Origin: Parazoarcus communis SWub3 = DSM 12120
GTDB taxonomy: Bacteria > Pseudomonadota > Gammaproteobacteria > Burkholderiales > Rhodocyclaceae
DNA: 64,000 nucleotides
Assembly: GCF_003226565.1 (NCBI RefSeq)
Contig: NZ_QKOE01000005.1
Coordinates: 46,846-110,845, forward strand
Direction: 5' to 3'
The translations under genes were made by a program, and so were the position numbers. Below the pieces are notes generated by a model. It had not been told where the DNA came from, did not search any database, and saw only the letters and a program-made list of their open reading frames with translations. This document shows, in pieces, positions 1 through 64,000 of this stretch. Positions within the stretch are counted from its first letter, which is position 1; every line of letters starts with the position of its first letter.

Positions 1-1
1 T

Positions 2-850
2 GCGCTGATCGGCACCGTTGGCACCTCAAACCTGCAGGCAGTGATCAACGATGGCGTACTGGTGCGAGCCGGTTTGCCACTGGTCGGCGCGGTCTCCGGT
101 GCAAGCGGCGTCGTTGGCGGGCGCAATGTGTTCGTGGTGAAGGCGAGCTATCACGATGAGGTGAACCGGTTGTTTGCCAGCCTGGCGGCCTTGCAGGTGA
201 CGCGACTGGGCTTGGTGATCCAGGATGACGGCCTGGGCGCGGACGTGTCGGCCGGGGCGGAGGCCGCAGCAGGACGCAACGGAGTGGTCATCAGCGCCCG
301 TGCCGCTTACGCGCGAAATACCACTGAGGTGGCGCCGGCGGTGCAGGCCATGCTGCAGGCACGTCCGCAGGCTATCTTCCTGGGGGCGACAACGGCGGCT
401 GCGATCGAGTTTGTGCGCCAGTACCGGGCGCAGGGCGGCGACGCGACGCTGTACGGCATGTCGATCATCGACAGCAAGCAGCTGCTTGACCAGTTGGGCC
501 CGGAGCTGGCGCGTGGATACGCCTTCTCGGCGGTGTTGCCGCTGGAAAGCCAGACAACGCTGGAGTTGGTGCGCGAGTATCTGCGACTGCGTCGGAAGTC
601 GACCGACCCTGATCTGTCGGCACGTTCGATCGAGGGGTTTGTGGCCGCCAAGGTACTGGTCACCGCGTTGCGTGCCGTGGCCTCCGAAAGCCGGGCGGAA
701 CCAACCCCCGCCATGGTGTTGCGTGCCTTGCAGTCGATGCGTCGGGCGGACATGGGGGGGTATGTGCTCGATTTCTCTCAACCGGGCCGCTCGGCATCCA
801 CTCATGTCGACTTTGCCATGTTCGGCAGTGGCGGCAAGGTGGTGCATTGA
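2..850 (+). CDS. C-terminal part of a periplasmic substrate-binding protein (LivK / branched-chain amino-acid ABC transporter, type-1 PBP family). The N-terminus lies upstream of the window.
   Basis: The frame is open from the window edge. The composition and motifs resemble Leu/Ile/Val-binding proteins. The 41..850 track ORF is a sub-fragment of this frame. Confidence 0.55.
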   Translation, partial: ALIGTVGTSNLQAVINDGVLVRAGLPLVGAVSGASGVVGGRNVFVVKASYHDEVNRLFASLAALQVTRLGLVIQDDGLGADVSAGAEAAAGRNGVVISARAAYARNTTEVAPAVQAMLQARPQAIFLGATTAAAIEFVRQYRAQGGDATLYGMSIIDSKQLLDQLGPELARGYAFSAVLPLESQTTLELVREYLRLRRKSTDPDLSARSIEGFVAAKVLVTALRAVASESRAEPTPAMVLRALQSMRRADMGGYVLDFSQPGRSASTHVDFAMFGSGGKVVH

Positions 851-862
851 GCGGCCGGCCGC

Positions 863-1858
863 TTACTCGGGAATACAGATCAGGCCGCGCCTGGCCGCGA
901 TCAGGGTCTTGATCAGCAGCAGGCCGACGATGGCCGACAGGGTGATCAGCAGGATGCTGCCCAGGATGGCATAGGCTGGCCCTTCGGTCTGGCGGCTCAT
1001 TTCGAAGCTGGCGATGGTCATCGCTGCCAGCGGAAAGGAATAGGCCCAGGCCGAGATGAAGAAAGGCAGGCGGAAGAAGCGCGGTGCGTTGCCGAGCAGC
1101 AGCAGGGTCAGGAACAGGGCGGTGAAATACAGGATGCGGGCGAAGTTGTCGACCTGGTCGTTGAGTGCGATGTAGGACAGGAAGCCCACGGCCGGCGGCG
1201 CGATCAGGATGAACAAGGTCGGCGTCAGCCGAGCCGGCAGTGGCTCGTGGAAGAACAGGCGATAGAGCACGATGGTCATCAGTACCAGCCAGAACACCAG
1301 ACCAATGCTGAAGAAGAACCAGCTGACGTCTACCGGCGCGAAGCGCACGCCGGCGATCGGCACCAGGATGTTGCCCACCACCGGGATGAACCACGCTGGA
1401 TTGGCATGCTTGATGTCGTAGTGGGTGTGGTGCAGCCAGCTGCTCATGACGTTCAGGGTGAAGCCCAGGTGCAGCGCGGCGCCCAATGTCCACATCCAGC
1501 GCGCGGGTTCGGGTGCGGTGGTGGCCCAGGCGATGGAGAGCAGGATCAGGCCGATGGAAATGGTCGGGAAGAAATTGAGCCGCACGGGGTGGCGGTGCTC
1601 GGCGGCGACGGCGGCGGGGTGACGGACCAGTTTGGTGGTGTAGAGAACGAGCAGGAAGACGTAAATTGAGCTGGCTGTCCACCGCAGGATGTCGCCAGGC
1701 AAGGCCGGAAGTCCGACGACGTGATGGGCTTTCATCCAGGCGATGGCCAGTCCTGCCATGCCCATGACAATGGAGAACAGGGCGACGGGCAGGTGGGCGA
1801 GGCGGCTTTCGCCGTGCGAGTGACCTGCAGACAGGTCGGGTGTGGTTGCGGAACTCAT
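863..1858 (-). CDS. TehA/TDT-family (tellurite-resistance / C4-dicarboxylate transporter, SLAC1-like) membrane protein
   Basis: 331 aa with about 10 predicted TM helices. Composition and length fit the TDT family. Confidence 0.6.
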   Translation of the reverse strand: MSSATTPDLSAGHSHGESRLAHLPVALFSIVMGMAGLAIAWMKAHHVVGLPALPGDILRWTASSIYVFLLVLYTTKLVRHPAAVAAEHRHPVRLNFFPTISIGLILLSIAWATTAPEPARWMWTLGAALHLGFTLNVMSSWLHHTHYDIKHANPAWFIPVVGNILVPIAGVRFAPVDVSWFFFSIGLVFWLVLMTIVLYRLFFHEPLPARLTPTLFILIAPPAVGFLSYIALNDQVDNFARILYFTALFLTLLLLGNAPRFFRLPFFISAWAYSFPLAAMTIASFEMSRQTEGPAYAILGSILLITLSAIVGLLLIKTLIAARRGLICIPE

Positions 1859-1887
1859 GGTGGGCTCTCTGGCGGTTGTTCGTGGGG

Positions 1888-2322
1888 TCAGTAACGAAGT
1901 TCGATGCGCGTCTGGTTGAGGCCTGGGGAGAGGTCGAAGGCGCTGTCTTCGAAGGCTGGCGGGCCGGAAACCCTGGGGTTGTTTGACAGCCCGTAGCCTT
2001 CGGTGGGAAACATGCCGAAGCGGCGATTCAACTCGCCGTTACCGTCCTCGTCGTGATAGGCCATGATCGCGTAGCGGCCGGGTGGCAAGGCGTCGAAGCG
2101 GACGCTGGCCTGGTCCGGTGTGGCGGCTGTCTGTGCCGTGGCGATGGCGAGCGCTTCCTTGCGGAAGGTTTTCGCTTCGTTGTACAGGCCAACGCGGAGG
2201 GTTCCGCGATCATGGGCAATGCCGGCCAGCGTGACCTCGAGCGATCCGGTGTTGGCCTGTGCCGCAAGCGGCAGGCTGAGGATGGCAGTGCAGATCAGCG
2301 CGGAAGTGAGTCGTGCGTACAT
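1888..2322 (-). CDS. DUF2141-type secreted protein of unknown function
   Basis: 144 aa with an N-terminal signal peptide. Sequence resembles conserved bacterial DUF2141 proteins. Confidence 0.5.
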   Translation of the reverse strand: MYARLTSALICTAILSLPLAAQANTGSLEVTLAGIAHDRGTLRVGLYNEAKTFRKEALAIATAQTAATPDQASVRFDALPPGRYAIMAYHDEDGNGELNRRFGMFPTEGYGLSNNPRVSGPPAFEDSAFDLSPGLNQTRIELRY

Positions 2323-2383
2323 TGGGGGCTCTGTGACTGAGGGTATCGGAAATTGTTTTGCAGGAAAGTTTTTGTAGATTGCA

Positions 2384-2405
2384 TTAGTTTATTCTAATAA
2401 ACTAA
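2384..2405. promoter_or_regulatory. AT-rich perfect inverted repeat TTAGTTTATT-CT-AATAAACTAA in the divergent intergenic region; candidate operator
   Basis: Read directly from the sequence: two 10-bp perfect arms with a 2-bp spacer, inside an AT-rich island in a GC-rich genome. Confidence 0.4.
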
Positions 2406-2610
2406 CAGTCAGGTTGCGAGATTGAATGCCCTGTCACTCTCAAAGCAAGAGCGATACCAGGCGATGCAACCGATGGCGCTTTCGCCAGACAGCCCGGCGG
2501 GCAAGGGTTCGAAGGGCTGTCGTCTTGATGTCATCGTGCCATTGGCTGTCAGTGTGGCAGCGTCTGCCAGCACGATGGCAGTGTTTCATTCAACCAACAG
2601 GAGTCTGATC

Positions 2611-3027
2611 ATGAAGAAAACCCTCGTCGCCCTCATGCTTGCGTTTGGTGCCGGTTCGGCGTTGGCTGACAAGCCGGCCATCACCGTCGTGTTGTCGTCG
2701 CCGGATACCATGACTCAGGGCATGGCCATGGTGCTGGCCAACCAGATGCAGGCGCAGGGCGGACAGGTGGATATCCTGCTTTGCGACAAGGCGGCGGATC
2801 TGGCACTGAAGGGGGCGGGTGGCGATGCCTTGAAGCCCAACAATGTGACGCCCGCACAACTCCTCGATGGCGCCATGCAGAAAGGGGCGAGCGCTTCGGT
2901 GTGCGCCTTGTATCTGCCCAATTCCGGAAAGACGGCAGCAGACCTGAAGGAAGGCGTGAAGCCGGCCAAGCCCGACGCGATGGGGCTGGCGTTGATGGAG
3001 CAAGGTCGCAAGGTGATCGGCTTCTGA
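2611..3027 (+). CDS. Periplasmic DsrE/DsrF/YchN-like family protein
   Basis: AGGAG RBS 8 nt upstream of the ATG at 2611. Signal peptide MKKTLVALMLAFGAGSALA. A roughly 115-aa mature domain whose pattern (KPAITVVLSSPD...VDILLCDKAADLALKG...VCALYL) fits the DsrE-like fold. The 2422 upstream extension has no RBS support. Confidence 0.45.
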   Translation: MKKTLVALMLAFGAGSALADKPAITVVLSSPDTMTQGMAMVLANQMQAQGGQVDILLCDKAADLALKGAGGDALKPNNVTPAQLLDGAMQKGASASVCALYLPNSGKTAADLKEGVKPAKPDAMGLALMEQGRKVIGF

Positions 3028-3351
3028 ATCGACTGGATTTCGTCTTGACCGATCGTGGCCGGGCTGTCGCTATGCTGGCAGGTTTGACGCATGATGTCAT
3101 GAATGGCAGTTCTGTGGCGTTATCCGGCTGCGATGGAAAGCGCTGATCTCCCGCAGTTGCTGGGGATCGCATGCGCTTGCAACGCTGGCACAGTGCTTGC
3201 CACTGTTGGGTCTGGAAGTGGCGGGCGCTACCGTTCGTTGTCCGGCTGCATACCTCCTGCAGCCATACCCCTGGCGCTGACTCCCTCACCGGTGCCGCCA
3301 CTTCCATTTTTTTGGTCCGGTTGTGCCGGGCCTCGACAACAGGAGTTTGAA

Positions 3352-3945
3352 ATGTCTGATCTCTCCAGCGAACGCCGAACCTTGTTGCTGGCCACTTCTG
3401 GTGCGGGTCTGGTGGCGGCGGCTGCGACCGCGGTTCCTTTTGTCGCCAGCCTGACGCCGTCTGACCGTGCCCGCGCCGCTGGCGCTCCCGTTGAGGCAGA
3501 TGTCAGCAAGCTGGCTGCGGGTGAAATGATGACTGTCGAATGGCGTGGCAAGCCGGTATGGATCCTGCACCGGACGCCCGAGATGCTTGCCGCGCTGGAA
3601 GGTCATGAGGGTCGGCTGGCGGATCCCGAGTCGGCCGAGCCTCAGCAACCCGGGTATGCGACCAACCGTCATCGCTCGAACAATCCCGACTATCTCGTGG
3701 TGGTGGGCATCTGCACTCACCTCGGCTGCTCGCCTTCGGAAAAGTTTGCAGCGGGTGCGGCCAGTGGCATGGGGGACGACTGGCCGGGTGGTTTCCTGTG
3801 TCCGTGTCACGGGTCGATCTTCGATCTGGCCGGGCGGGTGTTTCGTAACCAGCCTGCCCCGACCAATCTCGAAGTGCCGCCTTACCGCTGGTTGTCCGAC
3901 TCGATGCTGTTGATCGGTGACGACGATGTGACGGGTGCTGCCTGA
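3352..3945 (+). CDS. petA: Rieske [2Fe-2S] iron-sulfur protein of cytochrome bc1 type (PetA-like), with no adjacent petB/petC
   Basis: Carries the bc1-type Rieske boxes CTHLGC and CPCHGS, a Tat signal (SERRTLLLATSGAG), and an AGGAG RBS before the ATG at 3352. Downstream genes are RND efflux components, not cytochrome b/c1. Confidence 0.7.
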   Translation: MSDLSSERRTLLLATSGAGLVAAAATAVPFVASLTPSDRARAAGAPVEADVSKLAAGEMMTVEWRGKPVWILHRTPEMLAALEGHEGRLADPESAEPQQPGYATNRHRSNNPDYLVVVGICTHLGCSPSEKFAAGAASGMGDDWPGGFLCPCHGSIFDLAGRVFRNQPAPTNLEVPPYRWLSDSMLLIGDDDVTGAA

Positions 3946-4196
3946 AGGGGTTGAGCCCGTATCGGACATGACGTGTGATCTGGCTGGGGGCTGAACGGGC
4001 AGGCTCGATCAGTTTGTTATATTGCATAAATAGTTGATGCATATGGAGTAAGGTCCGCAGCGCGGTTGAACTTGTGGTGAGCCGGGCCAGTCAGTCTTCG
4101 GCGACCGGTTTGCTAATCGCCGATACATGGCGGGTGTCAGGCTGTGTGAAAATCCCGGCTTCGACCGACGTTTCAACCCCTGGATGGACCTCCTTC

Positions 4197-5312
4197 ATGT
4201 CGTCACGACGTTCCGTTGTACTTGTATGCGCGCTAGGCCTTGCCGTGATCGGGGCTTACGCCTGGCATGCCAACCGTGCGCCGCAAACGGCAAAGCCGGT
4301 CGCCGCCGGCCTTGCAGCGCCTGCGTTGCCCGCACAGAGCGGACCGGTCGCCGTTGAAGTCGCACAGGTGCGTACTGTGTCACTGGCCAATGATGTCAGT
4401 GCGGTGGGCACGCTGGTATCCAACGAGTCGGTGGTACTGCGGCCGGAGGTTTCCGGGCGCATTCTGGCCATTCGCTTTCAGGATGGCCAGGCCGTAAAAC
4501 GGGGTGCCGTGCTGATCGAGTTCGATGCGGCGGTTCAGCGTGCCGAACTACAGCAGGCGCGGGCCGGCCTGAGTCTGGCGGAATCCAACTTCACCCGTTC
4601 GGAAGATCTTTTTGCGCGCAAGTTCGTCAGCCAGAGCGGACTCGATACGGCACGCTCCCAGCTTGAGGTCGCGCGTGCTGCCGTCGCGCTGGCTCAGGCG
4701 CGCTACGAGCGGATGCAGATACGCGCGCCCTTTGACGGCGTGCTTGGCATCCGTAATGTCAGCCCGGGCGATTTCGTCAAGGATGGCGAAGCGCTGGTCA
4801 ATCTCGAAGACATCGCCACGCTGAAGGTCGATTTCCGCTTGCCTGAGCTATACCTGGGACGCATCCGGCCCGGTCAGGCGCTGGAGGTCAGCAGCGATGT
4901 GGTGGCGGGGGAAACCTTTACTGCCCGGGTAGAGGCGATCGACCCGCTGGTGGACGCGTCAGGGCGGGCGGTGTTGTTGCGCGCGAGCCTGGACAATGCC
5001 GCACGCAAGCTGCGCCCGGGGGTGTTCGCCCGGGTTCGCCTGATTCTTGAGGAGCGCCCGTCGGTGCTGGTCGTGCCCGAGGAATCGCTGGTGCCCGCGC
5101 CAGGAGGGGTGCAGCTGGTCTATCAGGTGGCTGATGGCAAGGCCCTGCGCACCGAGGTGAGGACGGGCATGCGTCGTGGTGGCGTCGTCGAGGTTGTATC
5201 CGGGCTGGAGGCGGATGCCCTTGTTGTGACTGCGGGCCAGCTCAAGTTGCGCGACGGGGCGCCGGTGTCTGTTGTGCTGCCTGCGGCGGTTGCTGCGGGC
5301 CGGCCGGGCTGA
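4197..5312 (+). CDS. RND efflux membrane fusion protein (HlyD/AcrA family periplasmic adaptor)
   Basis: One N-terminal TM anchor followed by coiled-coil and beta-barrel regions typical of membrane fusion proteins. Immediately upstream of, and overlapping, the RND permease gene. Confidence 0.85.
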   Translation: MSSRRSVVLVCALGLAVIGAYAWHANRAPQTAKPVAAGLAAPALPAQSGPVAVEVAQVRTVSLANDVSAVGTLVSNESVVLRPEVSGRILAIRFQDGQAVKRGAVLIEFDAAVQRAELQQARAGLSLAESNFTRSEDLFARKFVSQSGLDTARSQLEVARAAVALAQARYERMQIRAPFDGVLGIRNVSPGDFVKDGEALVNLEDIATLKVDFRLPELYLGRIRPGQALEVSSDVVAGETFTARVEAIDPLVDASGRAVLLRASLDNAARKLRPGVFARVRLILEERPSVLVVPEESLVPAPGGVQLVYQVADGKALRTEVRTGMRRGGVVEVVSGLEADALVVTAGQLKLRDGAPVSVVLPAAVAAGRPG

Positions 5313-5322
5313 GGGCGGGGAC

Positions 5323-8300
5323 ATGGTCATCTCCGAGATCTGCATCAAACGCCCGGTGTTTGCCACGGTGCTGTCCTTGCTGGTCATCCTGATCGGCCTG
5401 ATGTCGTACTCCCGCCTGACCGTGCGCGAGTATCCCAATATCGATGAACCGGTGGTCACGGTTGATACCACTTACCGTGGCGCCAGTGCCGAAATCGTCG
5501 AGTCGCAGGTCACCAAGCCGCTCGAGGATTCTCTGGCGGGGATCGAGGGGGTGGATGTACTGCAGTCGATCAGTCGCCAGGAGCGCAGCCAGATCACCGT
5601 GCGCTTTCGCATCGAGCGCGATGCCGACAGCGCAGCAGCGGATGTGCGCGACCGGGTGTCGCGGGTCCGGCGTCGTTTGCCGGACGATGTTGATGAGCCG
5701 GTGATTGCCAAGGTCGAAGCCGATGCCAACCCCATCATCTGGGTGGCGTTTGCATCCGACCGCCACGACCCGCTGGAGCTGAGCGACTTTGCCAGCCGTA
5801 TCGTCAAGCCGCGGCTGCAGACCTTGCCCGGGGCGGCGGATGCGCGGGTGTTTGGCGAGCGCCGCTATTCGATGCGGATCTGGCTGGACCGCGATCGACT
5901 GGCAGCCTTTGGTGTGACCGCACAGGAGGTCGAGGACGCGATCCGGCGGCAGAACGTGGAGCTGCCTGCTGGCCGTATCGAGGGGCGCGAGCGTGAGTTT
6001 GCCGTGGTCGCGCGCACCGACCTGACCGAGACGACGCAGTTCGAGGCCATCGTGGTGCGGCAGGCGACCGCTGCCGGGGCGTATCCGATCCGGATTCGCG
6101 ACCTGGGGCGGGTGGAGGTCGCACCGGAGAACGAGCGGACCTTGGTGCGCTTCATGGGCAGGCCGGCGATCTCGCTGGGCCTGATCAAGCAGTCCACTGC
6201 CAATCCGCTCGACCTGAAGAAGGGTCTGGTGGAGATGATGCCGGTGCTCGAGGCGGAGTTGCCCGAGGGTATGTCGATGACGATTGCCAACGACACCACG
6301 GTATTCATCGAGCGCTCGATCGATTCGGTGTTCACCACCATCTGGGAGGCGGTGCTGCTGGTGGCAGCGGTGTGCCTGTTCTTCCTGCGAAGCTGGCGGG
6401 CGATGCTGGTGCCGCTGGTGACGATTCCGGTCTCGCTGGTGGGCGCCTTCGCGCTGATGTACGTCATGGGTTTTTCGATCAACACCCTGACCTTACTCGC
6501 GCTGGTGCTGGCGATCGGTCTGGTGGTGGATGATGCGATCGTGGTGCTGGAGAACATCTACCGCCATATCGAGGATGGCATGGCGCCGATGGCTGCGGCG
6601 TTTCGCGGAGCCAGGGAGATCGGCTTTGCCGTGGTGGCAATGACGATCACCCTGGCTGCGGTGTATGCACCGGTGGCCTTCATGACCGGGCGGACCGGCA
6701 AGCTGTTTGCCGAATTTGCCCTGACCTTGGCTGGCGCGGTACTGGTGTCCGGTTTTGTTGCACTGACGCTGTCGCCAATGATGTGCTCCCGCCTGCTGCA
6801 TCACGAGCAGAAGCATGGTGCCGTGTATGTCGCGATCGAACGCTTCCTGGAGTGGCTGACCCAGGGGTACCGCCGGGTACTGGTGCGCATGCTGGGTCTG
6901 CGCTGGATGGTGATGGTGGCGTTTGCACTGGTCGCCGGGAGTGCGGTGGTGCTGCTTGGTCAGCTCAAGTCCGAACTGGCGCCAGTTGAGGACCGAGGGC
7001 GTGTGGTCAGCATCTTCAATGGTCCGGAAGGGGCGACGATGGACTACATGGCCCGCTATGCGGGTCAGATCGAGGACATCTACGGACGTACCGCGGATGT
7101 CGATCGATACCTGGTCATCACTGGCAACCCTACCGTGTCCCAGGGCATCTCGTTTGCCGGCTTTGCTGATTGGTCCGAGCGCGAGCGCAACGCATCGGCG
7201 ATCGCTGCCGAGCTGGGGCCGCAGTTACGTGCGATTCCCGGCATCAATGCCTTTCCGGTACTGCCGGCAGCCTTTGGTCAGAGTCCGCGCTCCAGACCGA
7301 TCAGCTTCGTCGTGGTGAGTTCGGCTTCGTATGAAGAGATGGGGCGCTATACCGACCTGATTGTTGATGAGATGCGCAGCAATCCAGGATTCGTCTCCCC
7401 TGACACCGACCTGAAGCTGACCAAGCCCGAGCTTGGGGTCAAAGTGGATCGCGAGCGGGCGGCTGACCTGGGCGTGCCGGTGGATGTCATCGGGCGTACG
7501 CTGGAAACCATGCTGGGCGGACGCCAGGTGACGCGCTACAAGCTCGATGCCGAACAGTACGATGTGGTTGTGCAGATGGAGGCGGGCAGTCGTGCCGATC
7601 CGCGCGACATCCGCGACATCTATGTGCGCGGCAAGAGTGGCGAGATGGTGCCGCTCGATAACCTGGTCACCGTGGATGAAAGCCTGAGCCCGCGCGAACT
7701 CAATCACTTCGGCCAGCGTCGGGCGGTGACCATCTCCGCCAACCTGGCACCCGACTATTCCATGGGCGAGGCACTGGCTTTTCTCGAGGCTGCCGCTGGC
7801 CGCATCCTGCCGCCCGGCTATGCGGTCGATTACGATGGGCAGTCGCGCGAGTTCAAGAGCAGCTCGGCCAGCCTGGCGCTGGTGTTCCTGCTGGCACTGG
7901 CCTTCATCTACCTGGTGCTGGCGGCGCAGTTCGAGAGCTTTCGTGATCCCTTGATCATCATGCTGACGGTGCCATTGTCGATGGCCGGCGCGTTGGCTGC
8001 GCTGTGGCTGACCGGTGGGACGCTGAACGTTTATAGCCAGATCGGGCTGGTGACGCTGGTCGGGCTGATTACCAAGCACGGCATCCTGATCGTCGAGTTT
8101 GCCAATCAGTTGCGCGATCAGGGGGAACAACTGCGCGCAGCTGTGATCGAAGCTTCCGTGTTGCGTTTACGCCCCATCCTGATGACGACGGGTGCAATGG
8201 TGCTGGGGGCGATTCCGCTGGCGCTGGCGACGGGGGCGGGCGCAGAAAGCCGGCAGCAGATCGGCTGGGTCATCGTGGGTGGTCTGCTGCTGGGTACATT

Positions 8301-8409
8301 CTTCACGCTCTTTGTCGTGCCGACGGTCTATACTCTACTTGCACGACGCGAGCGTGAGCCGGATGTTTCCGAAGCAAGCGATGGCAAGCCGGCGGGTGCA
8401 GCAGTTTGA
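5323..8409 (+). CDS. RND family efflux transporter permease (AcrB/MdtB/CzcA-like, 12 TM with two large periplasmic loops)
   Basis: 1029 aa. The N-terminus MVISEICIKRPVFATVLSLLVILIGL is typical of AcrB-like pumps, and the large periplasmic loops are present. Confidence 0.9.
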   Translation: MVISEICIKRPVFATVLSLLVILIGLMSYSRLTVREYPNIDEPVVTVDTTYRGASAEIVESQVTKPLEDSLAGIEGVDVLQSISRQERSQITVRFRIERDADSAAADVRDRVSRVRRRLPDDVDEPVIAKVEADANPIIWVAFASDRHDPLELSDFASRIVKPRLQTLPGAADARVFGERRYSMRIWLDRDRLAAFGVTAQEVEDAIRRQNVELPAGRIEGREREFAVVARTDLTETTQFEAIVVRQATAAGAYPIRIRDLGRVEVAPENERTLVRFMGRPAISLGLIKQSTANPLDLKKGLVEMMPVLEAELPEGMSMTIANDTTVFIERSIDSVFTTIWEAVLLVAAVCLFFLRSWRAMLVPLVTIPVSLVGAFALMYVMGFSINTLTLLALVLAIGLVVDDAIVVLENIYRHIEDGMAPMAAAFRGAREIGFAVVAMTITLAAVYAPVAFMTGRTGKLFAEFALTLAGAVLVSGFVALTLSPMMCSRLLHHEQKHGAVYVAIERFLEWLTQGYRRVLVRMLGLRWMVMVAFALVAGSAVVLLGQLKSELAPVEDRGRVVSIFNGPEGATMDYMARYAGQIEDIYGRTADVDRYLVITGNPTVSQGISFAGFADWSERERNASAIAAELGPQLRAIPGINAFPVLPAAFGQSPRSRPISFVVVSSASYEEMGRYTDLIVDEMRSNPGFVSPDTDLKLTKPELGVKVDRERAADLGVPVDVIGRTLETMLGGRQVTRYKLDAEQYDVVVQMEAGSRADPRDIRDIYVRGKSGEMVPLDNLVTVDESLSPRELNHFGQRRAVTISANLAPDYSMGEALAFLEAAAGRILPPGYAVDYDGQSREFKSSSASLALVFLLALAFIYLVLAAQFESFRDPLIIMLTVPLSMAGALAALWLTGGTLNVYSQIGLVTLVGLITKHGILIVEFANQLRDQGEQLRAAVIEASVLRLRPILMTTGAMVLGAIPLALATGAGAESRQQIGWVIVGGLLLGTFFTLFVVPTVYTLLARREREPDVSEASDGKPAGAAV

Positions 8410-8417
8410 ATCCGGAG

Positions 8418-8930
8418 ATGATCATGGATACCTCGATGAGGTTACCGACCGCAGATCTTGCGGCGCTTCAGTCGAGCAGACCCGCATCGCGCGTGGCTGC
8501 GAACGAGGCGGAGCAGCAGTCTTCAGTTCAGGATACGCGTCCTGGGGTGGAGGTCAGCATCAGCGAGCAGGGCCGGGCGGCGGCGGAACAGGCTGCGCGT
8601 ACCGAATCTGCTGCGGTGCAGCCTGCCCAGCCTGGTGTTCCGCCTGCGTCAGGCGAGGCTGATCCGGTGACTGCGCCTTCGGCGACTGCTGCCGCTCGCG
8701 CACCCGAGTCCGCCGCGGCAACACCGGTGGTCAGCCAGGCGCCCGAGCGCGTGCAAAGTGCCCAGCAACAGCCCGCCGAAACACGCGGGGTTTCCAACGA
8801 GCAAGCCCGGGCCGAACGCGAACCCGATGCACCGGCTGCGGCCAGCAGTCCGTCAGTGCAGCTGTATCTCGACAACGCCAACCGCCCTGCTGCGCAAGCC
8901 GGACCTTCGACGGTACGCGTGTCGGCCTGA
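8418..8930 (+). CDS. Hypothetical Ala/Pro/Gln-rich low-complexity protein (doubtful gene)
   Basis: The ORF overlaps the RND stop codon. Its third-codon positions carry much more A/T than flanking genes. It sits in a convergent intergenic gap and is followed by a strong intrinsic terminator. Confidence 0.25.
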   Translation: MIMDTSMRLPTADLAALQSSRPASRVAANEAEQQSSVQDTRPGVEVSISEQGRAAAEQAARTESAAVQPAQPGVPPASGEADPVTAPSATAAARAPESAAATPVVSQAPERVQSAQQQPAETRGVSNEQARAEREPDAPAAASSPSVQLYLDNANRPAAQAGPSTVRVSA

Positions 8931-8953
8931 GTCCTCGCTGCTGATACGCTGCG

Positions 8954-8992
8954 GCGTGCCCTGTGTTGAACACGGGGCGCGCCTTTTCTTTT
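8954..8992 (+). terminator. Rho-independent terminator: 12-bp stem with two G·U pairs, loop UUGAA, then CUUUUCUUUU
   Basis: Read directly from the sequence: gcgtgccctgtg-ttgaa-cacggggcgcgc followed by a T-tract. It lies in the convergent gap between the RND operon and the BT1 transporter gene. Confidence 0.55.
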
Positions 8993-8993
8993 G

Positions 8994-10619
8994 TCAGGCG
9001 CTGCGCAAGCGCAGTACGCGCGTCAGCCAGATGGCCAGCAACGGCAGACACAGGCCAAGCGCGGTGACCGTGATCAGTAGCACGCCCAACTCCCCATAGT
9101 TTGCCGCCGTCGTGATGGCACCGCTCGCCGGGTCACGGACTTCACGGGTGACGGTGAAGATCTGGTTCAGGTACTTTGTACCCAGTTGCGATGCGGACAG
9201 GGCCAGATTGGTGAAGGACGCCATGACCGCAAAGAAGGTCGCCTTCAGGTGGGCCGGGGCGGAGTTCGCGATCCAGGCCAGCATTGGCACCATCGCAACC
9301 TGGCCAAGCGGGGATTCGAGCGCTGTGTTGGCAATGGCGATGAAGCGCGCATCGACAATGCCGTCAGTGGCCGCCGCCGTCCATTCGTGCAGGCCGTAGA
9401 ACATGCCGATGATGGGTGAGGACAGCAGCGTGGAGGCCAGGGTCAGAAAGATCACGATGTTGGCGATGGACTTTTCTGCCATGAAGCGCCGGAACAGGAA
9501 CAGGCCGGCCAGCGTAAGCGCGCTGGTGATCAGGTCGAGCTTGGACAGGAAGGATTGATCGAAGCCGAGTTCGTCGATCATCCACCATCCTGAACCGGCA
9601 CCGCTGCCCGGCATGGCGCGGTAGATGAAGATGATGATCGCCGTACCCAGCAGCGTGCGTGCGGCTTCTGGTGGCAATTCGCGCAGCAGCTTCTGCATCA
9701 TCATCGCGATGACCGCAAAAGAACCAATGAAAATGATCTCCTGTCCGAAGGCGATACGCGAGAGCCCGACAGTCAGGGTCAGCGAGATGAAAACTGCGCT
9801 GCCGCCCAGGATCCACCAGTTTGGAGCGGTCTTTTCTTCCTGGTCGTGGACCAGTTGGTCAATTTCTGCGCGGGATTTGCCCAGCGCGGCCAGTCGCCCT
9901 GCCTCGCGGCGTTTGAGTATGCCGCCGAGGATGACGCCACTGACCGAAAGCAGCGGTATCAGCAGGGCGAGTTCGTAGATGCGAATGTAGATCGCGACCT
10001 TCTCGCTCTCAGGCAGGGTTTCTGCACCCTGGAACATGGCGACGTTGGCGAGCGATACCAGCACGCTGCCGCCGATGATGGCGACTCGACCGAGCATCTG
10101 CATGGTGGTGTGCATCAGGCGCACGGTGGCCGCATCGATGGGCTGCCCGCCAGTGTCGAGGCGGGGCACGGCTTCCACCGTCATGGCGTCCGCGACTGCG
10201 TCCTGCATCACATAACCGATCGGGGACAGAAGGACCGACAACACGAACCATGCTTCTGCCGGCATGATCGCCCGCATGGCTTCGGGGTGTCCGATCAGTC
10301 CGATCATGATCAGCAGGCTTGCTGCGATCAGGCTGGCGCCAAGATAAACCAGCCCGCTCTTGTAGCGCCACAGTAGATCGACCAGATGGCCGATCGGCAT
10401 TTTCAGTGCCCATGGAATGCCTGCCCAGAAGCCAAGTGCAGCCAGGAAGGCCGCGGACAGATCCAGATAGTCCTTGATGAAGAAGGTGCCGACGATACCC
10501 GTCAGCCCGGAAACTCCCGCAGCGCAGTACACCATTAGCGGCGGAAGGTAGGAGAGCCGCATCTCGCGACCGAGTTCGAGGATGTTGCGATCGATCCAGC
10601 GGTATACCGCACTCAGCAT
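8994..10619 (-). CDS. Folate-biopterin transporter (BT1) family membrane protein, MFS-like
   Basis: 541 aa with about 12 TM helices. The N-terminal motif FFIKDYLDLSAAFLAALGFWAGIPWALKMPIGHLVDLL matches the BT1 family signature. Confidence 0.5.
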   Translation of the reverse strand: MLSAVYRWIDRNILELGREMRLSYLPPLMVYCAAGVSGLTGIVGTFFIKDYLDLSAAFLAALGFWAGIPWALKMPIGHLVDLLWRYKSGLVYLGASLIAASLLIMIGLIGHPEAMRAIMPAEAWFVLSVLLSPIGYVMQDAVADAMTVEAVPRLDTGGQPIDAATVRLMHTTMQMLGRVAIIGGSVLVSLANVAMFQGAETLPESEKVAIYIRIYELALLIPLLSVSGVILGGILKRREAGRLAALGKSRAEIDQLVHDQEEKTAPNWWILGGSAVFISLTLTVGLSRIAFGQEIIFIGSFAVIAMMMQKLLRELPPEAARTLLGTAIIIFIYRAMPGSGAGSGWWMIDELGFDQSFLSKLDLITSALTLAGLFLFRRFMAEKSIANIVIFLTLASTLLSSPIIGMFYGLHEWTAAATDGIVDARFIAIANTALESPLGQVAMVPMLAWIANSAPAHLKATFFAVMASFTNLALSASQLGTKYLNQIFTVTREVRDPASGAITTAANYGELGVLLITVTALGLCLPLLAIWLTRVLRLRSA

Positions 10620-10649
10620 CGGGAGGTCCTTGTTGTACGGAATGTCGGT

Positions 10650-11387
10650 TCAGTGAGCAAACAGGGTTTCGATCCAGGGCAGGATCCAGGGAAGAGACAC
10701 GGCAGTCAGCAGTCCGTTCAGCCCCATCGCCAGCGCCGCAAAGGCGCCCGCCTGTTCGCTGACCTGAAAGGCGCGGGCCGTCCCGATGCCGTGAGAGGCG
10801 ATGCCGATGGCGAAACCGCGTACTGCATGGTCCTCGATCCTGAGCCACTGGTAGAGATAGCGGGCACCTACTGCGCCAAGGATGCCGGTGATGATGACCA
10901 GCACCGCCGTCAGCGATGGCAGACCGCCCAGTCGCTCCGCAACACCCATGGCAATGGGGGTGGTGACGCTCTTCGGTGCAAGCGATATCAAGGACTCCCG
11001 GCTGGCGCCAAGCATGGCACCAATGGCGTAGGCAGACAGCGCAGCGGTCAACGAACCGGCGATCAGACTGGCCAGCAGTGGCCCGGCCATCGCCTTGAGC
11101 CGGGGCCATTGGGCATACAGTGGGATGGCCAATGCGACGGTCGCAGGGCCAAGCAGGAAGTGAACGAACTGAGCACCATCGAAGTAGGTGGCGTATGGGG
11201 TGTCGGTCAGCAGCAGGATGGCAGCGAGCAGGGCGACCGAGATCAATACCGGATTGGCAAGCGGGTGGCCGCCAAGGCGTTTGTGGATCCAGCAGGCAGC
11301 CTGGTAGGCGAGCAGCGTCAGGGTCAGTCCGAGCAAGGGCGAGGTCGACAGATAGACCCAGATTTCGGTGAAGTCGCCGCTCACTGG
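10650..11387 (-). CDS. lrgB: LrgB/CidB family membrane protein
   Basis: About 245 aa from a GTG start at 11387. Composition and length fit LrgB. The upstream lrgA gene ends at 11381. Confidence 0.7.
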   Translation of the reverse strand, partial: PVSGDFTEIWVYLSTSPLLGLTLTLLAYQAACWIHKRLGGHPLANPVLISVALLAAILLLTDTPYATYFDGAQFVHFLLGPATVALAIPLYAQWPRLKAMAGPLLASLIAGSLTAALSAYAIGAMLGASRESLISLAPKSVTTPIAMGVAERLGGLPSLTAVLVIITGILGAVGARYLYQWLRIEDHAVRGFAIGIASHGIGTARAFQVSEQAGAFAALAMGLNGLLTAVSLPWILPWIETLFAH

Positions 11388-11740
11388 CGTGGCTCCGCTT
11401 GCGTGCTGCGCCCGCTCAGCGCCTTCAGCAGCAGGGCACTGACGGCGATGGCAAGAAAGGTCGAGCCGATCAGTGCTGCCGTCAGTGGCAGCCATTCGGC
11501 GCCCAAGCGATCGCCATACAGCACGATACCGGTGCCGGCCGGTACGAATAACAGCGACAGGTGCTGCAACAGCGTACTCGCCGTGCCGCGCAGGGTGTCG
11601 CTCGGACCGCCACGTACCATCAGGGTAAGGAACAGCAGTGCCATGCCGATGACCGGGCCCGGAACCGGCAGACCCAGCGCACGGACGGTGACTTCACCGA
11701 TCAGTTGATAGACGAGCAGCAGGGTAAGGGCAGATAGCAT
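11381..11740 (-). CDS. lrgA: LrgA/CidA holin-like family membrane protein
   Basis: 119 aa with 4 TM helices. The N-terminus MLSALTLLLVYQLIGE is LrgA-like. Confidence 0.65.
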   Translation of the reverse strand: MLSALTLLLVYQLIGEVTVRALGLPVPGPVIGMALLFLTLMVRGGPSDTLRGTASTLLQHLSLLFVPAGTGIVLYGDRLGAEWLPLTAALIGSTFLAIAVSALLLKALSGRSTQAEPRQ

Positions 11741-11775
11741 CAGCGCATCTCCTGGTATTGGGGGCCGGCAAACGA

Positions 11776-12711
11776 TCAAAGCAGACCATGACCGACGGTT
11801 CGGATGGCGATGCCAACCAGCGCGCCCAGCGCTGCCGGCTTCCAGACCTGGGCGACACGGCGGCCGGCGGAAATCAGCACGGCCACACCGGCGACATCCA
11901 GGGGGTGGATCAGGAAGCCGCCACTGGCGTTGAGCGAGGCGACGGTTGCGGTGCCGTTCTTCAGCATCTCGTCCATTACGCCCATGTAGGCGGTGCCACC
12001 GGCAATGTACTTGGTGAGCGTGGGCAGGATCAGGTTGGGATCGAGCCCCACCGCCAGCATGCCGGGGGCAAGCACTGCGGTCAGCAGGTCGATGGCGCCG
12101 GTCAGGCGCAGGATCATCACCGCAACCAGCGCCAGCAGCAGCATCGGAATGGCACCCACGGCAATCTTGAAGGCTTCGGCTCCCGCGCGGTTGATGACAT
12201 CCAGCACGCCCTTGGCATCGTCGGCGATACGGTGGTGCAGGGTTTCGTCCATCGTCGATTCCTGTGCCGACAGGTGGCGGCCGAACAGGTGATAGGTGAC
12301 GGCTGCTGCGGCCAGCCCGCCGACGACCGACAGCAGCAGCGTGGGTCCAAAGGCCAGGCCCATCGCGGCCATCGGAAATGTGACATTGGCCTGCGCCATG
12401 GCCATGACCATGGCCAGCGTGGCGGCAAGATGGCGATCGGAGGCGCCGCGGCTTTCCATCATCGTCAGCGTGGCCACTGGCGCAGCGAAGCTGACGAAGT
12501 TGATCTGTAGTGCGGCGAAGACGCCGAGTCCTGTCAGTCCGGCGGGTCGCAGTACGGGCGCCAGACGGGCCACGACCCAGTCGAGCACGCCACGGGCTTC
12601 GAGCAGGCGCATCAGCGACAGCATCACCACCATGATGGGGAGCAGCACGAAAAGCGAGAGCTCCACTGCCGATCGACCGGCGCGCAGGATGATGTCGGTG
12701 ATGAGGTCCAT
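11776..12711 (-). CDS. Nucleoside-recognition (Gate) domain membrane protein (SpmA/SpmB / YjiG-YjiH-like duplicated domain)
   Basis: 311 aa. Sequence resembles duplicated Gate-domain membrane proteins. Its stop codon overlaps the TTG alternative start of lrgA. Confidence 0.5.
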   Translation of the reverse strand: MDLITDIILRAGRSAVELSLFVLLPIMVVMLSLMRLLEARGVLDWVVARLAPVLRPAGLTGLGVFAALQINFVSFAAPVATLTMMESRGASDRHLAATLAMVMAMAQANVTFPMAAMGLAFGPTLLLSVVGGLAAAAVTYHLFGRHLSAQESTMDETLHHRIADDAKGVLDVINRAGAEAFKIAVGAIPMLLLALVAVMILRLTGAIDLLTAVLAPGMLAVGLDPNLILPTLTKYIAGGTAYMGVMDEMLKNGTATVASLNASGGFLIHPLDVAGVAVLISAGRRVAQVWKPAALGALVGIAIRTVGHGLL

Positions 12712-12799
12712 GTCAGAGGGGTGTGTTGCGTTGCGGTGATCGTAGCTCGAAACACGCTTTTACGGGGGCACCGCCGCGTTGCGGTGCCAGCAGCGTAAA

Positions 12800-14020
12800 A
12801 TGGCGGCCATGAATACCGTACCTCACCACACCCTGTTGCGCGGGCTGACGCTCCTGTCCGCCTTGTCGGTCCTGCCGCTGGCCCAGGCCCAGTCCGATCC
12901 GGCCTTTACCGATTGTCTGCGCGGCTTGCGTGCGGAGGCGCCGCAGCGTGGGGTGTCGCATGCGACCTTCGACGCGCATGCAGCCCGGCTGGAGCCCGAC
13001 ATGGCAGTGATCGGTTTTCTCGATGCCCAGCCCGAGTTCCGGACACCGATCTGGGATTATCTGGCAGCGCTGGTGGACGAGGAGCGCATTGCCGACGGCC
13101 GCGCCATGCTGGCGCAGTGGCAGGATGTGCTGCGCGAGGTCGAGACCCGTTATGGCGTGGATCCGGCCACTGTCGTGGCTGTCTGGGGGGTGGAGAGTAA
13201 CTACGGCCGCAACTTTGGCAGCCGGCCCTTGCTGACCTCGCTGGGCACCCTGTCGTGTTTCGGGCGCCGACAGGCCTTCTTTAGGGGTGAGTTCTTCACT
13301 ACGCTGAAGATCATCGAGGAGGGACATGTCGCGCCCGAGCGTCTGACGGGATCATGGGCCGGGGCTTTTGGACACACCCAGTTCATGCCTTCGACCTTCA
13401 TGCGGCTGGCGGTCGACTTCGATGGCGATGGCCGGCGTGACCTGGTCGACAGCATTCCCGATGCGCTGGCCTCTACCGCCAACTTCCTGCGTCGTGGTGG
13501 CTGGCGCAGCGATGAGGGCTGGGGCTTCGAAGTGGCCTTGCCTGCGGGCTTTGATGCGGGGCTGGCCGGGCGGCGCAACAAGCGCGGGCTGGCAGACTGG
13601 TCTGCCCGCGGGGTACGCCGTATCGGTGGCGGTGCCTTGCCCTCCAGCGGACCGGAACATGGGTTGTTGCTGCCGGCGGGGGTGACGGGGCCGGCCTTTC
13701 TGGTCAGCCGCAACTTTGACGTCATCTATGGCTACAACGCGGCCGAAAGCTACGCGCTGGCCATTGCCCATCTGGCAGACCGCCTGCGCGGTGCGGCGGC
13801 TTTTGCAACGCCGTGGCCGACCGATGATCCGGGTCTGTCGCGTGCCGAGCGTCGCGAGTTGCAGCAGCACCTGCTTGCGGCCGGGCATGATATTGGTGAG
13901 GCGGATGGCATGATAGGCGCACGCACCCGGGAGGCGATCAAGGTGGTGCAGGCGGAGTTGGGCATGGGCGTTGATGGCCGTGCCGGGCAGGTCTTGCTCA
14001 ACGCACTGCGGGCTCGCTGA
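12800..14020 (+). CDS. mltB: Lytic murein transglycosylase (MltB/Slt35 family) with a C-terminal peptidoglycan-binding domain
   Basis: Has a signal peptide and the lytic transglycosylase motifs AVWGVESNYG and GHTQFMPSTF. The C-terminal LQQHLLAAGHDIGEADGMIGARTREAIKVVQ is a PG-binding-1 type domain. Confidence 0.8.
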   Translation: MAAMNTVPHHTLLRGLTLLSALSVLPLAQAQSDPAFTDCLRGLRAEAPQRGVSHATFDAHAARLEPDMAVIGFLDAQPEFRTPIWDYLAALVDEERIADGRAMLAQWQDVLREVETRYGVDPATVVAVWGVESNYGRNFGSRPLLTSLGTLSCFGRRQAFFRGEFFTTLKIIEEGHVAPERLTGSWAGAFGHTQFMPSTFMRLAVDFDGDGRRDLVDSIPDALASTANFLRRGGWRSDEGWGFEVALPAGFDAGLAGRRNKRGLADWSARGVRRIGGGALPSSGPEHGLLLPAGVTGPAFLVSRNFDVIYGYNAAESYALAIAHLADRLRGAAAFATPWPTDDPGLSRAERRELQQHLLAAGHDIGEADGMIGARTREAIKVVQAELGMGVDGRAGQVLLNALRAR

Positions 14021-14069
14021 CAGCGCATCAAGCGCGTTTTTTGTCGGGGCCGTACCGGGCGGCGGGTTG

Positions 14070-16748
14070 TCAGGCCGTCGGTCGCGCGGAGTGGGCATCA
14101 CGCCAGCGTTCAAGCTCGTTTGCCGGCATGGGTCGGCCGAGCAGATAGCCTTGGTACTCCTGGCAGTGGGTTGCGGCCAGATGGGCGAGCTGCTCGGCAG
14201 TCTCGACGCCCTCGGCAATGACTTCCAGACCAAGGTTCTGCGCCATTGCCAGAATCGTGGCAACAATGGCGTCGTCGTCGGCATCGCCAGGCAGGCCTTC
14301 GACAAAGCTGCGGTCGATCTTTAGCCGGTCGACTGGCAGACGCTTGAGGTAGCTCAAGGATGAGTAGCCGATGCCAAAATCATCGATTGCCAGGGTGACG
14401 CCGAGTGACTTGACCCGGTGCAGCACCTCGATGCATTGCTCGACCCGCTTCAAGACATGCCCTTCGGTGATCTCCAGTTCGAGCAGGCCCGGGCTGACCC
14501 CGGATCGCGTCAGTGCGGTGCTGACCGTTTCGAACAGCTGACCTTGCGAGACCTGCTGCGCAGACAGATTGACCGCGACACGTAGTGGGGCGCCAGCGAG
14601 CTCCCACTCGCGCGCCTGACGGCAGGCCTCATTCAGCACCCAGTCGCCCAGTGCGCCGATCAGGCCGATGTCCTCGGCCAGCGGGATGAAGCGGTCGGGC
14701 GGAATCAGGCCGCGCTCCGGGTGCAGCCAGCGTACCAGCGCCTCCACCCCGGTCAGATTGCTGCCCCGGCAATTGGCCTGCGGCTGGTAGTACAGCTGGA
14801 GCTCCTTGCGTTCGATGGCGCGCCGCAGCCCGCTTTCGAGCTCGAAACGCTCCCGGCTGATGCGCGTCTGCTCTGCGGTGTAGAAACGGTAGGTGCTGCG
14901 TCCGGCTTCCTTGGCCTCATACATTGCCGAGTCGGCGAACCGCAGCAGGGATTCGGCATCCCTGCCGTCGTCCGGGTACAGACTGATGCCGATGCTGGCG
15001 CCGACAAAGATCTCGTGTGTGTCGAGTGTGACCGGAGACTCGAGTGTGGCAAGCAGCTTGACCGCCACCCGTGCGGCGTCATCAGGCTCGTCGATGGCTT
15101 CCAGCAGCACGACGAACTCGTCGCCGCCCTGGCGGGCCAGCGTATCCTCCTCGCGTACGACAGCAACAAGGCGCTGTGCCACTACCTGCAGCAGGCGGTC
15201 ACCCATCGGGTGCCCCAGGCTGTCGTTCACGTGCTTGAAGCGGTCGAGGTCGATGAATAGCAACGCCAGCTTGAGGTGATTGCGATTGGCTCTTTCCAGC
15301 GCGTGTTCCAGCCGGTCGGCCAGCAGGCTGCGATTCGGCAGCTGGGTCAGGGCATCGTGATGGGCGAGGTGCCGGATGCGGTTCTCTGCCTCTTTCTTGT
15401 CGCTGATGTCGGAGAACATCACAATGATGTGGCGATGCTCCTTATGGGCGGGGTTGTTGACCACGCTGATGCCGAGCCAGGCCGGGAAAGTCGCCCCACT
15501 TCGGGTGGAGAGCAGGGTTTCACCTTGCCACTCACCGTCGTCCAATACGCTGCGCCAGAGCGCGCCACGATCGGTGCCGGGGGGGCAGGCAATCCACAAG
15601 GTTTCGTCCAGCGTGTGGTTACGCAGTGCAGCCAGCGAAAAGCCGGTGATTTCGTGGCAGGCCTCGTTGGCCTCGAGTATCCGGCGTTCGGCATCGAGTA
15701 TCAGTACGGCCTGGGGACTGCCCTCGAACACCGAGGCGGCCAGTGCCATGCTTTCCGAATAGGCCGACAACTGGCGGGACTGTGCCAGCACACGCTCGGC
15801 CAGCGGGCGGATTGCCCTGGCCGTGGCCCATGCGCCGGCAACGACCAATAACGCGATTACCAGCAGTGGGCTGCCCAGCCGCAGGAGGATGGGCAGGGTG
15901 AACTCGCTGGCCGGCTTCAGGAAGGCGACCACCCAGCCAGGAAAGCCGGGCGTCGGCGCATGGACCAGCACTTCGCCCCATGTCCCATCTCCACTGACAT
16001 GCGTGATGCCTGCGCCAGGGGCACCACTGGTGATCAGTCGCTGGTATTCCTCCGCCGAACTTGCAAGCTGCCGGTCTGGACGGGTGTCGCGGCCCAATTC
16101 AAGCAGCCTGCCCTCCGTGCGATTGAACAATAACTGGCGCAAGCGCTGGCTGTTGGGTGCATCTGCCCACAGCATGTCAGCCAGGGGCTTGAATTCGAAT
16201 GCGATCAGGTCGGTACCGACCCGATCCCCATTGCGGGACAGGATGGGGGCTGCCACCAGTATCGCGGTGATGCCATCGATGATGTAAGGGCCCGAGATCG
16301 TCAGCTTGTTCTCTTCATGCGACGGCAAGTGGACAAGGCTGGGCGGAACGGGCAGGCCCAGTTCCAGCACTGGATCGTTCTCGCAGTCATAACGGACGAA
16401 GCCGGCAATCCCGCCGGCCTGATCAAGCGCCTCGCGCAGACGCGGTGCGGAGAAGGACACCAGCTCCGAGAGGCTGACCTGCCAGTGATTGTATTCATCG
16501 AGCTTGTCCCGGATTGCGCTGCGGCTGGCAATCTGACGGGCGAGTTCGGTGGTGCGGTCAAAGTACTGGGCAACCGTGCGTGCCTGGCTCGCAGCATTGG
16601 CCTGCAGCGACAAGGTGGTGATTTCGGCCGAGTGGCGGTACAGCGGAAAGGCGGTGGCGATCGCCACCAGCAGCCCGGTGATCAGGATGCCCGAAACCGC
16701 CAGCAGGCGAATACGTCCCTGCAGTTCTATGCTGTGGTCCAGGCTCAT
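14070..16748 (-). CDS. Membrane sensor diguanylate cyclase/phosphodiesterase: periplasmic Cache-like domain between two TM helices, then PAS-GGDEF-EAL
   Basis: TM1 at about aa 15-35 and TM2 at about aa 290-310. Intact GGDEF (RQGGDEFVV) and EAL motifs (ELEITEG, DDFGIGYSSLSYL). Confidence 0.85.
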   Translation of the reverse strand: MSLDHSIELQGRIRLLAVSGILITGLLVAIATAFPLYRHSAEITTLSLQANAASQARTVAQYFDRTTELARQIASRSAIRDKLDEYNHWQVSLSELVSFSAPRLREALDQAGGIAGFVRYDCENDPVLELGLPVPPSLVHLPSHEENKLTISGPYIIDGITAILVAAPILSRNGDRVGTDLIAFEFKPLADMLWADAPNSQRLRQLLFNRTEGRLLELGRDTRPDRQLASSAEEYQRLITSGAPGAGITHVSGDGTWGEVLVHAPTPGFPGWVVAFLKPASEFTLPILLRLGSPLLVIALLVVAGAWATARAIRPLAERVLAQSRQLSAYSESMALAASVFEGSPQAVLILDAERRILEANEACHEITGFSLAALRNHTLDETLWIACPPGTDRGALWRSVLDDGEWQGETLLSTRSGATFPAWLGISVVNNPAHKEHRHIIVMFSDISDKKEAENRIRHLAHHDALTQLPNRSLLADRLEHALERANRNHLKLALLFIDLDRFKHVNDSLGHPMGDRLLQVVAQRLVAVVREEDTLARQGGDEFVVLLEAIDEPDDAARVAVKLLATLESPVTLDTHEIFVGASIGISLYPDDGRDAESLLRFADSAMYEAKEAGRSTYRFYTAEQTRISRERFELESGLRRAIERKELQLYYQPQANCRGSNLTGVEALVRWLHPERGLIPPDRFIPLAEDIGLIGALGDWVLNEACRQAREWELAGAPLRVAVNLSAQQVSQGQLFETVSTALTRSGVSPGLLELEITEGHVLKRVEQCIEVLHRVKSLGVTLAIDDFGIGYSSLSYLKRLPVDRLKIDRSFVEGLPGDADDDAIVATILAMAQNLGLEVIAEGVETAEQLAHLAATHCQEYQGYLLGRPMPANELERWRDAHSARPTA

Positions 16749-16844
16749 CCACCCTTACCATGCCCTTGTCGTTTGCGCGGATATTATCCTTTCGTGCAAG
16801 TTTGAGCCAAGATTTTCCATGTCGCTGGCTTGATCGGACGTCGG

Positions 16845-18185
16845 TCAGCGGCCCGCGACCTTCATCTGCTCGATCAGAATCGAGCCGCAGTGCTTGGCTC
16901 CGCGTGGCAGGTCGTCGTTGCCGATGGCGACGATGTTGCGGAACATGTCGCGCAGGTTGCCGGCGATGGTGACTTCCTCGACGGCGTGCTTGATCTTGCC
17001 CTTTTCCACCCAGAAGCCGGCTGCGCCGCGTGAGTAGTCGCCGGTGACATAGTTGACGCCGTGCCCGAGTAGCTCGGTGACGAGCAGGCCCTTGTCCATC
17101 TTTCGGATCAGTGCGTCGAGATCGTCGGTACCGGCCTTGACCCGCAGGTTGTGCGAGCCACCTGCATTGCCGGTGGTCTGCATGCCGAGTTTGCGTGCCG
17201 AGTAGGTAGAAAGGAAATAGCCCTGCAGCACACCGTCGATGACGACTTCGCGATCACGGGTGGCGACGCCGTCGCTGTCGAAGTAGCTGGTGCCGAAGGC
17301 TTTCTTCAGATGTGGGCGCTCGGCGATGCTGACCACCGGCGAGAAGATCTGCTGGCCCAGGCTGTCGAGCAGGAAGCTGGACTTGCGGTATAGCGAGCCT
17401 CCGCTGACGGCCTGGACGAAATTGCCGACCAGGGTCAGGGCCAGTGGGGCCTCGAAAATCACCGGAACCTGGCAGGTGCGGATTTTTTTGGCGCCAAGAC
17501 GGGCGAGGGCGCGCTCACCCGCAATACGACCGACGTCTTCTGCACTCATCAGGTCAGCGGCGTCGCGGCGGGAGTCGTACCAGTACTCGCGCTGCATGGC
17601 GTCACCCTCGCCGGCAATCACCGAGCAGGACAGGCCGTGCCGGGTGCTGGCGTAACCGCCAATGAAGCCCTGGCTGTTGGCGGAAACGAAGTGGGATTGC
17701 TGGATCGAGACGTTGCCGCCCTCGGAGTTGGTGATCCGGGGGCTGACCGCGTAGGCCGCCTCCTCGCAGCGACGGGCGAGCTCGATGGCGCCTTCAACGC
17801 TGATGTCCCAGGGGTGGAAGTTGTCCAGGTCGGGGGCATCATGCGCCATCAGTGCCTTGTCGGCTAGGCCGGCGCAGGGGTCGGGGGCGGTGAAGCGGGC
17901 GATCGACAGCGCCGCTTCGACGGTGGATTTGAGTGCCGCCTTGGAGAAATCCGAGGTGCTCGCATGGCCGCGCTGCTGACCGATGTAGACGGTGATGCCG
18001 ATACCCTTGTCGCGGTTGTATTCGATGGTTTCGACCTCGCCCTTGCGGACGCCGACGGATTGGCCGAAGCCTTCCGAGACATCGGTTTCGCAGGCGGAGG
18101 CCCCGCCTTTTCTGGCGTATTTGAGGATGTCGGTGGCGATTTCGCGCAGGTGCGCCTGGGAGAAGGAGAAGCCGGAAGCGGACAT
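16845..18185 (-). CDS. pmbA: TldD/PmbA family metalloprotease (PmbA/TldE)
   Basis: 446 aa. Homologous in sequence to E. coli PmbA and divergent from yjgA, as in E. coli. Confidence 0.85.
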   Translation of the reverse strand: MSASGFSFSQAHLREIATDILKYARKGGASACETDVSEGFGQSVGVRKGEVETIEYNRDKGIGITVYIGQQRGHASTSDFSKAALKSTVEAALSIARFTAPDPCAGLADKALMAHDAPDLDNFHPWDISVEGAIELARRCEEAAYAVSPRITNSEGGNVSIQQSHFVSANSQGFIGGYASTRHGLSCSVIAGEGDAMQREYWYDSRRDAADLMSAEDVGRIAGERALARLGAKKIRTCQVPVIFEAPLALTLVGNFVQAVSGGSLYRKSSFLLDSLGQQIFSPVVSIAERPHLKKAFGTSYFDSDGVATRDREVVIDGVLQGYFLSTYSARKLGMQTTGNAGGSHNLRVKAGTDDLDALIRKMDKGLLVTELLGHGVNYVTGDYSRGAAGFWVEKGKIKHAVEEVTIAGNLRDMFRNIVAIGNDDLPRGAKHCGSILIEQMKVAGR

Positions 18186-18250
18186 GGGCAGGAGACCGGG
18201 TTGGCAAAGGCTATAATCTTAACCCGTTCCCGCCCGATGCTTGCCTTACG

Positions 18251-18853
18251 ATGGCCTCTCACCGCGATTCATCCCGTTATCACGACCCGGAGTTCGAAGA
18301 CGACAGCTTCGACGAGCCGCCCAGTAAATCCAGCCGCAAGCGTGCCATGCAGGCACTGCAGGACCTTGGGGCCGAGCTTGTTGCGCTGTCTACCGATCAA
18401 CTCAAGAAAGTGCCCTTGCCCGATTCGCTCTTCCTCGCGATCCGCGAGGCGCAGCGCTTCACCCGCAAGGATGAAGCCCTGCGCCGCCAGATGCAGTACA
18501 TCGGCAAGCTGATGCGCACTGTCGATCCCGAACCCATTCAGGCCCAGCTCGATGTCTTCCGTGGCCTGTCTTCGGCCGAGATTGCGCGCCAGCACCGCCT
18601 GGAAAAACTGCGCGTCGATCTGATCGAGGACGAAAAGGTGATCGAGACCATCGTCGAGCGATGGCCGCAGGTGGATCTGCAGCATCTGCGCACGCTGAGA
18701 CGCAATGCCATCAAGGAGCGCGAGCAAAGCCGCCCGCCCAAGGCCTTCCGCGAGATCTTCAAGGTGTTGCGTGATCTGGATGCAGCAGATGCCGCGGCTG
18801 ATGATGCGGGTGAGCAGGATAACGATGACAGCAACAGACCGGAGCATTCATGA
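18251..18853 (+). CDS. yjgA: Ribosome-associated protein YjgA (DUF615, DarP)
   Basis: 200 aa and basic, resembling YjgA. The pmbA/yjgA divergent arrangement is conserved. Confidence 0.75.
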   Translation: MASHRDSSRYHDPEFEDDSFDEPPSKSSRKRAMQALQDLGAELVALSTDQLKKVPLPDSLFLAIREAQRFTRKDEALRRQMQYIGKLMRTVDPEPIQAQLDVFRGLSSAEIARQHRLEKLRVDLIEDEKVIETIVERWPQVDLQHLRTLRRNAIKEREQSRPPKAFREIFKVLRDLDAADAAADDAGEQDNDDSNRPEHS

Positions 18854-19440
18854 GTGAACACATCAAGATCGGCCTGGTGTCGATCAGCGACCGTGCATCC
18901 GACGGCCGCTACGAGGATCAGGGCATTCCTGCCCTCAAGGACTGGTTGGGTCGGGCGCTGACCTCGCCATGGACGGCAGAGACCCGATTGATTCCCGATG
19001 AGCGGGCACGGATCGAGGCGACCCTGATCGAGCTGGCTGATGTGGCGGGTTGCCACCTGATCCTGACCACCGGGGGAACGGGCCCGGCTCCTCGCGATGT
19101 GACGCCGGAGGCCACCCTTGCCGTTGGCGACAAGGAAATGCCCGGCTACGGTGAAGAGATGCGCCGCATCAGCCTGAACTTCGTCCCGACCGCCATCCTG
19201 TCGCGTCAGGTTGCAGTCATCCGCGGCAACTGCCTGATCATCAATCTGCCAGGGCAGCCGAAGTCGATCAAGGAAACCCTGGAGGGGGTGCGGGCCGCCG
19301 ATGGCAGCGTGGTGCATGTCGGCATCTTTGCCGCAACGCCGTATTGCATCGACCTGATCGGTGGTCCGTACATCGAGACCGACGAGACGGTGATCAAGGC
19401 CTGGCGACCGAAACACGCGATCCGGCCAAAGCAGGATTGA
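18850..19440 (+). CDS. mogA: Molybdopterin adenylyltransferase MogA
   Basis: Close full-length alignment to E. coli MogA (GLVSISDRAS, LTTGGTGPA, NLPGQPKSIKETLEGV). ATGA overlap with yjgA. Confidence 0.9.
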   Translation: MSEHIKIGLVSISDRASDGRYEDQGIPALKDWLGRALTSPWTAETRLIPDERARIEATLIELADVAGCHLILTTGGTGPAPRDVTPEATLAVGDKEMPGYGEEMRRISLNFVPTAILSRQVAVIRGNCLIINLPGQPKSIKETLEGVRAADGSVVHVGIFAATPYCIDLIGGPYIETDETVIKAWRPKHAIRPKQD

Positions 19441-19518
19441 GCGTTCCGGATGTCGCATGAACAGGAGGGCCGTCCATCCGGGCTGCCCTCCTGCCTGTCT
19501 GGCTCGCCGCTGTCAGCC

Positions 19519-20202
19519 TTATTTCGGCACGATACGGATCACCTTGCCCTTGAGCGATGGCGCGACCGGGGGCGGGGCAGCCAGTTGCCGGCGGCGTTCC
19601 AGCTCGCGCCACCAGGCGCGCAGGCCTAGCAGCACTGCAAGTACGGCGCTGTAGATCAAGGGCTGGAGAATGTCGGCCTTGACCAGCCACCAGTAGTGCA
19701 GCACACCGAACACCGCAATCGCATAGACCGAGCGATGCAGGGCCTGCCAGCGGCGTCCGCCCATGCGCTTGATGGCCGCCGCGTTCGAGGTGAGCGCCAG
19801 CGGCACCATCAGCATCAGGGCAGCAAAGCCGACGGTGATGTAGGGTCGCTTCAGGATGTCGTTGGCAATTGCCTGCCAGTCGAAGAAGTGGTCCAGCCAC
19901 AGGTAGATGCCGAAATGCGCCATGCCATAGGCAAAGGCAAACAGCCCCAGCATGCGACGCAGCCGGACCAGCCAGTGCAGGCCGGTGTATCGGCGCAGGG
20001 GTGTCACGGCCAGTGTGATCAGCAGCAGGCGCAGTGTCCATGCGCCAGTGGCGTGGGTGATGGTTTCCACAGGATTGGCACCCAGGCTGTCTGCCCGCCA
20101 ACCCAGTATCAGTTGCGCCGCAGGCAGCATGCACAGAAAGAAGACGAAGGCCTTGATTGCGCCGATCTGATCGGCGCTCGGGTGCTGCAGTGCTCGTGAC
20201 AT
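19519..20202 (-). CDS. msrQ: Protein-methionine-sulfoxide reductase heme-binding subunit MsrQ (YedZ)
   Basis: Six-TM b-type heme protein, 10 bp downstream of msrP. Confidence 0.8.
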   Translation of the reverse strand: MSRALQHPSADQIGAIKAFVFFLCMLPAAQLILGWRADSLGANPVETITHATGAWTLRLLLITLAVTPLRRYTGLHWLVRLRRMLGLFAFAYGMAHFGIYLWLDHFFDWQAIANDILKRPYITVGFAALMLMVPLALTSNAAAIKRMGGRRWQALHRSVYAIAVFGVLHYWWLVKADILQPLIYSAVLAVLLGLRAWWRELERRRQLAAPPPVAPSLKGKVIRIVPK

Positions 20203-20212
20203 CGTGACTCGT

Positions 20213-21157
20213 TCAGTAGTGTTTGCGCAGGTCCATGCCCTGGTACAGGCTGGCAACCTGCTCGGCGTAGCCATTGAACATCAGGGTTGGCCGCTTGCGC
20301 AGCTCGCCGATGCGGCGCTCACTGGCCTGGCTCCAGCGCGGATGGTCGACCTCGGGATTGACGTTGGAGTAAAAGCCGTATTCCTGCGGCGCTGATTGAT
20401 TCCATGCGGTTGCCGGTTGTTTCTCGTGCAGGCGAATCGCGACGATGGACTTTGCGCTCTTGAAGCCATACTTCCAGGGCACCACCAGCCGGACCGGGGC
20501 ACCATTCTGATTCGGCAGCACCTCGCCGTAAAGACCGACGGCCAGTATCGTCAGTGGATGCATGGCCTCATCCAGACGCAAACCCTCGGTGTAGGGCCAG
20601 TTCAGGATCTGGCGACGGGTCATGATGCTGGCGTCGTAGTGAGTGACGAACTCGACATATTTTGCGCTGCCCAGCGGATCAACCTGCTTGAGCAGTGCCG
20701 AGAGCGGAAATCCGACCCACGGGACCACCATCGACCAGGCCTCGACGCAGCGCAGGCGGTAGATGCGTTCTTCCAGCGGGGCAAGCTTGAGCAGGTCGTC
20801 GATGTCGAAGGTGCGCGGCTTGCCGGCCAGTCCTTCGACACGAACGGTCCACGGTCGCACGGCCATCTTGTCTGCATTGCGTGCAGGGTCTTCCTTGTCG
20901 GTGCCGAACTCGTAGAAGTTGTTGTAGGTCGTCACCGACTTGTAGGCTGTTTGTGATTCGGTCGTGCTGAAAGGGGAGGAGGCCAGCGGTGATAGCCTGG
21001 TCGCCGCAGCCCGGGCGTTGTCCGGTACACCATGCCACAGCGCTGCGCCGGCAATCAGGCTGGCGCCGGCCTGTTGCAGGAAGCGGCGGCGATCATCGAA
21101 AAGATCGCGCGGGGTGATTTCGGACGCGGGAATATCGGCTGGGCGCTTGATCAACAT
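20213..21157 (-). CDS. msrP: Protein-methionine-sulfoxide reductase catalytic subunit MsrP (YedY), molybdopterin enzyme
   Basis: Tat signal [17 protein letters not shown]. The whole length is homologous in sequence to YedY. Confidence 0.85.
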
Positions 21158-21486
21158 GACAATTTTATCCTGGTGGAGCAGACGGGGTTGTTCAGGGTTG
21201 GAGTGGGGCGACCGTACTTGTACCGGATGGCGTCCTTTTGTTGGAGGCCATGACGCTTAGTCGGCGCTGAATGAAGAATCCTGACAAGGCAGATGCATTT
21301 TTTTCGCTTGTGACGCGCCCCGGCATCGTCGGGATGGTCCTGTGACCGATGATTCACTGATCGGTTCTTGACCATTTGGCGGGTGCCATCGCCTTCATCG
21401 TGGTGGAGCGTCATGCAAATACGGTGCTTTGCTGGCAGTTCGGCTAGAATCGAATGCTTTTCCACGTCCGAAGCCAGAGTTTTGCC

Positions 21487-22572
21487 ATGTCCGCCTCAGT
21501 GAAGATTCATATCGACGACGTCCGCATCTCGGAAATCAAGGAGCTGGTGCCGCCCGCCCACGTGCTGCGCGAGTTTCCCGCCACGCCGAAGGCCGCAGAA
21601 GTCGCTTTTGAGGCCCGGCAGGCAATCCACCGCATCCTGTATGGTGCGGACGACCGCTTGCTGGTGGTGATCGGGCCCTGTTCCATTCACGACCCGGTGG
21701 CTGCCATCGAGTATGCGCACAAGCTCAAGGCCGAGGCCGATCGACTGAAGAACGACCTGCTGGTGGTGATGCGGGTGTACTTCGAGAAGCCGCGCACCAC
21801 GGTAGGCTGGAAGGGGCTGATCAACGACCCCCATCTGGACGGCAGCTATGCCATCAACGAAGGGGTCCGTCTTGCCCGCAAGCTGCTGTGGGAGGTGAAC
21901 GAGATCGGGCTGCCGGCTGGCACCGAGTTCCTGGACATGATCACGCCTCAGTACATTGCCGATCTGATCGCCTGGGGGGCGATTGGCGCGCGTACCACCG
22001 AAAGCCAGGTGCACCGCGAGCTTGCTTCCGGTCTGTCGTGCCCGGTCGGGTTCAAGAACGGTACCGATGGCAATGTACGGATCGCGGTCGATGCGATCAA
22101 GGCCGCGCAGGCCCCGCACCATTTCCTGAGCGTGACCAAGGCGGGGCATTCGGCCATCGTCTCCACCCGTGGCAACGAGGATTGCCACGCCATCCTGCGG
22201 GGTGGCAAGGCGCCCAACTACGACGCCGCCAGTGTGGATGCCGCCTGCAAGGATCTGGCTGCAGGCGGCGTGCCGGCCAAGGTCATGGTCGACTTCTCCC
22301 ACGCCAACAGCCGCAAGCAGCATCGTCTGCAGATCGAAGTTGCAGCCGATGTCGCGGCACAGATGGCCGAGGGCGAGGAGCGCATCATCGGGGTGATGGT
22401 CGAGTCCCACCTCAAGGAAGGCCGCCAGGACTTGAAACCGGGCTGCACACTTGAGTACGGCATGAGCATCACCGATGCCTGCATTGGCTGGGAGGATAGT
22501 GTTGGTGTGCTCGACACCCTGGCAGAAGGCGTGCGCCAGCGTCGCATCAAGCGCGCGAGAGAGTTCGAATAA
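21487..22572 (+). CDS. aroG: 3-deoxy-7-phosphoheptulonate (DAHP) synthase, class I (AroG/AroF/AroH type)
   Basis: 361 aa. Full-length sequence match to class I DAHP synthases (e.g. VMRVYFEKPRTTVGWKGL, HLDGSYAINEG). Confidence 0.85.
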   Translation: MSASVKIHIDDVRISEIKELVPPAHVLREFPATPKAAEVAFEARQAIHRILYGADDRLLVVIGPCSIHDPVAAIEYAHKLKAEADRLKNDLLVVMRVYFEKPRTTVGWKGLINDPHLDGSYAINEGVRLARKLLWEVNEIGLPAGTEFLDMITPQYIADLIAWGAIGARTTESQVHRELASGLSCPVGFKNGTDGNVRIAVDAIKAAQAPHHFLSVTKAGHSAIVSTRGNEDCHAILRGGKAPNYDAASVDAACKDLAAGGVPAKVMVDFSHANSRKQHRLQIEVAADVAAQMAEGEERIIGVMVESHLKEGRQDLKPGCTLEYGMSITDACIGWEDSVGVLDTLAEGVRQRRIKRAREFE

Positions 22573-22692
22573 GGCCGTCGTTCCGATGCCGCCGTTCAGG
22601 TGGCACCCGGAGTCTGTACCCCCGGATCAGGCCCGCCAGCAAGTTGAAGCTTGCTGCGGGCCTGTGTTCATGAAGCCTGGATTGCTGAGTCG

Positions 22693-23772
22693 ATGAGCGC
22701 CCAGCGCAAGATCATCCATTGCGATTGCGACTGTTTTTACGCTGCGGTCGAGATGCGCGACGACCCGAGTCTGCGTGGCAGGCCAGTGGCGGTGGGTGGG
22801 CGTGCCGAGACCCGCGGCGTGATCGCCACCTGCAATTACGAGGCGCGTGCCTTTGGTGTGCATTCGGCAATGTCGACCGCGCGGGCGATGAAGCTGTGTC
22901 CGCAACTGGTGTTGCTGCCACCGGATTTCGAGCGGTATCGCGCGGCCTCGCGCCAGATCCTGGCCATCTACACCGACTACACACCGCTGGTCGAGCCTTT
23001 GTCGCTTGACGAGGCCTACCTCGACGTTACGGGGGTGGCGCGCTGCAAGGGGTCGGCCAGCCTGATGGCCGAGGAAATCCGTGCGCGCATTCACGCGGAA
23101 GTCGGTATCACCGCCTCGGCCGGTATCGCCCCCAACAAGTTCATCGCCAAGGTTGCCAGCGACTGGAACAAGCCCAACGGGCAGTTCGTCGTCAGGCCGC
23201 AGGATGTCGATGCCTTCGTGGCGGCCTTGCCGGTGAAGAAGCTGTTTGGTGTCGGCAAGGTGACCGCTGCGCGCCTGCAAAAGCTGGGTGCCAACACCTG
23301 TGGAGACCTGCGTTCATGGAGTCTGGCCGACCTGACCCGTGAGTTCGGCAGCTTTGGCGCCGCACTCCATCGGCTGTGCCGCGGCATCGATACGCGTGAG
23401 GTCAAGCCGGACCGCACACGCAAGTCCTTGTCGGTAGAGACGACCTACGTGACCGATCTTCCCGACCTTGCCGCCTGCCGGGCAGCCCTGCCGGCGTTGA
23501 TTGGCGAGTTCCGGCGGCGTTTCGAGCGTGCCCGTGAAGCGCGTCCGGTGCACAAGGCCGTCGTCAAGATCAAGTTTGCCGACTTTACCCAGACAACCGT
23601 CGAATGCGTGTCGAGTGCTCCCGACGAATTCGTCTGGCAGCAGTTGCTGGACGAAGGCCACGCCCGCCGCGGCAAACCGGTGCGGCTGCTGGGCGTGGGC
23701 GTGCGTTTTGCCGAAGCCGAGGCTGACGAGCCGGTGCAGATCGATCTGTTCGGGTCGGATCAGGCTCCGTAA
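22693..23772 (+). CDS. dinB: DNA polymerase IV (DinB)
   Basis: N-terminus IIHCDCDCFYAAVEMRDDPSLRGRPVAVGG. Y-family polymerase match over the full length. Confidence 0.9.
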   Translation: MSAQRKIIHCDCDCFYAAVEMRDDPSLRGRPVAVGGRAETRGVIATCNYEARAFGVHSAMSTARAMKLCPQLVLLPPDFERYRAASRQILAIYTDYTPLVEPLSLDEAYLDVTGVARCKGSASLMAEEIRARIHAEVGITASAGIAPNKFIAKVASDWNKPNGQFVVRPQDVDAFVAALPVKKLFGVGKVTAARLQKLGANTCGDLRSWSLADLTREFGSFGAALHRLCRGIDTREVKPDRTRKSLSVETTYVTDLPDLAACRAALPALIGEFRRRFERAREARPVHKAVVKIKFADFTQTTVECVSSAPDEFVWQQLLDEGHARRGKPVRLLGVGVRFAEAEADEPVQIDLFGSDQAP

Positions 23773-24852
23773 TCAGGCGACGGCCGTCCGCTGCTGCGCC
23801 AGCCCGCGACGGATCCAGGCAGCGGATTCGAGCGCGCCCTCCAGGTAGCCACCGCCATATACGGCAGTTTCAGTGCCGCCAAAATGCAGTCGTCCATTCC
23901 AGGCCGGGTCGCGCAGGACTTCGCTGCCGTAGTTCGAGTACGACAGCGAGGGGGTCAGATCCAGACGGCTACAGGTGTGCGGCTCTTTGGCCCAGTCATG
24001 ATAGTCGCGCTCGCCATTGGCAGCCTCGGCGCCGAATAGCTGCACCAGTTGGCTGGCGGCAATCATGTCCAGACCGTCGCGGAAGGCGTCGCGCTGCGCC
24101 GGGGTGAGGATCAGGAAGGCGCCCAGTGCAGCTTGCGAACTTTCGTTGGCGGCATCCCAGGTTTCGGCCAGCACCGATTGGGTGTGCTGGGTGGTGGCCG
24201 TGCCTGACAGCCCCTTGCCGCGCCAGAAGGCCTGCGGATGGCGTGAGATGAGCTTGGCCTGGCCCGCCATCCAGGTGGGGCAGTTGCGCATGGCCTGGCG
24301 GGTGGTGGCGGGCAACGTGGGGGTGAAGGCGATCTTTTCCTCGACCAGGCGTGGTGGCATGGCCAGCACGATCTGGCGTGCGGCAACGATGTGTTCGCCA
24401 TGGGGCTCGGCAAAGCGCAATTCGACATGCGTGCCACGATCGCGCACCTCGACCAGAGCATGCTCGAGGTGAAGCCGGGCACTGGGAAGGCGCGATGCGA
24501 GGGCGCCCACCAGCATGCGCATGCCGCCGTCGATGCGGCGGGCACCGCCATGGACATCGGCCTGCTCGAACGATGTCGGCTCACCACCGGCCTCTTGCTG
24601 CAGCAGGTGCTTGCCGTCCGACCACTGCGGCGAGCTCTTCAGGCCAAGGTCCTCCACCAGCCGGGTGATGCGTGGCTGCAATCCGGGCCAGTACCAGGTG
24701 GGGCCCAGATCATGACCGTCTTCAGTACAGTGGATGCGCCCGCCCAGCCGCTCACGAGCCTCGAAGAGTGCGAAGTCGCGCTTGGCGCCGTGCAGCAGAT
24801 TGGCCAGTGCCAGCCCGCACAGACCGCCGCCGATGATTGCCGTTTCAAGCAT
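23773..24852 (-). CDS. Flavin-containing amine oxidase / FAD-dependent oxidoreductase (NAD(P)-binding Rossmann)
   Basis: N-terminal IIGGGLCGLALANLL dinucleotide-binding motif. Sequence resembles amine oxidases. Its stop codon abuts the dinB stop with zero gap, in convergent orientation. Confidence 0.65.
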   Translation of the reverse strand: MLETAIIGGGLCGLALANLLHGAKRDFALFEARERLGGRIHCTEDGHDLGPTWYWPGLQPRITRLVEDLGLKSSPQWSDGKHLLQQEAGGEPTSFEQADVHGGARRIDGGMRMLVGALASRLPSARLHLEHALVEVRDRGTHVELRFAEPHGEHIVAARQIVLAMPPRLVEEKIAFTPTLPATTRQAMRNCPTWMAGQAKLISRHPQAFWRGKGLSGTATTQHTQSVLAETWDAANESSQAALGAFLILTPAQRDAFRDGLDMIAASQLVQLFGAEAANGERDYHDWAKEPHTCSRLDLTPSLSYSNYGSEVLRDPAWNGRLHFGGTETAVYGGGYLEGALESAAWIRRGLAQQRTAVA

Positions 24853-25032
24853 GGTGTGTCCCCTGGAAAGTCGTGCGCAAGATGGCAAGGGCATTGCAAG
24901 CTTTGGTCCACATGGGTTCTGCACCGGATGGGCAGGCTGGCCGTGGGGCTGGCAAGGCGATGACTGCCGCGGGGCTGTCGGATAGCCGGCAATGTGCTGC
25001 GGCTTGTGCGCTTTGCCGCAGGGGATGATTGC

Positions 25033-25656
25033 TCAGACGCGGGCGGTGGGGATGACTTGACGGAAGGTCAGATTCAGGCGTGCGCCGGAAACTGAGGGGG
25101 AGGTGGGGATGGCATGCTCCCAGTGCTGCTGAAACGGCGCGCGCATGAGTAGCAACAGGCCGGGTGGGAGTGGCAGGCGGCCGGCGTCGCCTGGCGTTCC
25201 GGGTTTCGGTCGCCAATGAAAAGACCGGGTGGCACCCAGGCTCAGAGAGGCGATGTGCGGCGCGGGGCCGAGGTCGTCCTCGTCGTCGGCGTGCCAGCTG
25301 ACATGGTCGTCGCCGTCACGATACAGGTTGGCGAGCACCGCATTGAAGGAGACTCCGCAGCATGCCTCCACGCTGGAACGCAGCGCCTGCAGCCGAGGCG
25401 TCCACGCGTGCGAATTGAGCAGTTGCTGCGCGTAGCGGTATTCCACCCCTGCATCAGCGAACCAGCACTGCAGCCGGGGCAGGGCAAAGCGCCGCCCCGC
25501 TGCGATGTAATGGCCTTCGGTCCATGGCGTTTCGGCAAGCAGGACATCGAACAGGGCCTGAGCTGCAGCGGGGTCGAGCACGCTTGCACAGGCCAGCAAG
25601 GGCTGCCCAGGCACGGGCTGCAGCGGGGGGCTCGCAGGAGGCCGGGTCGCGCTCAT
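25033..25656 (-). CDS. alkB: AlkB-family Fe(II)/2-oxoglutarate-dependent dioxygenase (nucleic-acid demethylase type)
   Basis: WHADDEDDLG and HAIPTS...RLNLTFRQV match the E. coli AlkB HxD...H triad and the NLTFRQ C-terminus. Its ATG overlaps the stop of the upstream 1741-aa gene (ATGA). Confidence 0.8.
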   Translation of the reverse strand: MSATRPPASPPLQPVPGQPLLACASVLDPAAAQALFDVLLAETPWTEGHYIAAGRRFALPRLQCWFADAGVEYRYAQQLLNSHAWTPRLQALRSSVEACCGVSFNAVLANLYRDGDDHVSWHADDEDDLGPAPHIASLSLGATRSFHWRPKPGTPGDAGRLPLPPGLLLLMRAPFQQHWEHAIPTSPSVSGARLNLTFRQVIPTARV

Positions 25657-28600
25657 CGGCTTGCCGGCTCCTTGCCCGGGAGGTGGCCTTCCATGCGCTG
25701 CAGCAGGTTGCCAATACGCTTCATGTCTTCCCACATGGCGTGATCCATGCGCATCTTGCGGTAAGTAGCGGTGACCAGCGGGGTCAGTACCTTGTCGTAG
25801 ACTTCCTGCATCTCGCGTAGCGCCGCAGTAAAGCCGCTGGTGTCAGGGGCGCCGACTTCGATGCGGGGCTGCAGCTTGTCCAGGCTGGCTGACATCGCGT
25901 CGAGGCCAGCGCGCACCGCAGCCCCACTGGGCAGGGTGGCGTTCAGGTTGTCGACCGCGCGGGCAATGTCCAGCAAGGTGGCTGCGATCCGTGTGCTGCC
26001 GTCGGCTTCGTCGCCACCCAGTTTGCGTCGGCGGATGAACTCTTCGCGGATGGCCTGCCAGCGTGCGGACTCGTCCTCGGTCTGGCTGCCCAGCAGGGCA
26101 GAGAGCTTCAGCAGGTTCTCTTCGGCACCGGTCGTCAGGGTCTGGGCCTCGCCCCGATAGTGGTCGCGCAGCAGGGCGTCGAGTTCGGCGTCGCGCATCG
26201 AGGCGTTGATACGTCCGGCCAGCTTGGTCATGTTGCGGTAGCTGCCCTGCAGTTTGAACGGCGGCTCGGTACGGTAGGCATCTTGCTGGGCGGCGGATTC
26301 GATGTAGGCCAGGTTGACCTTGAGCAGCAGGTCGCGGGCGCGGAACAAGCGTCGCAGCAGCGCGGTGAGTTCGTTGAGTTCCGCGCCGCTGTAGCCGTGA
26401 CTGAACGTGCTGGCGGCGACCTCTTCGCCTTCGGCCATGCGTACCAGCAGGTGCACATCCTTGGGGTCGCGCGATGCGAGCGGTTGCAGCACGGGATTGG
26501 CGGTGAGGCAGTTCTCGATGTAGGACAGGCCGAACAAGGCTTCCCGTCCTGACAGCACATCGCCCAGGTTGTAGATGTCGGCGCGGTTGGCGAGCATGTC
26601 CGGAATCTTGAAGACGTCGCCGGATTCAGTGTAGGGGTTGCCGGCCATGACGACAGCGAAACGTTTGCCGCGCAGGTCGCAGGTGACAGGTTCGCCATTG
26701 ACGACTGCTTCGATCCGTCGTGTGCCATCGGCCAGGGCGATGAACTTCTGCAGGAACTCGGGGTTGGTGTGCTGGATGTCGTCCAGGTAGAGCATGACAT
26801 TGTTGCCCATTGCCAAGCCGAGATTGAGCTTGAGCAATTCCTGCCGCGCTGCGCTGTGGCTGGCGCTGGCGGGGTCGAGTGCGGTGATGTCGTGACCGAG
26901 CGCCGGGCAGTTGATGCGGACGAAGATCATGCCCAGGCGGTCGGCAATGTACTCCATCAAGGTGGTCTTGCCGTAGCCTGGCGGTGAGATCAGCAGCAGC
27001 AGGCCCATGCGGTCGCTGCGGCTGCCTTCACCCGCGGTGCCGATCTGTTTCGACAGATTGTCGCCGACGATGGGCAGGTAGACCTCGTCGATCAGCCGGT
27101 TGCGGACGAAGGACGACAGTGGCTTGGCCTGGAACTGGTCGAGTTGCAGGCGCTTTTTCTCGTTGGCCACAATCTCGAGGCGCAGCGCCTGCAACTGCTC
27201 GAAGGCTGGCACGAACTGTTCGCGGTGCTGCAGGTAGCGCAGTCGCAGCTCGTTGAGGTTCAGTTGCAGGGCGCCATCGACGATGAGGGGATGTTCGCCC
27301 AGCAGACCGTCGACACGGCGGTCGAGGTCGGCGTTGACGCGCACGCGCTCGATATCGAGTGCGATGCGGGTGGCCGCATCGGCAATCCAGGCGGTGGCGG
27401 CAGTCTGCCCGTGGCAGAACGCGGAGACCCAGGCGCGTGCCAGCTGCCAGCGTTCTTCCGGCGGTGCGGCGGCCAGGTCGCGCTGCCAGTCGGCCAGCTC
27501 GCCCCGTTGTTCAAGCCGGCGGAGCAGGTCATCGGCCAGGTCGGCACCGGCGCCGGAGATGACCCAGGCTTCACCGCCACGTGGCACGGCCAACTGGCGA
27601 ACCAGATAGCGTGCCCCTTCGGTGGCGACCTGGCCCGCCGTGTCGCCTTTGGCGTGGAAGCCAAACTTTGGCGCAAAACGGCTCAGCGCTTCGGTCGTCT
27701 CGCGCTCGAGCTGTGCCAGGCTGTCAGCCGCGTCGAACAGCTCGACCATGCGTGTGGCCGCACGTGCCCGGCGCAGCAGCGATTCGCGTTCGCTGTCGAA
27801 GGCCTGGTGGGACCAGTGGAGCAGGGCGAGGGCGCGCGCCTCCGGGCCGTAGACCAGCAACCCGGCGTCGGCTTGCATGCTGGCCAGGGCTTGCAGCAGA
27901 CGGGCGGCATCCTGGTCGTGTACGCCTTTCTGGTAGCCCTCGTGATAGCGGTCGGCGGCGAAGCGCCTCAGGGCTTCGAGCAATTGGGGCAGGCCGTCCG
28001 GACCCTCGGCGCAGCAGGTCTGCAGCGCCTGCCAGCTCAGCGGACCACGATTGTGTTCGATTGCCTCGAGCACGCTGGCGGCGAGATATTCGCCGCGATA
28101 AAGCTGATCGCTCTCCGAGGGCAGGGGGCTGTCCCACCAGGGGCGCAAGGCGGCCAGGCGATCGTCGGCAACCGGGGCGTAGTAGTCGGTGCCGGTCAGG
28201 TGGAACCACATCTCGCCATTGCGCGGCAGCAGGGTCAGGTCGAGTACCTGACGGTTGACGGTGAAGGCATGGCGGCCGAAACGCAAGGTGTTGCCGTCTT
28301 CGGCCACCAGTTCGCGTCGGTCCCGTACTGCGCGGATGGCCTGGTCGTGCGCAGTGCGCAGCCGGGTATCCAGATCGTCGGCTGCCACTGCGGCGCCGAT
28401 TGCGCGTAGGTCGGCGATCTGTTTGCGCAGCTTGGTGATCAGCGCATCGGCGGCAAAGTAGCTATGGACCTGTTCGATTTCACGCAACTGGGCCACGCGG
28501 CGCGCGATGCCGTCGACAATACGGCCGGCGGCTTCGGTCAGCGCCTGGCTGCGCCGCTGACGGGCGTCGAGCAGGCTCTGACGTCGTGCCGACACGGCTT

Positions 28601-30878
28601 CGTACACCGCTTCGCGCTTGCTTGCGATGTCGGCGAGAAAAGCATCATGGTCGGCAAAGCGGCCTTCGAGTTCTTCGAGTTGTGCGAGCAGGCGGGTCAG
28701 TGCTTCGTCGCACTTCTCCGGGGTGTCGGCCAGTTCGAGCGCATTTTCGACGGCTTGTCCGAACAGTTTGAACTGGGCACCGAACTCGGCTGCGGCCTCG
28801 GTTGCGCCAAGGGAACGTCTGCGGTTGCGGCCTTCGGCACGCAGACGGTTGATTTCGGCATACACCGAGGAGATGCCGTCGAGGATGCGGGTGCGTACCA
28901 CGGCGTCGCCGCCAGGCAGGTTGCCAAGCTGCTCGGTCAATAAGTCGAGCCCGGCCGCGGTCTGGTCTAGTTCGCCGAGCAGGGCGGCAATGTCCTCGCT
29001 GGTGGTGGCGTTTGGCAGTGCGGCGCTCAGCCGGGCAATGTCGCGGTGATGGCGGTCGAAGGCGTGCTCGTCGGCGAGAAAGCGCAGCGCGCGTTCGCCG
29101 ACACTGGTCTGTGCGGCAGCGGCCTCGTCGTCCATTTCCGCAATCTGCGGCAGGTCGGCATAGCGCAGGGCCTTGAGCATCTGCAGCCGGCCACGCTGTT
29201 CGCGCAGGCGGCCCAGGGCCTGGACGAAATCGTCTGGCTGCTGCCATAGCATGCTGGCAATATCGGTGAGCAGCGCACGCTGCTGGGCTTGGGCGTCGGC
29301 CAGTGCGCGGGCGGTGTCGCGACGGATGCTTTCGACCTTTTCAAACTCGTCCAGCGTGCTGCGCGCACCGTCGGCAATGGCCTTGACGTCGGCCGCCAGA
29401 CCGACGGCTTCGGTGGCGTCCAGCCAGAAATAGCTGTCAGCGACTCGCCCGCATTGGCGAATGATTTCTTCGTAGGCGCTGCGGGTGGGGGCCTGCTCGC
29501 TGACCGCGCGGGCGATGGACGACAGTTCGGAGATACCCCTGACCAACTCGGCATTGCCGATACGGCCGAAGAAACCTTGTGCAACCCGGGTGGCTGCATG
29601 TTCGTCGCTGGCAAAGGGGGTCTGCCACAGCTGCATCGGATGGTTGCGCGTGGGCTCGTTGTCTTCCGCCTGGAAGACCAGCATCCGCCCATCCTCGAAG
29701 CGGGCATAGCCGTTGCAGACGATGGGGGTGCCGAGCGTTTTTTCGATCAGGTTGTAGGAGAACAGCGCATAGTGGCCAACGCCCGGGCGGTAGAACACGT
29801 AGAGCACGTCTTCGCCATTGGGGGCTCGCAGCATGCGCTTGAAGCGCAATTCACCGACCATCTCGGCAGGCATGTCGAAGCGCTTGTATTCGCCTGACTG
29901 AAGGTAATAGCCACCCGGGAAGATGATGCCGTGGTCTTCCGGCAGCTGCATGCAGGAGCGGCCGATGGCGTCGATGCGAACGACTTTCTGCACCCGGGTG
30001 TTATAGACCAGGTAGCGCTCATCCTTTTCGCGATAGGGGCGTATCCGCAGCAGGATCAGCGAACCCAGGCGGGCAAAGGCGATGTCGGCATCGGCCAGCG
30101 CCTGATTGCGATCTTCCACCGGTTCGCTGTAGATGCCCAGCCCCGACTCGGTGTTGTTCTCGATCTTGACGGTCAGGTCGCCGCCGACGGTCTCGACGAA
30201 AATGGTGTCGAGAATATTGATGTGAGGGTGCTTGCCACCAATGTGATCTGCCCGCGAGGCCACCGTCCACTCAAAGTCGTGCGTCGGTGGCAGCGCAATG
30301 TCGCGCTCGCCGCGGTTGTCGATGTAGTGAATCGTGCCGTCGTTTTCCACCGCCCAGCGGAATACCCGCAGGTCGTGCAGTTGCTGGCCGATCTGGAAGG
30401 CTGCAAGCAGTTTGTGCTGGTGCACCCGCAGCTGGATCAGGCTGGCTTGCTTGTAATAGGCGTACAGTTCGCGAAAGTCGGCGACGAACCGTGGGTCGTC
30501 CAGAAAACTGCCGGCCAGCGGGAGGGCTTCGAGTTCGTCGGCCCCGTCCTGTTCGGACAGGCGGTAGAGCGCAAACACATCGCTGACTGCGGTTTCCTTG
30601 CGCAGCCCGATGAAGACGTTGAAGCCAAACAGCAGGTGTTCGCCGATACGAACAATGTCGCGCGCGTTGCAGTTGTTTTCGGTGCGCGCGCGGGTGCGTA
30701 GCAGCAGTTGCTGTTCGGCGCGACCAAACTCAGCAATCCTCGCGTCATTGAGCGCACGGATCTTGCCCTGCAGGCTGGCCCCCTGTTCGGCCAGCCGCCG
30801 TTTCAGCAGCTCGTAGCTACCGCTGTCTGCGACCAGGGCTTCGGTGGCGTCAGGCGGGGTGGAAGTCTTGTCGGACAT
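25653..30878 (-). CDS. Large 1741-aa multidomain protein: N-terminal ~430 aa beta-rich region of unknown fold, ~850 aa alpha-helical/coiled-coil body, C-terminal AAA+ ATPase domain (Walker A GYGKTT at aa 1301-1306, Walker B VMLYLDDIQH, sensor-1 AVVMAGNPY) and a ~180-aa helical tail. Proteins of this kind are often generically labelled DNA repair ATPase.
   Basis: One continuous ORF with codon usage typical of this genome. The ATPase block LLLISPPGYGKTTLMEYIADRLGMIFVRINCP aligns to classic AAA modules such as p97 D1 ([31 protein letters not shown]). Co-operonic with flotillin upstream and alkB downstream. Confidence 0.8.
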   Translation of the reverse strand: MSDKTSTPPDATEALVADSGSYELLKRRLAEQGASLQGKIRALNDARIAEFGRAEQQLLLRTRARTENNCNARDIVRIGEHLLFGFNVFIGLRKETAVSDVFALYRLSEQDGADELEALPLAGSFLDDPRFVADFRELYAYYKQASLIQLRVHQHKLLAAFQIGQQLHDLRVFRWAVENDGTIHYIDNRGERDIALPPTHDFEWTVASRADHIGGKHPHINILDTIFVETVGGDLTVKIENNTESGLGIYSEPVEDRNQALADADIAFARLGSLILLRIRPYREKDERYLVYNTRVQKVVRIDAIGRSCMQLPEDHGIIFPGGYYLQSGEYKRFDMPAEMVGELRFKRMLRAPNGEDVLYVFYRPGVGHYALFSYNLIEKTLGTPIVCNGYARFEDGRMLVFQAEDNEPTRNHPMQLWQTPFASDEHAATRVAQGFFGRIGNAELVRGISELSSIARAVSEQAPTRSAYEEIIRQCGRVADSYFWLDATEAVGLAADVKAIADGARSTLDEFEKVESIRRDTARALADAQAQQRALLTDIASMLWQQPDDFVQALGRLREQRGRLQMLKALRYADLPQIAEMDDEAAAAQTSVGERALRFLADEHAFDRHHRDIARLSAALPNATTSEDIAALLGELDQTAAGLDLLTEQLGNLPGGDAVVRTRILDGISSVYAEINRLRAEGRNRRRSLGATEAAAEFGAQFKLFGQAVENALELADTPEKCDEALTRLLAQLEELEGRFADHDAFLADIASKREAVYEAVSARRQSLLDARQRRSQALTEAAGRIVDGIARRVAQLREIEQVHSYFAADALITKLRKQIADLRAIGAAVAADDLDTRLRTAHDQAIRAVRDRRELVAEDGNTLRFGRHAFTVNRQVLDLTLLPRNGEMWFHLTGTDYYAPVADDRLAALRPWWDSPLPSESDQLYRGEYLAASVLEAIEHNRGPLSWQALQTCCAEGPDGLPQLLEALRRFAADRYHEGYQKGVHDQDAARLLQALASMQADAGLLVYGPEARALALLHWSHQAFDSERESLLRRARAATRMVELFDAADSLAQLERETTEALSRFAPKFGFHAKGDTAGQVATEGARYLVRQLAVPRGGEAWVISGAGADLADDLLRRLEQRGELADWQRDLAAAPPEERWQLARAWVSAFCHGQTAATAWIADAATRIALDIERVRVNADLDRRVDGLLGEHPLIVDGALQLNLNELRLRYLQHREQFVPAFEQLQALRLEIVANEKKRLQLDQFQAKPLSSFVRNRLIDEVYLPIVGDNLSKQIGTAGEGSRSDRMGLLLLISPPGYGKTTLMEYIADRLGMIFVRINCPALGHDITALDPASASHSAARQELLKLNLGLAMGNNVMLYLDDIQHTNPEFLQKFIALADGTRRIEAVVNGEPVTCDLRGKRFAVVMAGNPYTESGDVFKIPDMLANRADIYNLGDVLSGREALFGLSYIENCLTANPVLQPLASRDPKDVHLLVRMAEGEEVAASTFSHGYSGAELNELTALLRRLFRARDLLLKVNLAYIESAAQQDAYRTEPPFKLQGSYRNMTKLAGRINASMRDAELDALLRDHYRGEAQTLTTGAEENLLKLSALLGSQTEDESARWQAIREEFIRRRKLGGDEADGSTRIAATLLDIARAVDNLNATLPSGAAVRAGLDAMSASLDKLQPRIEVGAPDTSGFTAALREMQEVYDKVLTPLVTATYRKMRMDHAMWEDMKRIGNLLQRMEGHLPGKEPASR

Positions 30879-30947
30879 GGGTTTCCGTGGGGTTCAGTTG
30901 GCCGGGCGCGGCACGGGGGCGGGCACGATGTCCCGCCCACTGTTCGA

Positions 30948-33053
30948 TCAGGATTTGCGCAGGCTGTCGAGCAGGGTATTCAAGGCGGCGCGCTGGGTGT
31001 CGTCGCCGTCGCGCATGACCTTGCCCAGCAGGGCGGCAACCGAAAGGTTCTGCAACTCACCAGCAGAGCTGCCCAGGGCGCCGATGATGCCGCGCAGGTC
31101 ACCGACCATATCGCGCTGACCGTCGAGATGATCCTTGAGACCAATCTGAAGGGTGTTGCTCTTGGCAATGGCGCCGTCGATGCCCTTGCCGACCGAGAGC
31201 GCATTGACGAAGCGCTCGAAGTAGTCGCCCTGGCCACCAACGATGTCGATGCGTGCATTGGCCAGTGCGGTGCCCAGCACGTCGGCTTGTTCGCGGGCGA
31301 TACCCGTCTGTGCGTCGATGGCTTTCAGGGTCTCGATGTGGGCGTTCTCGAGACGCATGCGGAACTCCTCGTGCGCCCGGGTCTCCTCGCTCATGGCCTT
31401 CATGGCTTCGAACTTTTCCGCCAGGCCACGTGCTTCGGCCTGGAAGCGGGCCGCGATGACTTCCGCTTCGGCGCGGCCGGCCTTCACGGTGGCGTCGGCA
31501 TCGGCGGAGCGAACCTGGACGTCGGCCAGGCCCAGCTTTTCCTTGCCCAGTGCCTCGGCTTCCATGCGTGCCTGAAGGGCGTCGGCCTCGGCATGGCCGT
31601 ACTTGGTCACGGCTTCGGCTTCGGCGATCTTGACCTTGGCGTCGACCAGGCCTTGTTTTTCCTTGGCGTCGGCACTGACCAGCAGCACTTTTGCTTCGGC
31701 CAGGCCTGGGGCGGCGGTGATTGCCTCGATGCCTTCGGCTTCACGCTTCTTGGCCTCTGCTTCCTTTTCCGAGACCTTCAGCCGTGCTTCGGCCAGGGTG
31801 AGCTCTTCTGCGGCACGGTGACGGGCGCGGCGTTCCTGTGCTTCGGCGGCCTTGACCTCCATGATCATCTTTTCCTCGGCCTGACCTTCGGCAAGGATGA
31901 CGGTGGATTTCTTGGTGCGATCAGCATCGGCGACCACACGCAGTTCCTTGATGGCTTCTTCCTGTTCGGCCACGGTACGTTCGACCACGATGCGTTCGCG
32001 GATGACGTCGGCAATCGCCTTCTTCTGCACTTCGACGGCGCGTTCCTTGTCGATCTGTTGCAGGGTGACTTCCTTCTCGCGATCGACGATTTCGAGTTCG
32101 CGGGCGCGGGTGACCTTTTCTTCCTCGATGGCAACCGCACGCTTGCGGTTGTTTTCGGCCACTTCGCGTTCCCGTTGCACGTTTTCCTGCTGCACGGTGA
32201 TGGACTGCTCGGCCTGCAGCCGGGCCAGTTCGGCCTTGGTGTGTTCCTCGGCGCGGATGCGGGCCGTTTCGGCCTCTTCGCGCGCCCGGACCGAGGCAAT
32301 CTCGCGCTGCTGACGGGCTTCTGCGTCGGCTTGCTGACGTTCGAGCTCCAGCAGGGTTTCGCGGGTCTCGACGTCCTTCTTCTTGATCTGCATTTCCTCG
32401 TTGCGGCGCAACTCGTTGGTGCGCACGCTTTCGGTGGCCGTCAGCTCGGTGATCTTCTTGATCCCCTGGGCGTCGAGGATGTTGCTGGGATCAAGCCGCG
32501 ACAGCGGCGTCTGTTCGAGGTAGTCGATCGCCGCGTCTTCGAGCACGTAGCCAGAAAGGTCGTCGCCGATCTGGCGGATGATCTCGTCGCGGAAACGGTC
32601 GCGCGCCTGGTAGAGCTCGACGAAATCCATCGCCTTGCCGACGGTCTTGAGCGCCTCTGAGAACTTGGCCGAGAACAGCTCTTCAAGCGTCTCGTGGTTG
32701 GATGCCCGCTCGCAGCCGATACCCTGCGCCACCTTGAGCACGTCTTCGGCAGTCTTGTTGACCCGCACGAAGAACTTGACCTTGATGTCGGCCCGGATGT
32801 TGTCCTGGCAGATCAGCCCCTCATTGCCCGTGCGGTCGATTTCCACCGTCTTGAGGGCAATATCCATCATCTCGGCCTTGTGGATGATGGGGTACACCAT
32901 GCGCCCGGTGAAGGTCACCTCCGGTTCGCTGCGCAAGGTATTGACGATCATCGCGTAACCCTGTTCCACCTTCTTGTAGAACTTGGCGAACATCGCGAAC
33001 AAGCCGAACAGCAGGAAGGCCAGGATGCCGACGGCAATCAGGATGGGTTCCAT
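30948..33053 (-). CDS. yqiK: Flotillin-family SPFH/Band-7 protein (YqiK-like), 701 aa with a long C-terminal coiled-coil extension
   Basis: N-terminal TM segment, an SPFH domain, and an extended EA/KR-rich flotillin repeat region. Confidence 0.85.
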   Translation of the reverse strand: MEPILIAVGILAFLLFGLFAMFAKFYKKVEQGYAMIVNTLRSEPEVTFTGRMVYPIIHKAEMMDIALKTVEIDRTGNEGLICQDNIRADIKVKFFVRVNKTAEDVLKVAQGIGCERASNHETLEELFSAKFSEALKTVGKAMDFVELYQARDRFRDEIIRQIGDDLSGYVLEDAAIDYLEQTPLSRLDPSNILDAQGIKKITELTATESVRTNELRRNEEMQIKKKDVETRETLLELERQQADAEARQQREIASVRAREEAETARIRAEEHTKAELARLQAEQSITVQQENVQREREVAENNRKRAVAIEEEKVTRARELEIVDREKEVTLQQIDKERAVEVQKKAIADVIRERIVVERTVAEQEEAIKELRVVADADRTKKSTVILAEGQAEEKMIMEVKAAEAQERRARHRAAEELTLAEARLKVSEKEAEAKKREAEGIEAITAAPGLAEAKVLLVSADAKEKQGLVDAKVKIAEAEAVTKYGHAEADALQARMEAEALGKEKLGLADVQVRSADADATVKAGRAEAEVIAARFQAEARGLAEKFEAMKAMSEETRAHEEFRMRLENAHIETLKAIDAQTGIAREQADVLGTALANARIDIVGGQGDYFERFVNALSVGKGIDGAIAKSNTLQIGLKDHLDGQRDMVGDLRGIIGALGSSAGELQNLSVAALLGKVMRDGDDTQRAALNTLLDSLRKS

Positions 33054-33116
33054 GTAATCCCCTTCAGGTCATTGCCGGTGGTGCCGGCGGGTCGATGGTG
33101 ATGCGTGATGTTGTGT

Positions 33117-33734
33117 TCAGTCCGCAGCCTGCACGCGGTAGCGCGCATTGGCGGGGTCGTAGTCGATGACGATGGCGCTGGCGCCGCGGGTGAGGGTGTT
33201 GGGTGTGTCCGCAACCACACGGATGTTGTACGTGCTGCCACGGCTATCCACCTCGGCACGGCCGAAGCGTTCGTCGACGCTGTTGGTCAGGATGCGGCAG
33301 CGTTGGCCGACGAGTTCGGCGTTGGTGGTGGCGCCGTGAGTGACGAAGAGGCGGCGCATTGGGCGTACCGCGCGGGCTGCAATCGGCAGCGCCAGGGCAA
33401 AGGCGCCAAGCAGTACCGCGGTGCCGGCGGCGAGACGAAGCGGGACCGTGGGTACCAGTGGCAGCAGCCACAGTGCGGCCAGGCTGCATAAGGTCCAGGC
33501 GATCAGGGTCAGCAGACTGACGACGACCGAAAACGGTACCCCGCCCAGCCCAAAGGCCACCAGGTAGCTGGCAAGGGTGCCAATGTCGCCTACATCGCCG
33601 TCGAGTTCGAGGCCGCCATGTTCGAAGTCGACCAGACCGAACATCGCCAGGAGCCAGTAACACAGTACGATACCGAGCAAGGTGCTGTAGATCGCGGTCG
33701 GGTAGGCAAAGGCGACTGCGGCGAAACTGCTCAT
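33117..33734 (-). CDS. yqiJ: YqiJ/NfeD-like membrane protein (DUF1449; TM helices plus C-terminal OB-fold), the usual partner of flotillin
   Basis: Four TM helices followed by a C-terminal beta domain (RILTNSVDERFGRAEVDSRGSTYNIRVV). Directly upstream of the flotillin gene. Confidence 0.7.
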   Translation of the reverse strand: MSSFAAVAFAYPTAIYSTLLGIVLCYWLLAMFGLVDFEHGGLELDGDVGDIGTLASYLVAFGLGGVPFSVVVSLLTLIAWTLCSLAALWLLPLVPTVPLRLAAGTAVLLGAFALALPIAARAVRPMRRLFVTHGATTNAELVGQRCRILTNSVDERFGRAEVDSRGSTYNIRVVADTPNTLTRGASAIVIDYDPANARYRVQAAD

Positions 33735-33777
33735 GAACGCTCCCTCGTGCGTCGGATGCCGCAATATGCGGCGGGGT

Positions 33778-34107
33778 TCAGGGCCGTGCCAGGCCTTCGG
33801 CGAACTGGATCAGTTCGCGCGTGACCCGCTCCTTGATCGCCAGGCGGTCATTTGCATCCAGGCCAAAGCGCTGCGCCAGGGCGTTGTAGTCGGCCTGGGT
33901 CAGCGAGACGGTCAGGCGCGGACGCTTGGGGCGGTGATTGACCTGCAGACCAAGAACCTTGCGGATCTGGTCCGAGGTGGACAGGTTGCCTTCGAATGCC
34001 GCGCGGCGCACCGCCTCCAGTACGGTGGCCTCGACATCGAAAGCCACCTGTACGGCCCGGATGGCTTCATCCGAGCCTTGCCAGCGTGGCGGCTTGACGG
34101 CGCTCAT
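33778..34107 (-). CDS. Small soluble protein with two tandem ribbon-helix-helix-like repeats (candidate single-chain RHH DNA-binding regulator)
   Basis: Two roughly 45-aa repeats, each a beta-strand (RAVQVAFDV / RLTVSLTQ) followed by two helices. ATGA overlap with the upstream pspA-like gene. No TM helix. Confidence 0.4.
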   Translation of the reverse strand: MSAVKPPRWQGSDEAIRAVQVAFDVEATVLEAVRRAAFEGNLSTSDQIRKVLGLQVNHRPKRPRLTVSLTQADYNALAQRFGLDANDRLAIKERVTRELIQFAEGLARP

Positions 34108-34808
34108 TGGCCTTCAGCGTCGGTCTTGCGTGCGCGGATGCGCTCCATCACCCGGCGCGCACGCTCGGCGTCGCCGCCAATGCCTGCTTCGGCCAGCTTG
34201 ATTTCCAGCGCCCGGGTGCCGGTTTCCTTGTCCAGCGATTCTGCCGCCGCCATGCGGTCGGCCAGCTCTTCATGCCGGCGCTTGATGCGGTCGAGCGACT
34301 CACGCGCATTGAGCAGCTTCGAGCCACTCGCCCCGATGTTGTCGGAGATCGAACGCGTGGCCTTGTAGACACTCTCGGTGGTGCGGGCGATGGCGACTTC
34401 GCGTTCGTGCTCGCGGACCTTGGCTTCGGCGCTCTTGATCAGGTCTTTAAGTTTGCCAACCTGCAAGGCGTAGTCGGCATGCACGCGCGATTGCTCTTCG
34501 AGTTGCTGCTCGGTTTCTGCAATCTTTACGGCGACCTCTTCGGCCAGTGCCTCCTTGCCCTTGCCGAGGGCTTCTAGCGCCAGGTCTTCCAGCCGCAGGG
34601 CTTCCGCGCGGATGCGCTCGATCTCGCGGGCGCTTTGCATTTCCTTGGCCATGACACCGGTCAGTTCGCTCTTTGCCTTCAGGATGGCATTGCGGGCGTC
34701 GATGATTTCCTGCTCGTAGATGCGTGTCGCGTTGGCATCGACCACGCTCTCACCCAGTTCCCGTGCGCTGCCGCGCAGCAGGGTCAGCATCTTTCCGATC
34801 ACGCTCAT
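34104..34808 (-). CDS. PspA/IM30/Vipp1 family protein (YjfJ-like; ESCRT-III fold)
   Basis: 234 aa, coiled-coil, sequence resembles PspA/YjfJ. 11 bp downstream of the DUF2170 gene. Confidence 0.8.
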   Translation of the reverse strand: MSVIGKMLTLLRGSARELGESVVDANATRIYEQEIIDARNAILKAKSELTGVMAKEMQSAREIERIRAEALRLEDLALEALGKGKEALAEEVAVKIAETEQQLEEQSRVHADYALQVGKLKDLIKSAEAKVREHEREVAIARTTESVYKATRSISDNIGASGSKLLNARESLDRIKRRHEELADRMAAAESLDKETGTRALEIKLAEAGIGGDAERARRVMERIRARKTDAEGQ

Positions 34809-34819
34809 GTTCGGCTCCT

Positions 34820-35236
34820 TCAGTTCAGGTAGTGGGCAAGCGCATCGAGGGCATCGAGTGCGTTGTCGCTCAGGGCTGCCACATCGTGGGCGATGTCTTC
34901 GACCCGGGCATCGGCGGCGAGGGCGCCGAACAGCACATAGTGCTCATTGACCCGCCCAAACGAAGACAGCGGAATGGACGGATTGAGGTCGAGCAGGGCT
35001 TCGAGCAACTCGGTACGCGTTTCGCCGCGGACTTCGGCTTCGGTCCACAGGTAGCAGATGCAAAGCGTCTGCGCCTCTGAGGCGGTAATGAAGATGGGTA
35101 GTTCCTCGCGCCCACCGATGACCACCTGGATGACCGGCACCGAACCGGGGATCGGCTGCAGGCTGATCGACGCACCGCCGAGGCGGGCCGTCAGCATGAC
35201 ATCGAGTCCGGCGATCTGCTCTTGTAGCGATTTCAT
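34820..35236 (-). CDS. YjfI-like DUF2170 protein, first gene of the operon
   Basis: 138 aa. A GAGGGGG RBS precedes the ATG at 35236. The YjfI-YjfJ (DUF2170-PspA) pairing is the same as in the E. coli yjfIJ operon. Confidence 0.6.
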   Translation of the reverse strand: MKSLQEQIAGLDVMLTARLGGASISLQPIPGSVPVIQVVIGGREELPIFITASEAQTLCICYLWTEAEVRGETRTELLEALLDLNPSIPLSSFGRVNEHYVLFGALAADARVEDIAHDVAALSDNALDALDALAHYLN

Positions 35237-35278
35237 CCTTTCCCCCTCTTAATGTTTAGGTCGATTGACGACACTGCC

Positions 35279-35307
35279 AATCTAGATGTTGTGACATAAA
35301 ATGTCAA
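35279..35307 (-). promoter_or_regulatory. Sigma-70-type promoter for the yjfI-pspA-flotillin-ATPase-alkB operon: -35 TTGACA, 17-bp spacer, -10 TAGATT
   Basis: Read on the minus strand: TTGACA (35307..35302), 17 nt, TAGATT (35284..35279). It lies about 45 nt upstream of the ATG, and the -35 element is embedded in the palindrome. Confidence 0.55.
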
Positions 35308-35320
35308 GACATTTTATGTC
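35293..35320. promoter_or_regulatory. 28-bp nested perfect palindrome GACATAAAATGTC-AA-GACATTTTATGTC; candidate operator overlapping the -35 element
   Basis: Two perfect 13-bp inverted arms, each internally palindromic (GACAT-AAA-ATGTC). AT-rich, in the 384-bp divergent intergenic region. Confidence 0.55.
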
Positions 35321-35619
35321 CAATTGCTTCCAGCTGAAGCGTGAGCGCATGCGCGACGGATTATGCCTTCGTCTTTGGGATTTGCGCTATGAGAAGTGGA
35401 TGAAGCCGACAGGCTGCATGCACCTGCATAGACGCAATGTCGCGCTTTGACGGGATGGTGTGCTGTGCCAGCAAGCCATGCTCTCCCATGACGATCCATC
35501 CTGCGGGCTTCTAGGTCGGGAGGTGGTCGTGATTTGTGGCGTGAATCATGATGCCTTGCCGCACATGCCAAAGCCGATTAGGCTTGAACAGGGCGCTGAC
35601 ACGGGAAGGAGCACGGGTG

Positions 35620-36183
35620 ATGGGTGAAGCTTTGGAATCCGGTTTGTTGAACCGCAAGGCTTACCTTGAGTGGGAAGCCGGACAGGTGGAAAAACACGAA
35701 TATGTGGCTGGCGAGGTGTTCGCGATGGTTGGTGCGCGGCGGGAACACGTGCTGGTCGCAGGGGGGCTGTACGCGAGGTTGAGAGCGCAACTGAAGGGGA
35801 CGCGCTGCCAGGTTTTTGTCTCTGACATGAAGCTCTTCGTTGCGGAAGCTGACGCCTACTTTTATCCAGACGTGATGGTCAGTTGCGACGAAGGTGACCG
35901 CCGTGCCGAGCTGGCAATCGAGCATCCTTGCCTGGTGGTGGAGGTATTGTCCGAGGGTACGGCGGAATACGATCGAGGGGCAAAGTTCGCGGCCTATCGC
36001 AAACTACCGGCCTTGAGCGAGTACCTGCTGGTTGATATCGGAGCCCGTCGCCTGGAGCTGTTCCGGCGTCAGGCTGATGGCTGGTTGATGACCGAGTCTG
36101 TGGCGGGCATGCCGCCGTTGCAATTGCGTAGCGTGGATTGCACGCTGTCTGTCGACGAGGCCTTTGAAGACCTCGTCGATTGA
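35620..36183 (+). CDS. Uma2-family endonuclease (DUF820, PD-(D/E)xK-like putative restriction endonuclease)
   Basis: 188 aa. GGAGG RBS. The motifs PDVMV...ELAIEHPCLVVEVLSEGTAEYDRGAKFAAY match the Uma2 family. Confidence 0.65.
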   Translation: MGEALESGLLNRKAYLEWEAGQVEKHEYVAGEVFAMVGARREHVLVAGGLYARLRAQLKGTRCQVFVSDMKLFVAEADAYFYPDVMVSCDEGDRRAELAIEHPCLVVEVLSEGTAEYDRGAKFAAYRKLPALSEYLLVDIGARRLELFRRQADGWLMTESVAGMPPLQLRSVDCTLSVDEAFEDLVD

Positions 36184-36195
36184 AGCCCGCCAGCG

Positions 36196-36747
36196 TCAGG
36201 CGTTCTTGCGTTTCTGCCACAGCACGTCGCCACGGCCCTCCGCGCGGTTGAGTACGCGGCCAAGCACGAACAGCAGGTCGGACAGGCGGTTCAGATACTG
36301 GCGCGGGCCGTCATTCACCGCTTCTTCCAGCGCCAGTGCGACCAAGGCGCGTTCGGCACGCCGGCAGACGGTACGGGCATGGTGGGCGAGGGCCGCGGCG
36401 CGGGTGCCGCCGGGCAGGATGAAGTCCTTCAGCGGCTCGAGCGGTTCGTTGAAGCTGTCGAGTTGTTCTTCGAGGTGCGTGACCTGCTTCTCGGTGATCA
36501 TGCTCATGCCCGGAATGCATACTTCACCACCAAGGTCGAACAGATCGTGCTGTACGTCGGTCAGCAGTTTGCATACTGCTTCGGGCAGCGCTTCGCACAG
36601 CAGCAAGCCGATGATGGCGTTGACCTCATCCACTTCGCCGAGCGCATGGATGCGCAGGCTGTTCTTGGACACCCGCTTGCCGTCGCCGAGGCCGGTGGTG
36701 CCGGCGTCGCCGGTGCGGGTGTAGATCTTGGAGAGGCGGTGTCCCAT
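36196..36747 (-). CDS. ATP:cob(I)alamin adenosyltransferase, PduO/MMAB type
   Basis: 183 aa. RTGDAGTTGL and the C-terminal helical bundle are PduO-type motifs. Confidence 0.8.
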   Translation of the reverse strand: MGHRLSKIYTRTGDAGTTGLGDGKRVSKNSLRIHALGEVDEVNAIIGLLLCEALPEAVCKLLTDVQHDLFDLGGEVCIPGMSMITEKQVTHLEEQLDSFNEPLEPLKDFILPGGTRAAALAHHARTVCRRAERALVALALEEAVNDGPRQYLNRLSDLLFVLGRVLNRAEGRGDVLWQKRKNA

Positions 36748-36914
36748 GGTGGTCTCTGTTGTTGGTTGACGTGTACGTCAATTATAGGGAATGCGCGCGC
36801 GCTTTGGCGGTTTGGACGCATCGTGCAATGGCTTGGTGTGGCGCCGGATTGACTTGCCTGATGGCCCGGCATACGATGCGATACGCCGTGTAATACAGCC
36901 CTGGAGCCTGCCTG

Positions 36915-37166
36915 ATGACCCTGTCGATTCGCCTCGATCCCGAACTCGAAGCCGAACTGGCGCGTGCGGCTGCGCAGACCGGGCTGAGCAAGAGCGAGTT
37001 GGTCAAGGCTGGGTTGAGGGAGTATCTCGCCCGGTTGAAGCCGCGGAAGACTCCTTATGAACTGGGAGCGGATCTGTTCGGGGGCACGCAGGCTGGTCCG
37101 GGTGATCTGGCGGCGCGGCGCAAGGCCTACCTTGCCGAGTCCTTGCGTGTGAAAAATGATCGTTGA
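36915..37166 (+). CDS. vapB: Ribbon-helix-helix antitoxin (VapB/CopG-like)
   Basis: 83 aa. MTLSIRLDPELEAELARAAAQTGLSKSELVKAGLREYL is a typical RHH. Overlaps the downstream PIN gene by 11 nt. Confidence 0.8.
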   Translation: MTLSIRLDPELEAELARAAAQTGLSKSELVKAGLREYLARLKPRKTPYELGADLFGGTQAGPGDLAARRKAYLAESLRVKNDR

Positions 37167-37569
37167 TGCGGGGCCGCTGATTGCCTTGTTCAACCCGGCG
37201 GACCGCGATCACGCGCGCTGCATCGGGTTTCTCAAGCAATGCGGGGCGACGCTGACGACGACGTGGCCGGTGCTGACTGAAGCCATGCACGTGCTGCGAT
37301 ACAGTCCCGATGCGCAGTTGCGCCTGCTCAACTGGGTGGAGCGGGGTGGATTGAGTGTGGCCGACCTCGATCCCGCCAGCATCGCCGGGTCGATCCGGCT
37401 GATGGACAGACACCCTGATCGTCCGATGGATCTTGCCGACGCGTCGGTGGTGTTGCTGGCGCTGCAGACCGGCTGCCGCGACGTGATGTCCATCGACAGT
37501 GATTTCGATCTCTACCGCCTGCCTGATGGTGGGTGGCTCAACAATGTTTTGCGTGACAATACGCACTGA
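37156..37569 (+). CDS. vapC: PIN-domain toxin VapC
   Basis: 137 aa. N-terminal IVDAGPLIAL with conserved acidic PIN residues (D5, E42, D103, D121-like). Confidence 0.8.
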   Translation: MIVDAGPLIALFNPADRDHARCIGFLKQCGATLTTTWPVLTEAMHVLRYSPDAQLRLLNWVERGGLSVADLDPASIAGSIRLMDRHPDRPMDLADASVVLLALQTGCRDVMSIDSDFDLYRLPDGGWLNNVLRDNTH

Positions 37570-37590
37570 AATCCCGCTACTGGAAACGCC

Positions 37591-40212
37591 ATGAAATCCG
37601 CCGAAATCCGCGACAAGTTCCTCAAGTTTTTCGAATCCAAAGGCCACCAGATCGTGGCGTCGAGTTCGCTCGTGCCGCACGACGATCCGACCCTGCTGTT
37701 TACCAATGCGGGCATGAATCAGTTCAAGGATGTGTTCCTTGGCTTTGACAAGCGTCCCTACACCCGCGCCACGACGTCGCAGAAATGCGTGCGCGCCGGT
37801 GGCAAGCACAACGACCTTGAAAACGTCGGCTACACCGCCCGCCATCACACCTTTTTCGAAATGCTGGGCAACTTCAGCTTTGGCGACTACTTCAAGCGTG
37901 ATGCGATCCGCTACGCCTGGGAGCTGCTGACCGAAGTCTTCAAGCTGCCCAAGGACAAGCTCTGGGTCACCGTCTATGCCGAGGACGACGAGGCCTACGA
38001 CATCTGGACCAAAGAGGTCGGGGTGCCGGCCGAGCGCGTGATCCGCATCGGTGACAACAAGGGGGCGCGCTACGCGTCGGACAACTTTTGGATGATGGGT
38101 GACACCGGCCCCTGCGGTCCGTGTACCGAGATCTTCTACGATCACGGCGAGCACATCTGGGGCGGCCCGCCGGGATCGCCCGAGGAGGACGGTGATCGCT
38201 ACATCGAGATCTGGAACAACGTGTTCATGCAGTTCAACCGCGACGAGGCCGGCGTGATGCATCCGCTGCCCAAGCCCTCGGTGGATACCGGCATGGGGCT
38301 GGAGCGGGTGTCCGCAGTACTGCAGGGCGTACACGCCAACTACGAGATCGACCTGTTCCAGAGCCTGATCAAGGCCGCTGCGCGCGAAACGTCGGATGCG
38401 GACATGGATTCGCCCTCGCTGAAGGTGCTGGCCGATCACATCCGCGCCTGCTCCTTCCTGATCGCCGACGGCGTCATTCCCGGCAACGAGGGGCGTGGCT
38501 ATGTGCTGCGCCGAATCATTCGCCGGGCCATCCGCCACGGTTACAAGCTGGGGGCTCGTGCGGCCTTCTTCCACAAACTGGTGCCCGACCTGGTGGCCGA
38601 GATGGGTGAGGCCTATCCCGAACTGAAGGCCGGCGAGCGTCGCGTGAGCGACGTGCTCCGTCAGGAGGAAGAGCGATTCTTTGCCACCATCGAGAACGGC
38701 ATGGCCATCGTCGAGGCCGAGCTCGACGCCATGGCCCAGGCGGGCAACAAGGTGTTCAACGGCGATACCGCGTTCAAACTGCACGACACCTACGGCTTCC
38801 CGCTGGATCTGACCGCCGACATCTGTCGCGAACGTGAAGTCACCGTCGATGCGGCAGCCTTCGATGCCGCCATGGCGCGGCAGAAGGAGCAGGCGCGTGC
38901 TGCGGGCAAGTTCAAGATGGCTGCCAATCTGGAATACGATGGCCCCGCCACGGCTTTCCACGGATATGAGCGCCTGGAAGAAAAAGGCAACATCCTGGCG
39001 TTGTACAAGGATGGTGCGGCGGTCAACGAACTGGTCGAAGGCGATTTCGGTGTCGTCGTGCTGGATAGCACTCCTTTCTACGCAGAATCCGGTGGTCAGG
39101 TTGGCGATCGTGGTGAACTGAAGGGAAGCGCCGGCATCTTTGCGGTGGAAGATACGCAGAAGGTGCAGGCCGCGGTGTTCGGCCACCACGGCGTGGTCAA
39201 GACCGGTCGTATCGCGGTCGGACAGGGTGTGACCGCCCGCGTCGATGTCGCGGCCCGTGCCGCCACCGCGCGCAATCACTCGGTGACCCACCTGATGCAC
39301 AAGGCATTGCGTGAGGTGCTCGGCAGTCACGTGCAGCAGAAGGGCTCGCAGGTTGATCCGGACAAGACCCGTTTTGACTTCGCCCACACCGCGCCGCTGA
39401 CCGCTGAGGAGATCCGCGAGGTCGAAGAGATCGTCAATGCCGAGATCCTCGCCAATGCGGCAACCGACGCTTCGGTGATGGCGCTGGAGGATGCGCAGAA
39501 GACCGGCGCGATGATGCTGTTCGGCGAGAAGTACGCCGATGAAGTGCGGGTACTGACCATCGGTTCGTCCAAGGAACTTTGCGGCGGCACACATGTGAGC
39601 CGTACCGGTGACATCGGCCTGTTCAAGATCGTTGTCGAAGGTGGTGTTGCAGCTGGCGTGCGCCGGGTTGAGGCGGTGACCGGCGAGAACGCGCTGCGTT
39701 ATGCACAGGAGCAGGAGCGCCGTGTGCAGGGCGTATCCGCACTGCTGAAGGTGCAGCCGGAAGAAGTGGCCGAGCGTGTTGCCGGTATCCTGGACAACGT
39801 CCGCGTGCTGGAAAAGGAACTCGCCCGCCTGAAGTCCAAGCTTGCCGCCAGTCAGGGCGATGACCTGGTGGCGCAGGCTGTCGAGGTGAACGGTATCAAG
39901 GTACTGGCGGCCACGCTGGACGGCGCAGATCTACCGACCTTGCGCGAGACCATGGACAAGCTCAAGGACAAGCTCAAGACGGCAGCCATCGTGCTGGGCT
40001 CGGTCGCCGATGGCAAGGTGTCGCTGATCGCCGGGGTGACGGCGGACTCGACGGCCAAGGTCAAGGCGGGCGAACTGGTGAACTTTGTTGCCCAGCAAGT
40101 GGGTGGCAAGGGCGGCGGCCGTCCGGACATGGCCCAGGCCGGCGGTACCGAGCCTGACAAGCTGCCGGCCGCACTGGCCGCAGTGGCCGGCTGGGTGGGC
40201 GGCAAGCTGTAA
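37591..40212 (+). CDS. alaS: Alanine--tRNA ligase
   Basis: 873 aa. Full-length match to AlaS (e.g. [10 protein letters not shown], the C-terminal editing domain and the DHHA1 domain). Confidence 0.95.
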
Positions 40213-40223
40213 AGGGTACGCCC

Positions 40224-40295
40224 GGGATCACGCCGGTTCAGGCGTGATCCATAAACAGAAACGGCAGCGGGTTTGAACCGGCTGCCGTTTTTTTA
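40224..40295. terminator. Tandem hairpins after alaS: GGATCACGCC-GGTTCA-GGCGTGATCC, then ACGGCAGCGGG-TTTGAA-CCGGCTGCCGT followed by TTTTTTT. Probably bidirectional, serving alaS (+) and hemF (-).
   Basis: Read directly from the sequence. The second hairpin is followed by a 7-T run and preceded by an A-rich run. Confidence 0.65.
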
Positions 40296-40308
40296 TGCGC
40301 CCTGTCGC

Positions 40309-41222
40309 TCAGACCCAATCTCGTGGCTGCAGGAAAACCTCGTACAGCTGCGCTTCGGGTGAGCCGGCTTCGGGGTGCCAGTCGTAGCGCCAGTGCACCA
40401 CCGGGGGCATGGACATCAGGATGGATTCGGTACGGCCACCGGACTGCAGGCCGAACAAGGTGCCACGGTCGAACACCAGGTTGAATTCGACATAGCGGCC
40501 GCGGCGGTAGGACTGGAACTCGCGTTCGCGTTCGCCATAGCTGTCGTGACGGCGGCGTTCGACGATGGGCAGATACGCGTCGAGGAAGGCGTCTCCCACC
40601 GAGCGGGTGAGACCAAACGCAGTATCGAATGGCGTGTGTCCATCGGCGCCAAGATCGTCAAAGAACAGGCCGCCGACGCCACGTGGCTCGTTACGGTGCT
40701 TCAGGAAGAAGTAACGATCGCACCATTCCTTGAGCCGGCGGTGTTCGGCGTCGCCGCCAAACGGCAGCACCGCTTGCCGGCAGACCGTATGAAAGTGGCG
40801 GACGTCGTCTTCGTTGGCGTAGTAGGGGGTCAGGTCCATGCCGCCGCCAAACCACCATACCGGCGCCTTGCCTTCTGCCAGCGCAACGAAGCAGCGCACG
40901 TTCATGTGTACCGTGGGGCAGTAGGGATTGCGCGGGTGCAGTACCAGCGACACGCCCATGGCCTCGAAGCGGCGGCCGGCAAGCTCCGGTCGGTGTGCGG
41001 TCGCTGATGCCGGCATGCCATCGCCCATGACATGGGAGAAGTTGACCCCGCCGCGTTCGAAGAACTGGCCGTCTTCGATGACTCGTGTCAGTCCGCCTCC
41101 ACCGCCAGGGCGCTCCCAGCCGTCGGCGCGGAAGGCCAGGCCGTCGAAGGCTTCCAGCTCGCTGACGATGCGCGCCTGCAGCCCCGTGAAATACTGCTTG
41201 ATGGTGACGAGGTCGATGCTCA
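40309..41222 (-). CDS. hemF: Oxygen-dependent coproporphyrinogen-III oxidase HemF
   Basis: Strong full-length alignment to E. coli HemF ([38 protein letters not shown]). Confidence 0.9.
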
Positions 41223-41228
41223 TCCGGA

Positions 41229-42506
<1,278 letters not shown>

Positions 42507-42519
42507 TAGGCGCTCCGGA

Positions 42520-44115
42520 TCAGTGACGGAAGTGGCGGAAGCCGGTGAACACCATGGCGATGTTCTGTTCGTCCGCGGCGGCGATCACTTCGGCGTCGCG
42601 CATCGAACCCCCCGGCTGGATCACGGCAGTGGCACCGGCCTGAGCCAGCACGTCCAGACCGTCACGGAAGGGGAAGAATGCGTCTGATGCGACCACGCAA
42701 CCGGGAATCGACAGACCGGCGTTCTCGGCCTTGATCTTGGCAATGCGGGCGGAATCCACCCGGCTCATCTGCCCGGCACCGACGCCAATGGTCATGCCGT
42801 CCTTGCAATAGACGATGGCGTTGGACTTCACGTACTTGGCCACGCGCCAGGCGAACAGCATGTCGCGCATCTCGGTCTCGGTTGGCGCGCGCTTGGTGAC
42901 CACCTTCAGGTCAACGAGCTGGATACGGGCTTCGTCAGCGCTCTGCACCAGCAGGCCGCCGCCCACGCGCTTGTAGTCGAATGCGCCTGCAGGCTGACCC
43001 AGCGGGCAGGTCAGCACGCGCACGTTCTGCTTGGCACGCAGCAACTCCAGTGCGTCGGCAGTGTAGGACGGGGCGATCAGCACTTCGAGGAACTGGGCCG
43101 ACACCGCTTCGGCTGCGGCACGGTCAACTTCGACGTTGAAGGCAATGATGCCGCCAAAGGCCGAGGTCGGATCGGTGGAGAAGGCCTTCTTGTAAGCTTC
43201 CAGAGGGCTCGTGCCGAGTGCGACGCCACAGGGGTTGGCGTGCTTGACGATCACGCAGGCGGCGTTTGCCGTGTCCCTGTCGAAGGCTTTCACGCATTCC
43301 CAGGCCGCATCTGCGTCGGCGATGTTGTTGTAGGACAGCTCCTTGCCCTGCAACTGGGTATAGCTGGCGATACCGCCTTCAGCGGCGTTGGGTTCCTTGT
43401 AGAAGGCTGCGCTCTGATGCGGGTTCTCGCCGTAGCGCAGGTTCTGCACCTTGTCGAAGGCGAGCTGAAAGCGTTCCGGGTAGGTCTGCCGGGACACGTC
43501 ACCTGCATCGTTGGTGACCAGCGCGGTCAGGTGGTTGGAGATTGCCGAATCGTAGCGTGCGGTGTGGGTGAATGCCTTGACTGCCAGTGCGAAGCGGGTC
43601 TTGTAGGACAGTTTGCCGGCGTTGGCCTTGAGCTCGGCGATGATACCGGCGTAGTCGTCCGGGTCGGTGACGATGCCGACACCACCGGCTTCGTCGCCAT
43701 GGTTCTTGGCGGCTGCGCGAACCATGGTCGGGCCGCCGATATCGATGTTCTCGATGGCGTCTTCCAGCGTGCAATCGGGGCGGGCCACGGTGGCCTGGAA
43801 AGGATAGAGGTTGACCACGACCAGATCGATGCGGCTGATGTCGTGGGCGGCGATGGTCTGCATGTGTTCGGCCAGGTCGCGGCGGGCGAGGATGCCGCCA
43901 TGGACCTTGGGATGCAGGGTCTTGACCCGGCCATCGAGCATTTCGGGAAAGCCGGTGTGCTCGGAAACATCGGTCACCTCGAGGCCGGCTTCGCGCAGCA
44001 GGGTGGCGGTGCCGCCGGTGGACAGGAGCTTGACGCCGAGTCCGGCCAGTTCACGGGCAAATTCGAGGGCGCCGCGCTTGTCGGAGACGCTGATCAGGGC
44101 TTGGGTGACGTTCAT
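42520..44115 (-). CDS. purH: Bifunctional AICAR transformylase / IMP cyclohydrolase PurH
   Basis: 531 aa. N-terminal [15 protein letters not shown] and a C-terminal HFRH motif. Confidence 0.95.
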
Positions 44116-44189
44116 CTTGAGATCTTGCAGAAGGATGTGAATCGGAAAACTGGGTATGGCGTCCCGGCGCGGGCCCCTGCGACGGAGAC

Positions 44190-44426
44190 TCAGAGCAGGT
44201 CGTAATCGGTCAGCTTGCGGCGCAGTGTGTTCCGGTTGATGCCGAGCATGTCGGCGGCCACGGTCTGATTGCCCTTGGCTTGCTGCAGCACGAATTCGAG
44301 CATCGGCCGCTCGACGTTGCGGATCACCATGTCGTAGATCGCAGCCGGCTTCTCACCGTCAAGGTCGCGAAAATACTGATCGAGGGTCCGGAAGACGGAG
44401 TCGGCGATTTCGTTGCTGCGGCTCAT
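44190..44426 (-). CDS. fis: DNA-binding protein Fis
   Basis: 78 aa. C-terminal [24 protein letters not shown]. Classic dusB-fis operon with a 4-nt overlap. Confidence 0.95.
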
Positions 44427-45457
44427 GCGGCGAGTTCCTGAGGCTGTTCTTCTTCGTAGCGCAGACGGGTGTCGGCATCCGCAAGCTGGCCAAAGAAGTC
44501 GTCGACGGCCGCGAGCTGGGCCGGAATGTCGGGTAGCTGGTTCATTGCCCGGCGGAATGCCGCCGAGCCGACCAGACCCTTGGTGTACCAGGAGATGTGC
44601 TTGCGCGCGATCTTGACCCCGGTGTCTTCGCCGTAGAAGGCGTACAGGTCGGCCAGGTGTTCGCGGCAGACCTGATGGATTTCGGTGACCAGCGGTGCAG
44701 GAAGCAGTTCGCCGGTGGCAAGGAAATGCTCGATTTCACGGAAGATCCAGGGCCGGCCCTGCGCTGCACGACCGATCATGACACCGTCCGCACCGGTGTA
44801 ATCCAGCACGAACTTGGCCTTCTGCGGGGTGGTGATGTCACCGTTGGCGATCACCGGGATCTTCACCAGCGTCTTGACGTGGGCGATGGTGTCGTACTCG
44901 GCCTCACCCGTGTATTGGTCGGCGCGGGTGCGGCCATGAATGGCAATGGCACGGATGCCCGATTCCTCGGCAATGCGCGCAATGACCGGTGCGTTCTTGT
45001 TGTCGCGGTTCCAGCCGGTGCGGAACTTGAGCGTGACGGGCGTGCCTGGCACGGCCGCGACCACCGCCTCGAGAATGCGCGCGACCAGCGGCTCGTCCTG
45101 CATCAGCGCAGAACCTGCCATCACGTTGCACACCTTCTTGGCCGGGCAACCCATGTTGATGTCAATGATCTGGGCGCCGCGGTCGGCGTTGTGACGCGCG
45201 GCTTCTGCCATCATCGCCGGATCGGCGCCGGCAATCTGTACCGAGATCGGGTCTACCTCGCCGTCATGGTTGGCCCGACGCTGGGTTTTTGCGCTGCCGT
45301 ACAGCAGCGAATTGGACGTGACCATCTCGGACACGGCAACGCCCGCCCCCAGTTTTTTGCACAACTGGCGGAAAGGCCGATCCGTCACGCCGGCCATCGG
45401 TGCAACGAAGAGATTGTTACGTAAGGTGAAACCGGCGAACTGCATGGGTGGGGGCAA
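44423..45457 (-). CDS. dusB: tRNA-dihydrouridine synthase B
   Basis: 344 aa. Dus TIM-barrel motifs. Sits immediately upstream of fis. Confidence 0.9.
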   Translation of the reverse strand: MPPPMQFAGFTLRNNLFVAPMAGVTDRPFRQLCKKLGAGVAVSEMVTSNSLLYGSAKTQRRANHDGEVDPISVQIAGADPAMMAEAARHNADRGAQIIDINMGCPAKKVCNVMAGSALMQDEPLVARILEAVVAAVPGTPVTLKFRTGWNRDNKNAPVIARIAEESGIRAIAIHGRTRADQYTGEAEYDTIAHVKTLVKIPVIANGDITTPQKAKFVLDYTGADGVMIGRAAQGRPWIFREIEHFLATGELLPAPLVTEIHQVCREHLADLYAFYGEDTGVKIARKHISWYTKGLVGSAAFRRAMNQLPDIPAQLAAVDDFFGQLADADTRLRYEEEQPQELAA

Positions 45458-45641
45458 TGCGGGAAAAGGACGGCATTTTACCCCATGGAGCCTATGCTGG
45501 GGGTGCGCAAAACTTCCGCATCGATCTGCTGTGCGTGCGAATCATGCAACGGCGGGTGGGTTCATGCCGCGCCTGCCTGCATCGGTGGGGGTGTGCCCGC
45601 CTGCGGTCACGACCTGCACACGACAGCTCGCCCACGCGTTT

Positions 45642-46796
45642 TCACGGCCAGGCGCGTGCTCCAAACATCATCCGCTTGGCAATGAAATGGCGCAGCGGTG
45701 GGCAGATGTCGAGTGCGAACAGGCCGGCACCACGGGCATGGCGCAGCGGTGCGATGTCATTGCTGAACAGCCGGACAAGCCCATCGGTGAAGCGGATGGT
45801 GCCCAGGCGGTCAAGCCCGCGTGCCCCTTGGTAAGCCGACAATACTGCATGGCTGCCGGGGTCGCTGGTGTGGCCCAGCACGGCCTGCGCGAGGGCATGA
45901 ACGTCGCGCAATGCCAGATTGAAACCTTGGCCGGCAACCGGGTGCAGGGTCTGCGCCGCGTTACCCAGCCAGACTGTGCGCTGGCCTGTCGGCTTGCGGC
46001 GGTAACGCAACAGCAAGGGGTAGCGCAGGCGATCGGTGATGCCCTCGAGTTGCACGCGTTGGCCGATGGTGTGCTGCAGCAGGGCGAGATAGCGGGCGTC
46101 GTCGAGGGCCAGCATCTGGTCCGCACGCTGCTCGTCGACGACGTGCACCACGGCATAGCCCTGGCCACAGGGCAGTAGTGCCATCGGGCCGCTGGCCGTG
46201 AAGCGTTCGAAAGCGGTGTGCCGGTGTCCGCCGTGACTGCCGACCTGGGCAATCAGGGCGTGCTGGTGGTAGTCGTGCTCGACGACCTCGGGGTCGTCCT
46301 GCGCCATGCCGCCTTCGGCGCAGGCTGCCAGGCGGGCGTAGCGCGTGCTTGCGTGCTGGCCCCTCAGACTGATCGCAACGTCGGTGGCCGTCGGTGCAAG
46401 GCGGGTGACTTCGGTGTTGTCCAGGATGGTGATGCCGGCGCGCTCCACCGCTGTGCGCAGCGCCTTGGCCAGCCCGCCGGCTGGCAGCACATGGCCCAGG
46501 GCAGGCAGGTCGTAGTCGTCGGCCTGCAGGCAGGTGCGGCCGAAGCTGCCTTGCTGCGAGATGTGGATGGTGCGGATGTCGGTGGGCGAGAGTGTCTGCC
46601 AGACGCCAAGCTGCTCAAGCGTCAAGCGGGTACCGTGGGACAACGCGAGAACGCGCGGGTCGGCCGCTGCCGCATCGGCTGGCCGGGTGTCGGCCAGCAC
46701 GATGTCCAGCCCGGCATCCTTCAGGCTCAGGGCCAGCGCCAGCCCGACCGGGCCAGCGCCGACAATCAGCAGGTCATGTTGCTGCATGGGCGGCAT
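45642..46796 (-). CDS. ubiH: FAD-dependent ubiquinone biosynthesis hydroxylase (UbiH/UbiF/UbiI family; ubiH by synteny with pepP)
   Basis: LLIVGAGPVGLALAL Rossmann motif. Sequence resembles UbiH/VisC. The pepP-ubiH linkage is the same as in E. coli. Confidence 0.7.
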   Translation of the reverse strand: MPPMQQHDLLIVGAGPVGLALALSLKDAGLDIVLADTRPADAAAADPRVLALSHGTRLTLEQLGVWQTLSPTDIRTIHISQQGSFGRTCLQADDYDLPALGHVLPAGGLAKALRTAVERAGITILDNTEVTRLAPTATDVAISLRGQHASTRYARLAACAEGGMAQDDPEVVEHDYHQHALIAQVGSHGGHRHTAFERFTASGPMALLPCGQGYAVVHVVDEQRADQMLALDDARYLALLQHTIGQRVQLEGITDRLRYPLLLRYRRKPTGQRTVWLGNAAQTLHPVAGQGFNLALRDVHALAQAVLGHTSDPGSHAVLSAYQGARGLDRLGTIRFTDGLVRLFSNDIAPLRHARGAGLFALDICPPLRHFIAKRMMFGARAWP

Positions 46797-48126
46797 CCCG
46801 CATCAGGGCTTCGATGTCGTCGATCTCGCGCGGTACGCCGTCAGTGAGATAGTCGCAGCCGTTCTCGGTGACCAGCGCGTCATCCTCGATGCGGATGCCG
46901 ATATTCCAGAATGCTTCCGGTACGTCGGCGGCCGGGCGGATGTAGCAGCCGGGTTCGATGGTCAGCACCATGCCCGGCAGCAGCGGACGCCATTCGCCGC
47001 CGAGCTTGTATTCGCCCGCATCGTGGACATCCATGCCCAGCCAGTGGCCGGTGCGGTGCATGTAGAAACGGCGATAGTCGCCCTTTTCCATGACTTCGTC
47101 GAAGCTGCCCTTGAGCAGGCCAAGATCGATCATGCCGCGGGCCAGCACGGCTACTGCGGCCTCGTGGGGTTGATTCCAGTGGGCGCCGGGTCTGACTGCC
47201 GCGCGTGCAGCATGCTGGGCGGCGAGCACCAGCGCGTAGACGTCGCGTTGCGGGCCGCTGAAGTGGCCATTGACCGGGAAGGTACGGGTAATGTCAGAGG
47301 CGTAGCCATCGAGTTCGCAGCCAGCGTCGATCAGCAGCAGGTCGCCGTCACGCAGCAGGCAGTTGTTCTCGATGTAATGCAGCACGCAGGCATTGCCGCC
47401 ACCCGCAACGATCGAAGTGTAGGCCGGGGCCTGGCTGCCTGCCGCACGGAAGGTGCGCAGCAGTTCGGCTTCGATTTCGTACTCGTGCCGTCCCGGGCGG
47501 GTCTGCTGCATCGCCCGGCAGTGTGCCTCTGCCGAGATCTGGCCGGCGCGGCGCATCAGTGCGATCTCGCTGGTGTCCTTGATCAGGCGCATTTCGTCCA
47601 GTTCGGCGCGCAGGTCGCGCACCGAATGCGGCGGCGTGATGCCGGTACGGGCGTTGGCGCGGACGGTGTTGAGCGCGCTCATGACCTTGCCGTCCCAGTC
47701 GTTGTCGTAGCCCAGACCGCACCACAGCATTGGCTGGTTGGCCAGGAAGTCGGGCAGGCGGCGCTCGAGGTCGCCGATGGTCCAGGCTTCGTCAAAGCCA
47801 AACAGTGCGGCAGCGGCCTCTGGGCCATAGCGGAAGCCGTCCCAGATCTCGCGCTCTTCGTCTTTCTGGCGGCAGAACAGGATCTGCTTCGGCGTGGCGC
47901 CCGCAACCAGGACCAGCACGGCTTCCGGTTCGTGAAAGCCGGTCAGGTAGTAGAAGTAACTGTCGTGCCGGTACGGGTAGTGGGTGTCCCGGTTGCGTGC
48001 GCGTTCCGGTGCCGTTGGCAGGATGGCAACGCCGCCGCCATTGGCTACCATGTGGGCGAGCAGGCGTTCGCGCCGGGCGCGGAAGGGCGTGGTGTCGAGC
48101 TTGAGGGGTTCGTTCAGGGCGTTCAT
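46774..48126 (-). CDS. pepP: Xaa-Pro aminopeptidase PepP (M24B)
   Basis: N-terminal creatinase-like domain plus the pita-bread fold. Conserved HxxGHxLGxxVHD region. Confidence 0.85.
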   Translation of the reverse strand: MNALNEPLKLDTTPFRARRERLLAHMVANGGGVAILPTAPERARNRDTHYPYRHDSYFYYLTGFHEPEAVLVLVAGATPKQILFCRQKDEEREIWDGFRYGPEAAAALFGFDEAWTIGDLERRLPDFLANQPMLWCGLGYDNDWDGKVMSALNTVRANARTGITPPHSVRDLRAELDEMRLIKDTSEIALMRRAGQISAEAHCRAMQQTRPGRHEYEIEAELLRTFRAAGSQAPAYTSIVAGGGNACVLHYIENNCLLRDGDLLLIDAGCELDGYASDITRTFPVNGHFSGPQRDVYALVLAAQHAARAAVRPGAHWNQPHEAAVAVLARGMIDLGLLKGSFDEVMEKGDYRRFYMHRTGHWLGMDVHDAGEYKLGGEWRPLLPGMVLTIEPGCYIRPAADVPEAFWNIGIRIEDDALVTENGCDYLTDGVPREIDDIEALMRDAAHAAT

Positions 48127-48205
48127 GTGCTGAATTATGACATGGCTGGCAGGTGGCAATTCGACCGTGCTTGCGGCATACAGTGCCGGAGACAGTGGTC
48201 AGGGC

Positions 48206-49926
<1,721 letters not shown>

Positions 49927-50022
49927 GCGGGTTCTCCGCGATCGTTCGTGTAGAATTCGCGAGTTTATCAATACGACTGCCTGTGCGGGCAGTCGCTTAC
50001 CTTCTGCCGAACGGGGATCGCT

Positions 50023-52602
50023 TTGCCAGACTTGGGTTTGAAGACACGGATGCGACTGATTCCACTGCTGTTGTGCTGCATTTCGGCGCCAGTGGCGGCG
50101 GCAGGCATGGCGCCGCTGGTGGTGTCGCCGGAGCTGGTTCGCGGGGCAGGCGCCAAAGCCGCAGTGAAGGAAGCGCCAGCGGTGGCGCCCAAGGCGCCTG
50201 TCGTCGAGGCGCCGGCGGATGCGCGCGAGGTGCGGCGAGTCGAAGCCGGAACGCCTGCGGCCCCCCCGGGTGCTGCGCTGCCCGCGTCGGCTCCGGTACA
50301 GCCGCCCGCCGCGCCAGTGCGCCCCGCTGCTGCCGCTCCCCTGCCTGCATCGGCCGCGCCCGCTGTGGCTTCCCCCACGCCGGTCAGGCCGGATGCGACG
50401 ACGCAGGCCCCCGCTGCAACGGGCACGACCGAAGTCAGTGCCTTGCGTATCAGCGGCACCCGTGCAGTCGAACTGGTGGCTGACGGGGATGCCGAACTGC
50501 AACGTGGCGAGATGATGTTGACGGCCGATCGTCTCGTCTATCGAGAGCCCAGTGACGAGGCGCTTGCCGAAGGCAATGTCCGCTTGCGTCAGGGCAACGA
50601 TGAGATTTCCGGTCCTTCTGCCAGCCTGGTCGTGGGGGATAGGGTCGGCGCGTTCCAGTCGCCACGCTATTCGATCACCCGTACGCGCGAGCCGCTCGAG
50701 GAGGGCGATGAGCCGCGTCAGGTGACGGGTGGCGGGCAGGCCGATGTACTGTATTTCGAGGGTGAGAACCAGTATCGGGCGCAGAACTCGACCTGGTCGA
50801 CCTGTCGGGTCGAGGATCCCGACTGGTATATCAAGGCACGCGAACTGACTCTGGACTACGACCGTGAGGTCGGGGTCGCAAAGGGTGGCACCGTGGTGTT
50901 CATGGACGTGCCGCTGTTCTGGCTGCCGTGGGCCGAGTTTCCGCTGGTCGGGCAGCGCCAGTCGGGCCTGCTGCCACCCACTTTCGGTTCGTCCAACAAG
51001 ACCGGCTTCGACCTTACTACACCCTATTACTGGAATATCGCACCAAACTACGACGCCACGCTCTCGCCACGCTGGATGAGCCGACGAGGCCTGCAGCTTG
51101 GTGGTGAGTTCCGCTATATGGGGGAAAGCTATCGGGGTGAGGTCCGGGGCGAGTATCTCGCGCGCGACAATGTCAGCGGCGAGCAGCGTACCTTGGGGTC
51201 ATTGCAACACCAGCAATGGATTACGCCCACGCTATACGGCTCGCTGGATCTCAACGCGGTCTCGGACGACGAATACTTCGAGGACATGAGTTCGCGGGTG
51301 TCGGTGGCTTCCAAGGTCAACTTGCTGCGTGAGGGGCAACTCATCTACGCAGGTAGTCCTTGGTGGCAGGCATCTGCGTTGGTGCAGAGTTATCAGACGC
51401 TGAGCCCGGATCCCGACAACCCGGTGGTTACGCCTTACCGTCGACTGCCTCAACTCAAGCTGAACGCATCTCGCCCTGATCTGATGGGGGGCGCGGCATT
51501 TGATTTGAGCAGTGAGTATGTTCGTTTCGAGCATCCGCTTGATAGCCGGCCGGACGCGACGCGGACCACTGCGTATCCGCAGGTATCACTTCCTGTGCAG
51601 GGGGCTGGCTACTTCGTAACGCCCAAGTTGGGTCTGCACCATACTCGATATGATATTGATCGTGATCGTCAGCAGACCTCACCCGCCTTGCGAAATTCGA
51701 TCAGTCGGTCAGTACCCATTTTCTCGATCGACTCTGGTCTGATTTTCGAACGCGAAGCCAGCTACTTTGGTCGCAACTTCGTTCAGACACTTGAGCCGCG
51801 GCTCTACTACCTGAATGCAGCTTATCGTCGCCAGGACGACATTCCTCTGTTTGATACTACTCGGTATGACTTTGGTTTTGCCCAACTGTTCGCCGAGAAT
51901 CTCTATACTGGTGGCGACCGCATTGCCGATGCCAATCAGCTGACCGCTGCGGTCACCTCGCGTCTGATCGACCCGGAGAGTGGTGCAGAGCGCATGCGCG
52001 TATTGCTTGGACAGCGCTATTATTTTGAGGATCAGCGAGTATCCTTGAATTACCTCGATAACAACGGCAACGTCGTCAATGTGGAAACCCCGCGGACCAG
52101 CCGTCGTGCGGACATCCTGGCCGGTGTCGGTGCGCGCTTGAGCGAGGACACCTCGTTCGAATCGCTGTGGCAGTACAACCCCCGTGATTACTGGACCGAG
52201 CGCTTCAACGCGACTTTCCGCTATCAGCCCGGTTTCGCCCGCGCGTTGAACCTGAGCTATCGCTATGCCAAGGACATCCTGCGCGATGTGGATGTGTCCG
52301 GACAGTGGCCGCTCGGTGGCGGCTGGTATGGGGTGACCCGCCTGACCCATTCGCTGAAGGACAAACGCCTGACCGAGGCCATCGGTGGCATTGAGTACGA
52401 TGGAGGCTGTTGGGTGGTGCGTGTCGCCATGCACCGTTTTGCCACCAGTGCGGATGACGTGACCAAGGCCTTCTTCGTGCAGCTTGAACTCAACGATCTG
52501 GCGAGCATCGGCTCCAGCCCGGTCAGCCTGATCAAGCGTAGCGTGCCGGGTTACGGCAAGATCAACGAACCAGGCTCGGACCGCGTGTTCGGCCTTGAGT
52601 GA
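50023..52602 (+). CDS. lptD: LPS-assembly outer-membrane protein LptD (OstA), with an Ala/Pro-rich N-terminal low-complexity insert
   Basis: Signal peptide, an OstA N-terminal domain (ADRLVYREPSDEALAEGNVRLRQG), and a large C-terminal beta-barrel. The start may instead be the internal Met at about 50050. Confidence 0.85.
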   Translation: MPDLGLKTRMRLIPLLLCCISAPVAAAGMAPLVVSPELVRGAGAKAAVKEAPAVAPKAPVVEAPADAREVRRVEAGTPAAPPGAALPASAPVQPPAAPVRPAAAAPLPASAAPAVASPTPVRPDATTQAPAATGTTEVSALRISGTRAVELVADGDAELQRGEMMLTADRLVYREPSDEALAEGNVRLRQGNDEISGPSASLVVGDRVGAFQSPRYSITRTREPLEEGDEPRQVTGGGQADVLYFEGENQYRAQNSTWSTCRVEDPDWYIKARELTLDYDREVGVAKGGTVVFMDVPLFWLPWAEFPLVGQRQSGLLPPTFGSSNKTGFDLTTPYYWNIAPNYDATLSPRWMSRRGLQLGGEFRYMGESYRGEVRGEYLARDNVSGEQRTLGSLQHQQWITPTLYGSLDLNAVSDDEYFEDMSSRVSVASKVNLLREGQLIYAGSPWWQASALVQSYQTLSPDPDNPVVTPYRRLPQLKLNASRPDLMGGAAFDLSSEYVRFEHPLDSRPDATRTTAYPQVSLPVQGAGYFVTPKLGLHHTRYDIDRDRQQTSPALRNSISRSVPIFSIDSGLIFEREASYFGRNFVQTLEPRLYYLNAAYRRQDDIPLFDTTRYDFGFAQLFAENLYTGGDRIADANQLTAAVTSRLIDPESGAERMRVLLGQRYYFEDQRVSLNYLDNNGNVVNVETPRTSRRADILAGVGARLSEDTSFESLWQYNPRDYWTERFNATFRYQPGFARALNLSYRYAKDILRDVDVSGQWPLGGGWYGVTRLTHSLKDKRLTEAIGGIEYDGGCWVVRVAMHRFATSADDVTKAFFVQLELNDLASIGSSPVSLIKRSVPGYGKINEPGSDRVFGLE

Positions 52603-52634
52603 CTTCGCTCACCACAGAACAGACAATTGAGACC

Positions 52635-53945
52635 ATGAACCGTTTTCTGTCGCATACCATTTTTGCGCTTGCCGTCTCCTGCACGGCCATGATCGCCCCT
52701 TCGATGGCGGCAAGCCGGGTCGCTGCCGTCGATCGCATCGTCGCCGTGGTCAACAGTGATGTCATCACCTCGGTCCAGTTACGCGATCGCGTCGAGCAGA
52801 TCACCCGCCAGGTGCAGCGCCAGGGCGGACAGTTGCCACCCGCCGACGTGCTCGAACGGCAGATCCTCGAACGCCTGATCATCGAGCAGGCGCAACTGCA
52901 ACTTGCGCGCGAAACCTCCTTGCGTGTTGACGACGCCACGCTCGAGCGGGCGATTGCGCGCATTGCCGAGAACAACCGGATTTCCGCTACCGAACTGCGC
53001 GCCACGCTGGAGCGCGATGGCGTGTCGTGGAGCCGTTTCCGCGATGAGATCCGTACCGAGATCTTGTTGACCCGCTTGCGTGAGCGCGAGGTGGATAGCC
53101 GGATCGTGGTGACCGATGCCGAGATCGACAACTTCCTGCAGAACAACCCCGACGCCTTTTCCGGTAGCGAATACCTGGTCGCACACATCCTGATGCGGGC
53201 GCCGGAGAGTGCCAGCCCGGAGCAGATCGCGCGTCTGCGCGAGCGCGCAGAGCGGGCGCTGTCGCGGCTGCGCGCGGGCGAGGCGTTCGGTCGTGTTGCG
53301 GCAGACTCCTCGGACGCGCCGGACAGCGTCAATGGCGGCAGCCTGGGCTGGCGTGAGCGTGACCGCTTGCCCGCACTGTATGCCGATGCGGCGCGGGATC
53401 TTCAACCCGGTCAGGTGTCGCCGGTGCTGCGCAGCGCGGCTGGCCTGCACATCATTCAACTGGTGGATAAGCGGGGCGGCGCAGCCGCCGGCCCCGAGCA
53501 GCTTGAGCAGACCCGTGCCCGCCACATCCTGATCAAGACGTCCGAGGTGCTGTCCGACACCGATGCAGAAGCCCGCCTTCGTGCCCTGCGTGAGCGCATT
53601 GTGAATGGCGGCGATTTTGCCGAACTGGCCAAGGCCAATTCGGCAGACCTGTCGGCGGCCCGCGGGGGCGATCTGGGCTGGCTCAACCCGGGCGACACGG
53701 TGCCCGAGTTTGAACGTGCGATGAATGCCCTGCGTCCGGGCGAGGTGAGCCCGGTGGTGCGCTCGCCTTTCGGCTGGCACCTGATTCAGGTCATGGAGCG
53801 TCGTTTGCAGGATGTGACCGACGAGCGCAAGCGTAATGCTGCGCGCAACATCCTGCGTGACCGCAAGGCCGACGAAGCCTACGAAGACTGGGTCCGTCAG
53901 TTGCGTGACAGCACCTATGTCGAGAACCGGCTGGAGCGCGAGTGA
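52635..53945 (+). CDS. surA: Periplasmic chaperone / peptidyl-prolyl isomerase SurA
   Basis: Signal peptide, a SurA N-terminal domain, and two parvulin domains (e.g. GGDLGW, FGWHLIQV). Confidence 0.9.
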   Translation: MNRFLSHTIFALAVSCTAMIAPSMAASRVAAVDRIVAVVNSDVITSVQLRDRVEQITRQVQRQGGQLPPADVLERQILERLIIEQAQLQLARETSLRVDDATLERAIARIAENNRISATELRATLERDGVSWSRFRDEIRTEILLTRLREREVDSRIVVTDAEIDNFLQNNPDAFSGSEYLVAHILMRAPESASPEQIARLRERAERALSRLRAGEAFGRVAADSSDAPDSVNGGSLGWRERDRLPALYADAARDLQPGQVSPVLRSAAGLHIIQLVDKRGGAAAGPEQLEQTRARHILIKTSEVLSDTDAEARLRALRERIVNGGDFAELAKANSADLSAARGGDLGWLNPGDTVPEFERAMNALRPGEVSPVVRSPFGWHLIQVMERRLQDVTDERKRNAARNILRDRKADEAYEDWVRQLRDSTYVENRLERE

Positions 53946-54943
53946 GCGTCGTGCCGAAGGATTTGCCACCGCTGGTCGTCACCAGTGGCGAGCCGGCGGG
54001 CGTGGGGCCGGAGTTGTGCGTTGCGCTGGCCCGTCGCAACTGGCCCGCGCAGATGGTGGTGCTGGGCGACCTCGAGCTGATCGAGGAGCGTGTCGCCCGC
54101 CTGGGCTGCGACACCGTCGTGCGGGAATGGGTGCCCGGCATCGCGGCGGTGGAGGGGGTACTCGATGTCCTGCACCAACCCTTGGCGGTGCCCGCCTGTG
54201 CAGGTGAGCTGAATCCGGCCAATGCCGCGTACGTGCTCGGCTTGCTCGACCGCGCGTTGCAGGGCTGCGTGTCAGGCGAGTTTGCAGGGATGGTGACGGC
54301 CCCGGTGCACAAGGGGGTGATCTGCGACGCCGGCATTCCGTTCAGCGGCCATACCGAATATCTCGCTGCCGCGACTCACACCGAGCGTGTGGTCATGATG
54401 CTGGTGGGAGGGGGCATGCGCGTCGCACTCGTCACCACACACCTGCCATTGGCTGCCGTGTCTGCAGCAGTGACCCGCCCTGTGCTGGCGCAGACGCTGC
54501 GCATCCTGCATGCCGACCTGGTGGGTCGGTTCGGGATTGCCGAGCCGCGTATCCTGGTTGCCGGTCTGAACCCCCATGCGGGTGAGGGTGGGCACATGGG
54601 GCGCGAGGAGATCGAGGTGATCACCCCCGTGCTTGATCAACTGCGTGTCGAAGGCATGACCTTGCTTGGGCCCTTGCCTGCGGACACCCTGTTCGTGCCG
54701 CATGCGCTGGCGCAAGGGGATGCTGTGCTGGCGATGTACCACGACCAGGGTTTGCCGGTGCTCAAGCACGCCAGTTTCGGCGGTGGGGTGAATGTCACGC
54801 TGGGCCTGCCCATCATCCGGACGTCGGTGGATCATGGGACGGCGCTCGATCTGGCCGGAACAGGCAAGGCCGACCCCGGCAGCCTGTTCGCTGCGGTCGA
54901 ACTGGCGCTGAACATGGCCGAAGCGCGGCGGAGGGCTGCGTGA
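53942..54943 (+). CDS. pdxA: 4-hydroxythreonine-4-phosphate dehydrogenase PdxA
   Basis: Full-length sequence match to PdxA. Part of the canonical lptD-surA-pdxA-rsmA order. Confidence 0.9.
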
Positions 54944-55743
54944 TGCAGGACCGCGAAACCGACGGCCACCGCGCGCGCAAGCGCTTCGGGCAGAACTTCC
55001 TGTCCGACCCCAACATCATTCGTCGCATCATCGACGCGATCAAGCCGCAGGACGGCGATATCCTGGTCGAGATTGGCCCCGGGCTTGGGGCGATGACTCA
55101 CCCCTTGATCGAACGCGTGCCGCATCTGCACGTCGTGGAGATCGATCGTGACCTGATCGCACGTCTGCGTGAGCGTTATTCGCCCGACCGGCTGAGCATT
55201 CACGAAGGCGATGCGCTGAAGTTTGACTTCTCCACGCTGGGTGCGCCGCTGCGTGTGGCGGGCAATCTGCCCTACAACATCTCGACGCCCATCCTCTTTC
55301 ATCTGGCGGAGTTTGCGGACAGGGTGAAGGATATGACCTTCATGCTGCAGAAGGAGGTCGTGATGCGGATGGTGGCGGAGCCGGGTACTGAAGAGTACGG
55401 CCGTCTGTCGGTCATGCTGCAGTACCGCTTCCGCATGGGGCGGCTGTTTGATGTGCCGCCCGGCGCATTCCGTCCCGCGCCCAAGGTCATGTCCAGCATT
55501 GTCCGCATGGTGCCCCTGCCTGCGGAGCAGCTGGGGGCGCACGACGACGCCTTGCTGGGTGAGATCGTGACGGCTGCCTTCGGCCAGCGCCGCAAGACCT
55601 TGCGCAACACCCTGAAGGATTATCTCGACGAAGCAGGTTTTGCTGCCTTGGGTATCGACCCGGGCCTGCGTGGCGAGCGCCTGTCGGTTGCCGAGTTCGT
55701 CGCCATCGCGAACTACTGCAGCGCGCACGGACGACCGGCGTGA
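54940..55743 (+). CDS. rsmA: 16S rRNA (adenine1518/1519-N6)-dimethyltransferase RsmA/KsgA
   Basis: N-terminal FGQNFL and the SAM-binding VEIGPGLG motif. Confidence 0.95.
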
Positions 55744-55745
55744 AA

Positions 55746-55775
55746 AAGCCGGGTTCGATGACCCGGCTTTCTGCC
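55746..55775. terminator. Hairpin AAGCCGGGT-TCGATG-ACCCGGCTT flanked by an A-run upstream and a T-rich run downstream. Likely bidirectional terminator between rsmA (+) and the DUF2892 gene (-).
   Basis: Read directly from the sequence. Confidence 0.5.
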
Positions 55776-55791
55776 TTGCTGCGACGCTGCC

Positions 55792-55986
55792 TCAGTTTTT
55801 CTTGACGGGGCAGGTACTCAGGCCAAGCAGCGGGTAGAGCGGGCACCAGCCCATCAGGCCCGTGGCCAGGGGGACGATGCCGATGAAGGTCCACGGTGCG
55901 CCGATGCCCATGATGGCCAGGGCCAGCAGAACCACACCGGCGACGATGCGCAGGATCTTGTCGATACCACCTACATTTGCTTTCAT
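55792..55986 (-). CDS. DUF2892 (YgaP C-terminal-like) small inner-membrane protein
   Basis: 64 aa with 2 TM helices and the ending GWCPLYPLLG. GGAG RBS. Confidence 0.55.
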   Translation of the reverse strand: MKANVGGIDKILRIVAGVVLLALAIMGIGAPWTFIGIVPLATGLMGWCPLYPLLGLSTCPVKKN

Positions 55987-56070
55987 GCTTGTGCTCCTTG
56001 GGGAAAGTGACCCTATTGGAGCATGGCGCAAAGGCCTGGGTCTGTAACCCGGGTTACACAGCCACCGGGT

Positions 56071-56748
56071 TCATGAGTGGCCTCCCTGCGCGCTGTCCGT
56101 ACCGCTGGCAATGCGGCGCAGGCCGCCTGCGTCGAGGATCTCGATCTGCTCACGGGCCAGTCGGACCAGCCCCTGTGCGGCGAAGCCCTTGAGCAGCCGG
56201 CTGACGAATTCGCGTACGCTGCCCAGTTCGTCAGCCAGTTGCTGATGAGTGATGTGCAGCACTCGGCCCTTGCCCAGCAGCAGGCTGGCCAGGCGTTGAT
56301 CCAGACGCTGGAAGGCCACCTCTTCGATCAACTGCATCAGGTCGGCAATCCGCTCGGCAAACAGGTGGAACACAAAGTCGCGAAAGGCTGGGTCAGCCAG
56401 CAGGCGGTCGAACACCGGTTTGGGCAGCATCATCAGCCGTGTGTCCGCTTCGGTGACGCCACGGGCGTTGTAGTCCGCGCTGCCCAGCAGGCAGGACGAG
56501 GAAATGATGCAGGTTTCTCCCGGTGTGACCCGATACAGCGGTAACTCTCGGCCATTTGGCGCACACTTGCTGACCCGCACCGAACCTTCGACGACGAAGG
56601 GAAAACCCTCGCAGGCCTGGTGGTCGTCGAACAGTACGGTACCGGCCGGCACCGTCATCCAGCGTGCGGCCTCAAGCAGCATCTGGCGGGCCGCTGGCGA
56701 CAGATCTGCAAGGATCGGATAGCTCTGGGTGAGGGCGGCGCTGTTCAT
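56071..56748 (-). CDS. Crp/Fnr-family transcriptional regulator (cNMP-binding domain plus C-terminal HTH)
   Basis: 225 aa. HTH ITHQQLADELGSVREFVSRLLKGF. Confidence 0.75.
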   Translation of the reverse strand: MNSAALTQSYPILADLSPAARQMLLEAARWMTVPAGTVLFDDHQACEGFPFVVEGSVRVSKCAPNGRELPLYRVTPGETCIISSSCLLGSADYNARGVTEADTRLMMLPKPVFDRLLADPAFRDFVFHLFAERIADLMQLIEEVAFQRLDQRLASLLLGKGRVLHITHQQLADELGSVREFVSRLLKGFAAQGLVRLAREQIEILDAGGLRRIASGTDSAQGGHS

Positions 56749-56756
56749 GGTGGTGC

Positions 56757-57518
56757 TCAGCGACTCAGCTCGAGTACCACCGGTGCGTGGTCGGATGGGC
56801 GCTCCAACCGCCGTGGCGCCTTGTCGACGACGCAGCTGCGGCATTGAGTTTGCAGACTGGGCGAGACCAGCACATGATCGATGCGCAGACCCATGTTGCG
56901 ACGGAACGCCATCATCCTGTAGTCCCACCACGAAAAACTGCGTTCAGGCTGCTCGAACAGGCGGAACGCATCGACCAGCCCCAGACCGGTCAGGGTGCGG
57001 AACGCTTCACGTTCGGGCACCGAGACATGGATTTCATGCTCCCAGTCAGGATGTGCGTCGCGGTCTTCCGGCGCAATATTGAAGTCACCGGTCAGGACCA
57101 GCTCGGGAAAGCGGACAAGCTCTGCCTGAACCCATGCAGTCAGCGCCTCGAGCCAACGCAGCTTGTACTCGAACTTGTCCGAACCGACGGCCTGTCCGTT
57201 CGGAAAATAGCCGCAGATCACCCTCACGCCACCCACGGTGGCGGCGATGATGCGCTTCTGCTCGTCTTCGAAGCCAGGAATGCCGCGTACGACGTCCTCG
57301 GTGGGTGTCGAGCTGATGATGGCGACACCGTTATAGGTTTTCTGGCCACTGAACACGGCGTGATAGCCCGCTGCCTCGATCTCGGCCAGCGGGAAGGCCT
57401 TGTCCTCCATCTTGAGTTCCTGCAGGCAGAGCGCGTCAGGCCGATGTGCTGCCAGCCAGTCGAGGACATGGGGCAGGCGGATCTTGAGGGAGTTTACATT
57501 CCAGGTGGCAATTTTCAT
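56757..57518 (-). CDS. xthA: Exodeoxyribonuclease III (Xth)
   Basis: MKIATWNVNSL, LCLQELK, and the C-terminal SDHAPV are EEP-family motifs. Confidence 0.9.
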   Translation of the reverse strand: MKIATWNVNSLKIRLPHVLDWLAAHRPDALCLQELKMEDKAFPLAEIEAAGYHAVFSGQKTYNGVAIISSTPTEDVVRGIPGFEDEQKRIIAATVGGVRVICGYFPNGQAVGSDKFEYKLRWLEALTAWVQAELVRFPELVLTGDFNIAPEDRDAHPDWEHEIHVSVPEREAFRTLTGLGLVDAFRLFEQPERSFSWWDYRMMAFRRNMGLRIDHVLVSPSLQTQCRSCVVDKAPRRLERPSDHAPVVLELSR

Positions 57519-57687
57519 GAGAGTTCCGGACGATGGGGTGTCATCGCGTCGCAGCCAGATCCCTGGCCGCGTGTGCTGATGCCCAATGCGCGTTGTGATG
57601 TCAATGGCGGATGGTAGCGCATTCGTGCGGCTGGGCGGCAGCGTATCCGGCAGATCAGTGGATGTGTGCGATGCGCACAATGGCGGT

Positions 57688-57704
57688 GCGGCACTTTTCT
57701 TGCT
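57688..57704 (+). promoter_or_regulatory. Candidate sigma-54 (-24/-12) promoter cGGCACttttcTTGCt, about 115 nt upstream of the Amt-GGDEF-EAL gene
   Basis: GG and GC dinucleotides are spaced exactly as in the consensus TGGCACG-N4-TTGCW. Immediately upstream are GCAC-N7-GTGC and TGTGCG-N3-CGCACA inverted repeats of the kind bound by enhancer-binding proteins. Confidence 0.45.
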
Positions 57705-57832
57705 CGTTGCACTATGAAGTATTGGATCGAGGCTTGGAATGTATTTCTTTAGCGATAGAAGCACCAAAGCAGGGCGAGCGGGTTTGAGCATTTGCCCCGA
57801 TCCTGTGCGTAAAGACTGGGGCCGGTGATCAA

Positions 57833-60800
57833 ATGAGTGCGGTGGACATCGATGTGATGTGGGTGCTGGTTTGCGCCGGCCTGGTGTTCCTGATGCAGCC
57901 GGGCTTCCTGTGCCTGGAGTCGGGGCTGACCCGTAGCCGGAATGCGATCAATGTGGCGATCAAGAACGTCGTCGATTTTGCCATTGCGGTGGCGCTCTAC
58001 TGGGGCGTCGGTTTTGGCCTGATGTTCGGTGCCAGCAAACTGGGCTGGCTGGGCCTGGAGGGCTTCATGCCCGAGGTTGGCCATGGGAGTACGAACTCGC
58101 TGACGGCATTCTTCCTGTTTCAGGCGATGTTCTGCTCTACCGCAGCGACCATTGTGTCCGGCGCGGTGGCGGAGCGGATGCGGTTTGCCGCTTATTTGCT
58201 GGTGGCGGCACTGGTGGCAGGTTTGATCTACCCGGTTTTCGGGCATTGGGCCTGGGGTGGGGTGCTCGGGGGACCGCGTGGCTGGCTGGCCGAATTGGGG
58301 TTCATTGATTTCGCCGGGGCAACGGTTGTTCACAGCGTGGGGGGCTGGGTCGCGCTGGCCGCGGTACTGATCATTGGCCCCAGAAGTGGGCGTTTTGAGG
58401 GGCGCGATGCGCAACAGCCGATGTCGGGCGGTAACCTGCCGATGGCGATGCTGGGAGTGATGCTGCTGCTGTTTGGCTGGCTCGGATTCAATGGCGGAAG
58501 CACGCTGGCCCTGAATGAGCGGGTGCCGGGCATCCTTGCCAATACGGTGCTGGGTGCAGTGGGCGGCATCCTGGTCGGGTTGCTCATGGGATGGCGCTTG
58601 CGAGGCTATGCCGATGTGGTGCACACCCTGAACGGCGCCATTGCCGGTCTGGTGGCGGTGACTGCGGGCGCCCACCTGTTGGGTACGGGCGCCGCGATCC
58701 TGGTGGGTACCGGTGGAGCCCTCGTCATGGTGCTGTGTCATGAGGCCTTGCTGCGTCGCAGGATCGACGATGCCGTGGGTGCCATTCCTGCGCATCTTGC
58801 TGCGGGGGTGTGGGGCACGCTGGCGCTTGCGCTGTTGGGGGATTCCGCTGCGTTTGCATCAGGACTGGGGCGTGGTGAGCAACTGCTGGTGCAACTTGCC
58901 GGTGTGGTGGCCTGCGGGCTGTGGTCTTTTGGCATGGCCTGGGTGTTGCTGCGCGTGCTGGATCGCTTTTTGCCGCTGCGGGTCTCGGCCGAGGACGAGC
59001 GGATCGGGCTCAATGTGTCCGAACATGGGGCCCGTACCGAGTTGATGGAGTTGCTGCAGGTGATGGAGTTGCAGGAGCGTACCGGGCAGTTGTCAGTACG
59101 GGCGCCAGTGGAGCCTTTCTCCGAGGTCGGGCAGATCGCTGCCGGCTACAACCGGATGATGTCGGCACTGGAACGTGCAGTGGAGCAGACCCGCGCCATT
59201 GTGCGTGACATGCGTGACGGCATCATCACTTTTGGCCGGGATGGTGTCCTGCGCAGCGTCAATCCCGGCGCTGAAAAGCTGTTCGGACTTGCGGCGGGGC
59301 AAGGTGTGGGAATGAGTCTGGCCCGCTTGCTCGCCGACCCGCCCATCGTCCCTGAACATCAGGTCGAGCGCCTGATGGCGGCGCAGGACAAGACCGAACT
59401 GCGCCTGCACCGGCGGGGGGCAGAGCCCCGGGTGCTGGAGGTGTCCGTCAGCGAAGGCCTGGTGGACGGCGCAGCGATGTTCACCGGTCTGGTCCGGGAT
59501 GTCACCGAGCGGCGACAGATGGCGGACCAGTTGCAGCGTGAGCGGGACCTGGCCCAGGTGACACTGGCCTCGATCGGAGACGGCGTGATCACCACCGACG
59601 AGTCGGGTGCGGTGCAATACCTGAACCCGACAGCCGAGCGTCTGACCGGTTGGTCGCTGGAAGAGGCGCGTGGGCGCAACATTGCGACCATTTACCGTCT
59701 TGAGGATGAACTTTCGGGCCGTCCGCTGGAGAATCCCGTACGGCTCGTGTTGGCACAGGGGCATGAAACCCGGTCGGAGGATCATGGCCTTCTGGTGCGC
59801 CGCGACGGTGAGCGCATCCCGGTGCAGGATACCGCCGCACCCATCCGCAGCCGTCTGGGTTATCTGATTGGTGTCGTCCTGGTCTGTCACGACGTCACGT
59901 TGACCTTGAACCTGACCCGTGAGCTGACCCGCCAGGCCAGTCACGATGCCCTGACCGGCATTCCCAACCGTCGGGAGTTCGAAAGACGCCTGGCCGAGAT
60001 GCTGACGGCCGGCATTGATCCGGCGGTTTCACATATCGTCTGCTACCTTGATCTGGACCAGTTCAAGGTGGTGAACGACACCTGCGGCCATGTTGCCGGT
60101 GATGAGCTCCTGCGGCAGGTCAGTACCTTGATGCGGCAACGCATGCGTAGTGCCGATCTGCTGGCTCGGCTGGGGGGCGATGAGTTTGGTGTGATTTTCT
60201 TCAGCTGCCCGGTCGACCAGGCCTTGCGCATGGCCGAAGGCTTCCGCGAAGCGATCCGTGATTATCGCTTTGCCTGGGAGGGTAAATCGTTCTCGATCGG
60301 GGTCAGTATCGGTCTGGTACCGGTGACCGAGTCCGATCGCGACATGGGGCGCATCCTGTCGGCTGCTGATACGGCCTGCTATGCGGCCAAGGAAGGTGGG
60401 CGCAACCGGGTGCATCTCTATCGTCCCGATGACGATCAACTGGCTGAGCGTCACGGCCAGATGCAATGGGTGGCGCGTCTGCACAGCGCGCTCGATGAGG
60501 ACAGGCTGAGGTTGTACGTGCAGCCGATCGTGCCGCTGACACCGGGTGAGGCGGTGCACTTCGAGATCCTGGTCCGACTCGAGGAAGACGGGCGCCTGAT
60601 CAGCCCGGGGAGCTTCATTCCGGCAGCAGAACGCTACAATCTGATGCCGCGTATCGATGAATGGGTGTTTCGCAATGTACTGGCCTGGGTCGGCGACACC
60701 TATCGCAAGGAAGGTCGGGTCGAGGGGACCTGGTGCATCAACCTGTCGGGCAATTCGCTCAGCGACGAGCGCTTGCTGGCTGATATCCGCGCGGGGCTGG

Positions 60801-61225
60801 AGCGTGCAGCCTTGCCGCCTGGCGCCATCTGCCTGGAGATCACCGAGAGTTCTGCAGTGGCCAACCTGTCGAGGGTGGTGAGCTTCATTGCCGAGGTCAA
60901 ACAGCTTGGTTGCGCTTTCGCACTGGATGACTTTGGCAGTGGTCTGTCCTCGTTTGCCTATCTCAAGACCTTGCCCGTGGATTATCTGAAGATCGACGGC
61001 TCCTTCGTGCGGGATATCGCGACCGACCCGACCGACCGTGCCATGGTGCAGGCCATCCACACCATTGGCCATACGATGGGTCTGGCGACGATTGCTGAAT
61101 TCGTCGAGGACGAGGCGATTCTGGAGGTGCTGCGCGAGATCGGTGTCGACTACGCGCAGGGCTTCCATGTTGGTGTTCCCCGCCCGCTGGCGGAGATGGG
61201 CAAGGTGCGGATGATGCCGAGGTAG
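57833..61225 (+). CDS. Fusion protein: N-terminal Amt/MEP ammonium-transporter domain (~400 aa, 11 TM), then PAS domains, an intact GGDEF domain and an intact EAL domain
   Basis: The Amt domain aligns to E. coli AmtB, with both pore histidines retained: DFAGATVVHS for AmtB H168, and PAHLAAGVWG for AmtB H318. Other matching segments include GAVAERMRF, NLPMAMLGVMLLLFGWLGFNGGS and LRVSAEDERIGLNVSEHG. GGDEF (RLGGDEFGV) and EAL (EITES, DDFGSGLSS) motifs are intact. Confidence 0.9.
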   Translation: MSAVDIDVMWVLVCAGLVFLMQPGFLCLESGLTRSRNAINVAIKNVVDFAIAVALYWGVGFGLMFGASKLGWLGLEGFMPEVGHGSTNSLTAFFLFQAMFCSTAATIVSGAVAERMRFAAYLLVAALVAGLIYPVFGHWAWGGVLGGPRGWLAELGFIDFAGATVVHSVGGWVALAAVLIIGPRSGRFEGRDAQQPMSGGNLPMAMLGVMLLLFGWLGFNGGSTLALNERVPGILANTVLGAVGGILVGLLMGWRLRGYADVVHTLNGAIAGLVAVTAGAHLLGTGAAILVGTGGALVMVLCHEALLRRRIDDAVGAIPAHLAAGVWGTLALALLGDSAAFASGLGRGEQLLVQLAGVVACGLWSFGMAWVLLRVLDRFLPLRVSAEDERIGLNVSEHGARTELMELLQVMELQERTGQLSVRAPVEPFSEVGQIAAGYNRMMSALERAVEQTRAIVRDMRDGIITFGRDGVLRSVNPGAEKLFGLAAGQGVGMSLARLLADPPIVPEHQVERLMAAQDKTELRLHRRGAEPRVLEVSVSEGLVDGAAMFTGLVRDVTERRQMADQLQRERDLAQVTLASIGDGVITTDESGAVQYLNPTAERLTGWSLEEARGRNIATIYRLEDELSGRPLENPVRLVLAQGHETRSEDHGLLVRRDGERIPVQDTAAPIRSRLGYLIGVVLVCHDVTLTLNLTRELTRQASHDALTGIPNRREFERRLAEMLTAGIDPAVSHIVCYLDLDQFKVVNDTCGHVAGDELLRQVSTLMRQRMRSADLLARLGGDEFGVIFFSCPVDQALRMAEGFREAIRDYRFAWEGKSFSIGVSIGLVPVTESDRDMGRILSAADTACYAAKEGGRNRVHLYRPDDDQLAERHGQMQWVARLHSALDEDRLRLYVQPIVPLTPGEAVHFEILVRLEEDGRLISPGSFIPAAERYNLMPRIDEWVFRNVLAWVGDTYRKEGRVEGTWCINLSGNSLSDERLLADIRAGLERAALPPGAICLEITESSAVANLSRVVSFIAEVKQLGCAFALDDFGSGLSSFAYLKTLPVDYLKIDGSFVRDIATDPTDRAMVQAIHTIGHTMGLATIAEFVEDEAILEVLREIGVDYAQGFHVGVPRPLAEMGKVRMMPR

Positions 61226-61229
61226 TCGT

Positions 61230-61712
61230 TCAGTTGCGGGGCGGCAAGGTGCGTGGATACCCTGCGGTGTCGAGCAGCCTGTTCCAGCTCTCAGGGCCGA
61301 AGCCCTTGAAAGGCTGGCTGCCAACGGTCAGCGCGGGGACTTCCTCGGGGCTGCCGAAGATCGCCCGGTATTTTTCCAGATCCTCTTCGGTGACAAGTTT
61401 GATTTCGGTATAGGAAATACCACGCTTGTCGAGCAGAGAGCGGGCTTGTACGCAGATGTCCTCGCAACTGTCGGCCGTATAAAGCGTGACCGGAAAATCT
61501 TCGGTCAGCTTGCGTTCGGTGTAGCTGGGTACCGTGTCCGCACGTGAGCCGGAGTAGCGCCGCTCCTCCGCCTGCCGGGCAGAGGCCGGCGGCGGCTGGT
61601 CGGAAAAATGCACCTGCCCACGCTCATCCACCCAGCGATAGGTCGTCTGCGCGGAGACCATGCCCGCACTGGCGAGCATCAACAGGGAGAGAAGCAGGGC
61701 AGGCGTTTTCAT
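61230..61712 (-). CDS. DUF4124 domain protein with a C-terminal glutaredoxin-like segment
   Basis: Signal peptide plus YRWVDERGQVHFSD (DUF4124). ATGA overlap with the upstream prlC stop. Confidence 0.5.
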   Translation of the reverse strand: MKTPALLLSLLMLASAGMVSAQTTYRWVDERGQVHFSDQPPPASARQAEERRYSGSRADTVPSYTERKLTEDFPVTLYTADSCEDICVQARSLLDKRGISYTEIKLVTEEDLEKYRAIFGSPEEVPALTVGSQPFKGFGPESWNRLLDTAGYPRTLPPRN

Positions 61713-63793
61713 GCAGTCACCATTCCGTTGTGTCGCAACAGGGCATCCACCCGTGGCTCGCGACCACGGAAGGCCTTGAACGATTCCAGGGCTGGACGGC
61801 TGCCGCCCACGGCAAGGATTTCGCGCCAGAAGCGTGCGCCAGTCTCTGCATCGAGCAGGCTGCCCTTGCCGGCACCCGCCTCTTCGAACGCCTCAAAGGC
61901 GTCCGCAGACAGCACTTCCGCCCACTTGTAGCTATAGTAACCCGCAGCATATCCGCCAGCGAAGATGTGCGAGAAACTGTTGGGGAAGCGGTGCCAGGCC
62001 GGCGGAATCAACACTGCGACCTCCTGACGGACCTCGTCGAGCAGCCCCATGACCTTATCGATGGCAACACTGGCTTCGGCTGCGTTGCTGTCCGGCTGCA
62101 CCTCGTCGTGCAGGCGCAGGTCGAACATCGAGAACTCCAGCTGGCGCACGGTCTGCATGCCGCTCTGGAAGTTCTTTGCCGCGATCATCTTGTCATACAG
62201 CGACCGCGGCAACGGTTCGCCGGTATCAACATGGGCCGTCATGCCGCACAGCACGTCCCACTCCCAGCAGAAGTTCTCCATGAACTGGCTGGGGAGTTCG
62301 ACCGCGTCCCATTCCACACCATGGATGCCGGACACCGCCAGTTCCTCGATGCGGGTCAGCAGATGGTGCAGCCCATGGCCGGCTTCGTGGAACAGGGTCA
62401 GCACGTCATCATGACTGAAGGTCGCGGGCTTGCCGTCGACCGGCCCCGGGAAGTTGCACACCAGATAGGCGACCGGGGTCGTGCTGCCCTGGGTGCCCCG
62501 ATAACGGCTGCGGGCTGAGTCCATCCATGCGCCGCCGCGCTTGGTCTCGCGCGCATGAAGGTCGAGGTAGAAGTGTCCGACCAGGTCGCCGTTCTTCTCG
62601 ATGCGGTAGAAGCGGGTGTCCGGATCCCAGCGTGGCGCTTCGTCGGGCAGGATGTCGACGCCATACAGCGCACGGATGACCCCGAACAGGCCGTCCAGCA
62701 CCTTGGGTTCCGGGAAGTACTGCTTGACCTCCTGGTCGGAATAGTCGTAACGCGCCTGCCGCAGCTTTTCGGCGGCATAGGACACGTCCCACGGCTGCAG
62801 GTCATCCAGCCCCAGCTCTGCGGCGGCAAAGGCACGCAGCTCTTCGAGATCACGTACCGCAAACGGCTTGGCCTTGGCTGCCAGCTCACGCAGGAAGCCC
62901 AACACCTGTTCAGGTGAGTCCGCCATCTTTGGCACCAGCGAGACCTCGGCGAAGCTGCGGTAGCCCAGCATTCTGGATTCTTCCTGGCGCAGCGCCAGAA
63001 TGCGGCCGATCAGCGGGCCGTTATCCCATTCCGCCTTGCCGAACTCCGATGCGCGGGTCGCATACGCGCGATACATGCGCTCGCGCAGGGCCCGGTTGTC
63101 TGCATACTGCATGACCGGCAGGTAGGACGGCATCTGCAGGGTGAACTTCCAGCCCGGCTTGCCGTCCTTTTCTGCCGCAGCCCGTGCGGCGCTGCGGGCG
63201 TCGTCGGGAATGCCGGACAGATCGGCTTCGGCTTCGATCCATTCGGCATGGGCGTTGGTGGCGTCGAGCAGGTTTTCGGAGAACTTGGCTCCGAGTTGCG
63301 AGAGCGCCTCCTGAATGGCCTGGAAGCGCGGCTTGAGCGCGTCGGGAAGCTCTGCCCCGGACAGACGGAAATCACGCACCTCGTGATCGAGGATGCGTTG
63401 ACGTACCGGCGACAGGGTGGCGTATTCGGGACTGTCGTGCAGCGCCTTGTACTTGTGGAAGAGCGCCAGGTTCTGGCCAAGTTCGGCATAGAAGCGCGAT
63501 ACCTCCGGCAGCATGGCGTTGTAGGCCTCGCGCCATTCCGGCAGGTCCATCACGCTATGCAGGTGGCCCACCACGCCCCAGGCGCGGCCCACGCGCTCGC
63601 CGGCCTCGGTCATCGGAACGATGAAGCTGTCCCAGGTGGGCTGGGCGGCATCGCGGGTCAGCTGGTCGATCAGCGTGCGGTAGTCTTCCAGCAGGCTGCG
63701 TACCGCTGGTGCAACATGTTCGGGGCGGACGTCGGCAAAGCGCGGCAGTCCGCTGAAATCGAGCAGGGGATTGGTTGCGAGGGTGTCTTCCAT
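61709..63793 (-). CDS. prlC: Oligopeptidase A (M3 family zinc metallopeptidase)
   Basis: HEAGHGLHH HExxH motif. 694 aa with M3A-family sequence match across the whole protein. Confidence 0.9.
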   Translation of the reverse strand: MEDTLATNPLLDFSGLPRFADVRPEHVAPAVRSLLEDYRTLIDQLTRDAAQPTWDSFIVPMTEAGERVGRAWGVVGHLHSVMDLPEWREAYNAMLPEVSRFYAELGQNLALFHKYKALHDSPEYATLSPVRQRILDHEVRDFRLSGAELPDALKPRFQAIQEALSQLGAKFSENLLDATNAHAEWIEAEADLSGIPDDARSAARAAAEKDGKPGWKFTLQMPSYLPVMQYADNRALRERMYRAYATRASEFGKAEWDNGPLIGRILALRQEESRMLGYRSFAEVSLVPKMADSPEQVLGFLRELAAKAKPFAVRDLEELRAFAAAELGLDDLQPWDVSYAAEKLRQARYDYSDQEVKQYFPEPKVLDGLFGVIRALYGVDILPDEAPRWDPDTRFYRIEKNGDLVGHFYLDLHARETKRGGAWMDSARSRYRGTQGSTTPVAYLVCNFPGPVDGKPATFSHDDVLTLFHEAGHGLHHLLTRIEELAVSGIHGVEWDAVELPSQFMENFCWEWDVLCGMTAHVDTGEPLPRSLYDKMIAAKNFQSGMQTVRQLEFSMFDLRLHDEVQPDSNAAEASVAIDKVMGLLDEVRQEVAVLIPPAWHRFPNSFSHIFAGGYAAGYYSYKWAEVLSADAFEAFEEAGAGKGSLLDAETGARFWREILAVGGSRPALESFKAFRGREPRVDALLRHNGMVTA

Positions 63794-63830
63794 GATGTCC
63801 GGGTCGATGTTGAGCGAGTAATGTCCCTAT

Positions 63831-63866
63831 TGTGCCGCAAAAAAACACAAGGGCGCCGCTATCGGC
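63831..63866 (-). terminator. Rho-independent terminator for the upstream minus-strand gene: AAGGGCGCCG-CTAT-CGGCGCCCTT hairpin followed on the minus strand by TTTTTTT
   Basis: Read directly from the sequence: a perfect 10-bp stem and a 7-nt U-tract. Confidence 0.6.
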
Positions 63867-63898
63867 GCCCTTGGCGAAATTGATCGGGCGTCAGGTTT

Positions 63899-64000
63899 CA
63901 GTCGACCAGATCCTTGTAGGCATGCCAGGTTGCGTGGCCGAGCAGGGGTAGCAGGACCACCATGCCGATCATCATCGTGGCAAACCCGATGCCGACCAGC
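63899..64000 (-). CDS. C-terminal end of a membrane protein (partial; continues beyond the window)
   Basis: Open frame on the minus strand ending ...LVGIGFATMMIGMVVLLPLLGHATWHAYKDLVD* at 63899. Confidence 0.35.

Follow-up and report, generated by a model that had tools for sequence, protein, structure and literature searches.

The described systems closest to the locus analyzed here are an operon class recognized by comparative genomics and the bac operon of Pseudomonas aeruginosa. The operon class of Ravi et al. (2024) combines a YjfI/CesT-like (CesT/Tir) protein, PspA, a YqiJ/YuaF-like protein, a band-7/flotillin protein, and a novel AAA+ ATPase with a coiled coil and a beta-propeller (PMC11237479). 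A PLD (HKD) hydrolase gene at the 3' end is optional and is attributed to "some Proteobacteria" (PMC11237479). No ribbon-helix-helix (RHH) regulator or operator is mentioned for this class, RHH proteins being reported only in the spermidine-synthase class, and AlkB is likewise not mentioned (PMC11237479).

The bacABCDEF genes of P. aeruginosa (PA3732–PA3727, or PA14_16140–16200) form a co-transcribed unit of six (PMC10948618), for which biofilm and virulence phenotypes have been described. A sigma-54 promoter has been proposed upstream of bacA (PMC2587700, PMC10948618), and a PA14 bacA mutant shows a 6- to 13-fold increase in BacB–F (PMC10948618). PA3731 is up-regulated under osmotic shock (PMC2587700), PA3728–PA3732 belong to a set of 17 genes whose expression rises in every phage-infected P. 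aeruginosa sample (PMC12041424), and PA3728 has been listed as an ATPase (PMC8190622). Escherichia coli K-12 carries related genes as two pairs, yqiJK (NfeD-like protein and flotillin) and yjfIJ (DUF2170 protein and PspA paralog), which lie at separate loci, neither of them adjoining a giant ATPase gene.

Organization of the Locus

The window, that is, the whole 64,000-nucleotide stretch of DNA that was analyzed, contains seven ORFs (here g1 to g7) that all lie on the minus strand. From g1 to g7 the intergenic gaps are 11, −4, 43, 63, 69, and −4 bp, and the two negative values are ATGA overlaps in which the start codons of g3 and g7 overlap the stop codons of g2 and g6, respectively. The original prediction of seven co-directional genes with small gaps and ATGA overlaps is therefore borne out, and family and profile matches for the products show that its gene labels were correct. 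The flanks comprise alaS, a cobalamin adenosyltransferase gene, and a DAHP synthase gene, and GC content is uniform. A dinB gene lies approximately 2 kb downstream of the locus, and upstream of the operon there is a Uma2 endonuclease-like gene in divergent orientation. No Zn-ribbon or TerB-like accessory gene was found in the 64-kb window, nor did tblastn detect a PLD homolog anywhere in it.

The first gene (g1; 34820–35236, 138 aa) encodes a short form of the DUF2170/YjfI-type protein, which has a CesT-like chaperone fold and is homologous to the core of BacA. It matches DUF2170 in Pfam (E 4.7e-28) and E. coli YjfI (E 1e-10); in the PDB it matches entry 8q8o, which belongs to the DUF2170 family (E 2e-8). 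Because its alignment covers only positions 85–202 of the 206-position NCBIfam BacA model, g1 lacks the BacA N-terminal extension. The next gene (g2; 34104–34808, 234 aa) encodes a YjfJ-type member of the PspA/IM30 family and thus of the bacterial ESCRT-III superfamily (Pfam PspA_IM30, E 4e-31; E. coli YjfJ, E 1e-19), and follows the DUF2170 gene directly, as in the bac operon and the Ravi class. PspF and PspB/PspC of the classical Psp system have no match among the seven products or the flanking ORFs.

The small gene g3 (33778–34107, 109 aa), which encodes a predicted single-chain double RHH protein and proposed autorepressor, is followed by genes for a YqiJ-like (short NfeD-like) membrane protein (g4; 33117–33734, 205 aa from the gene-caller start, the ORF extending to 33764) and for a YqiK-type flotillin of the SPFH/band-7 family (g5; 30948–33053, 701 aa). 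None of these three products has a match in Pfam, NCBIfam, or PADLOC; the NfeD and Band_7 models fall below threshold on the window's own g4 and g5, and distant members of the g5 family are recorded with Band_7. The N-terminal half of g4 is hydrophobic with several transmembrane-like stretches, its C-terminal domain is soluble, and its family profile aligns with that of E. coli YqiJ (hhalign, 94% probability, E 9e-8). The flotillin has a transmembrane helix at residues 1–27 and a long coiled coil, and matches E. coli YqiK with 28% identity over 461 aa (BLASTP, E 7e-38). Profile alignment, BLASTP, and the transmembrane scan thus identify the YqiJ-like and flotillin genes characteristic of the bac operon and the Ravi class. 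The products g4, g5, g1, and g2 resemble all four products of the E. coli yqiJK and yjfIJ pairs, here in one operon with the ATPase rather than at separate loci. Sequence search of the PDB returned no meaningful relative for g2, g5, or the giant ATPase. At least 90% conservation was found at 175 flotillin positions across 70 homologs. A conserved flotillin C-terminal tail was considered as a docking site for the ATPase and rejected because the last approximately 50 residues are the least conserved part of the protein.

The similarity to the bac operon extends to gene order: DUF2170 (BacA), PspA-like BacB, short NfeD/YqiJ-like BacC, and SPFH BacD/PaFlo3 occur in the same sequence, with bacE next and co-transcribed. 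BacE (PA14_16190/PA3728) is probably a DUF3686 protein like that encoded in the window, given its "ATPase" label and the other Pseudomonas loci examined (L020, L021, L024, L026, L030, and L081), in which DUF2170, PspA, YqiJ-like, flotillin, and giant DUF3686-AAA+ genes follow one another in order. The kind of operon found here is therefore already known, both from comparative genomics (PMC11237479) and from partial studies of the P. aeruginosa bac cluster, and the statement in the original prediction that the gene combination was unrecognized does not hold, as this operon type is explicit in Ravi et al. 2024 (PMC11237479). The window nevertheless differs from the bac operon in several respects: its g1 is short, it has the extra gene g3, a different operator, and a sigma-70-type promoter, and AlkB follows the ATPase in place of any PLD or rhomboid gene.

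A Predicted Double-RHH Repressor and Its Proposed Operator

Upstream of g1 there is a sigma-70-type promoter on the minus strand (35279–35307; TTGACA-17 nt-TAGATT, a 10/12 match to the consensus), together with two neighboring palindromes, GACATAAAATGTC and GACATTTTATGTC, separated by TT (35293–35320), which we propose as the binding site of g3. Both the promoter and the palindromic operator had been anticipated in the original prediction. The window has two occurrences of the motif GACAT-N3-ATGTC, with 0.07 expected by chance, and the motif is present upstream of 14 of 15 g3-type operons versus none of 20 operons that lack g3. Across 90 loci it was found upstream only of g3-type operons, apart from two extra sites, one in L055, approximately 300 bp upstream of its YqiJ-like gene, and one at a second position in L062.

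The promoter-proximal palindrome of the window includes the −35 hexamer. In most g3-type operons one operator copy reads TTGACAT and thereby takes in the −35 hexamer, with a −10-like box downstream; the arrangement of −35, operator, and −10 recurs in related operons. Operons without g3 have a BacA-type DUF2170 protein, with a conserved N-terminal extension of approximately 45 aa that the window's g1 lacks, and their operator differs as well; at the Pseudomonas-type loci, two T(T/C)ACATGT(A/G)A palindromes take the place of GACAT-N3-ATGTC. By hhalign the g3 family and the BacA extension show no homology, and the extension itself has sub-threshold MazE-like matches only in Pfam and no match in the PDB. 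There was no convincing sigma-54 site (TGGCAC-N5-TTGC-like) upstream of 33 DUF2170 genes, and the promoter of the window has no counterpart to the published sigma-54 dependence in P. aeruginosa.

This sub-type of the operon has a predicted double-RHH gene placed after PspA and an operator that overlaps the −35 element of a sigma-70-type promoter. The features that are new here, namely the prediction from sequence that g3 is a single-chain double RHH protein, of the kind represented by TraY and AvtR, and the tracking of its presence by GACAT-N3-ATGTC over the −35 box, suggest a regulatory pair.

Architecture and Genomic Neighbors of the Giant ATPase

The sixth gene (g6; 25653–30878) encodes a giant cytosolic protein of 1741 aa in which a long N-terminal helix and a beta-propeller-like DUF3686 domain (aa 36–484, Pfam E 2e-197) are followed by a region of approximately 770 aa that includes DUF7902 (aa 605–689) and by a single C-terminal AAA+ module (approximately aa 1291–1430). 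Neither a protease domain nor a transmembrane segment was detected, and Pfam searches yielded no MIT domain and no nucleic-acid-binding domain. Walker A, the DD of Walker B, the Asn of sensor 1, and one Arg show no variation among 19 diverse homologs. Walker B is thus DD and not DE. On manual alignment the pore loop 1 position has no aromatic residue, which renders a threading unfoldase mechanism doubtful.

The neighborhood of this gene was surveyed in 80 loci found with the full-length g6 alignment, the best-scoring of at least 585, and in 8 further loci; three of these 8, distant members that are 31–34% identical to the query, sample the rest of the at least 585. The loci belong to Proteobacteria, Myxococcota, Actinomycetota, Acidobacteriota, and a Clostridia-labeled MAG. 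Among the best 80 of at least 585, a flotillin gene lies directly upstream of the ATPase gene in 77 and a YqiJ-like gene directly upstream of the flotillin in 73, the remaining loci being contigs that end too soon upstream. The triad of YqiJ-like, flotillin, and DUF3686-AAA+ genes is present wherever the upstream sequence is readable in the 80 and the 8 further loci, the three distant members included. We conclude that the invariant core consists of the YqiJ-like membrane protein, the YqiK-type flotillin, and the giant ATPase.

The DUF2170–PspA pair has a narrower distribution, occurring in 33 of these best 80 of at least 585 loci, all of them proteobacterial; in many Beta- and Gammaproteobacteria it precedes the triad. 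The other 47 have the triad with no PspA nearby, PspA having been searched at the locus only, and no surveyed Actinomycetota, Myxococcota, or Acidobacteriota locus among the best 80 has one. Our survey thus confirms the abbreviated form without PspA known for the Ravi class. Accessory genes near the ATPase in these relatives also relate to membranes (PLD in 14–17 of the best 80 of at least 585 loci, rhomboid in 7, and TelA), a PLD gene occurs in the Denitromonas locus as well, and all conserved neighbors of the ATPase encode membrane or membrane-stress proteins. In one distant locus a convergent PspA gene adjoins the ATPase gene, and in one close relative a TIR-domain gene does so.

The last gene of the window (g7; 25033–25656, 207 aa when read from the ATG overlapping the stop codon of g6, the ORF extending to 25734) encodes an AlkB-family Fe(II)/2-oxoglutarate dioxygenase (Pfam 2OG-FeII_Oxy_2, E 1.3e-30; no NCBIfam equivalog match), and its translation contains the AlkB motifs WHADDE (HxD), EHAIP (distal His), and RLNLTFR. 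AlkB adjoins the giant ATPase gene in none of the best 80 of at least 585 loci and in none of the 8 further loci, and it is absent even from the five closest relatives (70–75% identity); only contigs identical to the window have it next to the ATPase. The original prediction had asked whether the ATPase gene co-occurs with PspA, flotillin, NfeD, and AlkB genes: it does so for flotillin and the YqiJ/NfeD-like gene, and in 33 of 80 loci for PspA, and AlkB is not a member of the module. Rather, AlkB is a lineage-specific passenger whose attachment to the 3' end is confined to this lineage. On the basis of this co-occurrence, the ATPase is in the first place a partner of flotillin, with PspA as an add-on and AlkB as a passenger.

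These observations also bear on the possibility that the giant protein is a DNA-repair ATPase that acts on damaged nucleic acid together with AlkB and with DinB, which is encoded nearby. The Pfam description of DUF3686 is "ATPase involved in DNA repair," the NCBI protein name is "DNA repair ATPase," and in the window the AlkB gene overlaps the ATPase stop codon. Yet AlkB is missing from all 88 other loci examined, the protein has no recognizable domain for binding nucleic acid, its conserved neighbors are without exception membrane-related, and we found no mention of DUF3686 in the literature searched. We consider such a role highly implausible: the database name is unsupported here, and the adjacency of AlkB in this genome should not count as confirming it.

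A second possibility, contained in the original prediction, is that the giant AAA+ protein acts in the manner of Vps4 as the dedicated disassemblase of the PspA (ESCRT-III) polymer, with flotillin and NfeD providing only a platform. It is encoded with an ESCRT-III superfamily protein here and in the 33 loci noted above, the convergent PspA gene in the distant locus fits the same scheme, and the best PDB matches to its AAA profile, which cover the Walker A region only (E 5e-7), are to proteins of the classical clade, to which Vps4 belongs. Moreover, no bacterial equivalent of Vps4 is known according to Ravi et al. and a 2025 review (PMC11237479, PMC7619361). However, the protein is approximately four times larger than Vps4, has a beta-propeller-like N-terminal domain in place of an MIT domain, and departs from it in the DD of Walker B and, on manual alignment, in the pore loop. 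Linkage to PspA is facultative (33 of the best 80 of at least 585 loci) whereas flotillin and the YqiJ-like gene accompany the ATPase in every readable locus. We therefore regard a Vps4-like logic acting on PspA as unlikely and not as the best fit.

HflK/C–FtsH, an SPFH–AAA+ pair, offers a possible working analogy, though not a claim of membership, in that here too the genes of an SPFH scaffold and an AAA+ machine are linked. The giant ATPase has neither a protease domain nor a transmembrane segment. The parallel is consistent with PMC13220708.

Function of the Operon

We favor the hypothesis that the bac-type flotillin/AAA+/PspA membrane-stress operon is represented here in a betaproteobacterial (Rhodocyclaceae-like) version, and consider it probable that this holds with the following mechanism included. 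YqiK-type flotillins face the cytoplasm, and the flotillin and the YqiJ-like protein would together form an SPFH scaffold on the cytoplasmic face of the inner membrane. The protein encoded by g3 would repress the operon by occluding the promoter until a signal, probably envelope damage, lifts repression. The soluble ATPase may dock on the scaffold by its helix and beta-propeller end, and its ATP-driven work there would be to assemble, open, or recycle either the scaffold or the proteins it holds. The DUF2170 chaperone would handle PspA, which may be brought to the same sites and seal the damaged membrane. The contact between ATPase and flotillin, the oligomeric state, and the substrate are suggested by gene order.

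The original prediction of an envelope-stress or phage-response module fits what has been published on the bac cluster, which shares the first four gene types (PMC2587700, PMC10948618, PMC12041424). It could be argued further that the operon is a dedicated anti-phage defense system that senses infection at the membrane, in line with the induction of PA3728–PA3732 in all phage-infected samples (PMC12041424), the divergent Uma2 endonuclease-like gene, and the TIR-domain gene of the close relative. This we find distinctly improbable, since PADLOC gave no significant match (weak hits to LmuB and IetA, E > 0.002, and of the AlkB 2OG domain to CARF_2OG), the operon lies between housekeeping genes in DNA of uniform GC content, and phage induction is just as expected of a general Psp-type envelope response. 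In addition, flotillin and the ATPase are strongly conserved over broad taxa, and the operon thus resembles a housekeeping stress system more than a fast-evolving defense island.

Beyond the membrane-stress assignment, we tentatively raise the possibility, which is rather less likely than that assignment, that the DUF3686 giant AAA+ proteins are a new class of membrane-scaffold remodeling motor, a counterpart of the Vps4/p97-type machines. Such a motor would attach through its beta-propeller to flotillin cages that face the cytoplasm and open or recycle them at the expense of ATP; where PspA is present, it would also load or remove PspA/ESCRT-III polymers at sites of membrane damage. According to reviews, no ATP-driven remodeler is known for the PspA/ESCRT-III and flotillin scaffolds of bacteria (PMC7619361, PMC11237479). 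The present operon family provides a concrete candidate for one, and its constant partner in our survey is flotillin rather than PspA, which shifts experimental priority. The predicted repressor–operator pair offers a handle on the inducing signal, and the negative control that BacA exerts on the bac operon would be accounted for by the alternative operator together with the N-terminal domain that BacA-type proteins are predicted to have. If the proposal of a remodeling motor is true, these ATPases would supply the ATP-driven step that has been called missing in bacterial ESCRT-III and flotillin systems.

Gene Content of the Operon

The seven genes g1–g7, numbered in order of transcription, all lie on the minus strand between 35236 and 25033 and are separated by gaps of 11, −4, 43, 63, 69, and −4 bp, with ATGA as the junction sequence at both g2/g3 and g6/g7. 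GC content is even throughout the operon region, and the flanks hold ordinary chromosomal genes, namely a Uma2-like gene, a cobalamin adenosyltransferase gene, and alaS upstream, and an FAD amine oxidase gene, dinB, and a DAHP synthase gene downstream. The Uma2-family putative endonuclease gene (35548–36183, plus strand) is divergent from the operon. The amine oxidase gene (23773–24852, minus strand) lies 180 bp downstream of the AlkB gene on the same strand, and dinB (Pol IV; 22651–23772, plus strand) is convergent and abuts the amine oxidase stop codon. In one close relative, a convergent TIR_2-domain gene lies just past the ATPase gene (L093, 11221–12180, minus strand); neither this nor the Uma2 gene, both defense-like neighbors, is conserved.

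Several lines of evidence bear on gene identity. The product of g1 belongs to DUF2170 (Pfam E 4.7e-28), matches a DUF2170 family protein of known structure over its full length (PDB 8q8o, E 2e-8), and also matches Escherichia coli YjfI. The g2 product is a PspA_IM30 protein (E 4e-31) that is 28% identical to E. coli YjfJ (E 1e-19), and g7 encodes an AlkB-type 2OG-Fe(II) oxygenase (E 1.3e-30) whose translation shows HxD, the distal His, and RLNLTFR. The g4 protein has neither a Pfam match nor BLAST similarity to YqiJ; a family profile built from 16 members does match YqiJ (hhalign 94% probability, E 9e-8, 137 columns). For g5 (30948–33053) no Pfam match was found even with E values up to 10, and the Band_7 and Flot models both miss it entirely. 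The g5 protein carries a single TM helix at its N-terminus, aligns with the E. coli flotillin YqiK at 28% identity across 461 aa (E 7e-38), and has distant relatives for which Band_7 is recorded. Together, the Pfam, PDB, E. coli, and hhalign matches therefore bear out the gene labels of the original prediction.

The giant g6 protein contains DUF3686 (E 2e-197) and DUF7902, together with one AAA module that a region of ~770 residues separates from the beta-propeller-like DUF3686 domain; no TM segment was found in the protein. Its motifs are invariant in 19 homologs down to 32% identity: Walker A (SPPGYGKTT), a DD-type Walker B (D1366-D1367-I-Q-H), the sensor-1 Asn (MAGNPYT), and a single conserved Arg (PDMLxNR). 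A profile of the AAA region retrieves classical-clade AAA proteins first from the PDB (Rix7/NVL, p97, NSF, AFG2, and PEX6; E 5e-7 to 1e-4), matching only 35–68 residues around Walker A. Because the pore loop 1 position, located by manual alignment, reads GHDITALDP and holds no aromatic residue, a role as a threading unfoldase is weakly disfavored. The name "DNA repair ATPase" for g6 finds no support from gene context or domains.

The Giant ATPase Gene Is Accompanied by Flotillin and YqiJ-Like Genes

DUF3686 occurs in 723 cluster representatives at 50% identity (1.84 billion proteins), and more than 5,500 proteins in 90% clusters are related to the giant protein, the closest named ones being from Rhodocyclaceae at 73–74% identity. 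Scanning one genome for each species gave at least 585 relatives, of which the best 80 loci were used with 10-kb flanks each; these come from Beta- and Gammaproteobacteria, Zetaproteobacteria, Myxococcota, Actinomycetota, Acidobacteriota, and one Clostridia-labeled MAG. Neighbors were detected by iterative profile searches with the window proteins against all ORFs of the 80 loci.

Among these best 80 of at least 585 loci, a flotillin gene is present in 77, directly upstream of the ATPase gene in nearly all, and the three misses are contigs that end upstream. The YqiJ-like gene is found in 73 and nearly always directly precedes the flotillin gene. DUF2170 and PspA each occur in 33 of the 80 and only in Proteobacteria, g3 in 13, always with PspA also present, and neither AlkB nor the amine oxidase in any. 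Flotillins encoded with the giant ATPase show unusually strong conservation across phyla, with 175 positions at least 90% identical among 70 sequences. Furthermore, the three most distant members examined (31–34% identical) carry a 205–212 aa gene, a 647–673 aa Band_7 gene, and then the giant ATPase gene, with TelA nearby in two and a convergent PspA gene in one. Other recurrent neighbors of the ATPase are PLD (14–17 loci), rhomboid (7 loci), and TelA, all of them membrane-related. The TelA (toxic anion resistance) genes recur at L036–L060 (Xanthomonadales), L088, and L090, and in Xanthomonadales the ATPase stop codon is overlapped by a conserved gene whose 235-aa product matches nothing in Pfam.

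The constant partner of the giant ATPase is thus flotillin plus the YqiJ-like protein, not PspA; this triad is conserved and the PspA block is facultative. The original prediction had named an ATPase family encoded away from PspA and flotillin genes as evidence against itself, and to this the survey counts therefore give a mixed answer: the tie to flotillin holds, and PspA is not constant and AlkB never found. At loci that encode PspA the ATPase may act in a Vps4-like way, but this reading fits less well, given that PspA is encoded at only 33 of the best 80 loci (of at least 585), and we favor a role for the ATPase at the scaffold that its constant partners would form.

AlkB is better regarded as a passenger than as the module member it was first taken for. 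In the five closest relatives (70–75% identity) it is absent after the ATPase gene, which is followed by unrelated genes in three, PLD in Denitromonas, and the contig end in one; AlkB follows the ATPase gene only in contigs identical to the window. In each of the five relatives, the genes for flotillin and the ATPase are separated by a Zn-ribbon gene encoding 182–187 aa (L083, 8171–8963; L084, 8381–8929; L091, 334–891; L092, 5378–5941; L093, 5441–5989); in the window, just 69 bp lie between the two (30879–30947). Denitromonas has an additional 79-aa gene in this interval. Among the best 80 loci (of at least 585), 10 have a homolog of the Zn-ribbon gene and 9 have one of the 79-aa gene; no homolog of either, or of PLD, was found anywhere in the 64-kb window. 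Since the window lacks the Zn-ribbon and PLD genes and has AlkB in a position seen only in identical contigs, its operon is evidently a trimmed derivative with AlkB joined on. Co-translation of AlkB in this organism is likely because of the ATGA overlap.

Two Regulatory Arrangements

A predicted sigma-70-type promoter (TTGACA-17-TAGATT, 35307..35279) precedes g1 and overlaps a 28-bp putative operator element (35293–35320) composed of two 13-bp palindromes, GACATAAAATGTC-TT-GACATTTTATGTC, with the −35 hexamer inside. The motif GACAT-N3-ATGTC occurs twice in the 64-kb window, both times in this element, against 0.07 expected. Of the operons with g3, which encodes a putative 109-aa double RHH protein, 14 of 15 have the motif ahead of the DUF2170 gene; of those without g3, 0 of 20 do. 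In the rest of the ~1.9 Mb of surveyed loci there are two exceptions: a second copy at L062, ~150 bp from the main operator there, and L055 (Pseudoalteromonas, 6828–6840), where the operator lies ~300 bp upstream of the YqiJ-like gene with no DUF2170, PspA, or g3 nearby. The L055 arrangement suggests a regulator encoded elsewhere that may act directly on the flotillin–ATPase block. Most g3-type operons have TT before one operator copy and a −10-like hexamer after it; with TT before GACA in most operons, TTGACA can be assigned as the −35 box. In Marinobacter the operator lies between divergent PspA and flotillin blocks. Regulator and operator co-vary, and on the simplest reading g3 would be the operon repressor, acting by promoter occlusion.

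The operons without g3 differ in their DUF2170 protein, which is short (134–166 aa) in 13 of 13 surveyed operons with g3. The long type, represented by BacA of the Pseudomonas aeruginosa biofilm-associated cluster bac, is encoded in all 20 operons without g3 (L018–L081) and in none with it, and has a conserved N-terminal segment in its first ~45 codons (SSAHYQRxFRQRLREQGLVKKEVWILPE). Against Pfam this segment gave only sub-threshold MazE-like matches (PF11455, E 0.009–0.05), and comparison with g3 showed no homology. Two copies of a different palindrome, T(T/C)ACATGT(A/G)A (the TTACATGTAA pair), are present in 16 of the 20 operons that lack g3, in 14 cases positioned ~48 and 25 bp upstream of the BacA start codon; one of the remaining operons has a single copy and three have a CATGTAA-like variant. 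The copies often flank a TTGACA-like hexamer and seem to lie inside a sigma-70 promoter, as in L073 (TTGACA-17-TATAAT). The short distance from palindrome to ATG suggests a very short leader. The region upstream of the DUF2170 gene at L046 (Lysobacter) contains a perfect palindrome of 38 bp, GAACTAGACAATTTTGTCTAGACAAAATTGTCTAGTTC.

We take the BacA extension to be a candidate DNA-binding module that would fill the role of g3 in these operons, a reading that would fit the de-repression reported for bacB-F when bacA is mutated, where BacB-F rise 6- to 13-fold (PMC10948618). The promoter proposed for P. aeruginosa bac is of the sigma-54 type, which fits poorly with this reading and with the palindrome and sigma-70-like arrangement of the g3-less loci, and no sigma-54 consensus was found in the 33 regions upstream of DUF2170 genes.

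Relation to Known Systems and Proposed Mechanism

The original prediction did not recognize this gene combination as a characterized system. The operon class had already been described by Ravi et al. (2024; PMC11237479, section 19), with five components that include a CesT/Tir-like YjfI protein with PspA and a 3TM YqiJ/YuaF-like protein, occasionally PLD, and shortened versions without PspA. In P. aeruginosa, PA3732–PA3729 were named bac in 2008, with phenotypes in biofilm formation, swarming, rhamnolipid production, and virulence, and osmotic shock raises PA3731 (PMC2587700). RT-PCR in 2024 extended bac to six co-transcribed genes, bacA-F (PMC10948618). The SPFH protein PA14_16180 is known as PaFlo3 and PA14_16160 has been termed a short NfeD (PMC13086221), PA3728 is listed as an ATPase (PMC8190622), and PA3728–PA3732 are among 17 genes induced in all samples infected with phage (PMC12041424). 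None of these papers examined the ATPase itself, and no mention of DUF3686 was found in the literature searched.

The locus is a variant of a known operon family, computationally described and partly studied, and not a new kind of system. For this locus, we infer a mechanism in which g3 would repress the operon and stress would relieve that repression. Flotillin and the YqiJ-like protein would form a cytoplasm-facing scaffold, at which the ATPase may dock via its propeller and remodel either the scaffold itself or the client proteins. PspA, with the DUF2170 protein as its chaperone, would seal the membrane.

What the first reader, a model, noticed from the sequence alone, without database searches (positions are those of the whole stretch)
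25033..25656. Bona fide AlkB demethylase translationally coupled (ATGA) to the giant ATPase gene
The AlkB ATG (25656-25654, minus strand) shares A-T-G-A with the TGA of the 1741-aa gene, which argues for co-translation rather than chance adjacency. AlkB chemistry (oxidative dealkylation of bases in DNA or RNA) has no obvious link to a PspA/flotillin membrane module. Possible explanations are repair of alkylation damage under the same stress regulon, RNA repair as with viral AlkB domains, or a non-nucleic-acid substrate.
Basis: partly seen in the sequence, partly recalled or inferred. Interest (0 to 1): 0.55.

Follow-up and report, generated by a model that had tools for sequence, protein, structure and literature searches.

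The report
AlkB gene abutting a membrane-stress operon
A normal DNA/RNA dealkylation repair gene (alkB) overlaps the end of a giant ATPase gene by four bases, but only because a known membrane-stress operon was inserted just upstream of it in one Azoarcus lineage, so the linkage is an ordinary accident of gene order.

Summary
On the minus strand, ATG 25656-25654 of a 207-aa AlkB-family gene overlaps TGA 25655-25653 of the 1741-aa ATPase gene, and an AAGGAG lies 11 nt upstream. The protein is a real AlkB-family dioxygenase of the ALKBH2/ALKBH3-like kind, not the E. coli AlkB kind.

The proposed functional link is not supported.
- None of 67 informative loci with ATPase homologues (45-74% identity) carries an alkB.
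- None of 80 metagenomic loci with AlkB homologues carries the ATPase.
- The recurrent gene right after the ATPase elsewhere is a phospholipase-D-like (HKD) gene, found in 34 of 80 loci. This matches the published description of the operon.
- Other Azoarcus species share the backbone cobA-alkB-amine oxidase-dinB-aroG-msrPQ without the module. In strain L1K30, alkB lies 31 nt after cobA.
- The window (Azoarcus communis) has 10.5 kb, comprising Uma2 plus the PspA-flotillin-ATPase operon, inserted between cobA and alkB. One sister taxon shares this junction.
- Four other 4-bp overlaps in the window include pairs of unrelated genes.

Verdict: lineage-specific operon piggy-backing, of low interest. 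In passing, I found a palindrome (TTGACAT-N3-ATGTC) at the operon promoter that is conserved in 55 of 55 loci.

The parts
25033..25656 (-). alkB-like gene, 207 aa, an ALKBH2/ALKBH3-type Fe(II)/2-oxoglutarate dioxygenase
   Evidence: PF13532 at E 9e-31. Family profile against PDB: ALKBH3 5.5e-56, ALKBH2 6e-50, E. coli AlkB 0.04-0.07. Invariant N110, Y112, H122, D124, H181, R193, R199. Predicted structure has pLDDT 91 and TM 0.82-0.86 to ALKBH2/3. 99% identical to Azoarcus communis AlkB.
25653..25656 (-). ATGA start/stop overlap between the ATPase gene and alkB
   Evidence: Read directly from the sequence. The same junction is present in A. communis WTVJ01000001 and in the sister taxon L091/L092.
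25668..25673 (-). Shine-Dalgarno-like AAGGAG, 11 nt upstream of the alkB ATG, within the last codons of the ATPase gene
   Evidence: Read from the sequence. AAGGA is retained in the sister taxon.
25653..30878 (-). Giant AAA+ ATPase, 1741 aa (DUF3686 + DUF7902 + AAA), labelled 'DNA repair ATPase' in databases
   Evidence: Pfam hits. More than 5000 homologues. [quoted passage not shown]
30948..33053 (-). 701-aa protein that sources name flotillin family / YqiK-like
   Evidence: No Pfam, NCBIfam or PDB sequence hit. Homologues are named 'flotillin family protein', 'Band 7 protein' or 'YqiK' by NCBI, UniRef and JGI. A homologue lies upstream of the ATPase gene in 75 of 80 loci, usually adjacent; 4 of the other 5 have under 300 nt of upstream sequence.
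33117..33734 (-). 205-aa protein of the module, function unknown
   Evidence: Gene call. Conserved upstream of p701 in 71 of 80 loci. No Pfam hit.
33778..34107 (-). 109-aa protein of the module, overlapping the PspA stop by 4 nt
   Evidence: No Pfam hit. Found in 55 of 80 loci.
34104..34808 (-). PspA/IM30-family protein (YjfJ-like)
   Evidence: PF04012 at E 4e-31.
34820..35236 (-). DUF2170 (YjfI/BacA-like, CesT/Tir superfamily), first gene of the operon
   Evidence: PF09938 at E 5e-28. PMC11237479 and PMC10948618.
35279..35319 (-). Sigma-70-like promoter (TTGACA-17-TAGATT) overlapped by two palindromes, ACATAAAATGT and ACATTTTATGT. This is the putative regulated promoter of the operon that now ends in alkB.
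   Evidence: promoter scan. (these are the only two sites in 64 kb). (the motif is present in 55 of 55 related loci).
35548..36183 (+). Uma2-family gene (putative restriction endonuclease), part of the block present between cobA and alkB in this lineage only
   Evidence: PF05685 at E 4.5e-33. GC3 is 0.67 against 0.76-0.81 for the neighbours. Absent from all 80 module loci.
36196..36747 (-). Cobalamin adenosyltransferase-like gene (cobA-like), the ancestral upstream neighbour of alkB
   Evidence: PF01923. In Azoarcus sp. L1K30 its stop codon lies 31 nt before the alkB start.
23773..24852 (-). Short flavin amine oxidase (359 aa), the conserved downstream partner of alkB in the Azoarcus/Nitrogeniibacter clade
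   Evidence: PF01593 and PF13450. PDB hits to MAO and putrescine oxidase. The alkB-AmOx pair is seen, and in L094.
22693..23772 (+). dinB (DNA polymerase IV), convergent with the amine oxidase gene; part of the conserved backbone
   Evidence: NF002677 at E 5e-163. Synteny.

Best explanation
alkB here is an ordinary ALKBH2/ALKBH3-like (bacterial group 1B) nucleic-acid dealkylase, and it sits at its ancestral chromosomal position. The ancestral backbone is alaS / cobA-like / alkB / flavin amine oxidase / dinB / aroG / msrPQ. In the Azoarcus communis lineage, a 10.5-kb block was inserted between cobA and alkB. The block consists of a Uma2 gene plus the already described DUF2170-PspA-p109-p205-flotillin-like-giant AAA+ ATPase operon, without its frequent PLD-like last gene. 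The 3' end of the insert is flush with alkB, so the ATPase reading frame ends on a TGA that shares ATGA with the alkB start codon. As a result, alkB has lost its own upstream region. It is now most likely transcribed by read-through from the operon promoter at about 35.3 kb and translated by termination-reinitiation or by the SD inside the ATPase gene's end. This is operon piggy-backing with no functional connection to the membrane module. What is shown: the overlap, the family assignment, the absence of the linkage elsewhere, the conserved backbone, and the position of the insertion. What is inferred: the direction of the event (insertion rather than loss), co-transcription, and translational coupling.
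For: Forward test. 80 genome loci carry ATPase homologues at 45-74% identity. The upstream module genes are conserved in them, but none of the 67 loci with at least 1 kb downstream has an AlkB, amine oxidase or DinB homologue.

Reverse test. 80 metagenomic loci carry AlkB homologues at 36-63% identity, and 72 of them have at least 300 nt upstream. None has the ATPase.

Usual downstream gene. A PLDc_2 (HKD) gene follows the ATPase gene in 34 of 80 loci, most starting within about 40 nt of its stop codon. In at least five loci it overlaps the ATPase stop by 4 nt. PMC11237479 states this for the same operon and never mentions AlkB.

Synteny.
- A. olearius BH72/DQS4 and A. indigens have cobA, a NifX-like gene on the opposite strand, alkB, AmOx, then dinB, aroG and msrPQ, with no module.
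- Azoarcus sp. L1K30 has alkB 31 nt after cobA.
- Nitrogeniibacter has cyt-b5, alkB, AmOx.
- Another orthologue (61% identity) overlaps by ATGA an unrelated DUF2944 gene behind gcvTHP.

Base rate. The window has four other 4-nt overlaps. They include DarP/MoCF_biosynth and SurA/PdxA/RsmA, which join unrelated functions. About 15% of prokaryotic gene pairs are co-directional and overlapping.

Other points. alkB codon composition matches its neighbours, with GC3 0.755. No sigma-70-like promoter is predicted in the ATPase 3' end, and no terminator can lie between the two genes.
Against: The same ATGA junction is kept in a sister taxon whose AlkB is only 77% identical. The arrangement has therefore persisted through some divergence, which could reflect selection rather than inertia. 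No expression data are available. The direction of the event rests on parsimony over five related taxa. No insertion scars such as flanking repeats were found.
Confidence: 0.8

Rival explanations
1. Adaptive recruitment in the A. communis clade. After the juxtaposition, placing alkB under the envelope-stress promoter became useful. For example, it could repair etheno or alkyl adducts produced by lipid peroxidation products whenever the membrane is damaged. On this view the 4-nt overlap is maintained by selection.
For: The junction and the SD-like motif are retained in a sister taxon. alkB is under purifying selection there, with dN/dS 0.20 and all catalytic residues kept. Bacterial AlkB proteins of related groups repair etheno adducts (PMC2790896). 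The operon has a strongly conserved operator-like site, so alkB would come under a specific regulon.
Against: The arrangement is seen in one clade only: 0 of 67 and 0 of 80 loci elsewhere. Retention in two close relatives, whose flanking genes are 95-99% identical, is what common descent alone predicts. alkB is the least constrained gene of the region.
Confidence: 0.1
2. No translational coupling at all. The true alkB start would be a downstream in-frame GTG (25614) or TTG (25599), or alkB would be transcribed from a promoter inside the 3' end of the ATPase gene. The ATGA would then be a by-product of an open frame in a GC-rich genome.
For: The first ~15 residues are not conserved in length or sequence among homologues, and A. 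olearius AlkB starts at the position of residue 12. The model's pLDDT is 68 for residues 1-10. The 11-nt spacing between AAGGAG and the ATG is on the long side, judged from my own knowledge.
Against: ATG 25656 is the only ATG before residue 171. No purine-rich motif precedes the GTG or TTG. The sister taxon keeps an ATG at the same place with the same overlap, although the following codons differ. Public gene calls use this ATG. No promoter-like site was found.
Confidence: 0.12
3. AlkB is a genuine but rare alternative effector of the module. It would replace the PLD-like (HKD) enzyme at the same operon position, implying that the module acts on nucleic acids, as the database name 'DNA repair ATPase' suggests.
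For: alkB occupies exactly the slot, and uses the same 4-nt overlap, that the PLD-like gene has in other genomes. HKD enzymes include nucleases (my own knowledge). The databases call the ATPase a 'DNA repair ATPase'.
Against: Synteny shows that alkB was at this chromosomal site before the module arrived. The closest ATPase relatives examined (the 73% identical L002 and L003) have neither PLD nor alkB; at 74%, L001 has only 87 nt downstream and is uninformative. No literature supports the 'DNA repair' name: a search for DUF3686 found no papers. The only published analysis links the operon to membrane dynamics.
Confidence: 0.03

Closest known systems
Bacterial group 1B AlkB proteins / human ALKBH2 and ALKBH3 (van den Born et al. 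2009, PMC2790896)
   Same: The protein has full-length similarity to these (profile E 5.5e-56 and 6e-50; 33-36% identity; TM 0.82-0.86). It has the HxD...H iron triad, the RxxxxxR 2OG motif, and the lid residues equivalent to ALKBH2 R110, Y122 and F124 (here R61, Y73 and Y75). It also comes from a betaproteobacterium, as is typical of group 1B.
   Different: The position equivalent to the ALKBH2 base-flipping finger F102 is alanine (A53) in the Azoarcus clade, as in the ssDNA/RNA-preferring ALKBH3 type. More distant homologues have Phe there. Activity and substrate have not been tested.
E. coli AlkB (group 1A, ada-alkB operon)
   Same: Same superfamily, same fold and same catalytic motifs.
   Different: The relationship is distant: profile E 0.04-0.07, 19-23% identity, TM 0.61-0.68, and no NCBIfam AlkB model is hit. 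The gene is not next to ada or any other alkylation-repair gene. Its conserved neighbour is a flavin amine oxidase.
CesT/Tir(DUF2170)-PspA-band-7/flotillin-AAA+ ATPase operon of Proteobacteria (Ravi et al. 2024, PMC11237479; related to the P. aeruginosa bac cluster PA3732-PA3729, PMC10948618)
   Same: The upstream genes of the window form this operon: DUF2170, PspA/YjfJ-like, small proteins, a flotillin/YqiK-like protein, and a giant AAA+ ATPase. I independently recovered the PLD(HKD) gene reported there 'in some Proteobacteria', in 34 of 80 loci.
   Different: AlkB is not a described or recurrent component. In this window the PLD gene is missing and alkB abuts the ATPase gene.
Mixed-function operons with overlapping genes, e.g. 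surA-pdxA-rsmA(ksgA)
   Same: Genes of unrelated function are joined by 4-nt start/stop overlaps and co-transcribed. The example itself is present in this window (53942 and 54940).
   Different: That arrangement is widely conserved among Proteobacteria (my own knowledge), whereas ATPase-alkB is confined to one Azoarcus clade.

Membership tests
AlkB family of Fe(II)/2-oxoglutarate dioxygenases (PF13532) | Significant match to the family profile over the whole domain | tested here: met
   PF13532 at 108 bits against a cut-off of 31.2, covering residues 25-199 of 207.
AlkB family of Fe(II)/2-oxoglutarate dioxygenases (PF13532) | HxD...H iron-binding triad and RxxxxxR 2-oxoglutarate-binding motif | tested here: met
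   H122-A-D124, H181, and R193...R199 in RLNLTFR are invariant in 15 homologues. They align with the corresponding ALKBH2 residues.
AlkB family of Fe(II)/2-oxoglutarate dioxygenases (PF13532) | Double-stranded beta-helix core with an N-terminal nucleotide-recognition lid | tested here: met
   The AlphaFold2 model has pLDDT 91.1 and pTM 0.87. The best PDB matches are ALKBH3 and ALKBH2 bound to DNA, with TM 0.82-0.86 over about 200 columns.
AlkB family of Fe(II)/2-oxoglutarate dioxygenases (PF13532) | Oxidative dealkylation of 1-meA, 3-meC or etheno bases in DNA or RNA | not testable with these tools
   This needs an enzyme assay or complementation of an E. coli alkB mutant.
E. coli-type AlkB (group 1A) | Closer to EcAlkB than to other AlkB groups, with a group 1A nucleotide-recognition lid | tested here: not met
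   Profile E for EcAlkB is 0.04-0.07, against 5.5e-56 for ALKBH3. Only the C-terminal core aligns. No NCBIfam hit. TM 0.61-0.68.
ALKBH2/ALKBH3-like bacterial AlkB (group 1B) | Highest similarity to ALKBH2/3, including the lid residues equivalent to R110, Y122 and F124 | tested here: met
   R61, Y73 and Y75 are invariant. The group definition comes from PMC2790896. The aromatic residue at the F102 position is absent (A53).
PspA-flotillin-AAA+ ATPase operon (as a component) | Recurrent co-occurrence with the operon across genomes | tested here: not met
   0 of 67 ATPase loci have alkB. 0 of 80 AlkB loci have the ATPase. The description of the operon does not mention AlkB.
Translationally coupled gene pair | Start/stop overlap of 4 or 1 nt, with an SD in the upstream gene's end | tested here: met
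   ATGA at 25653-25656 and AAGGAG at 25668-25673. Both features are kept in the sister taxon.
Translationally coupled gene pair | Downstream translation depends on upstream translation | not testable with these tools
   This needs reporter fusions with a premature stop codon in the ATPase gene.

The most novel reading that the evidence does not exclude
In the Azoarcus communis clade, alkB has been captured by the envelope-stress PspA-flotillin-AAA+ operon and retained there by selection. Repair of alkyl or etheno base damage, for example from lipid-peroxidation products, would then be co-induced with membrane repair from the operon's conserved operator-controlled promoter. AlkB would take the operon slot that a PLD-like enzyme holds elsewhere.
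Probability: 0.07. Interest if true: 0.4.

Novelty: already known. Interest (0 to 1): 0.12.

Why it matters
It matters mainly as a caution. A 4-nt ATGA overlap shows that two genes are packed into one transcription and translation unit. It does not show that they work together. Here comparative genomics shows that the overlap was created when a known membrane-stress operon landed next to a resident repair gene. The database label 'DNA repair ATPase' for the giant ATPase should not be read as support for a link with AlkB. No literature support was found for that name, and the ATPase gene's recurrent neighbours are membrane-associated proteins and a PLD-like enzyme. If the minority reading were true, and alkB had been adaptively placed under an envelope-stress regulon, it would be a small but neat example of regulatory rewiring by gene-order change. 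The by-product that may be more useful is the 13-bp palindrome conserved at the operon promoter in 55 of 55 loci. It gives a handle on the still unknown regulator of this PspA-family system.

Tried and rejected
- A literature search for 'DUF3686' found no papers, so the origin of the 'DNA repair' label could not be traced.
- I aligned the DNA of the alkB 5' region from A. communis, its sister taxon, A. olearius, A. indigens and L094, to find the exact insertion boundary. Upstream of the HPLL codons the alignment is not trustworthy. Comparing ATPase C-terminal tails shows native homology up to about ...RMEGHLPG, so the junction lies within about 20 nt of the alkB ATG. It cannot be placed more precisely.
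- I looked for flanking direct or inverted repeats around the 10.5-kb block. The longest shared word has 8 nt, which is a chance level.
- I looked for a remnant of the PLD-like gene in the window. There is no tblastn hit better than E 0.16. The idea that the alkB N-terminal extension derives from the PLD start is untestable on about 10 codons, so I dropped it.
- I considered renalase as the identity of the downstream 359-aa flavoprotein. PDB hits are to MAO and putrescine oxidase instead.
- The promoter and terminator scan gave no more sites than shuffled controls, apart from the operon promoter. It cannot exclude an internal alkB promoter.
- My first greedy ORF clustering undercounted the PLD gene (16 loci), because spurious opposite-strand ORFs won. 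A tblastn search corrected the count to 34.
- The dinB proximity could have been a possible 'alkylation tolerance cluster'. It holds only as local synteny within Azoarcus, and dinB is absent near all 80 distant AlkB loci.

Full report
**The observation.** On the minus strand the sequence reads ...GGC AAG GAG CCG GCA AGC CGA TGA GCG.... TGA 25655-25653 ends the 1741-codon frame that starts at 30878. ATG 25656-25654 opens a 207-codon frame that ends at 25033. An AAGGAG (25673-25668) lies 11 nt upstream of the ATG. The window is Azoarcus communis or a near-identical strain. The AlkB protein is 99% identical, and the ATPase 100% identical, to those of A. communis WTVJ01000001, whose public gene calls show the same 4-nt overlap.

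**What the small gene is.** The 207-aa product matches PF13532 at E 9e-31. No NCBIfam model is hit.
- Against PDB sequences, the single protein finds only human ALKBH2 and ALKBH3, at about 1e-33.
- A profile of 15 homologues scores ALKBH3 at 5.5e-56, ALKBH2 at 6e-50, ALKBH1 at 6e-4, and E. coli AlkB at only 0.04-0.07.
- N110, Y112, H122, D124, H181, R193 and R199 are invariant in the family alignment. They align with the iron and 2-oxoglutarate ligands of ALKBH2.
- An AlphaFold2 model (pLDDT 91, pTM 0.87) superposes on DNA-bound ALKBH2 and ALKBH3 with TM 0.82-0.86. For E. coli AlkB the TM is 0.61-0.68.

In the classification of van den Born et al. 2009, this corresponds to group 1B. That group is ALKBH2/3-like and typical of beta- and gammaproteobacteria, and its tested member repaired DNA in all assays (PMC2790896). 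So this is a bona fide AlkB-family enzyme, but not 'AlkB proper'. The residue equivalent to the ALKBH2 intercalating finger F102 is Ala here. That hints at a preference for single-stranded substrates. This last point is inference only.

**What the upstream genes are.** The 1741-aa protein carries DUF3686, DUF7902 and an AAA domain. Upstream of it lie a 701-aa protein that sources name flotillin/YqiK family, a 205-aa protein, a 109-aa protein, a PspA/IM30 protein and a DUF2170 protein. This is the operon described by Ravi et al. [quoted passage not shown] AlkB is not mentioned (PMC11237479). It is related to the P. aeruginosa bac cluster (PMC10948618).

**Is the linkage conserved? Forward test.** A scan of one genome per species returned 80 loci with ATPase homologues at 45-74% identity, from Beta- and Gammaproteobacteria.
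- The upstream genes are conserved. A p701 homologue is found in 75 of 80 loci, and PspA in most.
- None of the 67 loci with at least 1 kb downstream contains an AlkB, amine oxidase or DinB homologue at E 1e-5 or better. Relaxing the threshold to E<1 gives a single faint hit about 9 kb away on the other strand.
- The gene that does recur downstream of the ATPase gene is a roughly 230-aa PLDc_2 (HKD) protein. It is present in 34 of 80 loci, most starting within about 40 nt of the ATPase stop codon. In at least five loci it overlaps the ATPase stop by 4 nt.
- The window has no trace of this gene.

**Reverse test.** 80 metagenomic loci carry AlkB homologues at 36-63% identity, and 72 of them have at least 300 nt upstream. 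None has the ATPase, and one (the closest, at 63%) has the amine oxidase.

**Where alkB comes from.**
- In A. olearius BH72 and DQS4 and in A. indigens, the orthologous alkB (71% and 67% identity) lies in the order alaS(-), cobA-like, NifX-like(-), alkB, flavin amine oxidase..., dinB(-), aroG(-), with msrPQ following in A. olearius. There is no PspA module.
- In Azoarcus sp. L1K30 the order is alaS(-), cobA, alkB, amine oxidase, dinB(-)..., aroG(-)..., msrPQ. The alkB start lies 31 nt after the cobA stop.
- The window has exactly this backbone: alaS 37591-40212, cobA 36196-36747, alkB, amine oxidase 23773-24852, dinB, aroG and msrPQ.
- The difference is that 10,539 bp (25657-36195) lie between cobA and alkB. 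They carry a Uma2 gene and the six-gene module.
- The site is variable between species: nothing in L1K30, a NifX-like gene in A. olearius, and DsbD plus a redoxin plus a NifX-like gene in A. indigens.
- Nitrogeniibacter has cyt-b5, alkB, amine oxidase.
- A 61% identical orthologue overlaps by ATGA an unrelated DUF2944 gene behind gcvTHP.

So alkB has no fixed upstream partner. Its only recurrent neighbour in this clade is the downstream amine oxidase. The module arrived next to it in the A. communis lineage.

**The junction.** ATPase C-terminal tails are variable in relatives. The window's tail is among the shortest and is homologous up to about ...RMEGHLPG. That places the junction within about 20 nt of the alkB ATG. 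No flanking repeats were found, and the DNA alignment of the alkB leader is inconclusive.

**A sister taxon.** Logan contigs L091 and L092 have the same ATPase-ATGA-alkB-amine oxidase-dinB arrangement. The juxtaposition therefore predates their split.
- The flanking genes are 95-99% identical between the two, with dN about 0.02, dS 0.32-0.52 and dN/dS 0.04-0.06.
- alkB is only 77% identical, with dN 0.16, dS 0.82 and dN/dS 0.20.
- The divergent block coincides with alkB plus the intergenic region behind it, at 25690-24900.
- The changes are symmetric between the two lineages, 18 against 13 derived.
- alkB is thus under purifying selection but is the least constrained gene of the region. Alternatively, one lineage exchanged its allele. 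I could not decide between these two readings.

**Does ATGA argue for function?** The same window has 4-nt overlaps at PspA/p109, DarP/MoCF_biosynth, SurA/PdxA and PdxA/RsmA. Three of these join unrelated functions. About 15% of gene pairs in most prokaryote groups are co-directional and overlapping (PMC6728339). The overlap therefore indicates shared expression, not shared function.

**Expression.** The only sigma-70-like promoter found between 22.0 and 36.5 kb is at 35307-35279(-), upstream of the DUF2170 gene. The terminator-like hits do not exceed the shuffled controls. The most likely situation is that alkB is now read through from the operon promoter and translated by reinitiation. This is inferred, not shown.

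**Verdict.** The gene is an already annotated member of a known family, and the operon has already been described. The adjacency is a lineage-specific consequence of an insertion. A minority reading remains, with a probability of about 0.07-0.1. On that reading, the new regulatory context is advantageous and is maintained by selection.

**Seen in passing.** Two palindromes, ACATAAAATGT (35294-35304) and ACATTTTATGT (35309-35319), overlap the operon promoter. They are the only such sites in the window. The motif is present 19-127 nt upstream of the DUF2170 gene in all 55 related loci that include that region, against a background of 0.06 per kb. Its consensus is TTGACAT-N3-ATGTC. It is absent upstream of alkB in the other species. 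It looks like the operator of an unidentified regulator of this PspA-family operon.

Noticed in passing
window 35294-35319 (and 55 related loci, L001-L080): Two 11-nt palindromes (ACATAAAATGT and ACATTTTATGT, 15 nt apart) overlap the sigma-70-like promoter of the DUF2170-PspA-...-ATPase operon. They are the only such sites in the 64-kb window. The motif (consensus TTGACAT-N3-ATGTC) occurs 19-127 nt upstream of the DUF2170 gene in 55 of 55 related loci, against a background of 0.06 per kb. It looks like the operator of an unknown regulator.
   Followed up: partly
L008-L077, immediately downstream of the ATPase gene (e.g. L013:15154-15843, L064:15303-16007): A roughly 230-aa PLDc_2 (HKD) protein with a helical N-terminal region follows the giant ATPase gene in 34 of 80 loci, and in at least five it overlaps the ATPase stop by 4 nt. 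This agrees with Ravi et al. 2024. The gene is absent from the window and from the closest relatives examined, L002 and L003.
   Followed up: yes
window 24900-25690 compared with L091/L092: alkB plus the intergenic region behind it is a sharp divergence hot-spot between A. communis and a sister taxon. Nucleotide identity is 60-85% there against 90-98% in the flanks. AlkB is 77% identical at the protein level against 95-99% for the neighbours, with dS 0.82 against 0.32-0.52, and the derived changes are symmetric. The cause could be allelic replacement by recombination or weak constraint. This was not resolved.
   Followed up: partly
window 23773-25656; L081, L084, L092, L094, L174, L175: alkB is followed, after a gap of 107-240 nt, by a short (about 360 aa) flavin amine oxidase in every member of the Azoarcus/Nitrogeniibacter clade examined (7 taxa). 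This is so in only 1 of 80 more distant AlkB loci. It is the only conserved partner of this alkB, and its function is unknown.
   Followed up: partly
L148 and 13 other metagenomic loci (e.g. L148, about 560 nt after the alkB start): In 14 of 80 distant AlkB loci, the gene right after alkB is a DAO-family FAD-dependent oxidoreductase (PF01266). This is a second, unrelated flavoprotein downstream of alkB. It may simply be clade synteny, since glutathione reductase-like and holB-like genes recur with it.
   Followed up: no
window 25657-36195; L081, L084, L174: The cobA-alkB interval is a variable cargo site in Azoarcus. It is 31 nt in strain L1K30. It holds a NifX-like gene in A. olearius, DsbD plus a redoxin plus a NifX-like gene in A. 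indigens, and Uma2 plus the PspA module in A. communis. No flanking repeats were found.
   Followed up: partly
window 35548-36183 (+): The Uma2-family (putative restriction endonuclease) gene next to the module has a lower GC3 (0.67) than all its neighbours (0.76-0.81). It is absent from all 80 module loci, so it was probably acquired separately.
   Followed up: no
window 30948-33053 (-): NCBI, UniRef and JGI name homologues of the 701-aa protein 'flotillin family' or 'YqiK'. Yet it has no significant Pfam, NCBIfam or PDB sequence match, and none is precomputed for its homologues. The flotillin assignment therefore rests on more sensitive methods than those used here.
   Followed up: partly
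window 25653-30878 (-): The database name 'DNA repair ATPase' (Pfam DUF3686 'ATPase involved in DNA repair') has no support that I could find. There are no papers on DUF3686, and the gene context is membrane-related throughout.
   Followed up: partly
window 18850-18853, 53942-53945, 54940-54943: There are 4-nt start/stop overlaps between DarP and a MoCF_biosynth protein, and in surA-pdxA-rsmA. They serve as internal examples of overlaps between functionally unrelated genes.
   Followed up: yes
L093:334-6138: In one 75% identical ATPase homologue (Logan SRR22388185), a 185-aa protein with a faint Zn-ribbon hit sits between the flotillin-like gene and the ATPase gene. The downstream gene is an OmpH-family gene on the opposite strand. 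This is a variant operon layout.
   Followed up: no

Follow-up and report, generated by a model that had tools for sequence, protein, structure and literature searches.

Genetic organization of the locus

The window, that is, the whole stretch of 64,000 nucleotides of Parazoarcus communis DNA analysed here, carries on its minus strand a six-gene operon that encodes a DUF2170 protein, a PspA-like protein, a small protein that we call RHH109, a YqiJ-like protein, a flotillin-like protein and a giant AAA+ ATPase (Table 1). The same gene order characterises a class reported by Ravi et al. 2024 (PMC11237479), where a CesT/Tir-PspA dyad goes together with a band-7/flotillin protein, an AAA+ ATPase considered novel and a membrane protein of the YqiJ/YuaF type. 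The operon is also homologous to bacABCDEF of Pseudomonas aeruginosa (PMC2587700, PMC10948618). The flotillin-like protein gave no match to Pfam Band_7 even at an E value of 1, although its homologues are described as band-7/flotillin proteins.

The initial annotation had proposed a neighbouring Crp-family protein as a possible regulator of this operon; however, the upstream neighbour is a divergent Uma2-family gene, and no Crp-family gene was present among the 20 ORFs scanned in the regions 19.5-25.7 kb and 35.5-41.5 kb. There is also no bEBP gene near the operon. Homologues of RHH109 or of the DUF2170 protein were absent from the plasmid collection, and thus there is no sign that this module is carried by plasmids.

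Table 1. Features of the promoter region, the operon and its neighbours (positions in the window)
Feature	Position	Strand	Remarks
Distal 13-bp palindrome GACATAAAATGTC	35308..35320	-	about -48..-36 relative to the predicted start
Proximal 13-bp palindrome GACATTTTATGTC	35293..35305	-	about -33..-21; universally conserved core operator (putative)
-35 hexamer TTGACA	35302..35307	-	promoter scan
-10 hexamer TAGATT	35279..35284	-	17 nt after the -35; 4 of 6 consensus bases
Predicted transcription start	35272	-	inferred, 7 nt after the -10; 5' UTR of about 36 nt
Shine-Dalgarno-like sequence GAGGGGGA	35241..35248	-	upstream of the ATG at 35236
Gene 1, DUF2170/YjfI/BacA-like, CesT/Tir-like chaperone fold, 138 aa	34820..35236	-	Pfam PF09938, E 4.7e-28; PDB 8q8o (P. 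aeruginosa BacA), E 2e-8
Gene 2, PspA/IM30 family, YjfJ/BacB-like, 234 aa	34104..34808	-	Pfam PF04012, E 4e-31
Gene 3, RHH109, 109 aa, probable two-repeat ribbon-helix-helix protein, proposed autorepressor	33778..34107	-	no Pfam match
Gene 4, YqiJ/YuaF-like membrane protein, 205-215 aa	33117..33764	-	family according to Ravi et al. 2024 (PMC11237479); no Pfam match
Gene 5, flotillin-like, TM + band-7 + coiled-coil, 701 aa	30948..33053	-	weak NCBIfam FloT match, E 0.014; PA3729 homologue; architecture according to PMC11237479
Gene 6, DUF3686 + DUF7902 + AAA+ ATPase, 1741 aa	25653..30878	-	Pfam PF12458, E 2e-197, and AAA domains
Uma2-family gene (putative restriction endonuclease-like), diverges from the operon	35548-36183	+	not conserved at other loci
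DinB/IMS-family polymerase gene	22651-23772	+	neighbour scan
AlkB-like 2OG-Fe(II) oxygenase gene, directly after the operon	25033-25734	-	neighbour scan
Cob(I)alamin adenosyltransferase gene	36196-36747	-	neighbour scan
alaS	37591-40212	+	neighbour scan

The promoter of the operon overlaps a nested palindrome

The sequence of the minus strand from 35320 to 35293, read directly, is GACATAAAATGTC-TT-GACATTTTATGTC, and up to 35279 the complete region reads GACATAAAATGTC TT GACATTTTATGTC ACAACATC TAGATT. The repeat finder reported the same 28-bp element as inverted repeat I3, whose 13-nt arms (35293-35305 and 35308-35320) are 100% complementary and separated by a gap of 2 nt. Each arm is itself a perfect dyad, GACAT-N3-ATGTC, a symmetry that would suit a dimeric DNA-binding protein, and the two are mirror images of each other, the second copy lying 15 bp upstream of the proximal one; the element therefore holds four half-sites in alternating orientation, with their centres 8, 7 and 8 bp apart. 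The promoter scan identified TTGACA, 17 nt and TAGATT on the minus strand (35307..35279; 10/12 matches), and the proximal palindrome includes the final four bases of the -35 hexamer and extends over the upstream half of the spacer. All three approaches reproduced exactly the palindrome and the promoter that the initial annotation had described. The distance to the start of the first gene, which it gave as about 45 nt, is 42 nt when counted from the -10 hexamer to the ATG of the DUF2170 gene, and the G+C content, which it put at 66% for the genome, is about 63% in the window and 60.5% around the site. The scan of 1.6 kb returned two promoter matches against 0.8 expected, a result that is not significant by itself; the significance of this match comes from its conservation in other genomes and not from its score.

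A sigma-54 element (TGGCAC-N5-TTGCW) could not be found with up to two mismatches in the region 35237-35547, which bears out the earlier statement that this promoter has no -24/-12 element. The 19-20 nt spacer typical of MerR-type promoters is also absent, the spacer being of 17 nt here and in the related loci. The site scan detected no terminator-like site, and the region had no Rfam match at E <=1. The 13-mer and its degenerate form occur at a single locus in the window. A third half-site, AACAT at 35286-35290 (repeat I5), was considered and rejected since it is not conserved in other loci. A weak promoter-like match on the plus strand (35274-35302) also overlaps the palindrome.

The promoter and the proximal palindrome are conserved in register

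We retrieved 80 loci using only the RHH109 protein family as the selection criterion, from contigs representing one genome per species. The promoter region could be evaluated in 75 of them; four lack upstream DNA, and in another one (L070) the promoter region is masked by N. These 75 loci span three betaproteobacterial orders, Rhodocyclales, Burkholderiales (Variovorax, Hydrogenophaga, Rhizobacter, Aquabacterium) and Neisseriales (Chitiniphilus, Chitinolyticbacter). The sequence TTGACAT-N3-ATGTC was found just upstream of the DUF2170 gene and in the same register in 75/75 loci, and the proximal core TTGACATNNNATGTC is perfect in 70/75, with one or two mismatches in the other five. A -10 element of the form TAnnnT is located exactly 17 nt after the -35 (TATAGT, TAAAGT, TACATT, TAATCT and TAGATT, among other variants). 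The sigma-70-type promoter assigned to this operon at the outset is therefore present, with its -35, its 17-nt spacer and its -10 in register, in every evaluable genome. Synteny holds for all six genes in every locus whose contig is long enough to show them. The upstream neighbours vary.

When 138 unique promoter regions were anchored on the palindrome, 136 carried the TTGACA hexamer, and the information content was near maximal over TTGACAT..TATGTC, clear at TA...T and approximately zero in the flanks, the intergenic DNA on both sides being saturated with changes among the compared loci. The ATGTC half located in the spacer equals the -35 hexamer in its degree of conservation; the central N3 of the palindrome varies while the sequence of the half-sites is maintained. 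To our knowledge, ATGTC in the spacer has no role in sigma-70 recognition, and its invariance within unconserved surroundings points to a bound protein. This supports the earlier proposal of a high-affinity operator that overlaps the -35, on which a regulator would be predicted to bind.

The distal palindrome shows a different distribution. It is present with at most one mismatch in 29/75 genome loci and is lineage-specific: it occurs in Rhodocyclales, Neisseriales and Shewanella-type loci, and in Variovorax and the majority of the other Burkholderiales an A/T-rich tract takes its place. Perfect copies of the palindrome occur only at the operon promoter in about 0.9 Mb of related loci, with one promoter-linked palindrome locus per 12-kb related locus.

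The double palindrome identifies the same operon in metagenomes

The reverse analysis used the exact 28-bp pattern GACAT-N3-ATGTC-N2-GACAT-N3-ATGTC as a query against the metagenome collection. It recovered 107 stretches, 79 with a TT/AA centre, which creates the TTGACA hexamer, and 28 with other centres. A DUF2170 gene lies less than 300 nt downstream, in the direction of the promoter, in 68/79 TT/AA-centred matches; one more is associated with a YqiJ-like gene, four run off the contig and six precede other genes. Accordingly, 69 of the 75 evaluable TT-centred matches (92%) are directly upstream of this operon family, and the six remaining ones indicate that the site is not strictly exclusive to the PspA-flotillin operon. 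The 28 matches with other centres are mostly unrelated sequences, although three of them carry operon genes (including L104). No match to the 28-bp pattern was obtained in viral contigs. The possibility raised initially, that the palindrome could be a dispersed repeat, does not agree with a single copy in 64 kb, locus specificity in metagenomes and absence from viral contigs.

Several low-GC relatives carry the double palindrome twice in the cluster (L104, 4682-4712 and 7095-7122; L130, 3250-3277; L179), once before the DUF2170 gene and once before the YqiJ-flotillin-AAA+ genes, and in these clusters the RHH gene is followed by an inserted Peptidase_M50B gene. Operator-like double palindromes, with good promoters, were also seen before an RDD-family membrane protein gene (L108, 7130-7157; probably also L176), before a small membrane ORF, where a third palindrome lies near +1 (L107, 1842-1900), and before a small ORF of unclear identity (L112, 7938-7965); another contig has four copies of the palindrome in 85 bp (L095, 150-232). 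These sites may represent further members of the regulon. Other metagenome contigs with a G+C content of 23-36% have no operon genes nearby (L084, L118, L136, L142, L138); several of them share the unrelated sequence GACATGTAATGTCGTGACATACGATGTC or its complement, and others carry 15-bp direct repeats such as GACATGCCATGTCAT.

The putative operator follows the RHH109 gene

A homologue of RHH109 (41-99% identity) is encoded in 27/27 contigs that were selected by the operator and extend at least 3.5 kb downstream. Among these contigs are some from organisms with 37-54% G+C, in which DUF2170 and PspA share only 40-50% identity with their counterparts in the window. In the low-GC operons, a Spermine_synth gene is followed by the operator and by the genes for DUF2170, PspA, a 217-aa ORF without Pfam match and RHH109, and the YqiJ, flotillin and AAA+ genes are missing. 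This arrangement matches the Shewanella-type neighbourhood reported by Ravi et al., "...Spermine_synth, CesT_Tir-DUF2170, PspA, DUF4178, RHH", in which the last gene was assigned to an RHH transcription factor (PMC11237479); in the metagenome loci with this gene order the RHH109 homologues show 41-52% identity. Both RHH109 and the GACAT palindrome are absent from 7/7 gammaproteobacterial operons (of DUF2170-PspA-YqiJ-flotillin-AAA+ or yjfI type), and E. coli K-12 yjfI has neither the gene nor the palindrome.

Given that DUF2170 and PspA are encoded in all these operons, and that flotillin and AAA+ proteins are encoded in the Pseudomonas type but not in the Shewanella type, the gene that the operator follows is that of RHH109. 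This phylogenetic profile strongly favours the operon-encoded RHH-like protein, one of the two candidates named in the initial annotation, as the protein that we infer to bind the operator.

The RHH109 proteins of Variovorax (L020-L053) have Gly/Lys-rich C-terminal tails with AT-hook-like GKPGRK or GRPVRGK motifs. A covariation between this basic tail and the loss of the distal palindrome was contemplated and dropped, because the extraction of the tails was unreliable, the trend existed only at clade level and L040 was a counter-example.

RHH109 resembles ribbon-helix-helix proteins

Sequence comparisons provide weak to moderate evidence that RHH109 is a tandem ribbon-helix-helix DNA-binding protein. 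The RHH109 of the window has no Pfam RHH match; however, some homologues are named "Ribbon-helix-helix protein CopG domain-containing" in the database, one of them matches Pfam FitA-like_RHH over residues 25-53 with E 1.9e-5 and 24.9 bits, slightly below the cutoff of 27, and other members of the family show scattered weak matches to RHH_1, RHH_5 and NikA-like. Against reference sequences entered by hand, a profile of the N-terminal half gave an ungapped hhalign alignment over the whole strand-helix-turn-helix of CopG (probability of 82%, score 25.9), and FitA and Arc gave 49% and 28%, respectively; the maximum score among shuffled controls (n=45) was 14.6. The C-terminal half reached 31% with CopG. 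The putative strands AVQVAF and RPRLTVSL are nearly invariant across homologues that are 40% identical, which matches the invariance of the GACAT half-sites.

The comparison of the N-terminal and C-terminal halves by hhalign did not reveal an internal duplication, and thus the idea of two repeats rests on external comparisons only. Searches of PDB sequences with two RHH109 profiles produced nothing meaningful, and a Foldseek search against the PDB gave no significant match.

A different palindrome precedes the gammaproteobacterial bac operons

The sequence of P. aeruginosa BacA was rebuilt from a PDB alignment and its relatives were identified, from which seven gammaproteobacterial loci of the Pseudomonas/Xanthomonas type were retrieved (L081, which is P. 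aeruginosa, L082, L083 and L191-L194). The P. aeruginosa bac operon comprises genes for DUF2170, PspA-like, YqiJ-like, flotillin-like and DUF3686 AAA+ proteins. Just upstream of the DUF2170 gene, all seven loci carry two copies of a different palindrome, TYACATGTRA, which are 22-24 bp apart in 6/7 loci (L081, positions 5952-6003) and 52 bp apart in L083, and flank a TTGACA-like -35. The end of a -10-like hexamer lies 6-7 nt ahead of the ATG, and this short distance suggests that the bacA/yjfI mRNA of these bacteria is probably leaderless.

The DUF2170 protein of these loci has 206 aa, of which about 50 at the N-terminus form a strongly conserved extension, ME.KSSA.YQRL.RQRLREQGLVKKEVWILPE.A..LAA.ER.LRQP (residues 1-50 of P0123, L081 6001-6150, and 97 further homologues), which is absent from the DUF2170 protein of the window and from the crystallised 146-aa form. 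The extension gave one weak match, to a MazE-like Pfam family (E 0.003), and may be a DNA-binding module of the gamma lineage. The hypothesis that it corresponds to a fused RHH109 (a Rosetta stone) was rejected, given that hhalign detected no similarity to either half of RHH109 or to known RHH proteins. Published proteomics indicate that the P. aeruginosa operon is negatively controlled from within (PMC10948618), and the BacA extension together with TYACATGTRA may explain this negative control attributed to BacA. The sigma-54 site of the same operon was proposed by its authors from the sequence alone (PMC2587700, PMC10948618).

A search at the DNA level with a gamma-type locus yielded no match in E. 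coli, and the yjfI region of strain K-12 was read directly instead. The yjfIJKLMC operon has neither type of palindrome (upstream of yjfI, L199, 5050-5133), no RHH109 gene and no N-terminal extension in YjfI, and its regulation must differ again.

Proposed regulation and alternative explanations

On balance, and with moderate confidence, we propose that the six-gene operon is transcribed from a sigma-70 promoter that is autorepressed by its own product RHH109. The essential operator unit would be the proximal GACAT-N3-ATGTC, which has four bases in common with the -35. Given its location at about -33 to -21 from the predicted start, a protein bound there would inevitably collide with the polymerase and with region 4 of sigma; hence RHH109 would cover the -35 and the spacer, exclude RNA polymerase and repress the operon. 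The perfect -35 and the optimal 17-nt spacer imply that the promoter needs no activator, and this, along with the lack of a sigma-54 element and of a MerR-like spacer, favours negative autoregulation by RHH109. In a plausible geometry, each RHH109 chain would be an asymmetric single-chain RHH pseudo-dimer reading one non-palindromic GACAT half-site, and successive molecules, each turned relative to the one before, would follow at intervals of 7-8 bp, in the manner of MetJ dimers on tandem 8-bp met boxes; the expected stoichiometry would then be two RHH109 molecules per 13-bp palindrome and four per 28-bp element. The signal is presumably membrane stress. We speculate that the repressor could be titrated by the CesT-like DUF2170 protein or by PspA, by analogy with the PspA-PspF interaction and with the partner switching between chaperones and regulators of type III secretion.

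A more far-reaching version, which we regard as doubtful, would make GACAT-N3-ATGTC and RHH109 the partner-switching master switch of a widespread PspA/flotillin/AAA+ membrane-repair system, in which the DUF2170 protein or PspA would titrate the repressor when the membrane is damaged, with a different module, fused to the N-terminus of BacA, recognising TYACATGTRA on a leaderless transcript in Pseudomonas and Xanthomonas. If this were true, the sigma-54 model published for the bac operon would be incorrect, and the negative control by BacA would be direct autorepression.

In an alternative that we consider unlikely, the promoter and operator are correctly assigned but the binder is a regulator encoded elsewhere on the chromosome, for instance a global factor of membrane stress or metabolism, and RHH109 has another role, such as the control of other targets or that of an adaptor between proteins. 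The weak support for the DNA-binding fold of RHH109 leaves room for such a factor, and the six operator-like sites before other genes, including those of RDD-family membrane proteins, would fit a wider regulon; moreover, the co-occurrence is correlative, and since DUF2170 and PspA are present wherever RHH109 is, a co-inherited factor would be compatible with it. Against this, the operator accompanies RHH109 across operons that have only DUF2170 and PspA in common and is missing where these two occur without RHH109, so that the unlinked factor would need an identical patchy distribution; in addition, the loci share no other DNA-binding gene next to the operon, where the upstream neighbours change from one genome to another. 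We assign a lower probability to an activating or dual role of RHH109, for example class II-like activation from the distal site. The distal palindrome is indeed centred at about -42, a position used by class II activators, the -10 of the window matches only 4 of 6 consensus bases, and some RHH proteins activate transcription. Nevertheless, the copy that is universally conserved is the proximal one, whose centre at about -27 within the spacer is a repressor position, and the distal copy is missing in most Burkholderiales; furthermore, a perfect TTGACA with a 17-nt spacer does not require activation, and the homologous P. aeruginosa operon is under negative control from within according to the proteomics (PMC10948618).

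That the palindrome is a structural or mobile element without operator function (REP-like sequence, cruciform, recombination site, terminator or structured RNA) seems to us highly improbable. A cruciform or hairpin could form from a perfect 28-bp palindrome, and A/T-rich palindromes occur in repeat families, but the element is found once in 64 kb, its perfect copies in the related loci are confined to the promoter and the great majority of its TT-centred metagenome matches fall at the same operon. It resembles no terminator or Rfam family, and it terminates nothing, since the flanking genes diverge from it; besides, what is kept is the sequence of the half-sites and not merely their pairing potential, with a central N3 that varies. 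The idea that an A/T-rich patch fits the promoter consensus and is symmetric by accident has practically no probability left. Promoter-like matches are common, as the scan illustrated; however, we estimate that about 0.01 perfect 13-nt inverted repeats with a short loop would be expected in 64 kb of this composition, and the decisive observation, conservation at the same position in 75/75 genomes, refutes chance.

PspA/IM30/ESCRT-III-like proteins are central to membrane repair, and their regulation is understood mainly for sigma-54/PspF, LiaRS and ClgR. In P. aeruginosa, the YjfI-YjfJ/Bac family has been linked to virulence and to the formation of biofilms; no established regulator of this family was found in the literature searched. 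The present analysis offers RHH109 as a named candidate repressor for an operon of the YjfI/YjfJ/Bac type and a precise cis-element, with 10 invariant bases kept across genomes of 35% to 70% G+C, that can guide genomic searches for other regulon members. Natural controls are available in the lineages whose palindrome and module differ and in E. coli, which has neither.

Comparison with known regulatory systems

RHH109 is reminiscent of the RHH autorepressors Arc and Mnt of P22, CopG of pMV158 and MetJ. As in those systems, a small protein encoded in the regulated operon, here a probable RHH protein, is predicted to bind short symmetric tandem subsites that overlap the -35 and the spacer, where cooperative binding of several copies is to be expected, and the 7-8 bp spacing of the GACAT half-sites resembles the 8-bp array of met boxes recognised by MetJ. 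It differs in that RHH109 appears to hold two RHH-like repeats in one chain of 109 aa, in that the GACAT half-site and the 13-bp unit are distinct from theirs, and in that these repressors belong to a phage, a plasmid or a metabolic regulon, whereas RHH109 belongs to a chromosomal membrane-stress operon. Single-chain or tandem RHH proteins, TraY of the F plasmid and AvtR of a lipothrixvirus, are among the closest known systems.

In the classical Psp regulation, PspA titrates PspF. The Psp system of E. coli and Yersinia, with its sigma-54 promoter, the enhancer-binding protein PspF and PspA as anti-activator, likewise consists of an operon headed by PspA-family and partner genes, with internal feedback and presumably induced by membrane stress; in contrast, the operon of the window has no -24/-12 element and no bEBP nearby, and instead a sigma-70-type promoter and a putative repressor. 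P. aeruginosa bacABCDEF (PA3732-PA3727; PMC2587700, PMC10948618) has a homologous set of genes and a reported internal negative control, but it lacks RHH109, its BacA carries the extension of about 50 aa, and it is preceded by two TTACATGTGA palindromes and not by GACAT-N3-ATGTC. Regarding the Shewanella-type CesT/Tir(DUF2170)-PspA-DUF4178-RHH operon (PMC11237479), metagenome loci with its gene order carry the double GACAT palindrome before DUF2170, but its partners are a spermidine-synthase-like protein, DUF350 and an ion channel, with no flotillin or AAA+ protein.

A description of the operator was not found in Ravi et al. 2024 (PMC11237479), nor did full-text literature searches for the operon, the gene names and the operator sequences return any description of the operator-regulator pair. 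An autorepressor operator placed inside a promoter is a classical mechanism; what appears to be new is the pair formed by the GACAT operator and RHH109, and its link to the YjfI/YjfJ/Bac family.

What the first reader, a model, noticed from the sequence alone, without database searches (positions are those of the whole stretch)
57833..61225. Ammonium-transporter (Amt) domain fused to PAS-GGDEF-EAL: candidate ammonium transceptor controlling c-di-GMP
A complete AmtB-like 11-TM domain with both pore histidines conserved is followed in the same polypeptide by PAS domains and catalytically intact GGDEF and EAL domains. Amt fusions to signalling domains have been noted in comparative-genomic surveys, but to my knowledge none with GGDEF-EAL has been characterised. 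This would couple external ammonium directly to c-di-GMP turnover.
Basis: partly seen in the sequence, partly recalled or inferred. Interest (0 to 1): 0.6.

Follow-up and report, generated by a model that had tools for sequence, protein, structure and literature searches.

The report
Ammonium receptor fused to c-di-GMP enzymes
This gene encodes a membrane ammonium sensor of an already described class (sensor Amt proteins, "AmR") joined to enzymes that make and break the bacterial messenger c-di-GMP; it is real and intact, but the sensing principle was solved in 2024 and the orthologue in a sister species has already been called a likely ammonium "transceptor".

Summary
ORF 57833..61225(+) encodes 1130 aa in this order: an 11-helix Amt domain, a HAMP-like two-helix linker, PAS, PAS, GGDEF and EAL. 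All catalytic residues are intact.

The Amt domain is not AmtB-like. Its nearest solved relatives are the two characterised ammonium receptors, Sd-Amt1 (Amt-HAMP-GGDEF; 49% identity, E 1e-125) and Ks-Amt5. It matches the published receptor signature QX6EX15NX2D[F/T]X54-60TX2[S/T]. All 17 functional residues of Sd-Amt1 are identical, including the N1/N2 ammonium pocket, the Lys/Tyr switch and the Asn that narrows the cytoplasmic exit. Transporters differ at these sensor-specific positions.

The C-terminal 560 residues are 51% identical to P. aeruginosa RbdA, an autoinhibited, GTP-stimulated phosphodiesterase.

The exact protein is in RefSeq (Parazoarcus communis, "ammonium transporter"). Its Azoarcus olearius BH72 orthologue AmtE was called a likely "transceptor" in 2021 and is induced 36-fold under N2 fixation. 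A sigma-54-type promoter lies upstream here.

Most likely it is an ammonium receptor, not a transporter, that gates c-di-GMP turnover. The direction of that control is unknown. It is a new, uncharacterised member of a known kind, of modest interest.

The parts
57689..57704 (+). Sigma-54-type promoter element cGGCAC-N5-TTGCT (GG-N10-GC spacing), about 130 bp upstream of the ATG
   Evidence: Read directly. It is the only match to GGCAC-N5-TTGCW in the 64-kb window (chance expectation 0.56 for the whole window, so its position and orientation in a 314-bp intergenic region is what counts). GGCACTCTTCTTGCT is conserved in the P. communis locus L002, and A. olearius has TGGCGC-N5-TTGCT nearby. This fits the 36-fold induction of amtE under N2 fixation in BH72. 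Function is inferred, not shown.
57833..61225 (+). Whole gene (amtE orthologue), 1130 aa plus stop
   Evidence: The exact sequence is WP_110524024.1, 'ammonium transporter [Parazoarcus communis]'.
57833..59035 (+). Amt-fold sensor domain, aa 1-401, 11 TM helices
   Evidence: Pfam E 2.8e-110. Sd-Amt1 E 1.4e-125 at 49% identity, Ks-Amt5 3.4e-86, Af-Amt1 4.5e-55, AmtB 2.5e-44. The AF2 model against Sd-Amt1 gives TM-score 0.95, rmsd 1.8 A.
57896..58159 (+). N1/N2 ammonium-binding signature, aa 22-109 (Q22, E29, N45, D48, F49, T106, S109), with switch Lys K44 inside this span
   Evidence: The regex of the published signature matches the query, Sd-Amt1 and Ks-Amt5 but not Af-Amt1 or Ec-AmtB. These residues are invariant in 120 homologues except S109A in 15. 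They are near-invariant in the 150 nearest cluster representatives. The related residues Y121 (switch Tyr) and N267 (exit constriction) lie downstream of this span and are also conserved.
59036..59215 (+). HAMP-like two-helix linker, aa 402-461
   Evidence: Aligns to the Sd-Amt1 HAMP region up to residue 445. AF2 gives helices 403-417 and 431-461. The Pfam HAMP hit is below threshold (20.1 bits against a cutoff of 25, E 8e-4). The family consensus GDLxxRVPVEPFTEVGQIAxAYNRV resembles the canonical HAMP AS1-connector-AS2 motif (the motif comparison is from my own knowledge). 141 of the 150 nearest Amt-domain relatives share this linker.
59216..59503 (+). PAS domain 1, aa 462-557
   Evidence: PAS_4 at E 2.5e-10, scanned alone. 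AF2 shows a PAS-type beta sheet at 463-556. No cofactor motif recognised.
59579..59896 (+). PAS domain 2, aa 583-688, homologous to the RbdA PAS domain
   Evidence: Pfam PAS at 577-688. Aligns to 5xgb from its first residue.
59936..60418 (+). GGDEF domain, aa 702-862, with A-site and I-site intact
60464..61174 (+). EAL domain, aa 878-1114, all catalytic residues intact (motif EIL)
   Evidence: The RbdA EAL structure 8pps matches at 54-55% identity, TM-score 0.86-0.88.

Best explanation
The gene encodes a sensor-type Amt protein (an 'AmR' ammonium receptor in the sense of Pfluger et al. 2018 and 2024) whose output is an RbdA-like PAS-GGDEF-EAL module. The proposed mechanism has five steps. (1) The gene is transcribed from a sigma-54 promoter when fixed nitrogen is scarce. 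This is inferred from the promoter motif and from the BH72 orthologue. (2) The protein forms the usual Amt trimer. Periplasmic NH4+ is selected by the Trp/Ser vestibule, the Phe gate and the twin His. Conservation is shown; function is inferred. (3) Instead of leaving through the cytoplasmic funnel, which N267 narrows, two NH4+ ions are diverted into the lateral N1/N2 pocket (E29, N45, D48, T106, S109). E29 releases K44, and Y121 flips. This is inferred by residue-for-residue identity with Sd-Amt1, where it was seen crystallographically. (4) The movement at the C-terminal end of TM11 is passed to the HAMP-like helices. These pair two of the three protomers and reorient the PAS1-PAS2 dimer. This step is inferred. 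(5) The reorientation releases the autoinhibited GGDEF-EAL tandem. My best guess for direction is that ammonium occupancy activates the EAL phosphodiesterase, with the GGDEF A-site acting mainly as a GTP sensor as in RbdA. That would lower c-di-GMP when ammonium reappears. I put this direction at roughly 50%; the alternative is net cyclase activation, as in Sd-Amt1. The protein most likely senses ammonium rather than supplying it.
For: The sensor clade assignment rests on several results. PDB hits rank Sd-Amt1 (1.4e-125), then Ks-Amt5 (3.4e-86), well ahead of Af-Amt1 (4.5e-55) and AmtB (2.5e-44). All 17 functional residues of Sd-Amt1 are identical in the query, whereas Af-Amt1 and AmtB differ at every sensor-specific position (Y in place of E29, S in place of N267, and so on). 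The published signature matches. These residues are invariant in 120 full-length homologues and in the 150 nearest cluster representatives, 149 of which are over 480 aa and so carry extra sequence beyond the Amt domain. The structure model superposes on Sd-Amt1 at TM-score 0.95. The linker is homologous to the Sd-Amt1 HAMP region. The output module matches RbdA at E 6.5e-175 and 51% identity. Catalytic residues of both domains are invariant. Experimental facts on the relatives come from papers: Sd-Amt1 shows NH4+-dependent cyclase activity and binding-dominated electrophysiology (PMC11152129), and RbdA is PDE-dominant, autoinhibited and GTP-stimulated (PMC11372557). For nitrogen-regulated expression, amtE is induced 36-fold in BH72 (PMC8467165) and a sigma-54 motif lies upstream here.
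Against: There are no experimental data for this protein or for any Amt-PAS-GGDEF-EAL protein. The same 2024 paper notes that some signature-bearing Amts (plant AMT1s) do transport, so the signature does not prove loss of transport. The HAMP assignment is below Pfam's threshold. Two PAS domains lie between the sensor and the enzymes and could carry their own signals, or invert the sign. The direction of the c-di-GMP change cannot be read from sequence, because both catalytic sites and the I-site are intact. How a trimeric sensor drives a dimeric output is unresolved even for Sd-Amt1. The sigma-54 motif on its own is not statistically remarkable at the scale of the window.
Confidence: 0.75

Rival explanations
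1. It is a true transceptor: the Amt domain both translocates ammonium for assimilation and signals to the GGDEF-EAL module.
For: The complete selectivity and pore set is conserved: W141, S223, F100, F219, H167, H321, D159. [quoted passage not shown] They also note that some signature-bearing Amts, the plant AMT1s, are transporters. The BH72 paper uses the word 'transceptor' and lists amtE among four high-affinity transporter genes.
Against: E29 and N267 replace the Tyr and Ser that line the exit funnel in all characterised assimilatory Amts. The two closest solved relatives are dominated by binding, not translocation. No glnK is adjacent or anywhere in the window, whereas assimilatory amtB is typically paired with glnK. 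BH72 has separate amtB-glnK genes.
Confidence: 0.17
2. It is an ammonium-activated net diguanylate cyclase, like Sd-Amt1. Ammonium raises c-di-GMP, and the EAL domain acts only as a brake or a feedback element.
For: The only characterised Amt-GGDEF protein responds to NH4+ with a roughly 10-fold higher cyclase kcat/KM. The GGDEF A-site and the RxxD I-site are invariant in this family, as expected for a working, product-inhibited cyclase.
Against: The output module is far closer to RbdA (51% identity over PAS-GGDEF-EAL) than to the Sd-Amt1 cyclase. In RbdA the PDE dominates in vivo, and the GGDEF acts as a GTP-dependent allosteric site. All EAL catalytic residues are also invariant. This rival is a sub-variant of the best explanation (same sensor, opposite sign), so its confidence is not additive with it.
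Confidence: 0.3
3. The Amt domain is only a membrane anchor or oligomerisation scaffold. The real inputs are the PAS domains (for example redox, O2 or a metabolite), and ammonium is irrelevant.
For: There are two PAS domains of unknown ligand. RbdA-type modules respond to several cues.
Against: A mere anchor would not keep every pore and N1/N2 residue invariant across proteins only 57% identical overall and across 150 clusters with unrelated outputs.
Confidence: 0.04

Closest known systems
Sd-Amt1 of Shewanella denitrificans (Amt-HAMP-GGDEF ammonium receptor; PDB 8qj3, 8qj4, 8qpf; Pfluger et al. 2024, PMC11152129)
   Same: The Amt sensor domain is 49% identical and all 17 functional residues are identical, including the N1/N2 pocket, the K/Y switch and the exit Asn. 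The HAMP-like linker is homologous. The signalling currency is c-di-GMP. Both have a GGDEF with an RxxD I-site.
   Different: Sd-Amt1 is 644 aa and goes straight from HAMP to a single GGDEF. This protein inserts two PAS domains and adds a catalytically intact EAL domain, so the output can in principle run in either direction. The GGDEF-EAL part is related to RbdA rather than to the Sd-Amt1 cyclase.
AmtE of Azoarcus olearius BH72 (CAL95495.1 / A1K9J0, 'Probable ammonia permease with sensory box/GGDEF domains')
   Same: It is the orthologue: 77% identical over the full length, with the same architecture and the same neighbourhood (lptD-surA-pdxA-rsmA ... crp-xthA | amtE | DUF4124-prlC). It was described as likely a 'transceptor' and is induced 36-fold under N2-fixing conditions.
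   Different: Only expression data exist for AmtE; there is no biochemistry. That P0007/P0271 is AmtE is inferred: it is the Amt-GGDEF-EAL protein recorded for BH72, but the paper's locus tag was not checked.
RbdA (PA0861) of Pseudomonas aeruginosa, PAS-GGDEF-EAL (PDB 5xgb, 5xgd, 5xge, 8pps)
   Same: Residues 560-1121 align to the cytoplasmic RbdA fragment at E 6.5e-175 and 51% identity, with the same catalytic and I-site residues. RbdA is a PDE-dominant, autoinhibited, GTP-stimulated dispersal regulator, and its mutant no longer disperses in response to ammonium chloride.
   Different: The input of RbdA is a helical periplasmic domain between two TM helices. Here it is an 11-TM Amt receptor plus HAMP-like linker plus an extra PAS domain.
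Ks-Amt5 of 'Ca. Kuenenia stuttgartiensis' (Amt-histidine kinase; PDB 6eu6)
   Same: It has the N1/N2 pocket and an Amt fold repurposed as a receptor. It is 40% identical in the Amt domain.
   Different: Its output is a histidine kinase and it has no HAMP. It has Arg in place of K44, Asn in place of Y121 and Thr in place of N267. The 150 nearest cluster representatives of the query's Amt domain are nevertheless mostly HAMP-PAS-histidine-kinase fusions.
Assimilatory AmtB / Af-Amt1 transporters
   Same: They share the fold, the trimer-forming family, the Trp/Ser vestibule, the Phe gate and the twin His.
   Different: They lack the N1/N2 ligands. They have Tyr and Ser lining an open exit funnel where the query has E29 and N267. 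They are 35% identical, have no fused output, and are usually paired with glnK.

Membership tests
AmR (sensor Amt-like ammonium receptors; Pfluger 2018, 2024) | Amt/Rh fold with 11 TM helices | tested here: met
   Pfam PF00909 E 2.8e-110. AF2 model with 11 TM helices. TM-score 0.95 to Sd-Amt1 and 0.93 to Ks-Amt5.
AmR (sensor Amt-like ammonium receptors; Pfluger 2018, 2024) | Canonical selectivity path retained (Trp/Ser vestibule, Phe gate, twin His) | tested here: met
   W141, S223, F100, F219, H167, H321; invariant in 120 homologues.
AmR (sensor Amt-like ammonium receptors; Pfluger 2018, 2024) | N1/N2 signature QX6EX15NX2D[F/T]X54-60TX2[S/T] | tested here: met
   The regex matches aa 22-109. 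The positive controls Sd-Amt1 and Ks-Amt5 match; the negative controls Af-Amt1 and Ec-AmtB do not.
AmR (sensor Amt-like ammonium receptors; Pfluger 2018, 2024) | Switch residues (Lys44/Tyr119 in Sd-Amt1) and constricted cytoplasmic exit (Asn269 in Sd-Amt1) | tested here: met
   K44, Y121, N267; invariant in the family; 150, 148 and 141 of 150 in the wider clade.
AmR (sensor Amt-like ammonium receptors; Pfluger 2018, 2024) | C-terminally fused cytoplasmic transducer module | tested here: met
   HAMP-like linker, PAS, PAS, GGDEF, EAL in one ORF.
AmR (sensor Amt-like ammonium receptors; Pfluger 2018, 2024) | Binds NH4+ without net translocation; output activity depends on NH4+ | not testable with these tools
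   Needs SSM electrophysiology and enzyme assays on purified protein.
Assimilatory Amt transporters (AmtB / Af-Amt1 type, 'cluster 1') | Tyr and Ser lining an open cytoplasmic exit (Af Y27/S251; Ec Y32/S263); no N1/N2 ligands | tested here: not met
   The query has E29 and N267 and the full N1/N2 ligand set.
Assimilatory Amt transporters (AmtB / Af-Amt1 type, 'cluster 1') | Genetic linkage to glnK (typical, not universal) | tested here: not met
The neighbours are xthA/crp and DUF4124/prlC, as in the orthologous loci.
RbdA-type PAS-GGDEF-EAL phosphodiesterases | Homologous PAS-GGDEF-EAL tandem with an intact EAL catalytic set and an intact GGDEF A-site for GTP | tested here: met
   5xgb E 6.5e-175 over residues 560-1120; 51% identity; catalytic residues invariant (numbering onto PleD and RocR is from my own knowledge).
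RbdA-type PAS-GGDEF-EAL phosphodiesterases | N-terminal two-TM periplasmic sensor domain | tested here: not met
   The N-terminus is an 11-TM Amt domain. It therefore works like RbdA at the output end but is not an RbdA orthologue.
RbdA-type PAS-GGDEF-EAL phosphodiesterases | PDE dominant in vivo, autoinhibited, stimulated by GTP | not testable with these tools
   Needs enzymology and genetics.
HAMP domain (PF00672) | Reaches the Pfam gathering score; two amphipathic helices joined by a connector | tested here: inconclusive
   Pfam HAMP scores 20.1 bits against a cutoff of 25, covering AS2 only. AF2 predicts helices 403-417 and 431-461. The region aligns to the part of Sd-Amt1 that its authors call HAMP.

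The most novel reading that the evidence does not exclude
The protein could be a bidirectional switch. Occupancy of the N1/N2 pocket would toggle one polypeptide between a cyclase-competent and a phosphodiesterase-competent dimer across a trimer-to-dimer symmetry break. The two PAS domains would gate this with a second signal such as redox state or O2. The protein would then act as a coincidence detector linking nitrogen supply to the sessile-or-motile decision in a diazotroph. No characterised AmR has a two-way output or a second input.
Probability: 0.2. Interest if true: 0.55.

Novelty: new member of a known kind. Interest (0 to 1): 0.3.

Why it matters
Only two sensor Amt proteins have been studied, one with a kinase output and one with a cyclase output. 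This family is widespread: Zoogloeaceae, Burkholderiales, Halomonadaceae, Ectothiorhodospiraceae, Marinobacter, Methylophaga, Pseudomonas neustonica and even a Desulfovibrionaceae MAG. It joins the same ammonium pocket to a tandem that can both make and break c-di-GMP. It is therefore a ready-made system for two questions. One is how a trimeric receptor controls a dimeric, autoinhibited GGDEF-EAL enzyme. The other is how nitrogen availability feeds into biofilm and motility decisions in plant-associated N2 fixers such as Azoarcus and Parazoarcus. There is also a practical point: RefSeq names these proteins simply 'ammonium transporter', which probably misstates their function. The concept itself is not new.

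Tried and rejected
- **Conserved partner genes:** I looked for neighbours that might reveal the downstream pathway. Synteny holds only within Zoogloeaceae, with housekeeping neighbours. The Halomonas and Hydrogenophaga loci share nothing. The gene appears to stand alone.
- **NtrC enhancer site:** I found none by eye upstream of the sigma-54 motif. There is only a 6-bp inverted repeat, TGTGCG-ATG-CGCACA, at 57665-57679, which is too short to mean much. My first sigma-54 pattern (TGGC-N8-TGCW) missed the site because the first base is C.
- **RNA genes:** Rfam and tRNA scans of the window found nothing.
- **Species-level genome scan:** It mostly returned RbdA-like proteins without an Amt domain, so it shows taxonomic breadth but gives no count.
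- **Pfam census of the 150 nearest representatives:** the full set exceeded the residue limit. I scanned every third one instead.
- **Literature:** the Tremblay and Hallenbeck 2009 review on Amt fusions is not held. The Thiomicrospira and Dechloromonas genome papers do not describe an Amt-GGDEF-EAL fusion.
- **Rejected idea, fusion artefact or pseudogene:** the full length is conserved in every one of the 120 homologues listed.
- **Rejected idea, degenerate GGDEF or EAL:** every catalytic residue is invariant.
- **PAS cofactors:** I saw no LOV-type or haem-type motif in either PAS domain, judged by eye only.


Full report
**Observation.** The window carries an uninterrupted ORF from ATG 57833 to the stop ending at 61225 on the + strand, encoding 1130 aa.
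- Pfam finds Ammonium_transp at residues 9-401 (E 2.8e-110), two PAS stretches, GGDEF at 702-859 (8.8e-39) and EAL at 882-1114 (1e-63). NCBIfam agrees.
- The first PAS domain, scanned alone, scores PAS_4 at E 2.5e-10.
- An AlphaFold2 model built on 49 family members has mean pLDDT 81. It shows 11 transmembrane helices, a short helix (403-417) and a long helix (431-461), PAS1 (463-556), a linker helix, PAS2 (584-687), GGDEF and EAL.
- The start codon is secure. TM1 starts at the N-terminus exactly as in Sd-Amt1.

**Which kind of Amt domain it is.** A sequence search of the PDB ranks the hits as follows:

| Protein | Type | E-value |
|---|---|---|
| Sd-Amt1 (8qj3, 8qpf) | ammonium receptor | 1.4e-125 |
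| Ks-Amt5 (6eu6) | ammonium receptor | 3.4e-86 |
| Af-Amt1 | transporter | 4.5e-55 |
| E. coli AmtB | transporter | 2.5e-44 |

- Sd-Amt1 and Ks-Amt5 are the only two characterised ammonium receptors ("AmR"). In them, an Amt fold selects NH4+ and passes it through the twin-His motif. It then diverts two ions into a lateral N1/N2 pocket instead of releasing them to the cytoplasm (PMC5764959, PMC11152129).
- I mapped every residue that the Sd-Amt1 paper names onto the query. All 17 are identical:
  - N1/N2 pocket: Q22, F25, E29, N45, D48, F49, T106, S109
  - Lys/Tyr switch: K44, Y121
  - exit constriction: N267
  - selectivity path: W141, S223, F100, F219, H167, H321
- At the sensor-specific positions the two transporters differ. 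For example they have Tyr where the query has E29, and Ser where it has N267.
- The published AmR signature QX6EX15NX2D[F/T]X54-60TX2[S/T] matches query residues 22-109. It matches Sd-Amt1 and Ks-Amt5 but not Af-Amt1 or AmtB.
- The model's Amt domain superposes on Sd-Amt1 at TM-score 0.95 and rmsd 1.8 A.

**Conservation.**
- All 120 best database hits (57-100% identity, full length) share the same Amt-PAS-GGDEF-EAL architecture.
- Across them the sensor residues are invariant, except S109A in 15.
- An exhaustive search with the Amt domain alone gave a best-150 list of 50%-identity cluster representatives. 149 of them are over 480 aa (median about 950 aa), so they carry extra sequence beyond the Amt domain.
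  - 141 share the HAMP-like linker.
  - The N1/N2 residues are near-invariant in them.
  - In a Pfam census of every third one, 34 of 50 have HATPase_c, 28 HisKA, 18 receiver domains, 4 GGDEF, 3 EAL and 4 SpoIIE. One each has a nucleotide cyclase domain, MCP and STAS.

The query's sensor therefore belongs to a large receptor clade with interchangeable outputs, in which GGDEF-EAL is a minority output.

**Linker.**
- Residues 402-445 align to the part of Sd-Amt1 that its authors describe as a HAMP domain.
- Pfam's HAMP model hits residues 417-447 below threshold (20.1 bits against a cutoff of 25).
- The family consensus GDLxxRVPVEPFTEVGQIAxAYNRV resembles the canonical HAMP AS1-connector-AS2 motif. 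That comparison is from my own knowledge.

I call it HAMP-like.

**Output module.**
- Residues 560-1121 match the crystallised PAS-GGDEF-EAL fragment of P. aeruginosa RbdA (PA0861) at E 6.5e-175 and 51% identity.
- The GGDEF A-site, the RxxD I-site and the full EAL catalytic set are present and invariant in the family. The EAL motif reads EIL.
- RbdA is a phosphodiesterase-dominant regulator of biofilm dispersal. Its GGDEF-EAL tandem is autoinhibited, and GTP binding to the GGDEF domain stimulates it. Its deletion mutant no longer disperses in response to ammonium chloride (PMC11372557).

**Identity and context.**
- The exact protein is RefSeq WP_110524024.1, "ammonium transporter [Parazoarcus communis]".
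- The locus is syntenic with P. communis and Azoarcus olearius: lptD-surA-pdxA-rsmA ... crp-xthA | this gene | DUF4124-prlC.
- Distant orthologues in Halomonas and Hydrogenophaga share no neighbours, so there is no operon partner.
- The window holds no other Amt gene and no glnK.
- Upstream at 57689-57704 lies cGGCAC-N5-TTGCT, a sigma-54-type -24/-12 element. It is the only such match in the window, and it is conserved in P. communis. A. olearius has an equivalent TGGCGC-N5-TTGCT.
- The BH72 orthologue (77% identity; annotated "Probable ammonia permease with sensory box/GGDEF domains") is the gene called amtE. It is induced 36-fold under N2-fixing conditions and has been described as "likely a transceptor" (PMC8467165).

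**Mechanism.** The best-supported reading is an ammonium receptor that is made when nitrogen is scarce. NH4+ passes the selectivity path and occupies N1/N2. E29 lets go of K44, and Y121 flips. The change at the cytoplasmic end of TM11 is passed through the HAMP-like helices and the PAS1-PAS2 pair to the autoinhibited GGDEF-EAL tandem.
- Shown here: residue conservation and homology.
- Shown in relatives: the pocket, the switch, the NH4+-dependent output, and the autoinhibition.
- Inferred: everything about this protein's actual activity.

By analogy with RbdA I favour ammonium switching on the phosphodiesterase, which would lower c-di-GMP when ammonium returns. I put this at only about even odds, because Sd-Amt1 responds with higher cyclase activity and both catalytic sites are intact here.

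**Rivals.**
- True transceptor. This cannot be excluded, because the Sd-Amt1 authors themselves note that some signature-bearing Amts transport. Against it stand the E29/N267 substitutions, the behaviour of the closest relatives, and the lack of glnK.
- Amt domain as a passive anchor. This is contradicted by invariance of every pore and pocket residue.

**Novelty.**
- The sensing principle and the Amt-to-c-di-GMP link were established experimentally in 2024.
- This architecture was noticed in genome and transcriptome papers in 2010 and 2021.
- In six literature searches I found no biochemical or genetic study of an Amt-PAS-GGDEF-EAL protein.
- It is an uncharacterised member of a known class, with an output arrangement (two PAS domains plus a bifunctional tandem) not yet studied in that class.

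I score interest at 0.3. It is a sound experimental target, but it would not surprise a specialist.

Noticed in passing
window 25653..30878 (-) and 30948..33053 (-): A 1741-aa protein with DUF3686 ('ATPase involved in DNA repair', E 2e-197), DUF7902 and an AAA region sits next to a 701-aa ORF with no Pfam family. Neither matches any PADLOC defence model. Function unknown.
   Followed up: partly
window 35548..36183 (+): A 211-aa ORF matches the PADLOC candidate defence family PDC-S03 (E 6e-24). It lies in a 33-37 kb stretch that has only short ORFs and no rRNA or tRNA.
   Followed up: partly
window 14070..16748 (-): A second PAS-GGDEF-EAL protein (892 aa) without an Amt domain. It is 35-37% identical to the output domains of the gene under study, so it is a paralogue, not a duplicate.
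   Followed up: partly
window 57665..57679 (+): A perfect 6-bp inverted repeat, TGTGCG-ATG-CGCACA, lies about 10 bp upstream of the sigma-54-like element. It is partly conserved in P. communis. It is too short to be significant on its own, but could be a regulator site.
   Followed up: no
window 57671..57832 (+): Several other assemblies call a 1184-aa version of this protein with a 54-residue N-terminal extension. In this window the same frame has a TGA at 57785-57787, and TM1 aligns from residue 9 with Sd-Amt1. The extension is probably a gene-calling artefact or a strain difference.
   Followed up: partly
window 57500..59500: The Amt-coding part has very strong strand composition bias (GC skew up to 0.23, AT skew down to -0.37). 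This would be expected from G/T-rich codons for Gly, Val, Leu, Phe and Trp in a polytopic membrane domain, and is not a replication signal.
   Followed up: no
P0121-P0270 (nearest Amt-domain cluster representatives): The receptor-type Amt domain with its HAMP-like linker is fused mostly to PAS/GAF-histidine kinase-receiver modules. It is also fused to SpoIIE phosphatases, a nucleotide cyclase, an MCP signalling domain and STAS. This is a much wider output repertoire than the two characterised examples.
   Followed up: partly
window 5272..8409 (+), 37591..40212 (+), 42520..44115 (-), 16845..18185 (-), 8994..10619 (-): Ordinary housekeeping context: an AcrB-type RND pump, alanyl-tRNA synthetase, PurH, PmbA/TldD and a BT1-family transporter.
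   Followed up: no
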